Below are positions 1 to 64,000 of a stretch of 64,000 nucleotides of DNA, in pieces. The position numbers were made by a program, and so were the translations under genes. The stretch spans positions 1,860,001-1,924,000 of the forward strand of contig NW_027117342.1 of NCBI RefSeq assembly GCF_038025025.1. Reading direction: 5' to 3'. The notes below the pieces were generated by a model. That model searched no databases, was not told the DNA's origin, and saw nothing but the letters and a program-made list of their open reading frames with translations. Source of the DNA: Phyllosticta citribraziliensis. Taxonomy: Eukaryota. Positions within the stretch are counted from its first letter, which is position 1; each line of letters opens with the position of its first letter.

Positions 1-2443
1 AGACACCCTGTCTATTCTCATTGACACTCGCCCAGAGCGCCTCCGTTGTGAGCAGAGCTTCTAAAGTCTGAAAAATTGAGACATCCTTGGACATTTCAAA
101 TGTTCAAAGGCTCCTGCAGCAGTCATGCCATCCTCGAGCCCAAAGGTCTCTCTTGGGTTTGCCGGAATGGGCAGTCGGACTTCCGCATCGGGGAGAAAAG
201 GCATGTGCACCAGAAGAGGCAAAAAAGGACAAGCGACGCGTAGTGCTGGTATCTCGTGAGAAGGAAGTTCTTGTCCGGAAGCCAAAGACTCGCAAGCATC
301 GGACGAAGAAATGGAAATGAGAGTTCACAGTCAGTCGGTCTTGCTGCGTTGACGGCCATCTATGTCACTTGGACAGATTGATGTAAGACTCTTCGGTGCA
401 CTCGCTGATTCTCATGCTCTTTCAGAGTATGGAGAAAGGAAGACGACGGTAAATCCAGATATACGCGGGGTGCAAGATAGCCTTACTCTTGCAGCAACAA
501 TTCTCAGTGTGACAGCATCACTCGGCGCGTGGGAGACAGTCCAATCAGCCATCGTAATCCCTCCCTGCCTTGTCGTCGAAAAGGCAGGAGCTGACGGCGG
601 AAAACGCTTTTGACGAGCCCGGGAGGTGAGCTGTTTGCCGGTGAAAGTCAAGAGCATGTGGAAGTGGAGTGGAGGAGTATCAGACGCACATGGTGCGGCC
701 CCACAGCGGCAAGTGGGTGGTGTGGAGCGAGTGGGTACCTCGCATGGCTGAATTCCTCAAAAGGGATGCGTCAGTGTTCGTCGTCAACTATGTAGATGCA
801 AGGCCGTAGTTACGTAGCCACGCGGAGCAAGGCCGCCGTCCTGCAAGAGCCCGACTCGCCTAGGCACGGATACATGCCAATCGAAGCAGCATTCCACTCG
901 CTAGACCGCGCAGGCACTGGAACGTGGCGACCAACTGAGCCATCGCACGTTTCGAGGCAGAGTCCTCCAGCTTTGTTTCTCGTCGCCTTCGAGGTTGGAT
1001 GCTGAGTTGGTCGTCCTCGGCTAGGCAGCAAGGCGACAAGACATGCGGTACTCCTTAACTGACGACCTGACTGATGGAACAGACTCTTGCCTGCAAACGG
1101 AACAAACCTAGTTTCCAATACTCACGCAGCTACCGGCCTTCCGGATGCCATGCCTTGTTTGGAAACAGTGCCCTGACGAGTGGACCTTTGGGATCACATC
1201 ACGTGGAGTAGTCGTTGCAAGTGCCGTGCACTTGACGAGCAGCCAGAGAAGGTGGACGGAGATCCCTTTTCAATGCGGCGGCTACGTACGCGAGAAGAGA
1301 GAAAAGCAAGACTGACATGTACGCAGTCTGGCCCAGTCTCTGAGCAGCAGTCGAAAGATGTCAGACAAGCACGGCGCTTTGGACATGCAGACATCACGCG
1401 CGCAAGCAGCCGGCGAGGCTGTGGAGAGCAGCCCCTTGACTTCCGCAACGCGCCAATGAAAAGACAGTTTGCGAGCCAGAAACGACGTGACTGATGTAGC
1501 GGGCCGGGCTGGGTGCGCTTATCAGAGCTGCAGCGTCGGCCTCTTTGGGCACGTAAGGTAGGTTTGTCGGACACTTGGCCGGCTTTGGCGCAAAGCGAAA
1601 AGGGCGCTGAGAGCACACAATCGGCGGAGCAACGCCATGCTGCACCAGCAGTGGAGACGGACTTCATATAGTTCGATCCTCAGTTGTTTTGCATTCCGAA
1701 GCGTAGCTGGGAGGGGAGGGGCGCCAGTCACACCACCATCACGTCCGTAGTCGTAACCTCGCAGCGAGCAACAGCCTGGCGTCCAATCAGCAACGAGCAG
1801 GGCTAAAAGCAGCGTCGCGGTCGATGTAGGGGACACACTGCCAGAGTCGAAGAGACGAAGATGATGGGCTGCAACGAGAGAGTCCGAATGAGCACCTTGT
1901 TTTGTGAGATGATCGGCCAAATTGGCGGAGGCGTCGAGCCAACGAGGTCGTGGTGTTTGGAGGCTGTGGTTACGGCTGACAGGGGAGGCGGGTGCGGGGT
2001 GCGGGGAAATGCTTCACGCCACTACCGCACTACCTGTAGGGACCCTCTCACCTCTCTGGCCTGGCATGCCATGCCATGCCATGGCATGACATGGGCCCTG
2101 TGAAATGGGACTCCTGCAGCTCATGTGCTTCTTATAAGACGGTGCCACCAATATGGTGTCTGTCATGACTCCTCAACCGTCCTCTTGTCTCGTCTCCTGC
2201 CTCGTTGCTTCCCATCTGAAAGCCAGCCAGCCAGACAGACGCCTGAACCGAACGCATCCTTTATCCTTCCCAGAACAGCAAGGTCTCTCCTTGCCTGCAA
2301 CCACCGGCGTACCTCCAGTTAGCTCGTGACCAAACCCTCTCTCTCACCTACCTGCTCTCGACGAGCCATCTCCACTCCATCTCTCTCAAAATACCCAAAG
2401 CCAACCAAAGACCAACGACAACAACATCACCCAAACACTCACC

Positions 2444-2758
2444 ATGGTATTCCTGCAAACCTCGTCCGAAGTCATGGCCATGGGCCTCAACGCCGCCGCC
2501 TTCAGCGTGGCCGCCTACCTTCCTCTCCGCTACTTTGGGCCCAAGGTCATGCCCCGCCGCGCTGCTCGCATCGCAGAGCGTCAGGCAACGCGGTCGGCCA
2601 GCACGTCGGCCATTCCCGGAGCCTCCGCTGCTGCCGTCGGTGGTGCTGCAACGGCTGGTGCTCTCGCCGGACAATCACACGGTTGGCGAGGCAGCGTGGC
2701 TGCGTTGCTGCGCTTGGGCACGAGGGGCCGTGGTGGTGGAAGCCTGCGGGGCTCGTAG
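2444..2758 (+). CDS. small hypothetical protein (104 aa, Ala/Gly-rich, hydrophobic N-terminus)
   Basis: CACC-ATG-G start context after a CT/CA-rich leader. Apparent intron just after the stop (GTAAGT 2778, GCTGAC branch, CAG 2861). No recognisable family. Confidence 0.45.
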   Translation: MVFLQTSSEVMAMGLNAAAFSVAAYLPLRYFGPKVMPRRAARIAERQATRSASTSAIPGASAAAVGGAATAGALAGQSHGWRGSVAALLRLGTRGRGGGSLRGS

Positions 2759-4377
2759 ACGTCGTGTTCCTTTCGAGGTAAGTTCCATGATGGCAAAGGC
2801 CTTTCCGAAGTTGAGTGGGTTGTCGACCAGGTGCTGACTGACTGGCTGGCTGGCTGAGCAGACGCAACACCACAATGCATCGCACAATCGGCGATGAGAC
2901 GGAGACACTGCTCGCGTAGACGGTGTACTCGCAGTCGGGGTGCTCAGTGATCGGTCATCTGCACCGTCGTCAGCTTTCATCTTTTCTTTTCCGTTGCGTC
3001 CAACCGACCGACCGACCGACCTGGGACTCTCTTTTGTTTCAACCTCTTTGATGACTCGGGGTGTTGGGGATTGCTGTTGGCTTCACTTGACACATTTGAT
3101 AAACCCTTGTCTTGTTCCTTTACTTCTCTTGCTGTCTTGATTCTTCCTCGGAGACTGTTACTGCGGTTGCTCGATTTGCTGTCGTGTTCGAGAGAAGGTC
3201 CACAACGATAAAGCCACCATGTAGAGCTAGACCCAGACAGAAGAAGCTGGTAGCAGCAAATGCTCAAGGTACCATGAGCCTTTTCTTACCTTGACAAGCT
3301 GTGATGATGGGGGAAAGACAGAGAGGGCGCAAAATTCTCAACAGGCCCTCGGTCGGCGCGTCGTCGCCTCTTAAATGTACGTACCCTTACCCCGGAGCGC
3401 ACCGACCTCACCCGAGGCTTCCCGACGGCCGACGATGATGGGCCAGTGGGGTTGTGGGGCTGCTCCACGCCTCCGCCCTCCGCAAGCCCGGGGCACGATT
3501 CCTTCGAACGACAACCTGACGAGCATGTCTATCCGATGAGACGCCGTGATGCCGTTGTCCGAGAATTGTTGAGAGGGGGGCAAATGGCACGGCAGGGGGA
3601 GAGGGTGAGGCTGCATGGAGAACGTGCTACGAGACAGATAGGAAGCTAGATTGTATAATGGTTGGCCGGCTGCTCGCTCGCTCGTTGTACACACCGTTGA
3701 ATTCATCTTCGTTGAATTACCTTGCTCTTCATCTTTTTCCTTCTGCTTCGATGCTGGGTAGCCTCGTTCTCTTGAGCCCCACAACGCCGCCGTTCTATGG
3801 TAGTACTCTACATGTACCTAAGTTGGCTCGCTAAAGCCCATGACCCGTCGTCGGTTCCGTCTTTGTTGCTTTCATCAAGTGCACACTATCCCACATCACC
3901 TCCATCATCTACCGCATCTCCGTTTGCTATCTCACAAAGTCATCGCCGACTTACCTGAATACCCAGAGCTCCACGCAGAGCACCAAGCCAGGGAAGCCAC
4001 GCAAGACTCACGCCATTACGACATGACGTGACGAAAGCCCCATCTTGCTGGCCGGCATGCTGAATCGCTCGCCCAAGCAAAGACACGCCGTGACTGGCCA
4101 GCCTGGATTTCGCGATACGGCGTCTACAGGCCAATACGCCGCCGCGGATGCCACTGCTGCGCGTTTCTGCTGCTCGCCGCGGACCGCAGGGGTGAGGCAG
4201 GCAGGTAGGGAGGTAGGTTGCTGGGAGCACCTCAGCTGGCTAGCTGCGAGGAATCACGCGGTCCGCCAGCCTTAACGTTAAGCGCGCTGTCTTTTGTTGG
4301 GGATGCCGTAAAAGAATTATAGGTCGCTGATGCCCGTCATCGCCTGCTCTTCTCTCGTTTTCCCTTTTCTGCTCCGA

Positions 4378-6234
4378 TCAATCGTGTTCGGCGACGGCTG
4401 CGTTCCGCTCGCTCTCTGATGCTCTCCGCGCGGCTTCCGCCTCCGCATCCCCACCACTCTGATCCTCGTCATCACCACCCAACCGCAAGCCCGGCCTGAC
4501 AAAAAAGCTCGCAGCCCACGCTACCGCAAAGACAGCCGTCAGGGCGATCCACACGGCCTGCGCAAACGACGCCACAGTCGCCGCGTAAATGGCATTGAAG
4601 ACCGTGGGCGCGACGACGCGGGCGAGGGCGTGCAAGAGGCCAATGGCGCCCAGCAGCTGGCCCGTTCGGTCAGGGGGCACGTGTTTGGTCAGGCTGGACT
4701 GCAGCGTCGGGCTGCCGATGCCGCCGGCGGCCGCCACGGCGCTGGAGATGAGGAACGAGTTGGAGCTACGCGACAGCGTGTATCCGAGGTAGCCCAGCGT
4801 GTCGAAGAAGATGGCGGTGCGGATGATGCCGAGGTCGACGGCGTCGGCGCCTGCGGGCGGCTGGTTGTTGCGCGCAGATGCTTCGCGGTCGCGCGCTCGC
4901 CCGCGGAAGACGCGATTGATGAGCGGCAGGACGATCATGAGGAAGAAGACGCGGCTGCCGTTGGAGATGGACACAAGGCGCGACGTCTCGAAGTTGGTCC
5001 AGTTGAAGGTATGGCTCGTATAGATGATGGCGACGTTGACAGCGCCCATGTGCACACCAAACACGGTCGTGTCGACGGCCGCCAACAGGAGCAGGTTGCG
5101 CCGCAGCGCCGGACTCGTCCCCCGGCCCTTGGGATACAGCACCTTGAGCGGCTCGAACAGGTTGAAGTTGCGAATCTGGTCGATCCAATCAGACGACGGC
5201 GGGATGGCGGCGCGCTCCAGTGCGTGCTTCTCGCGGGCTGCCGCCTGGCGCGCTTTGGTAAGCGACTCGGGGACGCAGAGGCCTGTCAAGAGGATAAAAG
5301 CAACGTGCACGCCAATGGAGATGTAAAAGATGGAAACGATGGAGCCCATGGCTCGGATGATGTACGCAGAGACAATGGGACCAAGGGCTACCCCTGTAAA
5401 CAGCGCGGCATGGAAGTACCCAAAAACAGTGCTGCGACGGTCCACAGGGATGCAGTCCGTGGCGTAAGAATGTGCGATTGCCATGGCGGCGATAAAGGAA
5501 CCGCAGAGGCCCTCGACCGCGTACGCTGCCAGGATCCAGTTCACAGGGAACTTCTCGGGAAAGTTTGCAGCGCAAAGGATGATAGCGTCGCCAATCAGCA
5601 TGCCGGTGCTGGTGATAACGATGATTCGCAACCGGCCGTACCGATCTGAGAGCGCGCCCAGCTTGGGCGACGTGATGGCGCACAAGATTCCTGACATCAG
5701 GTTACCATAGAGCGTAAACTGGGCGACCTGGGCCGACACGTCTGCCGAGTGACATTGAGGATTCCCCGTGCCGACATCGAGGGGGAGATTGGCCAGCATG
5801 GGGTTCGAAATGGCTTCGTCTGCAAAATACCGGCGGCAGATGAGCGAGATGATGAGGTTCATCTTGGGAACAATGATTCCAGCGTTTGCCAAGGCAGTAA
5901 TGAAAAACATTGGGAGCATCCAGTACACCTACAGCACAGCCACCATTAGCACGAAGGTCGTAATAGGCGTCTGAGATGGACCACTGACAGAAGGCCGTCT
6001 ATACCATGGCAGAGCAGCGAACTCCGAGTATGGCGGTGGCCTGTCGTCGTCATCGACTTTTGGCAGCAATGGAGCGCGTTCATCGTCTCTTCTTTGGGTG
6101 TCAAAACCACCGACAGCAGAAACGACCATGTCATGGCCGTCGTGGAGTCCATCTGGCGCAGCGTTTCGGCGAGCACGCACAGCAATGTCGGCGGCAGCGT
6201 CAGCCTCGAAGACGGGCTCGCTCTCGACTGTCAT
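4378..6234 (-). CDS. MFS transporter (tetracycline-efflux/SLC46-like), ~598 aa
   Basis: Exons 6234-5989 and 5928-4378, intron GTCAGT..CTAAT..TAG. About 12 hydrophobic segments and MFS motif A 'GALSDRYGR'. Confidence 0.92.
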
Positions 6235-7262
6235 GGTGGGCTGGAGATGGCCTGGGGGCTGGGAACCACGGCCAGACGAGGTGGACAAAAGAGCAGTCAG
6301 GCAACAACAAACGAAAACAAAAACGGAGCGCAGAGGGAATGCGGAGAGAGGGCACGGGAGGCTAAAGAACAGAGGTCGAAGGAATGTCCCCAAGGACGGA
6401 CGAAAGGTCTTGCTATCAGCACTGTTGGACTTGTTGATAGCCTGTTTCGGGACCGTGGAGCGATTGGACAGGCGTCGGAGGAGTCGTCTTGTCCAGGTTG
6501 TTGGGCGTCATGGGCACCCGCTGGTCGGTGATTTGGCACGTTTCTGCGTGCCCTCTTGCGACACGACACGGGTTCCTTGGATGGTTTTGCAATGCCGTGT
6601 CGCAGTCGAGTCCCTGAAAGAAGCAAGACGTGGAAGAAATTGCCGCTGTTGGGACGGCAGAGCTGATGGGGTACCTCGCAGGAAAAAGAGAAATGGATGT
6701 GTGGTTTTGCCAGGACTGTCTGACGCCTCGGCGTATCGGTGCAATATGCAAGGATGTATGGTACTATCATGGCGTCTTCTTGTCGTCACCGTCATCGTCA
6801 ATCTCTGCTCCGCATCGTAATCCCACTCTGCCATCTGGCATCGGCCCCGCCATGTGGGGTCCTCCCTCGGCTGACTAGAGACGACTGTCAGATCGTCCAG
6901 CCTCTCGCCGTCTCACGATAGAGCTATTAGAGCATCGAGCGCAGCTCTTCGACGACCTAAAGAGCAGGGTTGTTCCTTTCTCGTAACCTTGTAAAAAACC
7001 ACTTTTGACGCCCGGCGGACGCGGAAGCGGGACCGATGTTTAGTCTTCACTGTCGCTCCCGAGAGCTTGTCCGCACCTCACTCCAACCCACATGTACCCA
7101 AGTTCCTTATGCCCAAGATAAAAATACAAGTTCCTTGCAACACTGTCGCTCCGCCAGGGCTTCTGCTGATCAATCAGCACCCGGACCGCAACTCTGCCGG
7201 TTCCCGTGCCTGTTCCTTTCTGACATTTGTAATCCGCCACATGTACTGATATCATCATTCGT

Positions 7263-8687
<1,425 letters not shown>

Positions 8688-9018
8688 GTTGGGCGAGGTG
8701 GCGGCGGAAGTGTATGAAGGACGAGGAATTATCGATTGCTACCTTTGCATCGTCTTGTAGCAATTGAAGATTAGAAACGACAAGAAGCGTAAGATGGATT
8801 AGGAAGTCTGGTGGTCTGGCCGAGAAGAACGAACAGCATGCGCACGGGAAAGCCGCGACTCCCGATCGTCATCGCATCCTGGTGCGCTATGCTGACCGCC
8901 CGACAATCGGCGCCACTCAGACGCGACATTTGAATATCAAAGTCTCTGCGCTCCTGATTGGTCCATTTCGACACCATAGTGCCCTCGGATAGTATCCATC
9001 TATAAAATCTACCACCAT

Positions 9019-10399
9019 TTACGCCCGGCGATATATACCGAATATCCAACTCAGCCTCAAAATTGCCAGCCCCCACGCCATCCCAAGACTGTCCTTGATG
9101 ACATTCAACTTGCTGCCCATTACTTCTTTCCAGCCCACAGCTACCTCTGCCATGGGAATTTGCGCGCTCTCCGCCAACATGAGCATTTCCACGTCGAAGA
9201 TCCAGCCCTCGCTGTGCATGTAGGGTATTATGTATGGCAACGCGGCCCGAGAAAACAGCTTGAAGCCGCATTGAGTGTCTTTGACTGCGGCAGTAGCCGG
9301 CGGGGTCATTAGGCGGAGGAACAAATGGAACGAGTGCATCAAGAAGTTGCGAAGCTTGGAGCGCTGTAACAATGTTAACCACCAGGGACATTGCGCATAG
9401 GGAGATGCGTACACTTGCCTTGACAACTGCTTCACTCCCCACGAGATGTGCCCTCGATCCAATGCCAACGCCTCGTCCGAGCCCGTCTTCAACTTTTTGA
9501 CATCCCGCAACCAACTTCTTCAAGTCTGTAATCTCACTTGCACCATCTGCATCCGCAAACACCACGTACTGCCCCCGGGCATGACGCATGCCGTGCGTTA
9601 CTGCTCCTCCCTTACCCCTATTCTCTGCCAGACTAATCACTCTGATGGAGCCGTGTGGGATGTTGGTTGGGCCGGGCTTAGTCTTCCAGGGACCAGGGAC
9701 GGGAGTTGGATACTGGGAGAGCTGGTGATCGCGCGCAAAGTTGAGAGCGTACTCTTCCGTCTTGTCCGTCGAGCCGTCCGACACGACCAGAATCTCCCAT
9801 CCCGACCCCACGCGAGACGCTGTATCCGGAGTGCCGTTGGACAATGGTTGCTGGCCGTTCAATTCCTTTGCCGTCACGGATGGGGAGCGCTTTTCGATCT
9901 CGGGACCGTGGGCATCGCCATATTCGTGCTGCAAGAACTCCACTGCCTCTTCCAGCATGCCACCTAGTCGCTGTTCTTCGTTGTATGCGGGCACCACGAC
10001 GGACACGAAGACCTCGGCACCATCGACAAGATTCGCGTCATCCGTCGTCTTCCCGCTGCGCCGCGCCGATTCCTTTTCAGCCACCCATTGGTCGTACCAA
10101 CATGGCAGTTTCTTGGGCTCGCTAATCGTCCCGTCTGGCAGGATAGTTCGGTACGTCTTTTCCGAGGGGTACGGAAGACGCGGACTCGGGGCGACGACGA
10201 GGAGAAAGGTGTAAAACTAGAGGAAGCGGTTAGAGGAATGCGGTTCGGAGATTGGGCAAAGGGCAGGCGTGCGTACCAGGGCCGCGAGACTCAGCGCGCC
10301 GGTGACCAGGAACAAGACGATGAGCGGGAGGGGCGCCTGCCGGAGCAGATCCATGCCTCTCAGCAGCGCGGTGCTGAGCGCCTCGACGAGTGCCGTCAT
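9019..10399 (-). CDS. ALG5: dolichyl-phosphate beta-glucosyltransferase, ~421 aa
   Basis: Exons 10399-10277, 10216-9419, 9363-9019. N-terminal TM segment and GT2 motifs VVVPAYNEEQRL, NRGKGGAV, FADADGAS, DTQCGFKLF, WIFDVEML. Confidence 0.95.
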
Positions 10400-11405
10400 G
10401 ACGAGACGGGTTGTCCAGCGAATACAGGGTGCTCGGGTTTAAGAAAGGGAGCGCCCATTGAGCGGCACGGCTGCGACTGGAGACGACGGGAGATGGACGG
10501 GCAGTGCGGATTTTCTAGAGCGATACTGGGACGAGGGAAGCGACAGACATCAGCTCCGAGGCCGACGAAGAGCGAACTGGCATGCCAATCGAACGCAATG
10601 GTAAAGTCGTTGCTGGTTGCGTGGTGTCTGACGACGTTGCCAGATCGCTGCTCCGGGCCGCAAGAGCTAGTCCCTGCATTATGCTCGCCGCCTCGCGTGC
10701 TCCCTGCTGCCACTTTCCGCAACCATCCCGGTTTCGCTGATCGTGGCATTCCAAACTTTATGGTTGAAGTTTCTTCTCTTCTTCAAGCGTCAAGCTTGGA
10801 TCCCTCTTTTCAGCTCAGTCGGTCTCTGATGGCGCATTGGCGTCCAGGCCATGCATATTCCTTGTGATGAGTTAATCGTGCTCAAGTCTTCCCCAGCAAA
10901 TTTACAGGGTCCATATCCAGGCAGGGCGACGACATCACAAATCATTTTGTTCATCATGAAAGATCTGGACTCTTAATTTTGGTCTCCCCGTTCTCTAGAG
11001 GGAATGTCCAAACTCAAAACACTCTAGCTCGTCTATATTCGAAATGCTGTGCTACTTGGGTTTAACGAAAACCCCATCTCCACAGCCAGCTTCTGTCAAC
11101 AAGACACGTCGAGCTCAACCGCCTATGTACCTAGCCGCAACATAGGGTGGCTGAGCAGCGCAGCACAGCACACCGTCGGTCAGACTCAAAACCATCCTAC
11201 CTAACTACCTAACTACCTAACAGACCCTGCCCTGTCCACTCCCAAACCCCCAACACGAGCACGCAAACCCACCATCCCTCCTCTGCACCGGTTGGTTGGA
11301 ATCACGACGCCTCCAAAAGCCTTAGCAGCGTACACGTCGACCGCTCTCTGGCCTTTCTCGTGCCGCGATTCGCAGCGCTTCCAGCGTCTCCTGTTTCATG
11401 CGCGG

Positions 11406-11427
11406 CCCCCCCCCCCCCCCCCCCCCC
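11406..11427. repeat. poly(C) tract (~22 nt)
   Basis: Uninterrupted C run visible in the sequence. Confidence 0.9.
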
Positions 11428-11513
11428 TTGTCCGCAGTCCGCAGTCCGCACGAGAGCCGGCCGGTTCTTGTTTCAGAAAAGTGTCGAGAGACGCGCCTCC
11501 TGTTTTTGATGAT

Positions 11514-11979
11514 TCACGCACCCACGCCCGCACGCCTGCACGCCCGCGAAAAGGCTGCTGACCTGTCAAACTTCCTTGGCCTGTGATTGATGGCGGCGAC
11601 GGGCCAGAGCGAGCGGAATTCCGCTCGTGTGCTGGGATCGTGGTATCGTCGCCAAGCTGTCTTCTTGCTTCCCTGCTTGCCCCGTGTCTACATACAGTAG
11701 TAGGTGCGGCAGGTAGTCAGTCCTGCGATGAGGATCGCATGGAAGCCTCCTGACTCGCCGTATCGGCGAGTTCGAAAACTGAACGTGGCGGCATAATATT
11801 ATTATGGCGAATATCAACCACACGACAATGGTCACTGATAATGGGTTCACCAGCGCCCCCAGTCAGCCAGTCAGCAAGGGAGGGCGGTAGTGATGGGGGC
11901 TATGTGTACAAGGCATTGATGCAGCTGGATGCATTCTGTTCTTCGACCCTCCTTCTGGAACGGCCCGCATGAACGCCAT
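11514..11979 (-). CDS. possible small spliced single-pass membrane protein
   Basis: CACC-ATG at 11979 after a (CAACAG)n leader. Two candidate introns with CTGAC branch sites flank a hydrophobic exon (TIVVWLIFAIIILC). Donor sites are weak. Confidence 0.3.
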
Positions 11980-12375
11980 GGTGCCGCGATCCTGGTGTGT
12001 CGGCTTGATTTGCCAGGCCTGGATGGTGAGGTGTCTGTTTTGTGATGGGTGGCAGCCTTGCTGTTGGCATGTGTGGATGGGCGTGTGCTTGGTTGTTGCT
12101 GTTGCTGTTGCTGTTGCCAGGATAATTCACAGATAAATCTATGAGTGTAGATCAAGACAAGAGATGGTTACATCAGACTGAGGTTATTCGCAAACTCATT
12201 CGTAGCCGGAGGTTCAGAACTGTCGGTTTATATAAGAGACGGCATGGAGGAGGAAGAAGAAGAAAACGTCTCAGTTCAATGCTTGCTTGTAGTACCTGTC
12301 AGCCGTAGTCCTCGTCTGCGACTGACAGCGAGGGCCATTTGGTTGTCTGGAATTCATTACTTCGTTCATCGTCTC

Positions 12376-14451
12376 TTATGCTGCGCCTTCGACCTTGACG
12401 TCGCCAGCAGTCGGCACACTCGCCGCGGTCTTTGGATCGCTTCCATCCAGCGGCTTCTCTGCCGCCGGACCCTTCTCGACGGACTCCTTTGCCTCGCCGC
12501 CGCCTTGACCCTCCTTGCTCTTACCCTCCTCACCCACACCCTCAGACTCCTTCTTTCTCCCGTCCCAGAATCTCTCCGGAACGCCCTTTGCAGCAACGAC
12601 CCTCCCACCTTCGCCCCTCGGCCCGACAAACGCACCCAGCAAGTTGCTCCAGCGCACCCTGCCCTCGACCCCTCTGCCGACCATGCCAGCCACGAAGCGG
12701 CGAATGCTACGGAATGCAAACTTATCCGCATACGGCAAGCCGGTCAGCGGGTCGCGGTACTTGGCTGGCTGCGCCGTGATGCAGCAGAGCTCGCGGTGCG
12801 GCAGGTGGGCGTTGCGCGCGCCGCGGCCCGGTGGCGGGCGCGGCGGCAGCGCGATGGGCGTGTTGGGCGGCCAGTGGAATAGCGCTCGCGCCAGCGCGTC
12901 GCGGTCTCGCGCTCGCAGGTTGTCGTGGTTGTGGAGGGTGAGGAGGTTGCGCACGGCGCGGAGGACGACTTTGCGGGAAGGCGGCGGCGGGAAGGGCGTC
13001 GAGGAGTCTTGGTTTGGCGCAGGTTGGCTCTCGGGGAATGGAAGGTTGAGCGCGGACGCGTCCGAGGATGTGGAATTCGCAAATGGAGGTGCGGACGAGG
13101 CGTGAGGTTGTTGCGTGGTGCCTTCGGCGGAGGGGAGAGGCGTGGATGGTGGTGGCTGTGATTGAGCATGGGCATGAGAGGAAGATCGGTTGCGCTCTGG
13201 GGACGTTGGGTCCATTGACGCCCAGTCGAAGATGCCGTCCAGAAAACTCGAAGGTGGAGCAAACATGATATTATGGCCTTGACCAGCAGGCATGAGTGTT
13301 TGCGGGAAAGATGAGTTGGAAAGATCATTGGTGGACGGTGGGGCTGCTTTTGGCGACTGTTTTGCGGCTTCGTTGATGGATTGTGCTTCTATAGTCCCTT
13401 CTTTTGCGGATCCCACTTGGAGATTTGAATTCTGCTCATCTACCTTCTGGCCGGCCAACTCAGGTTTCCCCGAATCTGCTGGAAGATGGCCCGTAGTTGG
13501 TTCCACTTGAGGCGTTGTTGAAGTATGGTTTGGTACTTCTCGCTTCTTGGGCGGAGTCTGAGTTTCTTCGGGCTCATTGACAAGGTCCTCGATTTTGCAG
13601 CTGTCTTTACCAACGTGCTTGAGTTTATCATTGACCCAAATGGATGGCCCGCTATAATATCGGATGAATGGTCCGTCGAGCTTACGATTCTTAAGCGCCT
13701 CAAGCCGTGCCTTGTTCTCCTCTGCCTTTTGTCTCTCCGATTCTTCCCAGCGGCTCAGCGTCTTGCTGTTTCTCTTTTCCACTCTCGCCGCCTCGGCCAG
13801 CTTTTCGGCCTGGGTCATGCGCTTGGGCTGGTCCTTTTCTTTGCGCTTCTCGGCCCGCTTCATGGTCTCGAGAATATCCAAGCGGTGCTTCTCCTTTTCC
13901 TCCAGGCTCTGAGCCACCATCTGCTTGTTTTGGACCGTGAGCTGGCGCGAGGACGCGCGTACGGGGCCGGCGTGGGCCTCGGGCAGCCACGATACGCGTT
14001 CGGATTTTTTCTTTGGGCGTGGAGGCGGGGCCATGGCGCCCGTAGTCTCCATGTGATCCGTCTCTTTCCTTTGCTTCTTTTGCTGTATGGCAGCGGCCTC
14101 TGCGAACGGGTCCCGCCGCTTGCGCTTGAGGGCAATCTTTGCCTGGCGCTCCTCTTTGCGCAGGTCCTTTTCGCCAGCATCATCGTCGGCATTCTCGTCG
14201 TCGTCTTCGCTGTCGCTGTCGGACATGACATCGTCGCCAGCCTGTTCCTGGCCGTCACCACCAAAGTCGGCGTCGTCTTCGTCCTCGGCCCAAACGCCAC
14301 TGCCGTAGAATTCTTGGATTTCGTTTTCTTCTTCGGCTATGAGCTTGCGCATAAAGTTGCCCGCGTTGGAGCGGCGCGCGCGAGTTGCGACATTGGAGGG
14401 CTCCGGGTTGGAGGCGGACGAGTCGTCATTGGAGTCTTCTGGGTCGGTCAT
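12376..14451 (-). CDS. VPS72: SWR1 complex subunit Vps72/Swc2 (YL1), 691 aa
   Basis: N-terminal RARRSNAGN motif, acidic tract, TQAEKLAEAARVEKRN, and C-terminal YL1_C motif CCITAQPAKYRDPLTGLPY. Confidence 0.93.
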   Translation of the reverse strand: MTDPEDSNDDSSASNPEPSNVATRARRSNAGNFMRKLIAEEENEIQEFYGSGVWAEDEDDADFGGDGQEQAGDDVMSDSDSEDDDENADDDAGEKDLRKEERQAKIALKRKRRDPFAEAAAIQQKKQRKETDHMETTGAMAPPPRPKKKSERVSWLPEAHAGPVRASSRQLTVQNKQMVAQSLEEKEKHRLDILETMKRAEKRKEKDQPKRMTQAEKLAEAARVEKRNSKTLSRWEESERQKAEENKARLEALKNRKLDGPFIRYYSGPSIWVNDKLKHVGKDSCKIEDLVNEPEETQTPPKKREVPNHTSTTPQVEPTTGHLPADSGKPELAGQKVDEQNSNLQVGSAKEGTIEAQSINEAAKQSPKAAPPSTNDLSNSSFPQTLMPAGQGHNIMFAPPSSFLDGIFDWASMDPTSPERNRSSSHAHAQSQPPPSTPLPSAEGTTQQPHASSAPPFANSTSSDASALNLPFPESQPAPNQDSSTPFPPPPSRKVVLRAVRNLLTLHNHDNLRARDRDALARALFHWPPNTPIALPPRPPPGRGARNAHLPHRELCCITAQPAKYRDPLTGLPYADKFAFRSIRRFVAGMVGRGVEGRVRWSNLLGAFVGPRGEGGRVVAAKGVPERFWDGRKKESEGVGEEGKSKEGQGGGEAKESVEKGPAAEKPLDGSDPKTAASVPTAGDVKVEGAA

Positions 14452-15710
14452 GGCGGACGGGGTGGTTGGGGTAGAGGGACCGGACGGGGCAACGGGTGGG
14501 AGAAAGGGCGGAGGCGGAGGAGGGCGGCCAAGCCGCGGCGGAGGGCGGGACGAGAGATTGGCCTGGCGGCGGGGCGGCTACATGTAGGTATCAGGGTGCA
14601 TGTGTGGTGTCAGGTGTTTCGAGAGCAGGACGGGAGGGAGTCTTCAGTCTAACGCTGGAATGCTGCTGATGGCTGCAGGGGCTCCCGTCGCGTTTCAGCA
14701 GCAGAGTGACATTCTGGCAGATCAACTCTGTGCGCCATGCATGACGCGCCATGGCCGTTTCAGGCTCTTGATTGTGGCCATTCGCATCCGCTGGCCGGCC
14801 ATCGCGGGCGTATGGTTTGCCCTGGCACTGGCTGCACTAGCTCCTCTGCTCTTCTCCACCTCGACATCCTGGTCCCACGTCCAGGTCCAGAGCCAGTCCT
14901 CAGTCGCTCCACTCACTCTCCTTCGCCTGCATCTCATACCATCCACCTATCCTCTCCACTTGGTTATTTCTCTCCTCCCTCACTCACACACTCTCTCTCT
15001 ACCTCCCTCTCTTCCCCCCTCATCCTGCTCCGCCCGTGAGCTTGCCTTTGCGAGCCGTTTCTTAATCCAGCTTTCGACTCGTAATTCGTCTTCTCCAGGC
15101 CTCGTCCCACGCCGGCACAGGACAGGTCTGTTTATTGCCCACGGCTGCTGTAATCCGCTTCACCCCCACCCCACATCGCGACCGACGCGTTTTTGCCGCC
15201 CGTCTGTCGATTCGCCGTCTGCCTGTCGCTCTTTGACGACCTGGTTGCGCTGCTCTCTGCACAGCCGAGGCGCTGTTCTGTTTTGGACCCTAGCCAGCCT
15301 TGCCAACCAAAAGCCGTCGACGTATCCCGCGCGCCGTCCTCACACCTGCAGCGAGCTTGCTTCCCCCTGACGCTGTCCCGCTGCATCACCCATCCTGCGA
15401 ATCGACCCCCTCAAAACCTCTCGCCCTTTTGTCGTCTGTCCTCGACGGTGCCGCTCCCTCCGCCAGCAGGCCTGTCATTTGTGGACGCGTTCTGTACAGT
15501 CATCCCATCGCCAGAGCTTCTTCGTCGCCATCCGACTCGGCCCAGCACGGCCACAAGACGCCTCGCAACGACATTCGTTTGGCTGCCGCGAAGCTCGTTT
15601 ATTCGCCTCAGCCCTGGTTTTGGTTTTCGAGCGCGCCCCTCCACTCCACCCGCACAGTGGACCTCTTCGATTTTCTCGAGGGCTACGTCCGATTGACCCT
15701 CTAATCCATA

Positions 15711-18700
15711 ATGGCTCCCACAACATCCCGACCCGACCACCACATCAACCTCAACTACCTTCCTCAGCTGGCCCCGAACCAGTCGCGCTCCGGCTCCACT
15801 ACCTCGGCCAACTCGCCCATCGAGCCGCCGACCTCCGGCGCCAACAATGTCCGATACCCGCTGGGTAATGGAAGCAGCATGGGCGGACTTGGCCAATCTG
15901 CCGCCAACGTGAGGATGGGTGCTGGATCTCCTTCACATGAATACGGCGGCAGGTTGTTTTCTAAGCGGTAAGTCATCCAACACACCAACCATGGTTGCCT
16001 CCGTCTAATCATCACACCAGCGCTAGAGAGATACAGGCCCAAGAGGGCCTCAATCCCCAGCTGTGGGGTCCTCCCACGAGCGGTCACTCGACTCCGCTTC
16101 GCGAGACTATTCCAGAATCGCCAAACGGCGAGAGCTTCCCCGACTTCAATGCCGCTGCCGGACTCGAACAAGCTGCGACTCCCACCAGGAGGACTAGGGC
16201 TGGCACTCTACCCTCTCGGTTCTCGACCTCCGGCGTTCTCAACGGCCTCAAGCCGGTAACCTCGTCCTCCTTCCTTCCACAAACGTCCCGACCTACGCCG
16301 TCTACTAGCCCATTCAAACCCGGCTCCCATACCCCCACAGACATGGGTGGATATCCTGCGGGCAACTCAGGGGCGCCTAAATCGGCCATGTTATCGCGTA
16401 TGAGAGCAGGCTCTATGCCCCAGCGTCCTGGCCTTGCTCTTGGCGGTTCAAGTTCGAGTCCTTTCGGGTCTTCACTTTTCTCCTCAAATTGGGGAAGCGG
16501 TCGCGAGCGGGGAAACACTCTCGCAAGCATACGCTCCTCTGAAGGTCCATCCTCTCCTGCACACTCCCACTTTTCCCGCGAGTCCCTGGCCGACAACGAC
16601 GTCAGGACACTGGACTACCTGGGCCTGGTCGACACTCCACAGCAAGCCAGAGCGACTCTGGCACCGTCGGATATTGAAATCATGTTGGAGAATCAGAGGC
16701 AAGCCCAAGCGCACACCAATGTCATTGCAAACTTGGCAGCAATGAACAACAATCAGGCAAATCGTTTTCGATCTTATTCTGTGAACGCCAAGGAAAAGTA
16801 CGCGGACGAGGAGGATGAAGAATTGGACCAGCTCGGTCCCTATGGTCAATACAGTGGCTCTCTTACTCCCACGGCCAGAGATGCTACCACCTACGCAGAC
16901 ATCCAGGATGCTGTTCGCCAGCACAACCTTGAAGTGCAGGCATTTGCCAGCTTCGCCAGGGCCAACCGTCCCAGAGCGAGGACGGCCGGCGTGCTTGAAT
17001 CCCCGTCTACTCGCCTTTTGCGTGGCTATCTCCCCGGATCGTCAAGAATGGACAGCTCTATCAACGCGTCGGACCTGCAGCTCAACGAGGAGCCCGAGTT
17101 TGGTGGGCTGGCCGAGGCGGTGCAAAGTCTTAACCTGAGCGAGCTGAACGTCAACCCTCTCCCAGAAGCTCCGGGCGAAGAAAACACCCTTGAGGGCCCC
17201 ACCAGAGCTTTGTGGCTCGGCAACATTCCATCATCGACGACTGTCTCGTCTCTCAACGTTATTTTCCTGGTCTACGGCTCCATCGAATCGTGCAGAGTAC
17301 TTACTCACAAGAATTGTGGTTTCGTCAACTACCACGACCTGGAGAGCGCCATCCGTGCCAAACAGGCTTTAAATGGCAAGGAAATCTTCCCTGGAGCAGG
17401 CCCAGTCCGCATCGGTTATGCCAAGGTCCCTAGCGCTTCCGGGACTCCTGGTCACAACGGAGTCTACCCCTCGCCTAGTCCTGATCCAACGGCGAAGCTG
17501 CAAGGAAACGGAGCCGCCCAGTCCGCGGCGAATGATGCTAACGCTCAATCTAAGGACTTGAGGACTGATCTCCGCCAAGCACCGCTCGCGACCCCTGTTC
17601 TTTCAGAGGTCCAGGACGACATTGTCCAAATCGTGAAGGAGCTGGGTGCCACTGCCGAGGAAGCTGTCAACATTGCCGCCCACGTTACTCACGCCATCGA
17701 CAACGACGAGTACGAAGCCGAGATCCCAGCTATCCAGGAACCTTCCCACAATCGCGTGCACGATGCCCCTAGGCTCCGCGAAATCCGCAAAAGGATTGAC
17801 AACAACTCTTGCACGCAGGCTGAGATTGAAGATGTTGCCATGGGAATGCTCCCAGAGATTGCGGAGCTGTCTTCGGACTACCTTGGTAATACCGTTGTCC
17901 AAAAGCTGTTTGAGTACTGCTCCGAGAGTGTAAAAGAGGCGATGCTCGCCGAGATTGCGCCACACATGGCTGAGATTGGTATCCACAAGAATGGCACTTG
18001 GGCTGCGCAAAAGATCATCGACGTGGCAAGGACTCCGGTTCTCATGAAGCTGGTTGTCGACAGTCTCCGCCCCTACTCCATGGCCCTCTTCCTGGACCAA
18101 TTCGGCAACTACGTTATGCAAGGTTGTCTGCGCTATCAGTTTCCTTTAAATAACTTCATTTTTGAAGTCATGCTGAGCCGTCTCTGGGACCTTGCACAAG
18201 GCCGCTTTGGCGCTAGAGCCATGCGCGCGTGCCTCGAGAGCCACTTTGCTACCAAGGATCAGCAGCGGATGATCGCCGCTGCCATTGCGCTGCACAGTGT
18301 TCACCTTGCAACCAATGCGAACGGTGCGTTGTTGCTTACCTGGTTCTTGGATACTTGTACATTCCCCCGGCGCCGCACTGTCCTCGCTCCCCGCCTGGTC
18401 CCCCATCTTGTCCACCTCTGCACTCACAAGGTCGCATACCTCACCGTTCTCAAGATTATCAATCAGAGGAACGAACCAGAAGCCCGCGACACGATCCTCC
18501 AAGCTCTCTTCTTTTCCACCAACGATGAGACGCTTGAGGCGATTCTTCGCGACCAGGCATGCGGTGCCACTCTCATTTTCAAGGTGTTGACAACCCCTTT
18601 CTTCGACGAGAAGATTCGACCGGATGTTGTTCAGAACGTGCGCAACGTTTTGTTGCGAATCAAGGCCCAGCCTGCCCAAGGTTACAAGCGCCTCATGGAC

Positions 18701-19455
18701 GAGGTTGGACTTTCCACGCGCAGTGGTGGTCCAAATGCGCGTGACAACCATCTCCGCGACCAGTCACCCGCTACTCGCCCTGGCTCGAAGCAGAGCAACA
18801 TGTCTAGTGGCCACATGCACCAACACCAACAGCCCCCTGCCAACCCTGCTGCGGAGGCTGCGAATATGAACCGTCCGTTCTACTCTCCTGGAATTCCGCA
18901 GGCGCCCTTTGACCCAGCAATGAATCTCCAACGCACGGCCAGCATGGACAGCCAAGGATTTGATCAGCCTGGTTTCTTGCCCAACAACCTCGGCGCTTAT
19001 AACTCCAACCAAAACCTCGCTCTTGCTGCGCAATACCAACAAGCAATGCTTGCTGCCGCGCAGCAAGGCCGCCAGGGTGCTCCCTTTGGCTATCCACCTA
19101 TGGGCGTCAGTGGTGTTCCTGGCATGAACGGTGTCGGGATGAACAATTTTCCGCCAGCGACGGGCGGTCCAGCGGATGCGTACCGTAACAGCCCTCTTGG
19201 TCCCGCGCCTGGCCTGGGAATGGCTCCGGGCTTTGGATCACCTGGGCCTGCTCCAATGATGGGCTTCCCTGGGAGCCCTGTTGTGCCTCCCCAAGGCCCT
19301 TACGGATTTCCACCAATGGGATATCCTGGTGTCCCTCAAATGGGACAGCAACAGCAGCCGGGCCAGCAAGCCGCTGCAGCTGGTGGCCGTCGCGGTAGAG
19401 TAAGTTGATCCTGACCGCTTCAACAAACTGAAATCTAATACAATATCAGAGATAA
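15711..19455 (+). CDS. JSN1: RRM + Pumilio-repeat RNA-binding protein (Jsn1/Puf1-2 type), ~1213 aa
   Basis: Exons 15711-15967, 16021-19399, 19450-19455. RRM (ALWLGNIP...KNCGFVNY) followed by PUF repeats (DYLGNTVVQKLFE, HKNGTWAAQKII, DQFGNYVMQ) and a Q/P/G-rich tail. Confidence 0.92.
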
Positions 19456-20820
19456 CCATGACATGATGCCGCGATCTTGATACCGACTGCCTTTCCAGCG
19501 CCCTCGCAACCGACCAACGAATCTTCCGCGATGGCTTCATCCCACATGTCCGAAAATGGGAAAAATGAGTGTACATTTTTGCGTCTGACCACGAAAAGGA
19601 CTTGAGAGAAATGCTTCGTCTCGCGGTTCAACATCACTACTTTGACTTTTCCCTAGAAATTAGGAAGTCGAGCAGGATGATGCGGAGACACTGGATGTTC
19701 TCCCATTCTCCGAGGGGGTTGCTTTTCTCTCTGCGGCTCAAAGGATTTCATTTGTTCAGCAGTCGCTCGTTACATGGCCATGTCTGGCTGGAAGTAGTAT
19801 TCGGTGTTATGGAGCTTCATCGGAGCTGGAGTTGGATTTGTTGGTCTCGTACCTCTTCTCACACTATGTATCTTGTTCCACCTTCTTTCAAAACCACCTT
19901 TTGCTCCCCTTTCCACTTTCTCTTTCCCTTCTCCTGTATCTTACGTTGATGTGTGGCCAAGAAAGACGACGGAGGCGAAAATGAACGAGGCCATGATTGA
20001 GGGATGGAATTTGCACGCATGGAACGGAGGGATGCCTGGACGAAGTTTTGGGCTCCTCCATCCACGGGGCTAGCCTTTCTCTGACGTAACTTGTTTGTTA
20101 TCTTCTGGCAGTTGCAACACTTTTTTGCTCCCACCTTTTTCCTCTTCGCTTTTGCCTTGCTTCCGTTCTCTGTCATCGTTATACGTTTTGCCCCTTTTGA
20201 ACTACCGCCATGTTTGCACCACTTCAAAATCCAAATAAGCGCGTGACACTATTGCTGGGAATCGGCTTATGGGTTGGGGCCTTGAGCCTCTGTAGAGCGT
20301 ACACTTTTCCGTCCAAGGGTTTTGCGAGCTCTGGTTTCTTCGAGTGATGGGTGCTTTTCCCGGCTTCAAAAAATTCATGTACATTTGGACAAGACATTGG
20401 GTGTTTTCCGGTGTCATAGACTGCCTCCCCGTGATACCGCTTTGTTTTTGCGGAACAGGAAATGTTCGAGCAGCCATAAGACTAGAGCTCTCGGAGAAGA
20501 CGATTCTTAGGGTGCCTACTCAGGCCTACTCAGAAGTAGGACAGCTGAGTCTCGTACTCTGGAGCTACTTCCACGACCATACAAGGTCCACTGCGCGTGG
20601 CCAGCACCCTACTTCTCTTGAGCACATGTGGTGAATAAAACATGGTTCCCTTGCCTCTTTGGAGTCCCGGCCGATCGTCTTAAGCCCTTCACATTAAATG
20701 CACAAGCCGAAGCATTGCCGGCGGGCAGCGAAGCTTCCAGGAGGTCCCGCCGTTGCGTCACGTCAACGGCCGACCCCTCGTCCAGTAATCCAATTGTCCG
20801 ACGACACCAAAACCACAATC

Positions 20821-21774
20821 ATGTTTACCGGACTAGTCGAAGTCATTGGCAGTGAGTCACGCCAGCCCTTTCTTTTGTTCCTCCAACAAACCAACCCCCT
20901 AAGTCTACGTCAATGAAGCGGTACACTGACGACAACGATTCCCCCGCGCAGCCGTCTCCAAACTCGAGAAGCAGGATGACTCTGCCAGCGGCGGCGGCGG
21001 CACGTCGCTGACCATCTCGGGCGCAGACGAGATCTTGGGCGATGCGCATCTGGGCGATAGCATCAGCGTCAATGGTGTGTCTTGAAGTCTTCTCCAGCCC
21101 CCCACGGTCCTCTCCTCCCCGCGCGCATCCGCATCGCATCGCATCCCCAATCGAACTGGCTCGCCGCCAACCACCCGCACGCACCCCAAAAGCTCACAAC
21201 CACCTCCCAAAACACAGGCACCTGTCTCACGGTAACGTCGTTCGACGCGACGTCGTTCAAAGTAGGCGTCGCGCCCGAGACGCTGCGGCGCACCAACCTC
21301 GGCAGCCTGACGACGGGGTCGCGGGTGAACCTGGAGCGCGCCGTGAGCGCGGCGACGCGGATGGGGGGCCACTTTGTGCAGGGCCACGTCGACACGACGG
21401 CGACGGTCGCGAGCGTGACGCCCGACGGCAACGCGCTGACGTTCCGCTTCCGGCCGCGCGACCCCGCCGTGCTGCGCTACGTCGTCGAGAAGGGCTACGT
21501 CACGATTGACGGCGCGAGCCTGACCGTCACAAAGGTCGAGGATGGCAAGGACGGGTGGTGGGAGGTCATGCTCATTGCGTATACGCAGGAGAAGGTCGTC
21601 ACGGCGGGGAAGAAGCCCGGAGATGAGGTCAATGTTGAGGTCGATCAGGTGGGTAAGTACGTGGAGAAGAGCGTTGCTGGGTACTTTGAGGGTACAGCTG
21701 GTGGCGAGTTTGCTATCTTGGAGAAGATGGTGAATCGCCTCGTGGATGAGAGATTGAAGGCATTGGGCAAATGA
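20821..21774 (+). CDS. RIB5: riboflavin synthase, 236 aa
   Basis: Exons 20821-20851, 20952-21074, 21218-21774. Motifs MFTGLVE, GDSISVNGTCLTV, VNLERA, GGHFVQGHVD, KGYVTIDGASLTV. Confidence 0.97.
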
Positions 21775-22685
21775 GGTTAAAGGAGCGCGACTTGGCTCTG
21801 CGAATGGCGTGTCTTGAGCGGCGGCGGCTTCTCTCCCTTCTTGTTTTCACCTTTCCCCCTCTTCCGTCCTTCTAGTGGTCGTACAAAAGCGACCTCTTCA
21901 AAGATGATTTTCCAAGCTCTCAAACGACTTGAATTCCCCAGCAGACACGGCATTTGAGCGGCAACTATGAGCAGTCTCCAACAATGAGTCAATACCTCTG
22001 AAGAAGACCAAAGAGAGAATTCCCAAGGGCACAGTCACTACATTGAAGTCAAAATTAGCCTCACGGTGAAAGGTCTCGCAGCGGTGACCCATCCTAGGAG
22101 ACCGAATGCATTTCAATGCGCGAGTCAAGTCAGGCTCAGACTCAACACCACGCCCACGATACACCACGGACAAGAAAAAGAGCCATGGCTGTCGCTCGTC
22201 CGGCGGCGGCAAGACCCCAAGCCATGCAAGCTCCCAGCCCACGGCGCATACGCCCGAATCAACAGCGCGCTACTCGTCGCGCGGCCAGCGCCTATTGGCC
22301 CTGATGCTTGACCAGCTCATAAGCACGCCTGCAGCAAGGCTACAGCGACAGACGACCCGACTGGGAACCTCAATCGTCGGGCAGAGGCCAGGACGCTGAG
22401 CTGCCCACGCCTATGCCCACGCCCGTCGTTTCTTGTCTCTCTGCCGTCTTTTCTTGCTCCTTTTCCTTTTTCCTGGCTGTCCTGGCGCCGGTCCCCCCAC
22501 TTCTTGTTTGGTGGACTTGTTGGCCCCAATTCCGTTTCCACGTACACACACAACCTCGTACGGTCGTTTTCTGTCGTTTGGTTTAGCGCCGCCCGTTTGC
22601 TATCAACGCCGTTGGTTCATCTGCCACCGCAATCCTCCAATTCCGCCCCTCCGCCGCGCAAGCATTCCATGCGCTCTCCCACGCT

Positions 22686-24843
22686 ATGGACTGGCCGCTC
22701 CTCGAAGTCGCCAAAGCCGTGGAGGAGCTGGCGGCCGGCATGAAAGAGCTAGTCGACGACGTGCGCGAGCACGCCTACGAGTACCTGTCGGCCATCAGCC
22801 GCCTGTTCGCCATCAGCGCCGAGCTGCGCGGCCTGGAGCGCAAGGTGCCCAAGCCCAAATACCGCGCTGCTCTGGCAACCATGGCGCCCGAGATGGAGCT
22901 GCTCTGCGACAGCGTGGGCGCGACCGTCGACACGCTCAGCGTCGAGTTTCTCGGCCTCACGTCACCCAACGTGCGCCGCAATTGGGAGGGCCTCGTGCGC
23001 ATCTGCGTTGACGAGGGCGTCTCGTTGGCTAATCGCCTGGAGCTGTATCAGGATTTGGCCGTTGGTCTCAATGATGTGCTAAAACAGTCGGTGGTTGCGT
23101 TTCTTTTGCCTTCTTCCGGTCTGGGAACTGTTCTGTGAGTTTTGGCTCACCAAACTGCTAGCGACCGCGATCCGGACGATCTCGAACCAATCACAAAGCC
23201 TCTCCGGCGGCTTCGAGCTCGACAAGTGCCCCTCAAAGAAGGTAATGTCATGCCCTCAACTGAGAGGTCATTTTCGTGGAATGAAAGTCTTTCTGACTGA
23301 CGTGCAGCAGGGGGATTGCCTCCACTGGCTGGACCATCACCAGGAGCAAGACCTGGTCCGCTTCCGCCTCCACCTCCAAGATTTGTTCCACGCGCTGTAT
23401 CCCCAGGCGTGAGGCATCACCCGGCCCCGCCGCGACACGGCGGTCAACGTGCCCAAGCACCAGGTATCAGACCGATATCCATTCCACCTCCGCCTCCGCC
23501 CCCTCCGCCGCCTCAACAGCCTGTAGCATCTGGCGTACGCCATCGCCCTGCTCCTCGCCGACGAGGTGGTCAACGAGAAGAAGACCCCATTGTCAGAATC
23601 ATTTCAGATTCTCCTCCACCTCAGCACCCACCTCATCCTCGACGAGGTGGTCCGCATGCAGAAGATCCAATCGTGAGGATCATTTCAGACTCTCCCCCAC
23701 CTCAGCATCCACCTCGCCCCCTCAGATACAATCCGCGACCCCAGTCCCCAAGATTTGGACCAGCTCCTCCTCCGCCTCCTCCTCCGCCTCAACCAGCTTT
23801 TGAAGACCCCAAGTACTTGTACGCCGAGGAGTGGGAAAGCGAAGGATACGTCTACTCCCCGCCTCCAGAGGCAGCGGTACCAATGTCTCCCGCCGTTTCC
23901 GATGCATCTTGGGGAGAATTCCCCTCTTGGCCGCGGTCGGTGACGGTAGAAGCGTCCACCTCTTCGGGCCCGCAGCACTGGGCCATGGATGTGTACGACG
24001 GAAGGCATCCGCTCTCGCCGTTTCGAGGATCGCTTGGTCAGCCAACGAGATGCTTTGGCCGAGATATGCCAGACGCTGTGAACCGATTGTGCGCCGAGGG
24101 CTTCGTGAAAGTCGTCGAGCATCCCTTCGAGGCATCAGAAGTCTTTGTCCGCTTGTACTGGCGGGAGACGGACAATCGCGCTCGAATATTGTTTTTGACA
24201 AAGGACCCGTCAGGAACACGGCATCGCTTCTGCTTCCCATTGACAGCGCTTAAGATCATGCGCGTCGGCGCGTCGTTGCAATTCTGTCGCGTTAACAAAA
24301 ACGACGGCGGCCTTGACCTCTGGGCGGTTCTCCGATTCGCCTCGTCAGAGCGCATGGTCCTCTTCTACTGCACCTGTGTGGCCCTCAAGTATCAGGACCC
24401 GGTCGAGTACGACCTAGGCCAGGACGACTTCTTTGCGCCGCCGGGCGAGGAGCAGCTGTTTGGCGGCGAGATCAAGGACGAAGGCTTGCTGCATGCGCTG
24501 CGCATCTTCCGCGACACCAATTCGGGCTCCGTCCGCTTCGAGGTCACGACGCGCCACGGCCGCTCCAAGAAGACCCCCATCTGGACGGCGTTTGTGTCGG
24601 ACCTCTTGCGCACGCGTGGTTGGCTGCATCGGGTGGATAGTAGGACTGTTGCTTTCAGCAAGCTTCACACCTACGTCTTCTGCAATAATTTCGTGCCGCT
24701 CAGGGGAAGAGGCGGTCATGCTGAGGTCCGGTTCACGTCGACGAGTGGTATGTGTGCTTGCCCATGGTGGTGCGCTCAGCTGACTGACCTCTGTAGATTG
24801 CGACGACTTTCTTTTCGTCATTGGCGAGCTTCTTGGACCGTGA
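22686..24843 (+). CDS. fungal hypothetical protein: helical N-terminus, Pro-rich repeats, globular C-terminus
   Basis: Exons 22686-23086, 23162-23241, ~23311-24747, 24797-24843 with GT-AG introns join in frame. Function not recognised. Confidence 0.8.
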
Positions 24844-25453
24844 GTTCAAAAGGCCGGACCCCTTCTTCCATCTTTGGAGCAATCTCAAAATCAATGGCCC
24901 TTTTTGGATCGTTCGGCAAGCATCGCATAGATAGATACCCCCGGAGTAGCAAAAGCGTGTAGTAGGCTGTGACATGGCGACAGGCAGGAGCAAATGGCAG
25001 GAGCTGGCCCTCGGCTTCGGTATGCGCAGTGATTTGAGTTATTTCCTGATTGTGGTGCCACTTTGGCTGAATTTGTAAGTGGTGAATGCAGAGAAGACGT
25101 CGGTGACTCCTTGCACCACCTCCGACCACCGGTTAGATCCCTGTGCAAATGGATGGTAGCATTAATGCAGTAGCTGGGTCATTCCATGTTGGTGGACTGG
25201 CGTCGATGATGAGATGATCTCGGCTTGGGGCAGCGTGTGGACGAAGACGAGAGCAGATCGGCCGTTGCGTCGCTTGTGTCTTTGTGGCCATCCGCCCTCT
25301 CGACAATTGATTCGCCGCAAAGCCAAGCGGAAGTGAGGTCAATCTGTGAAGTTGTAGAAGAACCAAGCAGCCCGGATGTGCCAGGGACTGGGGGCGGCCA
25401 CGATAATGCCAATAAGGAAGCTATGTGCCCCTCAAATTGCCACCACCACTAGG

Positions 25454-25569
25454 TGGGCGTCTAAATAAATATTTTAGATATCTAAATTAAGTAATTTAAT
25501 AGATACCTAGTAGTAGTAAGATAATTTACTTTATTTAGGTATCTACCTATATACTTAGGGGCTAAAACT
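25454..25569 (+). repeat. left terminal inverted repeat
   Basis: Reverse complement of 60871-60986 with 6 mismatches, all C>T/G>A transitions. Confidence 0.95.
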
Positions 25570-25958
25570 ATAGCAGTTTTATAAGATTATTATATATAAT
25601 ATAAGTTATATTCCTCCTTACTAGTAAGCCTAGTACTACCTAGTAGAATAAGATACTCCTTTTACTCTCTTATATAAAAATCTAGAGGCTACTATTATTT
25701 AGGATAATTAAAGGAATATAGATAATATCTATAGAAATAATAATCTAATAAGAGTCCTCTTATTATCTTATTTACTAACTCTTCCTTTATATACTACCTA
25801 TAATCTAATTATATACTACTAGTACTAATTAAAGGTTTAGTAAAGATAAGTATAAAGTAAAGCCTACTCCTCTAATAACTCCTCTACCTTTTAACTATCT
25901 CTCTCCCCCCTATATATCTCTTACTATTAATAATCTATCTCTTCTTTTATTACTTAAG

Positions 25959-26900
25959 ATAAACTTTATTACTTATAATAATCCTCTATTACTATACCTT
26001 CTAAAAATACCCCTATATCTCTTCCTATCTACCTCTATATACCTAGCCTCTATAATATTACTCCTAGCCCTACTATCCCTAGTACCTATACTAGATTTAA
26101 GATATATATCTACTAGGAGCTTATTAGTATATAACCTACTATAATAGCCTACTAGAGGTAGTATATTTAGAATAATTATAACTCTACTTTACTTCTAATA
26201 AATACTAGAGTATACTAGTACTACTTTATATATTAGGGCCCTACTATATAGCCCTAGAACTCTTAGCCTAGTATTAAGGAGTTTATCTAGTATACCCTTC
26301 TCCTATCTTACTTTACTCTAAGGTCTTTATTACTAATAATTCTATAGTACTAAGTTTTAGAGGAGCCCTAATAATACTCCTAAGTATTACTCTTACTATA
26401 CTATAAATATATATATACTATATAGTAATAAGATTATCCTTTTTACTACTACTAGTATAAATAACTATCTTCTCTATAGCTATACTTATAAGGATACCTT
26501 CTTTAAAATATAGGCTATTAGTAATAATTACTAGGATATTAATTAGTCTAGTAATAATAGAATTATTATTTATTTCTAATAACCTCTTCTCTCTTTACTA
26601 GTAGCTAACTAGTAATAGGCTATAGGTTATAATAAATAATTCTAGATATAGGATATAGTAAGGTTCTACCTTAGTAATAATACTATACTATAGGACCTAC
26701 TTATCTACTTACTAGTTATATACTAGCCTACTAGCTACTAGGGTAATATTATTAATAATAAGATTAGTATAGAGGAAGTTAGAAAAGATAATAGTAAAGG
26801 TATAGTAGTATAAAAATTTTCTTCTAATTTATTATTAGTATTAATAATCTAGCTCTATTTTCTCTAATCCCCCTCTAAGGAAATCCCCTTCCTAGTAATA
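25959..26900 (+). pseudogene. probable second, convergent ORF of the DNA transposon (RIP-degraded, unknown function; end approximate)
   Basis: From ATA 25959 (presumed ATG) 61 codons stay open despite RIP and read as Pro/Ser/Thr-rich when reverted. Intron-like segments follow. Fills the 1.4 kb between the left TIR and the transposase stop. Confidence 0.35.
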
Positions 26901-27031
26901 ATACTTAAAAGGTATAGGATAGATATTAGAGATAAAGAATAAATTAAGTTAGTATCTTTAAATAAATATATTAATAAGAATAATAGTAAAGAATAAAGCA
27001 TTATTAAAGGGTATACCTATAATATTAATAC

Positions 27032-29503
27032 CTAGTTATCTCCTTTTATATACTTACTTAGCTATCTCTTATAGCCTAAAGTATACTACTTCTCTATTAT
27101 AATCTCTTAAATAACTATTAGTACTAGAACTACTAATAATCTCCCCCTATTTACTATTATTCTAGATGGCTCTTCTATATAAGAATTCTTATAATTTATA
27201 CTAGTCTTTCTACTATAATATATATTAGTATAAGCCTTATTTATATAATAATAAGAGTATCTATAGTTTATATAGTAGGAAGACTTAGTATTATAGCTAT
27301 AGTAGATAATAGTAACTCCTATTACTTTAGCTACCTTTAAGGCTATAGTATATATAGAGATCTTAGTATTTACTATAATAGTATCTATAATCTAGGGCTA
27401 ATAGTATTTATTAATAATCTTTAGGTTAAATAGTAGTAGAGTATCTATAATAATTCCCTATAGAGTCTAGATTTTATATAAGGTAGTATCCTTCTCTTTA
27501 TTCCTAATAATCTTATAGATAATACTAATAAGTATACTTAATAAGCTATAGTAATCCTTCTTTAGAACTTAGGTTAAGATAATATTACCTTTATAGAACT
27601 TATAGGGGGAGTAGGTTATATTATACTTCCTAATTATATTATTATAAGTAACCTTATAGGCCTTATTAATATTTTTATCTTAAGTAATACCTATAATAGT
27701 AGTATCTACCCTAATATCTTTAAGAGATATATTAATAGATATATTACTACTAATATTAGCCTTAAAATATATATACTTTCTAAGTATAGTACTACTAGAG
27801 CCCTCTCTATTACCCTTAATAGGAGGCTCTTACTTTATAAGAGATACTAGATTAATAGTATCTTACTAAGTACTAGGCTTATCTTATAGCTAATCTAGAT
27901 ATAGATATAGGTATAGTAGTAGGATCTCTATAAGTAATAAGATAGGGGATAATAATCTAGAAGATTAAATAGAGGCCTCTTACTATTTCCCCTTATAAAT
28001 AGTAAGTTATTATATTTCTTAAAGTTAATTATTTAGAATAATAGCTTAACTACTACCCTCTCTAGTATTATTATCCTTAAAGTTATAGAGGACTAGCTAC
28101 TAAAAAGAATTAATAGGAGGGGGGAGTACCTCCTACTATTAAGTTACTAGTATAGACTAAGGTACTAGTATAGCTAGAGGTATAGGAATTAGTATATTAT
28201 CTATACTAAAAAGATTAATATACTTAACTTTAGTTTTAGTAGAGTTATTATAAGCTATTATTATAACTAATTTATCTTTAAGGTTATTAATAGGGACCTG
28301 CTCTTTAGTATAAGTAATTTAAGGAATATACTAGGTTTAAGGTTTAAAGCTAAAGACTACTTTAAATAGTATTATCTTAATTATATAGCTATATATTATA
28401 TTTATTTATAGTATAATATTAGGGTAGGAATAAGTAAAACTATAATAGCTATACTTAAGCTATATAGCCTTAATCTAAAGCTTAACTTAGTAGTTTCCCT
28501 ACTCTACTATACCTTAGGACTAGGGGTAGTAAGGTTAGCTATAATAAATTTTAATACTATAATTATTAAGGAGGTATATAAGAGCCCTAAGAAACTCTCC
28601 TTTATTATTAGACTATACTTTCTTAGGGGGTCTAAAGGATTAGATCTAGTAAAGAAGGGTAGAAGTAGTTATTATAGCTATTTTATTAGATAGAGGGTAT
28701 AATTAAGTATAGTAAGAGAAGTAATTATATATATATAGGATATATTTATTACTAGTAGACTAGTCTAGGGTATATATATAGTTAATTAAGTTAATCTATA
28801 CCTATTAAAAGTATCTATTTATAATAATAGGTTAAATAGGCCTTAGTTTAGAATAGTACTCCTAAAGAGTATAGATTTAGTATATATTAATATACTAATA
28901 GATATTATTATAAATAATTCTATAGGTTTTATCCTAGATATATTAAAGAATAGGCTTAATTCTAGTATATCCTATCTTAAAATAAGTAGCTATAATAATA
29001 TTAAAGATTCTAGAAGTCTAAATAACCCTTCTCTCTCTATAATAGCTACTAGCCTTCTTAAAGAGCTCTCTATCCCTAATAAGATAGTTAGTACTAATCT
29101 AGTAGTACTAGTTTTATTTAGTCTAATTAGAGTACTACTTTATACTAGAGAGCTAAGTAGTATACTCCTTATACTACTAGAGATTAAAGTACTAGCTAGA
29201 GTTATTATTACTAGATTAGTTAAGCTAAGTATTAAAGGCTAATTAAGTAGCTTTATTAAAGGTATTTTAAGTATAATCTAGGTTAAAGAGATATAGTAGG
29301 AGGATAGGTATCTAGTTAACTAGGTACTTATTATTAGGAGTAGTAACCTAATTACTAGAAGGGGTAGTAGCCTAATTAATAGAAGGGGTAGTAGCCTAAT
29401 TAATAGGAGGGGTAGTAGCCTAGTTTTAACTAGGTAGATTAGTAGTATTATTATTATTAGTATAGCTAGAAGTAGTAGGGAGATTAAGTATAGTTTAGAC
29501 TAT
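27032..29503 (-). pseudogene. RIP-mutated integrase-like DDE transposase
   Basis: Reverted reading: H..GHAG..T....YGITRDDV....C..C (~28865-28990), RVQIDLID (D 28790-92), ILHxxDHFSRY, QSDNxGEF (D 28607-09), GRPYHPQSQGxVE (E 28502-04; DD34E), TPFEVVFG, and a C-terminal CxC-x5-C-x4-CxC-x6-C-x3-CH-x7-CxN motif (~27185-27300). Probable introns near the 5' end. Confidence 0.85.
29341..29423. repeat. 24-bp tandem repeat (~3.5 units) in the transposase N-terminus
   Basis: TAGTAGCCTAATTAATAGAAGGGG-like units at 29341, 29365, 29389 and a partial unit at 29413, giving an 8-aa repeat on the minus strand. Confidence 0.85.
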
Positions 29504-29839
29504 TTTTAATAATTAATACTAGAATTACTATAGATAATAAAGGGTTAGATTTTTAGTATTAGAGAGATTAAGAATTTTCTAATACTTAGAGAGGTACTAG
29601 AATACTTTAAACTACTTATTTTATAGTAAAAAAACTCTAATAATAATATATAGGTATATTATAATATATAATAGTAGTTCTATATAACTTATAACTAGAA
29701 ATTTATAATTATTTATTTATAATATAAGTTTAGGTTAATCTCTATAAGTCTACCTTAGAAATATAGTAATATAGTATATACTTAAGATACTTAGTAGTAA
29801 GGGAGAGAGATAGCTAGGTATACTACTATAAGTTAGTTA

Positions 29840-30045
29840 TATAAGGCTTAAAGAGGCAAGTACTATATTTAGCTAACTAAAAAGTCTAAGGTAAAGAGAA
29901 AAGGAGAAGTAATACTAAGAAGAAGATAGAAATATAGTTATAGTAGGCTAATTACTTAGCCTACTAAGTAAGTATATAGTTATATACTTACTTATACTAG
30001 ATAGAGTTCTAGTAAACTAGTCCTTATATAGATATAGGCCTAATA
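29840..30045 (-). repeat. 3' LTR of element A
   Basis: Direct repeat of 60644-60849 with TATAAGGC...GCCTAATA ends (RIP-mutated TG...CA); adjacent to the polypurine tract. Confidence 0.93.
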
Positions 30046-30804
30046 CTACCCCCCCCCCTCTACTAGATAAAGTCCCTTAAGCTAGAGAGGTAGTAGTATC
30101 TAGTAAATCTCCTTTTAGATCTATTTAGTAAACTAAATTATCTAGAGGAGATAGTTTACCTAGATTAAAATAGTAATATTTTAAAATAAGATTTCTTAAA
30201 TAGATAAAGTTAGTTTAAAGGAGCTATTAAGGATTAGTATTCTAATTATCCTAGTTACTAATAAAGGTAGCCTTATATTAGATACTAAAGTACTTTATCT
30301 TATAGAAGTTAATAATCTTAGCTACTTTCTACTTATTATAAGGTTTATCCTTAGGGTTATTATAAGTAAGGATATTAGAACTAGTAGGTTTAAGAATTTA
30401 ACTAGAAAAAGGGGTAGAGATAAGGTAGAGTTTCTATAAATAGAAGATTAGTATAAGGCTATTAATAAGCTTATCCTTTAAGATAGTAAACTTATAGGCC
30501 TTATAATTAATAATATACTTAATTAGCTAGGGGCTATACTATTTCTAGTCTAAACTCTTATTAGGCCTTATAGTAGAGAAGTTCTATATATTAATATAGA
30601 TAAGGTCTCTAACCTTATAGTTTAGGTATAGGGCCTAGTATTTATTAGTATAGTAGGTATAGTTCTCTTATATAGCTTAAATAAGTATACTAAGTTACTA
30701 GTTAATAGTATAAGTCTAGATAATAATATAGTTAGTATAATTAATTTAAGGGTCTTAGTTAATATTTAGGAGTAGGGGCTTAATTCTAATATATAGGTTA
30801 TATC

Positions 30805-31220
30805 TATTACGACTTGCAGATTTCTTATTGCGCAGGTAAGGGCTAAAGGCAAACTGCTAGAGAATATATATATATCTTAATTAAATATAATAAGTTAAAA
30901 GAATAAAATATAAAAGATACTTACTACCTATATATTTCCTAGTCCTTCCTTTATACTATTCTACCTCTTATCCTTTATATAAGGGTCCTTGGTTATTATT
31001 AGGTAAGTTATAAAGGTGAGGTATTAATGGGCTATTATATAGTATCTACCTAGGGCTATAGTAGCTGGTGCTAGCCTATAGTAGCTGGTGCCAGCCTATA
31101 GGTTTTAGCCTGAGCTGTGGTGGGCTGCTACCTGAGGTAAGGCTTAGGTTTTAGCCTAAGCTATAGTAGGCTGCTACTTAAGGTAAGGCTTATATAGGTA
31201 TATATATGCCTATTATAACA
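30805..31220 (-). repeat. 3' LTR of B1 (variant with 46-bp duplication)
   Basis: Matches 46784-47199 in length and in the internal duplication. Confidence 0.95.
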
Positions 31221-31438
31221 TGCCCCCCCTAAAGAGAAGCTAAAATTATAGGAATTAGCAGCTATAGGTGCTTATATAGGCATAGACTTATAATATATAA
31301 TAGTAGTAATTTAGTAATTTAAGCGTTCTATATAGTTATAAAGTATAATTATTAGTCTAGGTCTATTACTATACTATCTCTTTCTATTACTATCTCTTTT
31401 ACTATATAACCTATAGAAGGTTACTATCTTACTTAGCT

Positions 31439-32911
31439 ATATCTAAAGCTCCCTATTAAAGTATGTTATTATCCTAGTCTAATTTAGCTATAATCTAGTA
31501 AACTAACTATTACGCGTAAAGGTTCTAATAATTTAAATAATTTATACCCTACTAATAGTAAAGCAGATATTCCTAGCTACTATATACTTAATATATCTGC
31601 TACTTATTATAGTCTAGTCTATTAGGACTTATTACTATTATATAAGAGTTATAGTATTAAGTTATTATCGCGCGGCATTATTTATAATCTATTATAGTTA
31701 CTACTTACTTAGAGAGCTGTTTTAGCTGGCAGTATCTATAAGGGCTATTATATAGAGTCCTAAGGTAAGTAAACTTTAATTCTATCTCTTTAGACTATTA
31801 CTAATTATTATCTAGGCTATTAAGTAGTATTATATATCTAGGTTTTACTACTTTATTGTCCCATCTTACTGACTGATATAATTATAGGGGAGGATACTTA
31901 TATAAATACTTAGTTAGGCTAGGCTTTACTTATTTAGCTAGGAACTACTATAGGCTTATTACTTTACCTATAGTATGCTATAGTATTAGGTTCTACTTAA
32001 TTAGTATTATTAGTTATCGCGTAAGGTTTGTTATCTATAGCTGTATAGCCTGCTACTAACCAGCCTATTACGCCGCGTTACTGCTAGTTTACTATTATAT
32101 AGCCTGTTTTAGAGGAAGAAGGTAAAGAGCCTACTTATATATACTATTATTATAATCCTATAGCTTATTAGGTTCTAGCAGCTAAGTACTTACTACCTAC
32201 TACTTTATATAATAGTAGTAATAGTAAGATTCGTATTATAGCGTTGCTAGTTAGCTCTAATAAGGTGCCTATTAAGTGGGACTTTAAGTTAATACTTTAT
32301 ATCCCTTATAAGAATATAGAGAGTGTCGCGTGAGTAAGTTTATCTTACTAATATAAGGGATTCTTATCTGACTAACTATATAGGCGCGCCTTAGTAGTTC
32401 TAAAGTATAAGAGCGCGCTAAATGTATCTTAGCCTTAGATAATAGTATACCTTACTCATATATTATAGTTTCTACTTAGTAATTTAACTACTTATTAGTT
32501 AAAACTTAAGCTAGCTTGCGCGATGCTTTTCTTATCTAGTATACTAGAATTAATAACCCTATTAGCTATACTAAGTATTATAATAATACTAATACTCGCG
32601 CGTTTATTAGTTATTACTACCTGCCTAGTTTCTTATAGGGCCGTTGCGCTAACTGCCTTTAGGGTATAGGTAACTTAGACTATACTATTAGTAACTTAAA
32701 AGGTACCAAGCCACCTACTTATTATAAGAGGTATAAAGATAAAATTTATATAGAGGAGTTCTAGAACTTATACTACTAAGCTAGAGTAGAGGATTAAACT
32801 AATTAGGCTTTAGCTAAGTAGGATATCCTGCCTAATAAGCTAGAGGATTTAGAGGAGACTATCTTATATAATAATAGTTATAATAAGAAGAAGGGAAAAG
32901 GATAGAAGTAA
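31439..32911 (+). pseudogene. antisense accessory gene of B1 (4 exons, ~436 aa, DUF3716-like Cys domain), RIP-mutated
   Basis: Exons 31439-31460, 31522-31764, 31816-32333, 32384-32911 total 1311 nt in one frame. Introns have GTATGT/GTAAGT donors and CTAAC/CTAAT branch sites. GRCANCL is readable directly at ~32639-32659. Confidence 0.8.
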
Positions 32912-35900
32912 AGGGTAGAAAGTAAAGAAGAGGGAAGTAGGGGATAAGTAGTAAAAAGGAGAGACTAGAGAGTAGAAGTTAAGGTTAATAGTATTTATAT
33001 AAGGGTAGATAGTAAACTAATTAGTCTACTTTCTATATCTTTATAATATTTACTATAGGCCTAAGTAACTTATTTTATTATTACTTTCTATTTTAATCTA
33101 TAGTTCTTCTTAGAGGAAGGTAGTCTTCTATTTTTCTAGATTTTTTAGTAGTCCTACTATAGTAGGGTATAATAAGTAGAATTCTTTAATTTTCTATAGT
33201 ATGCTGCTAAAAGAACTTATATTATACTACTAGTTATCTTAGTTATATCTAGTCTATTTAACTTAGTATTAAAGCTTTTTATATAAGACTTAACTAGTTT
33301 AAATATAGTCTACTTCCTACTTAGGCTTGTCTTAAATAATCTTAGGTTCTAGTTTAGTATATTCTTAACTAGGAAGCTGTTCTATTTCAGCCTTATATAG
33401 CCTATTAGTATAGAAAAGGTTAACTATCTTTATATATAAGGGAAGATTAAGGATATAGGAGGGTCCTTCTATTCCTATAATCTTAAAAGGTCTAGTATTA
33501 GGGAAGTCTAATTTAAGGTTTAGCTAATTAGTAGACTATCCTATTTTCTTAATATAGATGTAATCTCTAACTATAAAGTCTAGTATATAATGGTATTTAT
33601 TAGCTTATTAGCATATATACTCTTAGGATTTAAGAATAAGATTCTTTATAAATTTAAAAGCTTCTTATCTTCTCTTTTATAGTATTTATACTACTATATG
33701 AGCTATCTTTTCTAGTTACTAGGGGGTCTCTATTCTTTATTACTAGTTATAGTATATTTAAGGGGAATATCCTAACTTAATCTTAAAAGGTAAAAGTCTA
33801 GTAGCTTTATAGGGAAGTATTACTTATATAAGGTCTATTAATAGTAGAAGATTAGACTAATTATTCTAAAAGTAATTAATAAAAGGTCTTAATCTTTATA
33901 TAAGATGCTAATTAATAATCTCTATAATACTATTAGTTTAAGAGTAGTAGGATGAGTTAAAATACTACTCTATACTAGTTAGCTTATATAATTTATTTAT
34001 AAATGCTGAGATAAACTGAGGGCCTTAGTTAGATAGGATAGACTTAGGGTTTCTATAAATATAATAAATATATTTATAAAAGAGCCTAGAGACTCCTTTA
34101 GTATTAATCTTTTTTATATAAGGTAAGCTAAAGGTTCTTTAACTTAACTAGTCTATAATAACTAGAATTATATTATAGCCTTTTTAGTCCTTAGGCATCT
34201 CTTTAAAATCTATAGCTAAGTATTACTAGGGTTAAGTAGGAATTTCTAGGGGTTATAGAAGGCCTAGGTCTTTATTATAAAACTCTTTTATTTAGTAGTA
34301 AATATAGTATCCTCGCCTATAAATATTAATTATATAATTTATAGCTAGCTAGTAGTAATATTACTTAAGGAGTTTTTGCATCTTTATAATACTAGGATAG
34401 GTAGTTATATAAGTAGTATATAAGGTGTTAAGTATTCTTACGCGGAGGTTATTATAATCTAGTATAAAGAGGGTACTATATTATAGTAAAAGACCATCCT
34501 TTAGTTCCTAACTATTTCTTTATTTAAGGTCTTTTAAGAGGGCTTTCTATCTTTAGAGTTCTAATTTAGAATCTTCTTAGTTTATATAGAGAAGTTTATC
34601 TAAAAATAATACTAGAGGAGGAAGTTCTTATTCTAAAATAGAAAGAGGGATAATAGTCTCTAGTAGAATAAGGTATATCTCTTATATAGCCTTTACTTTT
34701 TCTTTTTAAGTCTTTAGGTCTTCTTATTTTTAAGTAAGATAATTAGTGATGATATTTTCCTTTTCTAGTTAATAGGAGAAGTATATATAGAACTCTATAA
34801 AAAACTTAGACTATCTAGCTTATTATTAATTAAGTTGTTATTTAGTAGAGTAGTACTCTAATACCTAATAGTCTATAATTATAAGAAAAGGTTTTTTAAG
34901 GCTAATAAGTATTAGTCTCTATTCTTCTAGTCTATTCTTAATAGCTAGCAGTTCTTTATTAGATATTCTATAATAAAGTTCTATATTAGCTATTACCTTA
35001 GAGTAGAACGCTACTAGTTTCTAATTATATAAAGGTTATTAGAGCTATATTAAAATACCTATAGTAACTCTATTACTTATATCAGTCTCTATATAAGTAT
35101 TAAGAGTAGGATTATAATTAGCTAGGAGTGTATTACTATATATTAGCTTCTTAAGTTATTAAATTACCTCTTCTTCTAGGGGTCCTAGTTATTACTATTT
35201 TACCTTAGAGTATAGTTTCTCTAATAGCTAGCTAATTTATCTATAGTTAGGGAGAAATTATTAGTAGAAATTATAGAAACCTAGGAAGGATTAAAGAGCT
35301 TTAAGGGTTTTAGGTATTAGCTAGTTTTATATAGGTTCTACCTTATCTAGGTCTATTTAAATGCCTTCTATAGAAATGATATATCTAAGGAACTTTATAT
35401 AAGTAACTAAAAACTTACTCTTCTTTAAATCTACCTATAGTCCTACTTTTTATAGTCTTACTAGTACTTTTTTTACTTATTCCTTATACTCCGCAGGGTC
35501 TTTAGAGATAATGAGTATATTATCTATAAAAGCCATAATAAAATCGTCTAAATACTTAAAGAGAACCTAGTTAATAAAATATTAAAAGGCTACTAGTCTA
35601 TTACTTAATCTAAAAGGTAAGATATAGTATTTAAATAACCTATATCTTATATAGAAAGTGGTTTTATCTTCAGAATCCTTAGTAAGATAAATATAGTAGA
35701 AAGCTTATTAAATATTAAGCTTAGTATAAATCTTGCCCCTTCTAACGCGCTAAAGTAACTCTATAATAAGAGGGAGGGGGTGCAAATCCTTAGTAGTTTA
35801 TTTATTAAGCTATTAGTAGTCTATATAAAATCTCCATCCCCTACCAGGCTTTTTTACTATAAGAATAGGAGAAGTATAGGTAGTAAAGCTCTTAGTAATA

Positions 35901-35941
35901 AAGCCTTTCTAAAGGTTCTTAATGATATACTCTTTTATAGC

Positions 35942-36364
35942 TGTCACGACTTATAGATTTCTTATTATATAGGTAAGGGCTAAAGATAAACTGCTAGAGA
36001 ATGTATATATATCTTAATTAAATCTAATAAGTTAAAAGAATAAAATATAAAAGATACTTACTACCTATATATTTCCTAGTCCTTTCTTTATACTATTCTA
36101 CCTCTTGTCCTTTACATAAGGGTCCTTAGTTATTATTAGGTGAGTTATAAAGGTAAGGTGTTAATGGGCTGTTATGTGGTATCTGCCTAGGGCTATAGTG
36201 GCTGGTACTAGGCTATAGTAGCTAGTACTAGCCTATAGGTTTTAGCCTAAGCTGTAGTAGGCTGCTACCTAAGGTGAGGCTCGTGCTTCCTATAACTATA
36301 TAATGCTAGGTTTATCTATACTAGCCCTAGTACTTATATAGGTATATATATGCCTATTGTGACA
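35942..36364 (-). repeat. 3' LTR of B2
   Basis: TG...CA termini retained; followed by the polypurine tract C-run. Confidence 0.95.
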
Positions 36365-36582
36365 TGCCCCCCCTAAAGAGAAGCTGAAATTATAGGAATT
36401 AGTAGCTATAGGTGCTTATATAGGTGCAGACTTATAATATATAACAGTAGTAATTTAGTAATTTAAGCATTCTATACAGTTATAAAGTATAATTATTAGT
36501 CTAGGTCTACTACTATACTATCTCTTTCTATTACCATCTCTTTTACTATATAACCTGTAGAAGGTCGCCATCTTACTTAGCT

Positions 36583-38055
36583 ATATCTAAAGCTCCCTAT
36601 TAAAGTACGTTATTGCCCTAGTCTAATTTAGCCATGATCTAGTAAACTAACTGTCGCGCGTAAAGGTTCTAATAATTTAAATAATTTATACCCTACTAAT
36701 AGTAAAGCAGACATTCCTAGCTGCTATACACTTAATACATCTACTACTTATTATGGTCTAGTCTATTAGGACTCATTACTATTATATAAGAGTTATAGTA
36801 TTAAGTCATTATTATGCGGCATTATTTACAATCCATCGTAGTTGCCGCTCGCTTAGAGAGCTATTTTAGCTGGCAGTATCTATAAGGACCATCGTATAGA
36901 GTTCTAAGGTAAGTAAACTTTAATTCTATCTCTTTAGACTATTACTAATTATTATCTAGGCTGTTAAGTAGTATTATATATCTAGGTTTTACTACTTTAT
37001 CATCCTGTCTTGCTAACTAATATAATTATAGAGGAGGATACTTATATAAAGACTTAGTTAGGCTAGGCTTTACTTATTTAGCTAGGAACAGCTATAGGCT
37101 TGTCACTTTACCTGCGGTATACTATAGTATTAGGTTCTACTTAATTAGTATTATTAGTTATAGCGCGAGGTTTATTATCTACAGCTGCACAGCCTACTAC
37201 TAACTAGTATATTACGCCGCGTTGCTGCCAGTTTACTGTTATGCAGCCTGTTTTAGAGGAAGAAGGTAAAGAGCCTACTTATATATACTATTATTATAAT
37301 CCTACAGCTTGTTAGGTTCTAGCAGCTAAGTACTTGCTACCTACTACTTTATATAATAGCAGTAATAGTAAGATTCACGTTATAGCATTACTAGTTAGCT
37401 CTAATAAGGTACCTATTAAGTAGGACTTTAAGTCGACGCTTCACATTCCTTATAAGAATATAGAGAGTGTTATATAAGTAAGTTTATCTTACTAATATAA
37501 GGGATTCTTATCTAACTAACTATATAGGTGCACCTTAGTAGTTCTAAAGTATAAGAGCGCGCTAAATACATCTTAGCCTTAGGTAATAGTATACCTTACT
37601 TATATATTATAGTTTCCACTCAGCAATTTAACTACTTATTAGTTAAAACTTAAGCCAGCTTATGCGATGCTTTTCTTATCTAGTATACTAGAATTAATAA
37701 CCCTGTCAGCTATACTAAGTATTATAATAATACTAATACTCGCGCGTTTATTAGTTATTACCACCTGCCTAGTTTCTTATAGGGCCACTGCGCCAACTGC
37801 CTTTAAGGTATAGGCAACTTAGACTGCACTATTAGTAACTTAAAGGGTACTAAGCTATCTACTTATTATAAGAGGCATAAAGATAAAATTTATATAAAGG
37901 AGTTCTAGAACTTATACTATTAAGCCAGGGTAGAGGATTAAACTAATTAGGCTTTAGCTAAGTAGGACATCCTACCTAATAAGCTAGAGGATCTAGAGGA
38001 GACTATCTTATATAATAATAGTTATAATAAGAAGAAGGGAAAAGGAAGGAAGTAA
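36583..38055 (+). pseudogene. antisense accessory gene of B2
   Basis: Same exon lengths as in B1; introns 36605-36665, 36909-36959, 37478-37527. CANC and the final Cys (GAC TGC) are readable directly. Confidence 0.8.
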
Positions 38056-38155
38056 AGAAAGGGATAGTAGGGAATAAGTAATAAAAAGGAGAGACTAGAG
38101 AGTAGAAGTTAAGATTAATAGTATTTATATAAGGGTAGATAGTAAACTAATTAGT

Positions 38156-41100
38156 CTACTTTCTATATCTTTATAATATTTACTATAGGCCTAAGTGACT
38201 TGTTTTATTATTACTTTCTCTTTCAATCTAGGGTTCTTCTTAAAGGAAGGCAGTTTTCTATTTTTCTAGATTTTTTAGTAGTCCTGCTATAGTAGGGTGT
38301 AATAAGTAGAATTCTTTAATTTTCTATAGTATGCTACTAAAAGAACTTGCATTATACTACTAGTTATCTTAGTTATATCTAGTCTATTTAACTTAGTATT
38401 AAAGCTTCCTATATAAGACTTAACTAGCTTAAATATGGTCTACTTCCTACTTAGGCTTATCTTAAATAATCTTAGGTTTAGGTTTAGTATATTCCTAACT
38501 AGGAAGCTGTTCTATTTTAGCCTTATATAGCCTATTAGTATAGAAAAGGTTGACCATCTTTATATATAAGGAAAGATTAAGGATATAGGAGGGTCCTTCT
38601 ATTCCTATAATCTTAAAAGGTCTAGTATTAGGAAAGTCTAATTTAAGGTTTAGCCAATTAGTAGACCATTCTGTTTTCTTAATATAGATATAATCTCTAA
38701 CTATAAAGTCTAGTATGTGACGGTATTTATTAGCTTATTAGCACATATACTCTTAGGATTTAAGAATAAGATTCTTTATAAATTTAAAAGCTTCTTATCT
38801 TCTCTTTTATAGTATTTACGCTACTATACGAGCTATTTTCTCTAGTTACTAGGGGGTTTTAGTTCTTTATTACTAGTTATAGTGTAATTAAGGGGAATAT
38901 CCTAACTTAATCTTAAAAGGTAAAAGTCTAGTAGCTTTATAGGGAAGTGTTACTTGTGTGAGGTCTATTAATAGTAGAAGATTAGACTAATTATTCTAAA
39001 AGTAATTAATAAAAGGTCTTAATCTTTATATAAGATGCTAATTAATAATCTCTATAATACTATTAGTTTAAGAGTAGTAGGATGAGTTAAAATACTACTC
39101 TATACTAGTTAGCTTATATAGTTTATTTATAAACGCTGAGATGAACTGAGGGCCTTAGTTAGATAGGATAGACTTAGGGTTTCTATAAATATAGTAGATA
39201 TATTTATAAAAGAGCCTAGAGACTCCTTTAGTATTAATCTTTTTTATATAAGGCAAACTAAAGGTTCTTTAACTTAACTAGTCTATAATAACTAGGATTG
39301 CATTATAGCCCTTTTAGTCTTTAGGCATCTCTTTAAAATCTATAGCTAAGTGTTACTAGGGTTAAGTAGGAATCTCTAGGGGTTATAGAAGGCCTAGGTC
39401 TTTATTATAAAACTCTTTTATTTAGTAGCAAATATGGCATCCTCGCCTATAAATATCAATTATGCGATTTATAGCTAGCTAATAGTAATATCGCTTAAGG
39501 AGTTTTTGCATCTTTATAATACTAGGATAAGTAGTTATATAGGTAGTATATAAAGTATTAAGTATTCTCACGCGGAGGTTATTACAATCTAGTATAAAGA
39601 GTATACCATATTATAGTAAAAGACCATCCTTTAGTTCCTAACTATTTCTTTATTTAAGGTCCTTTAAGAGGGCTTTCTATTTCTAGAGTTCTAATTTAGA
39701 ATCTTCCTAGTTTATATAGAGGAGTTTATCTAAAAATAACACTAGAGGAGGAAGTTCTTATTCTAAAATAGAAAGAGGGATAATAGTCTCTAGTAGGATA
39801 AGGCACATCTCTTATACAGCCCTTACTTTTTCTTTTTAAGTCTTTAGGTCTTCTTATTTTTAAGTAAGGCAATTAGCAATAATATTTTCCTTTCCTAGTT
39901 AATAGGAGAATTATATATAGAACTCTATAAAAAACTTAGACTATCTAGCTTGTTATTAATTAAGTTGTCATTTAGTAGAGTAGTACTCTAATGCCTAATA
40001 GTCTGTAATTATAAGAAAAGGTTTTTTAAGGCTAATAAGTATTAGTCTCTATTCTTCTAGTCTATTCTTAATAGCTAGCAGTTCTTTATCTAAAATTCTA
40101 TAATAAAGTTCTATATCTGCTATTACCTTAGAGTAGAACGCTACTAGTTTCTAATTATATAAAGGTTACTAGAGCTGTATTAAAATACTAGTAGTAACTC
40201 TATTACTTATGTTGGTCTCTATACAAGTATTAAGAGTAGGGTTATAATTAGCTAGAAGTGCATTACTATATATTAGCTTCTTAAGTTATTAAATTGCCTC
40301 TTCTTCTAGGGGTCCTAGTTATTACTATTTTGCCTTAGAGTATAGTTTCTCTAATAGCCGGCTGATTTATCTATAGTTAGGGAGAAATTATTAGTAGAAA
40401 TTATAGAAACCTAGAAAGGATTAAAGAGCCTTAAGGGTTTTAGGTATTAGCTAGTTATATATAGGTTCTACCTTATCTAGGTCTATTTAAATGCCTTCTA
40501 TAGAAATGATGTATCTAAGGAACTTTATATAAATAACTAAAAACTTACTCTTCTTTAAATCTACCTATAGTCCTACCTTTTATAGTCTTACTAGTACTTT
40601 TTTTACTTATTCCTCGTGCTCTATAGGGTTTTTAGAGATAATAAGCATGTCATCTATAAAAGCTATAATAAAATCGTCTAAATACTTAAAGAGAACCTGG
40701 TTAATAAAACGTTAAAAGGCTACTAGTCTATTACTTAATCTAAAAGGTAAGACACGGTATTTAAATAACCTATATCTTATATAGAAAGTGGTTTTATCTT
40801 TAGAATCCTTAGTAAGATAGATGCAGTAGAAAGCTTATTAAATATTAAGCTTAGTATAAATCTTGCCCTTTCTAATGTGCTGAAGTAACTCTATAATAAG
40901 AGGGAGGGGGTGTAAATCCTTAGTAGTTTATTTATTAAGCTATTAGTAGTCTATGTAAAATCTCTATCCCCTACTAGGCTTTTTTACTACTAGAATAGGA
41001 GAAGCGTAGGCGGCAAAGCTTTTAGTAATAAAGCCTTTCTAAATATTCTTAATAATATACTCTTTTACAGCCTTAAGCTGTTCTAGAGACATTCTATAGA

Positions 41101-43407
41101 GAGGGCTAGGTAGAAGCTCTAGTAGACTATTATATATAAGAGATATTTTATAATTAACTCCTATATAATATAGTGGTAGCTTATTAGACTCTATTTTAGA
41201 AAATACATCTTAAAATTCCTTATAAGTAGCTAGTAGCTTAGAAGCTAATAATTCCTTAGTTTCTTTATCTTTAAGAGCTACTTAAACTTATATAAGGTTA
41301 ATAGTATAGATCTCTATTAGCGCAACTTGTATTTTATAGATAGAAAGCTTAAAAGCATCTTAAGTTTAAAATTTAATTCCCTTAATAACCTATACTAAGG
41401 GAAGAAGGCATTTATTAAAGTTTTTATCTCTATAGTCCGTATCTACTTAATGTTCTTTCTACGGTTTATTGCTTCATATGGAGACTTTTAGTAGGCGTAA
41501 AAGATGCTAAAAGGATTAGTTAACTAGTAGCTATTTCTAGACTAGTTTATATTATTTACAGTCTAGAAGAACATCGTGCTAGTTAAAAAACTATCGCCTA
41601 AGAATTATATCGTTGCGGCTAATATTATAAATAAAAGTATAAGTAGAAACTATTTAATCCTAGAAGCAGAGTTAAAGATAAAAGTAAAAATTAACTTTCT
41701 TATTTATATATTAGTTAAACCTAGTAATATTAAGCCCTTTACCTATTATTCTCTTTTTTATAGTACCTATAGACTAGAGAGTTAGTAGTAGCTTAGGGTA
41801 AATAAAACTTATACTACTAGTACTAGTATTAGCTAGGGCATAAATTTCTAAGGTACGGCTATTAGATATAATTAAGGTTTATATAGTAAAGGGTACACCT
41901 CTAATAAAGTGACTAAGATTTATATAAGAACCCTTAATATGTATTGCTCTAAGTTTAGACCTATAGTAGGAGACTTTACCTAGGTCTTATTATTTTCTAA
42001 TAAAGACTGATCTCCTTTATTTATATAGATATCTTTAGTACTTTCTTCTTTAACTAACTCTATTACCTTTATCTTAGGTTGTAGGTATTGTCTCTATAAA
42101 TAGCTAAACTGGCTGTAGCAATTATATAGTCTAATCTCTATATGGACTTCTGCTTTGCCTTTATAGGTTGTATTATATAAGGGAGCCCTAGATATAGATC
42201 GCGCCTAGATATAACTAGAAGATAAAGCACTTATACTGCCTAAGGTAGTTATCTTTACTTATTCTTATTATCTCTTCTTTACTTATTCCTTACGTGACGT
42301 GAGTATTAGTTTTCTATAGTTAGAATGGTAGTTACTAAGACTTTAAGTAATAGGGTAGGCTTATTAGAGGTACTTATAAAAGTTAATATCCCTATCTTGC
42401 TCTATAGTAACTATATAGGTTTAAAGGAGAGGATCTATTATATTATAAAAGTCCTCTTTCTACTATTCCTAGGGATGATCTATATCTAAGGCCAATTATA
42501 TAAAGTTTAATTAAAACTTCTAAAGGTCTATAGAGATATAGTATATAAGAGAGTATAACTACTTCTTTATATTCTTATATTTATATAGACTCTAGAGGAG
42601 GTTATCTAGGAATTTAAAGATATCCTTATTTAGAGTGACTTTATTAGCCTTTATATAAGAAGTAAGGAAAGGAGTTAGGTAACGTAAGACTTCTCTACTA
42701 ATATAGGAAATAATATAACCTGTAATATTCTATTTAGTCTCCTCTGCTATATCTTTAGTAAAGTGATTATAGTTTTATTTAATTTTATTTTATATAAGGA
42801 GGGTCTAGTATTTATATAAGGGGTCTTCTCTATTAGTAAGAAGAGGAGGATTAGGAACCTTACTACTTTAGTATTTCTTACTACTTAAAGATAAAGTAGA
42901 GGTTTTAGTAGTAGTTTCTCTTATATAGGTAGAAGGATCTTAAGAGAGGGTAATAGGTCTTAGGTGCTAAGCTAATAAAGAGGGCCTAATATATCCTTCC
43001 CTTAGAACTTCTCTAAGTCTATTAGTATAGTTTAAGAGTATTTACTTAAGAGCCTAGTTCTGCCTTTATATATAGTTTAGTTACTGCTACACTTAAGACT
43101 TATTTAAGGATGCAATTTTAGATTTAAATTAATTAATATCTAAGCGTAGTACCTTTATAAACACCTCTATAACTAGAGCTTAAATAGTATAAGTTGACCC
43201 TAGGTCTTAGGTATGTTCTTTTACCTCTACTACTAGGACTAAGTAGAAATTATATAGGAGAATAGGAGTAGGTCCTCTCTTATTATTATTTAATAAGTAT
43301 CTAGTATTACGCGAATCTTTAGTCCCTTTACGTAAATCTTATTAAGTTAATTAACTAGTACTAACACCTTTAGTAGTGCTAGATGTGTTAGCTTTATTCT
43401 TAGCTAT
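38156..43407 (-). pseudogene. gag-pol of B2 (ends approximate)
   Basis: CCHC knuckle (~42085-42130), protease ALADTGA (~41820-41840), RT AFIDDMLII (~40636-40665), integrase and chromodomain. Confidence 0.88.
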
Positions 43408-43703
43408 ACTATCTTTATAGTCTTCTACTTAGAATGTCCCTTAAGCAGGTTATAAATAGGACGCCTCCTAGACGTTTATATACTACCCTATAGTCTTAAC
43501 TAAAGACTTCTATAGTTAATATATACTTAATACTCCTTAGTCCTTAGATAATACTAATGCGCCTAATAAAGATGACTTAGGTTTACTAAGGAAAAGTAAC
43601 AAGTAGTCTTATATAAGACTATAGCTATACACGACGTTACTTAGGTTAAATATTATAACACCTTTATAGGTAAAGAAGTAGGATAGAGCTAAAACTTAGA
43701 ATG

Positions 43704-43714
43704 ATCTTTTATAT
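43704..43714 (-). promoter_or_regulatory. putative self-priming primer-binding site (PBS) of family B
   Basis: ATCTTTTATAT, 1 nt from the 5' LTR, is the exact reverse complement of the LTR 11-mer ATATAAAAGAT (43819-43829). Same arrangement in B1 and B3. Confidence 0.65.
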
Positions 43715-43715
43715 C

Positions 43716-44138
43716 TATTATAACTTATAGATTTCTTATTATATAGGTAAGGGCTAAAGGTAAACTGCTAGAGAATATATATATATCTTAATTAAATCTA
43801 ATAAGTTAAAAGAATAAAATATAAAAGATACTTACTACCTATATATTTCCTAGTCCTTTCTTTATACTGTTCTACCTCTTGTCCTTTATATAAGGGTCCT
43901 TAGTTATCATTAGGTGAGTTATAAAGGTAAGGTGTTAATGGGCTGTTATATAGTATCTACCTAGGGCTATAGTAGCTGGTGCCAGGCTATAGTGGCTAGT
44001 ACCAGCCTGCAGGTTTTAGCCTGAGCTGTAGTAGGCTACTACCTAAGGTGAGGCTCGTGCTTCCTATAACTATACGACGCTAGGTTTATCCGTACTGGCC
44101 CTGGTACTTATATAGGCGCGTGTATGCCTATTATAATA
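43716..44138 (-). repeat. 5' LTR of B2
   Basis: 423-bp direct repeat of 35942-36364, followed by TSD ATAGC. Confidence 0.95.
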
Positions 44139-46783
44139 ATAGCCTTAAGCTACTCTAGAGATATTCTATAGAGAGGACTTAGTAGAAGCTCTAGTAGACT
44201 ATTATATATAAGAGTTATTTTATAATTAACTCCTATATAATATAGTAGTAGCTTATTAGACTCTATTTTAAAAAACACATCTTAAAATTCCTTATAAGTA
44301 GCTAGTAGCTTAGAAGCTAGTAATTCCTTAGTTTCTTTATCTTTAAGAGCTGCTTAAACTTATATAAGGTTAATAGTATAGATCTCTATTAGTATAAGTT
44401 ATAATTTATAGATAGAAATCTTAAAAGTATCTTAATTTTAAAATTTAATTCCCTTAATAACCTATACTAAGGGAAGAAGGTGTTTATTAAATTTTTTATC
44501 TCTATAGTCTATATCTACTTAGTATTCTTTCTATGGTTCTTTACTTTATATAGAGACTTTTAGTAGGCATAAAAGATACTAAAAGGATTAGTTAACTAGT
44601 AGCTATCTCTAGACTAGTTTATATTATTTATAGTCTAGAAGAACATTATGCTGGTTAAAAAACTATTACCTAAGAATTATATTATTATAGCTAATATTAT
44701 AAATAAAAGTATAAGTAGAAACTATTTAATCTTAGAAATAGAGTTAAAGATAAAAGTAAAAATTAACTTTCTTATTTATATATTAGTTAAACCTAGTAAT
44801 ATTAAGCCCTTTACCTATTATTCTCTTTTTTATAGTACCTATAGACTAGAGAGTTAGTAGTAGCTTAGGATAAATAAAACTTATACTACTAGTACTAGTA
44901 TTAGCTAGGGTATAAATTTCTAAGGCATAGCTATTAGATATAATTAAGGTTTATATAGTAAAGGGTACACCTCTAATAAAGTAACTAAGATTTATATAAG
45001 AACCTTTAATATATATTACTCTAAGTTTAGACCTAAGGTAGGAGACTTTACCTAGGCCTTATTATTTTCTAATAAAGACTAATCTCCTTTATTTATATAG
45101 ACTTCTTCTATACTTTCTTCTTCTACTAACTCTATTACCTTTATCTCTAGTTATAGGTATTACCTCTATAAATAGCTAAACTAGCTGTAGTAATTATACA
45201 GTCTAATCTCTATATAGACTTCTACTTTACCTTTACAGGTTATATTATATAAGGGAGCCCTAGATATAGATTACATCTAGGTATAACTAGAAGATAAAGT
45301 ACTTATACTACCTAAGGTAGTTATCTTTACTTATTCTTATTATCTCTTCTTTACTTAATCCTCACGCGACGTGAGTATTAGTTTTCTATAATTAGAATAG
45401 TAGTTACTAAGACTTTAAGTAATAGGGTAGGCTTATTAAAGGTACTTATAAAAGTTAATATCCTTATCTTACTCTATAGTAACTATATAGGTTTAAAGGA
45501 GAGGATCTATTATATTATAAAAGTCCTCTTTCTACTATTCTTAGGGAAGATCTATATCTAAGGCTAATTATATAAAGTTTAATTAAAACTTCTAAAGGTC
45601 TATAGGAATATAGTATATAAGAGAGTATAACTACTTCTTTATATCCTTATATTTATATAGACTCTAGAGGAGGTTATCTAGGAATTTAAAGATATCCTTA
45701 TCTAGAGTAACTTTATTAGTCTTTATATAAGAAGTAAGAAAAGGAGTTAGGTAATATAAGACTTCTCTACTAATATAGGAAATAATATAACCTATAATGT
45801 TTTATTTAGTCTCCTCTACTATATCTTTAGTAAAGTAATCATGGTTTTATTTAATTTTATTTTATATAAGGAGGGTCTAGTATTTATATAAGGGGTCTTC
45901 TCTATTAGTAAGAAGAGGAGGATTAGGAACCTTACTACTATAGTATTTCTTACTACTTAAAGATAAAGTAGAGGTTTTAGTAGTAGTTTTCCTTATATAG
46001 TTAGGAGGAGGTTTAAGAGTAATAGGTCTTAGGTACTAAGCTAATAAAGAGGGCCTAATATATCCTTCCCTTAGAACTTCCCTAAGTCTATTAGTATAGT
46101 TTAAGAGTATTTACTTAAGAGCCTAGTTCTACCTTTATACGTAGTTTAGTTACTACTGTACTTAAGACTTGTTTAAGGATATAATCTTAGATTTAAATTA
46201 ATTAATATCTAAGCGCGGTACCTTTATAAATGCCTCTATAACTAGAGCTTAAACTGTATAAGTTAACCCTAGGTCTTAGGTATATTCTTTTACCTCTACT
46301 ACTAGGACTAAGTAGAAATTATATAGGAGAATAGGGGTAGGTCCCCTCTTATTATTATTTAATAAGTATCTAGTATTATATAAATCTTTAGTCCCTTTAC
46401 GCGAATCTTATTAAGTTAATTAACTAGTACTAATACCTTTAGTAGTACTAGATATATTAGCTTTATTCTTAGCTATACTATCTTTATAGTCTTCTACTTA
46501 GAATGTCCCTTAAGTAGGTTATAGATAGGATACCTCCTAAATATTTATATACTACCCTATAGCCTTAACTAAAGACTTCTATAGTTAATATATACTTAAT
46601 ACTCCTTAGTCCTTAGATAATACTAATGCGCCTAATAAAGATGACTTAGGTTTACTAGGGAAAAGTAATAAGTAGTCTTATATAAGACTATAGCTGTATA
46701 TAATGTTACTTAGGTTAAATATTATAATACCTTTATAGGTAAGAAGTAGGATAGAGCTAAAACTTAGAATAATCTTTTATATC

Positions 46784-47199
46784 TATTATAACTTATAGAT
46801 TTCTTATTATATAGGTAAGGGCTAAAGGTAAACTACTAGAGAATATATATATATCTTAATTAAATATAATAAGTTAAAAGAATAAAATATAAAAGATACT
46901 TACTACCTATATATTTCCTAGTCCTTTCTTTATACTATTCTACCTCTTATCCTTTATATAAGGGTCCTTAGTCATTATTAGGTAAGTTATAAAGGTGAGG
47001 TGTTAATAGGCTATTATGTAGTATCTACCTAGGGCTATAGTGGCTAGTGCTAGCCTGTAGTAGCTAGTGCCAGCCTATAGGTTTTAGCCTAAGCTGTGGC
47101 GGGCTGCTACCTGAGGTAAGGCTCAGGTTTTAGCCTAAGCTATAGCAGGCTGCTGCCTGAGGTGAGGCTTATATAGGCGCGTGTACGCCTATTATAATA
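46784..47199 (-). repeat. 5' LTR of B1
   Basis: 416-bp direct repeat of 30805-31220, followed by TSD ATATC. Confidence 0.95.
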
Positions 47200-50100
47200 A
47201 TATCTATAGTTAGTAAAGAATAGGGATATACTAATAGAGGAGTTAATATAGTTATTAAGAGTAAATTTAATATAGAGAAGCTAGAATATCTAGTTATTTT
47301 AGTAGTAGTTAATAAAGGTATAGAGGATATTCTTAATAGATTTATTAGTTACTTTAATCTAGCTATTAGTCTTAAGATACTAGGCTAAAGAGTACTTAAT
47401 TTTAATACTATAATAGTAGTAGATATAGTACTAAACTTAGATAAGTATAGTACTACTATAGTTATTAATAAATTCCTTATAGAAATCTTATATATAGAAG
47501 AGGTAATAGGTAATAGCCTTATATAAGGAGTTAACCCTATTATCTAGAAGTCCTTCTAAGATAATAGCCTTTATAAGGTAGTTAACTATAATAAGGATAT
47601 AGGAGTAGTTTTAATTAGAGAAATAAGAGCCTAGAAGGTACTTAATAAAGTTAAAGCTAATACTAGTCTAGTAGTAGGCTAGTAGTTCTAGTAGTTAAAG
47701 GAAATCTTACTTCTTTTAGTTATTAATAGAGGACTAGTAGTATTAGGTATAAGTATAGGTAAAGATTAAGTAGTTATTCTTTAGATTAGGCTAATAGTAG
47801 GAGTAGCTAATAAGTTTACTTATTAACTTATAGCTAGAGTAACTAAGGTATAGTAGAAAGTAATAAGCCTATATAATCTTAAGATATAGTTTAGAGTTAT
47901 TAGAGATAAAGAACTAGTTTCTTATAAAAAAATAGCTATCCTTAACCTTTAAGTATCCTATATAGAGGTAATAGCCCTTTTTAATAAGGAGTACTAAAAT
48001 CTTTAGATTCTAGTTCTATATAGCTATTATAAGGTATTATATATTCTTATTAATCTTATAGACTTTAGTAATAAATTCCTATAGGTAAGTAGTACTAGGG
48101 GCTTTATAGCTTTCTTCTAGTAGAGTAGTTAGTAAGGATAGAGGGGATAGATTAGAAGTAATAGAGATAGGCTAGTCTATAGTATAAGGTATAATAGAGA
48201 GGTAGAAGATAGCTAACTATAAGATAGGGTCTAGGTAGTATTATTTTAAAATAGTCTAGTATTAGTATAATTAATAGATATTAGAGTTATTTTAAGGAAG
48301 GTTTTAGGAGTATCTAATAAGAGAATTAGGTTTCTTACCCTACTTATTAGAGTAATATATAATTTTAAAGTTAAACTTAGATAGGAACTTAGCCTAGTAG
48401 GCCTATTAATAATTAAGATTCTTAATAATTATAAACTATTCTAGGTTCTTATAGTCTAAGAAGATCTTTACTAGGTTATCTAGTTCTATACTAATAGCTT
48501 TAAGGTACTAGGATTCTAGTATCTTAATAATAATAAGTAACTCCTTATTATAGATTTTATAGTTATACTTTATTAGGGATATCTTCTTAGAAAAGAAGGC
48601 TACTAGGTAAAGTTATCTATTAATAACTTAGAAGAGGACTCTAGTAATAATAAAGTTAGAAGTATCTATCTTAATCTATATTTCCTACTTAGAGTTAAAG
48701 TAGGTAAATATTAAAGTAGAAGTAAATATAGTTTTAAGAGCTTAAAAGGTATATTTATATTTAAGAGTCTAATTTAAAATAGTATAAATATAGTATTTCT
48801 TTTTTAAAGGGATAGTCTTTAGTTCCCCTTTAATAAGTTCTATAAGTAGTTAAGTAAGTAAGGAGAAATCCTTAATAAAATAGTAATAGAAATTAATAAA
48901 GCTAAGAAAGGCCTAGATATCTTTAATAAACTTTAGAATTTATTAGTCTAGTACTACTTCTATTTTTTTAGGGTCTATATAGATACTATTAATACTAATA
49001 AAAAGACTAAGGTATTTAACTTCTTTTATATAGAACTTATACTTATAGATATTAATAAAGAGCTTCTAATTAAGTAAGTAGATAATAACCTTCTAGATAT
49101 ATTCCTTATATTTCTCTAGTATCTTACTAAAGATAAGAATATTATTAAGATAGGCTATAGTCTAAAGGTTAAAATAATTCTTAAAGGAGTTATTAATATA
49201 GCTTTAGAAAGTTCTAGGAGTATTATAAAGTCTAAATAATATTATTAGGTACTTAAACTAATTATAGTAGATAATAAAGGCTATTTTCTATTTATCTCCT
49301 ATAGTAATCTAAATTCTATTAAAGATAGTAATAATATTAAGCTTTATAAAGTACTTATAGTTCTAGAGGTACTAGAGAGTCTTAGCTATATTTAGAATTA
49401 GATATTAGTTTTTAATAGTAATCTTATTAAGGCCCCTATAGTTAATATAGACCTAAAGGCCTCTACTAGGTTTTTAAATAATAAGTACTAGAGCTATAGC
49501 TAGAGAGGAGCTAGAGTAAGTATATTCTTTATATATAAGGTTATTAATATAATAGTAGATTACTTCTATCTTTTATAGGTTAAGAGATTAGTAACTATAG
49601 ATAAATAAGGGATCCTTTCTAGCTTTAAGGGTAATTTTATAATCTTTAAAGGAGTAGTTAGGTAGGGATTTAGCCTAGTCCTAATTAAAGATAGAGATAA
49701 GATTATAGAGGTAATTAGAAACTTATAATTTAAGTTTAAAAGATAAGAGCTTTAATTTTCCTTTCTTAAACTTCTTAAAGTCTTTAGAAGTAATAGTATT
49801 TATTATTATAGAGTAGAGCTAAATAGTAGAGTTAATTAAAAAGAAAATACCTAAATTATAGTCTTATTTATAGATAAGTTAGTAGAAGGATATAGTACTA
49901 ATAAGTTTTATATTAAAGACTAATTACTCTATACCTTATTATAGTAGGGGGGTATTTATAATAAGGATTTAGACTAGTTTTCCTTTAATAAGATAACTAG
50001 CTTAGAGGTAGTTCTTAAAAGAAAGAGTAACTAAGTACTACTTATAATTAATAATAATATTATACTTAGAGAGCTAGAGGTCTCCTAAGATAAGAAAAAT

Positions 50101-50422
50101 TTATAGAATAGTAATAATATAGTAGAAGACCTAGCTAATATAGTCTTCTAGTACTATATTTACTAGAGTAGTATATTTAAGAATAGAGTTAATTAATCTA
50201 TTAATATTAAGGAGCTTTATAGGTAACTAAAATAGAAATATATTAATATAATATTTATATATATAGTTCTTATTAATTATATTTACTTTAGTACTACTAT
50301 TAAGTAAGATCTTTATAGGGGAACTAACTATTAAAGAATAAAAGACTAAGTAGCCTCTAATTTAAGATTAGATAATATCTAATATTAAAATCTTATAAGA
50401 TAGTAAGCTAAGAGTTAAATCT

Positions 50423-50845
50423 TATTACGACTTATAGATTTCTTATTATATAGGTAAGGGCTAAAGGTAAACTGCTAGAGAATATATATATATCTTAATT
50501 AAATCTAATAAGTTAAAAGAATAAAATATAAAAGATACTTACTACCTATATATTTCCTAGTCCTTCCTTTATACTATTTTACCTCTTATCCTTCGCACAA
50601 GGGTCCTTAGTTATTATTAGGTAAGTTATAAAGGTAAGGTGTTAATAGGCTGTTATATAGTATCTGCCTAGGGCTATAGTGGCTGGTGCCAGGCTGTAGT
50701 AGCTAGTACTAGCCTGCGGGTTTTAGCCTGAGCTATAGTGGGCTGCTACCTGAGGTGAGGCTTATACTTCTTATAACTATATAATACTAGGTTTGTCTAT
50801 ACTAGCCCTAGTGCTTATATAGGTATATATATACCTATTATGACA
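50423..50845 (-). repeat. 3' LTR of B3
   Basis: Ends ...TGACA, followed by the polypurine tract C-run. Confidence 0.95.
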
Positions 50846-51063
50846 TGCCCCCCCTAAAGAGAAGCTGAAATTATAGGAATTAGTAGCTATAGGCGCTCGT
50901 ATAGGTGTAGACTTATAATGTATAATAGTAGTAATTTAGCAATTTAAGCATTCTATATAGTTATAAAGTATAATTATTAGTCTAGGTCTACTACTATACT
51001 ATCTCTTTCTATTACTATCTCTTTTACTGCGCGACCTATAGAAGGTTGCTATCTTGCTTAGCT

Positions 51064-52533
51064 ATATCTAAAGCTCCCTATTAAAGTACATTGTTGCCCT
51101 AGTCTAATTTAGCTATAATCTGGTAAATTAACTGTTGCGCGTAAAGGTTCTAATAATTTAAATAATTTATACCCTACTAATAGTAAAGTAGACATTTCTA
51201 GCTACTATATACTTAATGTATCTACTACTTATTATAGTCTAGTCTATTAGGACTCATTACTATCGCGTAAGAGTTATAGTATTAAGTTATTATTACATGG
51301 CGTTATTTATAATCTGTTATAGTTACTACTTACTTAGAGGGCTATTTTAGCTAGTAGTATCTATAAGGACTATTATATAGAGTCCTAAGGTAAGTAAACT
51401 TTAATTCTATCTCTAACTATTACTAATTATTATCTAGGCTGTTAAGTAGTATTATATATCTAGGTTTTACTACTTTATTATCCCGTCTTGCTGACTGATA
51501 TAATTGTAGAGGAGGACACTTATATAAAGACTTAGTTAGGCTAGGCTTTACTTATTTAGCTAGGAATAGCTATAGGCTTATTGCTTTACCTATAGCATAC
51601 TATAGTATTAGGTTCTACTTAATTAGTATTATTAGTTGTCGCGTAAGGTTCATTATCTATAGCTATATAGCCTGCTACTAACTAGTACATTACGCTATAT
51701 CGCTGCCGGTTTACTGTCGCGCAGCCTATTTTAGAGGAAGAAGGTAAAGAGCCTACTTATATATACTATTATTATAATCCTATAGCTTATTAGGTTCTAG
51801 CAGCTAAGTACTTACTGCCTGCTACTTTATATAATAGTAGTAATAGTAAGATTTATATTGCAGCATTACTAGTTAGCTCTAATAAGGCGCCTATTAAGTA
51901 GGACTTTAAGTTAATACTTTACATCTCTTATAAGAATATAGAGAGTGTCGCGCGAGTAAGTTTATCTTACTAATATAAGGGATTCTTATCTAACTAACTA
52001 TATAGGTGCGCCTTAGTAGTTCTAAAGTATAAGAGTGCGCTAAGTGTATCTTAGCCTTAAGTAACAGCATGCCTTACTCATATATTATAGTTTCTACTTA
52101 GCAATTTAACTACTTATTAGTTAAAACTTAAGCCAGCTCGCGCGATGCTTTTCTTATCTAGTATACTAGAATTAATAACCCTATTAGCTATACTAAGTGT
52201 TATAATAATACTAATACTCGCGCGTTTATTAGTTATTACTACCTGCCTAGTTTCTTATAGGGCTGCTGCGCCAACTGCCTTTAGGGTATAGGCAACCTTA
52301 ACTATACTATAAGTAACTTAAAGGGTGCCAAGCCGCCTGCTTATTATAAGAGGCATAAAGACGAAATTTATATAGAGGAGTTCTAGAACTTATACTACTA
52401 AGCCAGGTTAGAGGATTAAACTAATTAGGCTTTAGCTAAGTAGGACATCCTACCTAATAAGCTAGAGGATCTAGAGGAGATAGTCTTATATAATAACTAT
52501 TATAATAAGAAGAAGGGAAAAGGAAAGAAGTAA
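51064..52533 (+). pseudogene. antisense accessory gene of B3
   Basis: Collinear with B1/B2. The only length difference found is a 3-nt deletion inside intron 2. Ends KKKGKGKK-stop. Confidence 0.8.
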
Positions 52534-52647
52534 AGGGTAGAAATTAAAGAAGAGGATAGTAGGGAATAAGTAGTAAAAAGGAGAGACTAGAGAGTAGAAG
52601 TTAAGATTAATAGTATTTATATAAGGGTAGATAGTAAACTAATCAGT

Positions 52648-55600
52648 CTACTTTCTATATCTTTATAATATTCGCTATAGGCCTAAGTGACTTATTTTAT
52701 TATTACTTTCTATTTTAATCTATAGTTCTTCTTAGAGGAAGGCAGCCTTCTATTTTTCTAGATTTTTTAGTAGTCCTGCTATAATGGGGTGTAATGAGTA
52801 GAATTCTTTAATTTTCTATAGTACGCTGCTAAAAGAACTTGCGTTATACTACTAGTTATCTTAGTTATATCTAGTCTATTTAACTTGGTATTAAAGCTTC
52901 CTATATAAGACTTAACTAGCTTAAATATAGTCTACTTCCTACTTAGGCTTATCTTAAATAATCTTAGGTTTAGGTTTAGTATATTCCTAACTAGGAAGCT
53001 ATTCTATTTCGGCCTTATATAGCCTATTAGTATAGAAAAGGTTAACCATCTTTATATATAAGGGAAGATTAAGGATATAGGAGGGTCCTTCTATTCCTAT
53101 AATCTTAAAAGGTCTAGTATTAGGGAAGTCTAATTTAAGGTTTAGCTAATTAGTAGACCATCTAGTTTTCTTAATATAGATATAATCTCTAACTATAAAG
53201 TCTAGCGTGTAATAGTATTTATTGGCTTGTTAGTATATATGCTCTTAGGATTTAAGAATAAGATTCTTTATAAATTTAAAAGCTTCTTATCTTCTCTTTT
53301 ATAGCGTTTGCGCTACTATATAAGCTATCTTTTCTAGTTGCTAGGGGGTCTCTATTCTTTATTACTAGTTATAGTATATTTAAGGGGAATATCCTAACTT
53401 AATCTTAAAAGGTAAAAGTCTAGTAGCTTTATAGGGAAGTGTTACTTGTATAAGGTCTATTAATAGTAGAAGATTAGACTAATTATTCTAAAAGTAATTA
53501 ATAAAAGGTCTTAATCTTTATATAAGATGCTGATTAACAATCTCTATAATACTATTAGTTTAAGAGTAGTAGGATAAGTTAAAATGCTACTCTATACTAG
53601 TCAGCTTATATAGTTTATTTATAAATGCTAAGATGAACTGAGGGCCTTAGTTAGATAGGATAGACTTAGGGTTTCTATAAATATAGTAGATATATTTATA
53701 AAAGAGTCTAGAGACTCCTTTAGTATTAATCTTCTTTATATAAGGCAAGCTAAAGGTTCTTTAACTTAATTAGTCTATAATAACTAGGATTGTATTATAG
53801 CCTTTTTAGTCTTTAGGCATCTCTTTAAAATCTATAGCTAAGTGTTACTAGGGTCGAGTAGGAATCTCTAGGGGTTATAGAAGGCCTAGGTCTTTATTAT
53901 AAAACTCTTTTATTTAGTAGTAAATATGGCATCCTCGCCCGTAAATATTAATCATATAATTTATAGCTAGCTAGTAGTAATGTTACTTAAGGAGTTTTTA
54001 TATCTTTATAATACTAGGATGGGCAGTTATATAGGTAGTATATAAAGTATTAAGCATTCTTATATAGAGGTTATCGCAATCTAGTATAAAGAGGGTGCTA
54101 TATTATAATAAAAGACCATCCTTTAGTTCCTAACTATTTCTTTATTTAAGGTCTTTTAAGAGGGCCTTCTATCTCTAGAGTTCTAATTTAGAATCTTCTT
54201 AGTTTGCGCAGAGAAGTTTATCTAAAAATAATACTAGAGAAGGAAGTTCTTATTCTAAAATAAAAAGAGGGATAATAGTCTCTAGTAGGATAAGGCATAT
54301 CTCTTATATAGCCTTTACTTTTTCTTTTTAAGTCTTTAGGTCTTCTTATTTTTAAGTAAGGTAATTAGTGATGATATTTTCCTTTCCTAGCTAATAGGAG
54401 AATCATATGTAGAACTCTATAAAAAACTTAGACTATCTAGCTTGTTATTAATTAAGTTGTTATTTAGTAGAGTAGTACTCTAATGCCTAATAGTCTGTTA
54501 TTATGAGAAAAGGTTTTTTAAGGCTAATAAGTATTAGTCTCTATTCTTCTAGTCTATTCTTAATAGCTAGTAGTTCTTTATTAGATATTATTAGCTTCTT
54601 AAGTTGTTAAATTGCCTCCTCTTCTAGGGGTCCTAGTAGTTGCTATTTTGCCTTAGAGTATAGTTTCTCTAATAGCCAGCTAATTTATCTATAGTTAGGG
54701 AGAAATCGTTAGTAGAAATTATAGAAACCTAGGAAGGATTAAAGAGCTTTAAGGGTTTTAAGTATTAGCTAGTTTTATATAGGTTCTACCTTATCTAGGT
54801 CTATCTAAATGCCTTCTGTAGAAACGATGTATCTAAGGAACTTTATATAAGTAACTAAAAACTTACTCTTCTTTAAATCTACCTATAGTCCTGCTTTTTA
54901 TAGTCTTACTAGTACTTTTTTTACTTATTCCTCGTGCTCTGTAGGGTCTTTAGAGATAATGAGCATGTTATCTATAAAAGCTATAATAAAATCATCTAAA
55001 TACTTAAAGAGAACCTGGTTAATAAAATGTTAAAAGGCTACAGGTCTATTACTTAATCTAAACGGCAAGATACGGTATTTAAATAAGCCGTATCTTATAT
55101 AGAAGGTGGTTTTGTCTTTAGAATCCTTAGTAAGATAAATATAGTAGAAAGCTTATTAAATATCAAGCTTAGTATAAATCTTGCCCTTTCTAACGCGCTA
55201 AAGCAACTCTATAATAAGAGGGAGGGGGTATAAATCCTTAGTAGTTTATTTATTAAGCTATTAGTAGTCCACGTAGAATCTCCATCCCCTACTAGGCTTT
55301 TTTACTATAAGAATAGGAGAAGCGTAGGTGGTAAAGCTCTTTATAATAAAGCCTTTTTAAATATTCTTAATGATATACTCTTTTGCAGCCTTAAGCTACT
55401 CTAGAGATATTCTATAGAGAGGGCTAGGTAGAAGCTCTAGTAGACTATTATATATAAGAGATATTTTATAATTAACTCCTATACAATACGGTAGTAGCTT
55501 ATTAGACTCTATTTTAGAAAATACATCTTAAAATTCCTTATAAGTAGCTAGTAGCTTAGAAGCTAATAATTCCTCAGTTTCTTTATCTTTAAGAGCCGCT

Positions 55601-57761
55601 TAAACTTGTATAAGGTTAATAGTATAGATCTCTATTAGCGCAACTTGTATTTTATAGATAGAAAGCTTAAAAGCATCTTAAGTTTAAAATTTAATTCCCT
55701 TAATAACCTATACTAAGGGAAGAAGGTGTTTATTAAAGTTTTTATCTCTATAGTCTATATCTACTTAATATTCTTTCTGCGGTTTATTACTTTATATAGA
55801 GACTTTTAGTAGGCATAAAAGATGCTAAAAAGATTAGTTAACTAGTAGCTATCTCTAGACTAGTTTACGTTGTTTATAGTCTAGAAGAACATCGTGCTAG
55901 TTAAAAAACTATTACCTAAGAATCATATTATTATGGCTAATATTATAAATAAAAGTATAAGTAGAAACTATTTAATCCTAGAAGTAGAGTTAAAGATAAA
56001 AGTAAAAATTAACTTTCTTATTTATATATTAGTTAAACCTAGTAATATTAAGCCCTTTACCTATTATTCTCTTTTTTATAGCACCTATAGACTGGAGAGT
56101 TAGTAGTAGCTTAGGGTGAATAAAACTTATACTACTAGTACTAGTATTAGCTAGGGCATGAATTTCTAAGGCGCGGCCATTAGATATAATTAAGGTTCGT
56201 ATAGTAAAGGGTACACCTCTAATAAAGTGACTAAGATTTATATAAGAACCTTTAATATATATTACTCTAAGTTTAGACCTAAGGTAGGAGACTTCACCTA
56301 GGCCTTATTATTTTCTAATAAAGACTGATCTCCTTTATTTATATAGACATCTTTAGCGCTTTCTTCTTTAACTAACTCTATTACCTTTATCTTAGGTTGT
56401 AGGCATTATCTCTATAAATAGCTAAACTAGCCGCAGCGATTATATAGTCTAATCTCTATATAGACTTCTACTTTACCTTTATAGGTTATATCATATAAGG
56501 GAGCCCTAGATATAGATCGCGCCTAGGTATAACTAGAAGATAAAGTACTTATACTACTTAAGGTAGTTATCTTTACTTATTCTTATTATCTCTTCTTTAC
56601 TTATTCCTTATACAATATAAGTATTAGTTTTCTATAGTTAGAACGGTAGTTACTAAGACTTTAAGTAATAGGGTAGGCTTATTAGAGGTACTTATAAAAG
56701 TTAACATCCCTATCTTACTCTATAGTAACTATATAGGTTTAAAGGAGAGGATCTATTATATTATAAAAGTCCTCTTTCTACTATTCCTAGGGAAGATCTA
56801 TATCTAAGGCTAATTATATAAAGTTTAATTAAAACTTCTAAAGGTCTATAGGGATGCAGTATATAAGAGAGTATAACTACTTCTTTATATCCTTATATTT
56901 ATATAGACTCTAGAGGAGGTTATCTAGGAATTTAAAGATATCCTTATCTAGAGTGACTTTATTAGCCTTTATATAAGAAGTAAGGAAAGGAGTTAGGTAA
57001 TATAAGACTTCTCTACTAATATAGGAAATAATATAACCTATAATGTTCTATTTAGTCTCCTCTACTATATCTTTAGTAAAGTAATCGTGGTTTTATTTAA
57101 TTTTGTTTTATATAAGGAGGGTCTAGTATTTATATAAGGGGTCTTCTCTATTAGTAAGAAGAGGAGGATTAGGAACCTTACTACTTTAGTATTTCTTACT
57201 ACTTAAAGATAAAGTAGAGGTTTTAGTAGTAGTTTCCCTTATATAGTTAGGAGGAGGTCTAAGAGTCCTTATAACTCTACTAGTAGAAGGATCTTAAGAG
57301 AGGGTAATAGGTCTTAGGTGCTAAGCTAATAAAGAGGGCCTAATATATCCTTCCCTTAGAACTTCTCTAAGTCTATTAGCGTAGTTTAAGAGTATTTACT
57401 TAAGAGCCCAGTTTTACCTTTATATGCAGTTTAGTTACTACTATACTTAAGACTTATTTAAGGATGCAATCTTAGATTTAAATTAATTAATATCTGAGCG
57501 CGGTACCTTTATAAATGCCTCTATAACTAGAGCTTAAACTGTATAAGTTGACCCTAGGTCTTAGGTATATTCTTTTACCTCTACTACTAGGACTAAGTAG
57601 AAATTATATAGGAGAATAGGGGTAGGTCCTCTCTTATTATTATTTAATAAGTATCTAGTATTGCGCGAATCTTTAGTTCCTTTACGTAAATCTTATTAGG
57701 TTAATTAACTAGTACTAATACCTTTAGTAGTGCTAGATGCATTAGCTTTATTCTTAGCTAT
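52648..57761 (-). pseudogene. gag-pol of B3 with a 174-bp internal deletion (ends approximate)
   Basis: Zn knuckle xNRCGxFxxLxRxC (~56403-56450). Lacks the segment equivalent to B1 34967-35140 at junction 54588/54589. Confidence 0.85.
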
Positions 57762-58069
57762 ACTGTCTTTATAGTCTTCTACTTAGAATGTCCCTTAAGT
57801 AGGTTATAGATGGGATACCTCCTAGATATTTATATACTGCCCTATAGCCTTAACTAAAGACTTCTATAGTTAATACATGCTTAATACTCCTTAGTCCTTA
57901 GATAATACTGATGCGCCTAATAAAGATAACTTAGGTTTACTAGGGAAAAGTAATAAGCAGTCTTATATAAGACTATAGCTATATACAACATCGCTTAGGT
58001 TAAATATTATAATACCTTTATAGGTAAAGAAGTAGGATAGAGCTAAAACTTAGAATAATCTTTTATATC

Positions 58070-58492
58070 TATTATAACTTGCAGATTTCTTATTATATAG
58101 GTAAGGGCTAAAGGCAAACTACTAGAGAATATATATATGTCTTAATTAAATCTAATAAGTTAAAAGAATAAAATATAAAAGATACTTACTACCTATATAT
58201 TTCCTAGTCCTTCCTTTATACTGTTTTACCTCTTATCCTTTATATAAGGGTCCTTGGTTATTATTAGGTGAGTTGTAAAGGTAAGGTGTTAATAGGCTGT
58301 TATATGGTATCTACCTAGGGCTGTAGTGGCTGGTGCCAGGCTGTAGTAGCTGGTGCTAGCCTGCGGGTTTTGGCCTGAGCTGCAGCGGGCTACTACTTAA
58401 GGTAAGGCTTGTGCTTCTTATAACTATATAATGCTAGGTTTGTCTATACTAGCCCTAGTACTTATATAGGCGCGTGTACGCCTATTATAACA
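58070..58492 (-). repeat. 5' LTR of B3
   Basis: 423-bp direct repeat of 50423-50845, followed by TSD AATCT. Confidence 0.95.
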
Positions 58493-60631
58493 AATCTTAT
58501 TTAATAGAGAAGGAATAGAGGGATATAAGCTATATTAACTAAGAATTTAGAGAGTAACTATCCTCTAGATTTAATCTTTTAATTTAGAGTTAGTATTAAT
58601 TTTCTTATTAGTAGAAGAATCTTCTAATAAACTAATATTTATAAGGTTTATATAAGTAGAATAGGAGCTAGTATCCTAAGTAGAATAGATAATATTATTA
58701 ATATAGTATCTAGAACTCTAATAATAGAAGTAATAGTCCTAAGTAGTAAGCTTTATATAGCTAATTAGATTAAGCTTTTTAGAGGATAATTTAGGCTTAT
58801 ACTAAACTCTAATCTAATTTAGAGGCCTTATAGCTATAGGCTTCTATTTAGGGCTAGAGTTAGTATTAGGGGTTAAAGCTAGTATATAGAAGATAGAATA
58901 GATAGAATTATTTCTAGCTAGCTAATTTTATTAATAAGAGGACTAGATATAAGGCTAGTATATATTAATACTAAGAGTATTTCTTTTAATATTCTAGAAA
59001 ATTTTAAGGGCCTTAAAAGTCTAGATAAAGGTTAAGTAGAGAATATAATAAGAGAAGGAGGGGTAAAGAGAGTAAATAAAGTTATAAAGCTATTAGTTCT
59101 TTATATAACTAGCTTAGAATTAAAGAGTAAGGAGTCTTATATAGAACTAAAAAATATTTTTATCTTCTTTTTAGTAGATAGAGTAGAGTTTAGTATAGGC
59201 CCTTTTAACTAGATCTAATATACTAGACTAGTATTTAATTTTATAGAAGAAGTTAGGAAGGGAGATAAGGTAGCCTTTCTAATTATAATAAGTAAACTAT
59301 TCTTATATAGAGGTAAAAAGAGAGTTATTAAAAAAATAAAGAGTATAGAGTATCTTTCTCTTTTCTATAAAGTAAAGAGGTATATCTACTTCTAACTTAA
59401 TCTTAATAATAAAATACTATTAGATATATTTATTAGGGTTTATACTATTAAATTTCTTTAATAGGTATATACTAGACTTTTAGAAGGATTTAGATAGATT
59501 AACCTAAATAATAATAGAGTCTTTATAGAGGAAGGGGGTCTCTTTATAGTTATATATTAGGGGTTAGATAGTAGTTATATAATTACTAGAAGCTTAGCTT
59601 ATAGGCTCTTAAATTATAGTAAAGTAAGGGGGCTAGACTAAATAATAGAAAGAAAGATCTTTATTATTACTAATAACCTTAATATAAGGAGTATTAGTAA
59701 CCTTATTAAAGAGCTAATTTTATAGGGAGATAGCTTTAACCTCTAAGGTATAAATCTCCTTAATAAGGACTTAATAGTCTACTTTTTAAGCTAATATAGT
59801 AGTATCTTATCTTTCTATTCTAGTATAGAGCCTATTAATAGTATAGTTAAGACTAAAGTTCTTCTTTCTAAATTTATTAAAGATACTTTTTATACTATTA
59901 TAAGAGGCCTAGAGGTATTTAAAAGTAGTTATTTCTTTTATAATAGATAAAGGGATTTTAGAGGCTAGAATATAGTAAAGTATTTAATAATAATTCTTAA
60001 TAATATCCTAGAGAAAGGTAAATAAGGAGGGAGTAATATTTAGAGTTTTAATAATAAAATTCTTAAAGGTATATAAGAATTTCTATTTTAAAGGGAATAA
60101 ATAGTAGGCTCCTTTATTATAGATAAAGAGGCTAGTAAGATTTAAGTTAGAATAGATAATTAGAATAGTAGTATAATTAGATAAGGAGTTACTATTATTA
60201 TTAATATTAATAATTTCTAAGCTAGAGAGTAGGATATTAGCTAGATTTATATCTAAATATATAGTAGAAGGGCCTTTACCCTTATCTAGCTAAGGTCCTT
60301 ATTTATTAATAAAGAGTAGATAGTTAGAGGCTACTACCTTAGCCTTATTAATATTAAGTTTAAGTATATTAGAGGTTTAGGGGGCTAGTTTATTTAAAGT
60401 ATTTTAAGTAGTATTTATTAGAGTATTAATAGTAAAGAAAGCTTAGAATAAGACTAATTAAAAGTAGATAATAGGGGTATAGTATAAGTACTTTATAAAG
60501 TAGTCAGGGTAAGGGCTAGAGGCTTTAAAAAATATAGTATTTTAGGTATTAATTAGTAGGGTATATTTCTAAAATAGAAAGTAGGGGCTACTTTAAATAT
60601 AGTAATAAGATTATTAGATAAAGTTAAAGTA

Positions 60632-60642
60632 ACCTTAGACTT
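60632..60642 (-). promoter_or_regulatory. putative self-priming PBS of element A
   Basis: ACCTTAGACTT, 1 nt from the 5' LTR, is the reverse complement of AAGTCTAAGGT in the LTR (exact at 29882-29892; one G>A change at 60686-60696). Confidence 0.7.
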
Positions 60643-60643
60643 A

Positions 60644-60849
60644 TATAAGGCTTAAAGAGGTAAGTACTATATTTAGCTAACTAAAAAGTCTAAGATAAAG
60701 AGAAAAGGAGAAGTAGTACTAAGAAGAAGGTAGAAATATAGTTATAATAGGCTAATTATTTAGCCTACTAAGTAAGTATATAGTTATATACTTACTTATA
60801 CTAGGTAGGGTTCTAGTAAACTAGTCCTTATATAGGTATAGGCCTAATA
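60644..60849 (-). repeat. 5' LTR of element A
   Basis: 206-bp direct repeat of 29840-30045. Confidence 0.93.
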
Positions 60850-60870
60850 GTTATATTATAGAATAACTAA

Positions 60871-60986
60871 AGTTTTAGCCCCTAAGTATATAGGTAGATA
60901 CCTAAATAAAGTAAATTATCTTACTACTACTAGGTGTCTATTAAATTACTTAATTTGGATGCCTAAAACGTTTATTTAGACGCCCA
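60871..60986 (-). repeat. right terminal inverted repeat
   Basis: Inverted copy of 25454-25569; its outer ~55 bp retain more unmutated C/G. Confidence 0.95.
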
Positions 60987-61176
60987 CCTGGGGGTGGTTG
61001 TTAAATGAGGGTAACAAGCCAGCCCTGGCACAGAAAGAACGCCGCGCCGCCGACACCGTCCGTGCGCGCGCGAAAGTTGTCGTCCAGCAAAAACGAGTCG
61101 GCCAGATACTTTCTCAACACCCAGCCGTCTTTTGCGTCGCATTCTCTTGTTCTACCCTCCTCCCTCTAGATCCAAC

Positions 61177-62568
<1,392 letters not shown>

Positions 62569-64000
62569 GAGGTTCCTTCCGAACTCTTTTTCCGAGGCGC
62601 AAGATACCCCTCCGATCTTCGTAGGGCATGCAAGGTCGTCGAGACACGCCCCAAATGAGAATCGCGGATATGTTTTCCCAGCATAGATATAGATGCACGA
62701 CACGCCGGAGATTTCATCAGCAGCATTCAGCGGACGGTGTTTCGCGGCATCCAGTGGTTCGTCTTCAAGAGACGGAATCCCATTGCAAAAAAGTGGCCGA
62801 GGCTTGCTCATAAGCTGCTGCCCCTTCCCACAGGCCGCAACGAAAGTAGTCAGATTTCATAAGCATCCTACGGTGTTGGATTGGTCGGTGAAAAGGAAAC
62901 TTCCATCGTCAGCATCATCAGCATCAACATCTCTATTGTATTGACGAATCTGTGACCACTTGTTCCTTCCGAGTGTTGGCTTGCCCTGGTTTTCTCTGAG
63001 ACGAGCGGCAAGTTGCGAGAACAGGCGGCTTTAATTTTGCTGATTTCGATAGTTTTAGACTCCTCCCCATCATCACGACTAACCCTGCCAAGCCAGATTC
63101 TCAGGTCTTGTACGGTTACGATTCGGCTAGTGAGGCGAGAAATCCGGCTGGAGACGATGAAAATATCCAGCCCGTATTGTCGAGATTCATGGCGCATCGA
63201 GAAGGTCACGCTCATCAATATTCGTCTCAAGACCATCGCGAAGACCGATTGATGGCCTAGCAGTACAAACTGGAGAAATGTGCAGCAAGCCGATGTGGAG
63301 AGCACGATTGCACTCGATGGGTTCGCATAACAGACGCAAAGTTCATGCCAAACAAGCGCGCCTCGACTGTCTAGCCTTACGGAGAGATACTACGTCAGGA
63401 GCACGCGAGTTCGTTGCCAGCCCCCGCGCGTATCTGGATTTTGTTTCCTGCCACGCGGGAAGAGCCGCTAAGTTGTGTGCGAAGGCTATCTCTTCACGGT
63501 TTAGAAAAGCGAGAAATGAGGCCAGACTTGTGTTTCACGGTTGGAGGGACGGTTGGTGGGGCGAACCGCGGCAAAGGGGTGGCAATAGTCGCGGAAAGAT
63601 ATGGCTACGCGCTTTTGTGGCTAGCAGCAGCCGGTTCGCACCTAAAGGAGTTTGACAGGCGATTCCTCCCCTTTTCCGCGTTCCCGGTCTGGCTGTCAGG
63701 TTTTGGAGCCGTTCGTGGTGAAAGCGAAAGAATGGGTGACCTGACTCTTCTTCATCTCCAGCACTTAGAGATCCTTACCTCGGAGGTGGCGGAACTGGGC
63801 GCCAGTCTACAAAGTCTCGTGTGCTCTTTCGCGTCTTTGGCCCAAAAGGACCGAAAGGGCTCTTGGATGCGGCCTGAAGAGACACGGGAAGATTTCCGCT
63901 CAGATCGAGTCCGAAGGCTTGTTTTGGACCCATTCGTGCGGTCCGGAATGGCGTAGCGTATGGCGTAGCGTAGCCAGATCAAGACGACGCTAGCTCAACA

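Follow-up and report, generated by a model that had tools for sequence, protein, structure and literature searches.

Relics of an antisense accessory gene with a probable DUF3716-type domain in RIP-inactivated Ty3/Gypsy elements of Phyllosticta citribraziliensis

What does the extra DNA of ~1.8 kb between the pol gene and the polypurine tract of a fungal Ty3/Gypsy family represent? The question is raised by family B of Phyllosticta citribraziliensis, three copies of which (B1, B2, and B3) lie in the window, i.e., the whole stretch of 64,000 nucleotides that was analyzed (contig NW_027117342.1, positions 1,860,001 to 1,924,000). The boundaries of these elements were mapped as follows.

50423..58492, minus strand: B3, full-length Ty3/Gypsy LTR retrotransposon, RIP-inactivated (self-BLAST, LTR termini, target site duplication (TSD), RVT_1)
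50418-50422 and 58493-58497: 5-bp TSD of B3, AATCT
50423..50845, minus strand: 3′ LTR of B3, 423 bp, TG...CA ends partly RIP-mutated
58070..58492, minus strand: 5′ LTR of B3
50846..50855, minus strand: polypurine tract of B3, minus strand AGGGGGGGCA, abutting the 3′ LTR (direct reading of the sequence)
35942..44138, minus strand: B2, full-length, within B1 (self-BLAST, TSD)
35937-35941 and 44139-44143: TSD of B2, ATAGC
30805..47199, minus strand: B1, split by B2 into 30805-35941 and 44144-47199 (self-BLAST, LTR termini, TSD)
30800-30804 and 47200-47204: TSD of B1, ATATC

The structural hallmarks of Ty3/Gypsy elements, namely direct LTRs with TG...CA ends, a 5-bp TSD, and a polypurine tract adjoining the 3′ LTR, are present. 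B1, B2, and B3 are independent integrations, because each has its own 5-bp TSD and B2 is nested in B1, and for the same reasons the extra DNA is part of the element. The equivalent of the B2 insertion site is uninterrupted in B3, where it reads GCAGC; together with the separate TSDs, this means that the extra region has passed through at least three integrations. The pol gene of B3 comprises the following domains.

54829..55305, minus strand: reverse transcriptase domain (Pfam RVT_1, E = 1.5e-20, 74.2 bits, above the cut-off; residues 1063-1221 of the frame starting at 58491)
54412..54591, minus strand: RNase H-like domain (RT_RNaseH, E = 5.2e-4, 20.6 bits, below the 24.8-bit cut-off)
53629..53859, minus strand: integrase core (rve, E = 0.0014, 19.3 bits, a weak match below the 32.6-bit cut-off)
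52639..52815, minus strand: 3′ end of pol, with a chromodomain-like stretch recognized by eye only

The order reverse transcriptase, RNase H, integrase along the minus strand is that expected for Ty3/Gypsy, and Pfam Chromo gave no match at the C-terminus of B3 pol (E up to 10). Seven candidate stop codons for pol lie between 52752 and 52639 in B3, and the last of them (52648-52650) is ~1.8 kb from the polypurine tract (plus-strand 50846-50855). Alignment, together with mapping of the pol stop and the tract, bore out the three loci of the preliminary description and the interval of ~1.8 kb in 3 of 3 copies; its gap of ~114 bp between pol and the extra gene is only as certain as the pol stop, which may lie anywhere within 52639-52752.

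RIP occurs in filamentous ascomycetes and abolishes codons for Cys (TGY) and Trp. The block from ~25.5 to 60.5 kb of the window is RIP-mutated: TpA/ApT is 1.80 against 0.55 in the flank, and (CpA+TpG)/(ApC+GpT) is 0.22 against 1.26. The accessory-gene loci (31439-32911, 36583-38055, and 51064-52533) are 92-93% identical in pairwise comparison, the variable columns of the three-copy alignment comprise 211 transitions and 12 transversions, and only 7 indel events occur in 5,334 columns. The differences between copies are RIP transitions, and selection is not readable from them. Known domains have also been eroded by RIP, as seen in the integrase (only 19 bits) and in the undetected chromodomain. 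All three family B copies are dead in this genome.

In the extra region, a gene model can be drawn on the strand opposite to pol.

51064..52533, plus strand: accessory gene model of B3, exons 51064-51085, 51147-51389, 51438-51955, and 52006-52533; 437 codons, 28 internal stops
31439..32911, plus strand: accessory gene model of B1, exons 31439-31460, 31522-31764, 31816-32333, and 32384-32911
36583..38055, plus strand: accessory gene model of B2, exons 36583-36604, 36666-36908, 36960-37477, and 37528-38055

The relic and pol lie tail-to-tail on opposite strands, an arrangement that had been proposed and is supported by pol domains on the minus strand (RVT_1, RT_RNaseH, rve) and a gene model on the plus strand. 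That the accessory gene belongs to the element is likewise supported, since all three copies carry it, each with its own TSD. Its four exons, separated by introns of 61, 51 (48 in B3), and 50 nt, splice into 437 codons in all three copies. Sets of intron-like motifs were searched with a regular expression on both strands of the 5,151-nt de-RIP consensus (10.3 kb in total), and the three in the model are the only matches, the chance expectation being ~0.33 per 1.5 kb per strand. This clustering of three canonical intron motif sets, unmatched elsewhere in the consensus, makes the structure of four exons and 437 codons plausible, as a model only. The frames set by the splices have the fewest stops of the plus frames in exon 3 and are tied for the fewest in exon 2, and a codon log-odds score for which the pol of the element served as training set mostly ranks the proposed frame first among the plus frames; the log-odds are negative for every exon, and neither this statistic nor stop density separated the model from other frames. 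The frame contains 25-31 internal stops per copy (26-32 with the terminal stop), a density similar to that of the unspliced plus frame (35/491), and the accessory gene does nothing in this genome. Each 437 codons include 0-1 Trp, 1-5 Gln, and 41-49 Tyr, which fits the changes of Trp and Gln to stop and of Cys and His to Tyr caused by RIP.

The spliced frame of the preliminary description is reproduced in every copy. The homology search found no homologue spanning exons 1-3, and one short contig, from a run with the same species label that can only be guessed to be RNA, crosses intron 2 unspliced. Two arguments advanced for the frame carry no weight. That its stops are all codons that RIP can create is uninformative, since this is true of every stop codon, and the remark that the only indel lies in an intron has no power with so few indels; moreover, a second indel of 14 nt occurs in B2 at or just past the stop of the model.

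The part of the model that can be compared with known proteins is a Cys-rich segment of exon 4.

52147..52311, plus strand: DUF3716-like Cys-rich domain relic of B3, exon-4 residues 48-102
32525-32689, plus strand: domain relic of B1
37669-37833, plus strand: domain relic of B2

The Cys-rich motif first described is present in the three copies; C-A-N-C is intact in each, and of the six Cys shared with the protein described below, one or more copies show four without any reversion of RIP. A 36-nt degenerate DNA pattern for G-F-x2-G-x-C-A-N-C-x-W, derived from the window's motif and run on a metagenome, yielded five loci, four of which are non-coding chance matches (two of these being duplicates). 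The fifth, L001:1887-2396(-), is a single ORF of 170 aa that Pfam identifies as DUF3716 (PF12511; E = 1.1e-12, 48.2 bits against a 22-bit cut-off, residues 92-145). An “AFLIQ” in L001 lies as far upstream as the “AFLI” plus TAG of the window, and residues 92-145 align with the window with one one-residue gap and six Cys positions in common. When L001 was compared with the unreverted translation of B2 by BLASTP, E = 3e-4 was obtained over exactly the range of the Pfam domain. When the 12-residue fished motif was excluded and the 33+8 flanking domain residues of L001 were anchored at the motif, the true site ranked first among 9,908 anchor positions (six frames, 5,151-nt de-RIP consensus) under all three scoring schemes, leading the runners-up by a small margin only. 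Unmasked local alignments with L001, both RIP-aware and plain, placed the three loci in the top 3 to 4 of 1,548 segments; with the fished positions masked and placement free, the loci fell outside the top 10-12 of 1,548. A phmmer search with L001 against the six-frame consensus reached only E = 0.012, and its masked version gave no match. Searches with the window's own sequence were negative as well: Pfam, with a PF12511 gathering score of 22 bits, found nothing in the raw exon-4 translations of the three copies (stops as X, E up to 5-10) or in 12 raw mutated frames of the accessory region (E up to 5-10), two word-indexed protein searches with exon 4 gave no match, and exhaustive HMMER against 1.84 billion proteins returned a single match, a spurious TPR-repeat protein. 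The failure of Pfam on raw translations is weak evidence, because RIP removes Cys and Trp codons, and in family B's own pol it has wiped out the chromodomain and left little of the integrase signal. The DUF3716 match proposed earlier draws on the fished protein and its fitting flanks, and not on profile searches of mutated sequence or on the unanchored masked tests. Judged in this way, the Cys-rich motif is probably a DUF3716 relic, and membership in PF12511 is likely. The RIP signature of the window points to a filamentous ascomycete, in keeping with the fungal (Ascomycota) range of PF12511.

The reading that we favor, and hold with fair confidence, is that B1, B2, and B3 are independently integrated, RIP-killed Ty3/Gypsy copies with the relic of an antisense accessory gene, whose product would have had a C-terminal DUF3716-type domain, an acidic stretch, and a lysine-rich tail. 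It is possible, if somewhat unlikely, that the gene was shorter, and that its DUF3716 protein, of ~155-230 aa, was encoded by exon 4 alone or by exon 4 and, across intron 3, the last part of exon 3; “exons 1-3” would then be a promoter or leader and the remaining intron-like motifs a product of chance. Protein length agrees with this view, as the Atlas clusters near L001, from Ascomycota, typically have 158-223 aa rather than 437, and L001 itself is a single short ORF. An ATG also survives in B3, 26 codons ahead of the domain, exons 1-3 are without homology or coding-statistic support, and exon 1 has only 7 codons and a start that reads ATA and was inferred from ATG. On the other hand, a short gene leaves the concentration of all three canonical motif sets in 1.5 kb as a coincidence, and it does not account for splice-determined frames that are low in stops and mostly best by codon score.

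Known systems lend support to the favored reading and bear on whether the gene was of use to its carrier. An antisense extra gene, brtn, was described in 2011 from the interval between pol and the 3′ LTR of Boty-like fungal Gypsy elements (Virology 417:248, as cited in passages of PMC7264820, PMC8365987, PMC4227169, and PMC5987419), and the gag-pol of Boty is described as carrying RT, IN, and CHROMO domains (PMC4227169). Boty and family B share an ascomycete host, a Gypsy element, and an extra gene of unknown function that lies antisense to gag-pol in the stretch from pol to the 3′ LTR. Family B differs from Boty, as described in these passages, in that its copies are all RIP-dead and its chromodomain is seen by eye only, and the likeness to brtn described here is one of position and orientation. 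The features of a brtn-type gene, i.e., location between pol and the 3′ LTR, opposite strand, and presence across copies of the family, were found in 3 of 3 copies. A second parallel is REP9, an IS3EU-type DNA transposon of Zymoseptoria tritici, which according to PMC8232023 contains the DUF3716 genes REP9-1 and REP9-2, expression of REP9-1 having affected pycnidia formation. Here too a mobile element from a filamentous ascomycete has a DUF3716 accessory gene, but REP9, as described there, is a class II element rather than an LTR retrotransposon and is without the antisense-to-pol layout. Among plant Ty3/Gypsy elements, Grande, RIRE2, Retand, and PvRetro13 contain antisense additional ORFs in the same position and orientation, and their proteins are conserved within families and of unknown function (review PMC7264820); these elements belong to plant lineages and encode unrelated proteins, for which the passages of that review report no DUF3716 domain. 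The preliminary description knew of no characterization of such a gene, which was overstated in view of brtn (PMC7264820, PMC8365987, PMC4227169) and of DUF3716 in a transposon (PMC8232023), and the antisense relic would be better rated as resembling brtn than as a new class of thing. Free-standing DUF3716 proteins of Ascomycota, such as L001, share with the relic the pattern C-x2-C ... F-x2-C ... G-F-x2-G-x-C-A-N-C-x-W ... C and the preceding AFLIQ; in contrast to the retrotransposon-borne model, they are host genes of ~160-220 aa.

The occurrence of DUF3716 genes as ordinary small fungal genes, together with copy differences that are all RIP transitions with no sign of selection, would suit a passenger, i.e., a host DUF3716 gene or fragment captured once by the ancestor of family B and without a role in its life cycle. 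We find this doubtful, since the family retained the gene over three or more integrations and the arrangement recurs in Boty-like elements, which PMC7264820 describes from two genera. DUF3716 genes also occur in a DNA transposon of unrelated type (PMC8232023), a hint that the association with mobile elements is a recurrent one. It is improbable that the 1.8 kb consist of non-coding DNA between pol and the LTR, a spacer of the kind known from some plant lineages, in which a chance Cys-rich pattern is flattered by the freedom to revert any TpA: negative database searches with the window's own sequence, masked unanchored tests that were not significant, a frame full of stops, and a very AT-rich stretch at ~59284-59015 that equals the score of the true locus under unrestricted reversal all speak for it, but a motif-derived pattern that hit a Pfam-verified domain in matching position, the first rank of the anchored flanks, the intact C-A-N-C with directly read Cys, and the erosion of known domains by RIP speak against it.

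Under the favored reading of an antisense accessory gene, active ancestors would have transcribed the gene in the direction opposite to the genomic RNA, with a promoter of its own located toward the 3′ LTR side. The spliceosome would not have removed its short introns from the sense genomic RNA, so that they would have been copied at every retrotransposition. The protein would most likely have been a nuclear, zinc-coordinating, nucleic-acid-binding factor that controlled the transcription or targeting of the element; zinc binding, DNA binding, and a role for the element are what we infer. The functions suggested in the preliminary description (a nuclear, zinc-binding regulator, targeting factor, or anti-silencing protein) are likewise hypothetical. 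A DUF3716 protein is described as orthologous to N. crassa NCU05718 (PMC10776026), and NCU05718 is reported to bind double-stranded TTAGGG directly (PMC4650311).

It is also tempting to speculate, although we consider it unlikely, that DUF3716 is a DNA-binding zinc module of mobile elements that was recruited repeatedly, in brtn-type spliced antisense genes and in REP9, to steer transcription or integration, and that free-standing host proteins with this domain, among them a binder of telomere repeats on which sexual development depends, arose by domestication of such copies. The copies in P. citribraziliensis are dead relics, so their value is that of a pointer rather than a working system. 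If confirmed in intact elements, the finding would give the orphan fungal DUF3716 its first clear genomic context, as an accessory gene of class I and class II transposons, and would provide a domain name for the extra genes that lie antisense in fungal Gypsy elements and about which little is understood. Two ideas would then be amenable to testing: the binding of such proteins to LTR or target DNA, and a transposon origin of the DUF3716 proteins encoded by host genes.

The extra gene of family B, a Ty3/Gypsy LTR retrotransposon present in the window as three minus-strand copies (B1, B2, and B3), is the relic of a real, element-borne antisense gene, and its domain, as judged from sequence, is probably DUF3716 (Pfam PF12511). 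The copies lie in a 35-kb AT-rich block (approximately 25.5–60.5 kb, GC content 24–33%) that is flanked on both sides by DNA with a GC content of approximately 56%. The TpA/ApT index is 1.80 in the block versus 0.55 in the flank, and the (CpA+TpG)/(ApC+GpT) index is 0.22 versus 1.26, which is a strong RIP signature; the variable columns among the three copies comprise 211 transitions versus 12 transversions. The elements and the accessory gene models are positioned as follows.

Family B elements, accessory gene models and the surrounding element
30805–35941 and 44144–47199, minus strand: B1, split by B2; target site duplication (TSD) ATATC
35942–44138, minus strand: B2, full-length copy nested in B1; clean 5-bp TSD ATAGC
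50423–58492, minus strand: B3, full-length element delimited by self-BLAST and its termini; 423-bp LTRs, 5-bp TSD AATCT
50846–50855, plus-strand numbering: polypurine tract of B3, adjoining the 3′ LTR, located by inspection of the termini
31439–32911 (B1), 36583–38055 (B2), and 51064–52533 (B3), plus strand: accessory gene model of four exons
47205 to about 50417, minus strand: second, more degraded Gypsy element, probably continuing at 58498–60849 and 29837–30799

Each copy has its own TSD, and B3 retains the empty counterpart (GCAGC, around position 55385) of the site hit by B2 in B1; therefore, B1, B2, and B3 are three separate integrations, not local duplications, and whatever they share went through retrotransposition. 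In Pfam, the minus-strand pol of family B matches RVT_1 (E = 1.5e-20) and RT_RNaseH (E = 5e-4); a match to rve (E = 0.0014) fell under the cut-off, and the Chromo domain went undetected, a chromodomain-like stretch being visible by eye only. B3 lacks 174 nt of pol at around position 54589 that are present in B1 (34967–35140) and B2, and this gap falls between the RT and RNase H matches. The distance from the last candidate pol stop to the polypurine tract is approximately 1.8 kb; the exact stop cannot be fixed among the seven located between 52752 and 52639. Both B1 and B3 lie within the second Gypsy element (RT_RNaseH_2, E = 6e-12; RVT_1, E = 3e-5), apparently their insertion target. A 209-bp repeat at 29837–30045 and 60641–60849 (96% alike) may be part of the LTRs of this element.

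The coordinates, exon model, and motif of the preliminary description were all reproduced in B1, B2, and B3, and joining the four exons gives a frame of 437 codons in every copy. Depending on the copy, this frame contains 26–32 stops, the terminal one counted, and all three copies have 23 of them in common. Two arguments that had been put forward for this frame carry no weight: the stops had been said to be all creatable by RIP, which can make every stop codon, and the only indel had been placed in an intron, while indels are rare everywhere in family B (seven events in 5,334 alignment columns). In B1, stops are as dense in the spliced frame (32/438) as in an unspliced plus frame (35/491), and codon log-odds trained on the RIP-mutated pol of family B are negative for every exon, although the proposed frame usually scores best among the plus frames. 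Neither these two measures nor the indel counts are powerful enough to decide on the exon model. When the 5,151-nt de-RIP consensus was scanned on both strands with a regular expression for fungal introns (donor, branch site, and acceptor), it gave exactly three matches, namely the introns of the model; the expectation for the block is approximately 0.33 per strand in 1.5 kb. In addition, the spliced frame contains 0–1 Trp, 1–5 Gln, and 41–49 Tyr codons, which fits the action of RIP on W, Q, C, and H codons.

Two public runs with the same species label yielded zero and four short contigs, respectively, that match positions 51302–52700. The four contigs are 90–95% alike to this segment and contain no joints; the differences are all transitions, in both directions, which means that the material contains additional copies of family B diverged by RIP. 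One contig spans intron 2 unspliced; the kind of run (possibly RNA) is a guess, and genomic RNA of the element would look identical.

Direct tests of the mutated sequence did not recover the likeness of the Cys-rich end to DUF3716: Pfam had no match for exon 4 or for any frame of the accessory region when these were translated as they stand. These failures are weak counter-evidence because RIP also wiped out most of the integrase and chromodomain signal. Word-indexed protein searches gave no match with exon 4 of B2 (near lengths) or with the three-copy alignment (longer lengths), and an exhaustive HMMER search with the three-copy alignment of exon 4 returned a single TPR-repeat protein, a spurious hit that matches “ANCL.S.GDL” ten times.

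The inferred motif G-F-x2-G-x-C-A-N-C-x-W was back-translated to a DNA pattern, with which sequence collections were scanned. Two motif patterns had no match in viral contigs, and five loci matched in metagenome contigs, four of which (two being duplicates) are chance matches in non-coding frames. The remaining locus, on the metagenome contig L001 (1887–2396, minus strand), encodes a 170-aa DUF3716 protein with an acidic tail from a small, free-standing gene; no retroelement domains were detected by Pfam in three other tested ORFs of this contig. Pfam assigns residues 92–145 of the L001 ORF (170–174 aa) to DUF3716 (E = 1.1e-12, 48.2 bits), and its nearest Atlas clusters are 93–99% PF12511, 158–223 aa in length, and from Ascomycota. 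With L001 as the query, a word-indexed protein search (longer lengths) gave no match, a PDB sequence search gave a MYND finger at E = 1.6 only, and AlphaFold2 without an alignment gave an unusable model (pLDDT 34). Searches for related loci in viral contigs yielded no relative, either with pol, for which the peptide patterns were RIP-mutated, or with L001.

L001 and the window share six Cys positions with a single one-residue gap, AFLIQ of L001 and AFLI followed by TAG in the window stand at an equal distance upstream, and a BLASTP match between L001 and the raw translation of B2 (E = 3e-4) spans exactly the Pfam domain range. Because L001 had been chosen by the motif, the rest of the domain was tested separately. 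The anchored flanks (33 + 8 residues, leaving out the 12-residue motif) ranked first among 9,908 anchor positions in six consensus frames under plain, TpA-limited RIP-reversal, and unrestricted RIP-reversal scoring, with runners-up close behind. Under free placement with the fished positions masked, the accessory loci fell outside the top 10–12 of 1,548 segments, and phmmer gave E = 0.012 unmasked and nothing masked. A very AT-rich minus-strand segment (59284–59015) scored level with the true loci when any T/A was revertible, aligning Y-x3-Y-x2-Y-stop-K with C-x3-C-x2-C-Q-K of the L001 domain; its signal disappeared once reversal was limited to TpA. This segment is most probably artefactual, or else belongs to a Cys-rich portion of gag in the second Gypsy element. 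Taken at the sequence level, the Cys-rich end of the accessory gene probably reflects true homology to DUF3716, of which it is a putative rather than an established member.

Because DUF3716 proteins near L001 are ordinarily short, a gene shorter than the 437-codon model has to be taken seriously; it would consist of exon 4, with or without the last part of exon 3. The three sets of intron motifs and the Trp, Gln, and Tyr counts favour the four-exon model, in which the support for the predicted exons 1–3 is limited to the intron motifs and the consistency of the frame.

The earlier reasoning on intron survival is sound and agrees with published antisense extra ORFs: the antisense accessory gene would have its own promoter, and its introns would be kept since they are unrecognised in the sense genomic RNA. 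An antisense extra gene in Gypsy elements is already known from brtn, published in 2011 and cited as occupying the interval between pol and the 3′ LTR in Boty-like Gypsy elements from Botrytis and Sclerotinia, and analogous antisense ORFs are described for plant Gypsy lineages (PMC7264820); extra ORFs of the BcGypsy families are drawn in a supplementary figure (Supplementary Figure S1, PMC8365987). DUF3716 in a transposon is likewise already known, a Zymoseptoria IS3EU-type DNA transposon being described as containing two DUF3716 genes (PMC8232023). None of the papers retrieved by full-text searches for DUF3716 and PF12511 connects LTR elements with this domain.

As to the function of DUF3716, the sole lead is the literature on N. 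crassa NCU05718, in which the domain is itself putative. This protein, to which a DUF3716 protein from Fusarium is said to be orthologous (PMC10776026), is reported to bind double-stranded TTAGGG repeats directly and to have no annotated DNA-binding domain (PMC4650311). The accessory gene is dead in the P. citribraziliensis genome represented by the window; on the basis of TTAGGG binding by NCU05718, the most likely role of its predicted product, proposed with low confidence, would be that of a DNA-binding factor for transcription control or targeting of the element.
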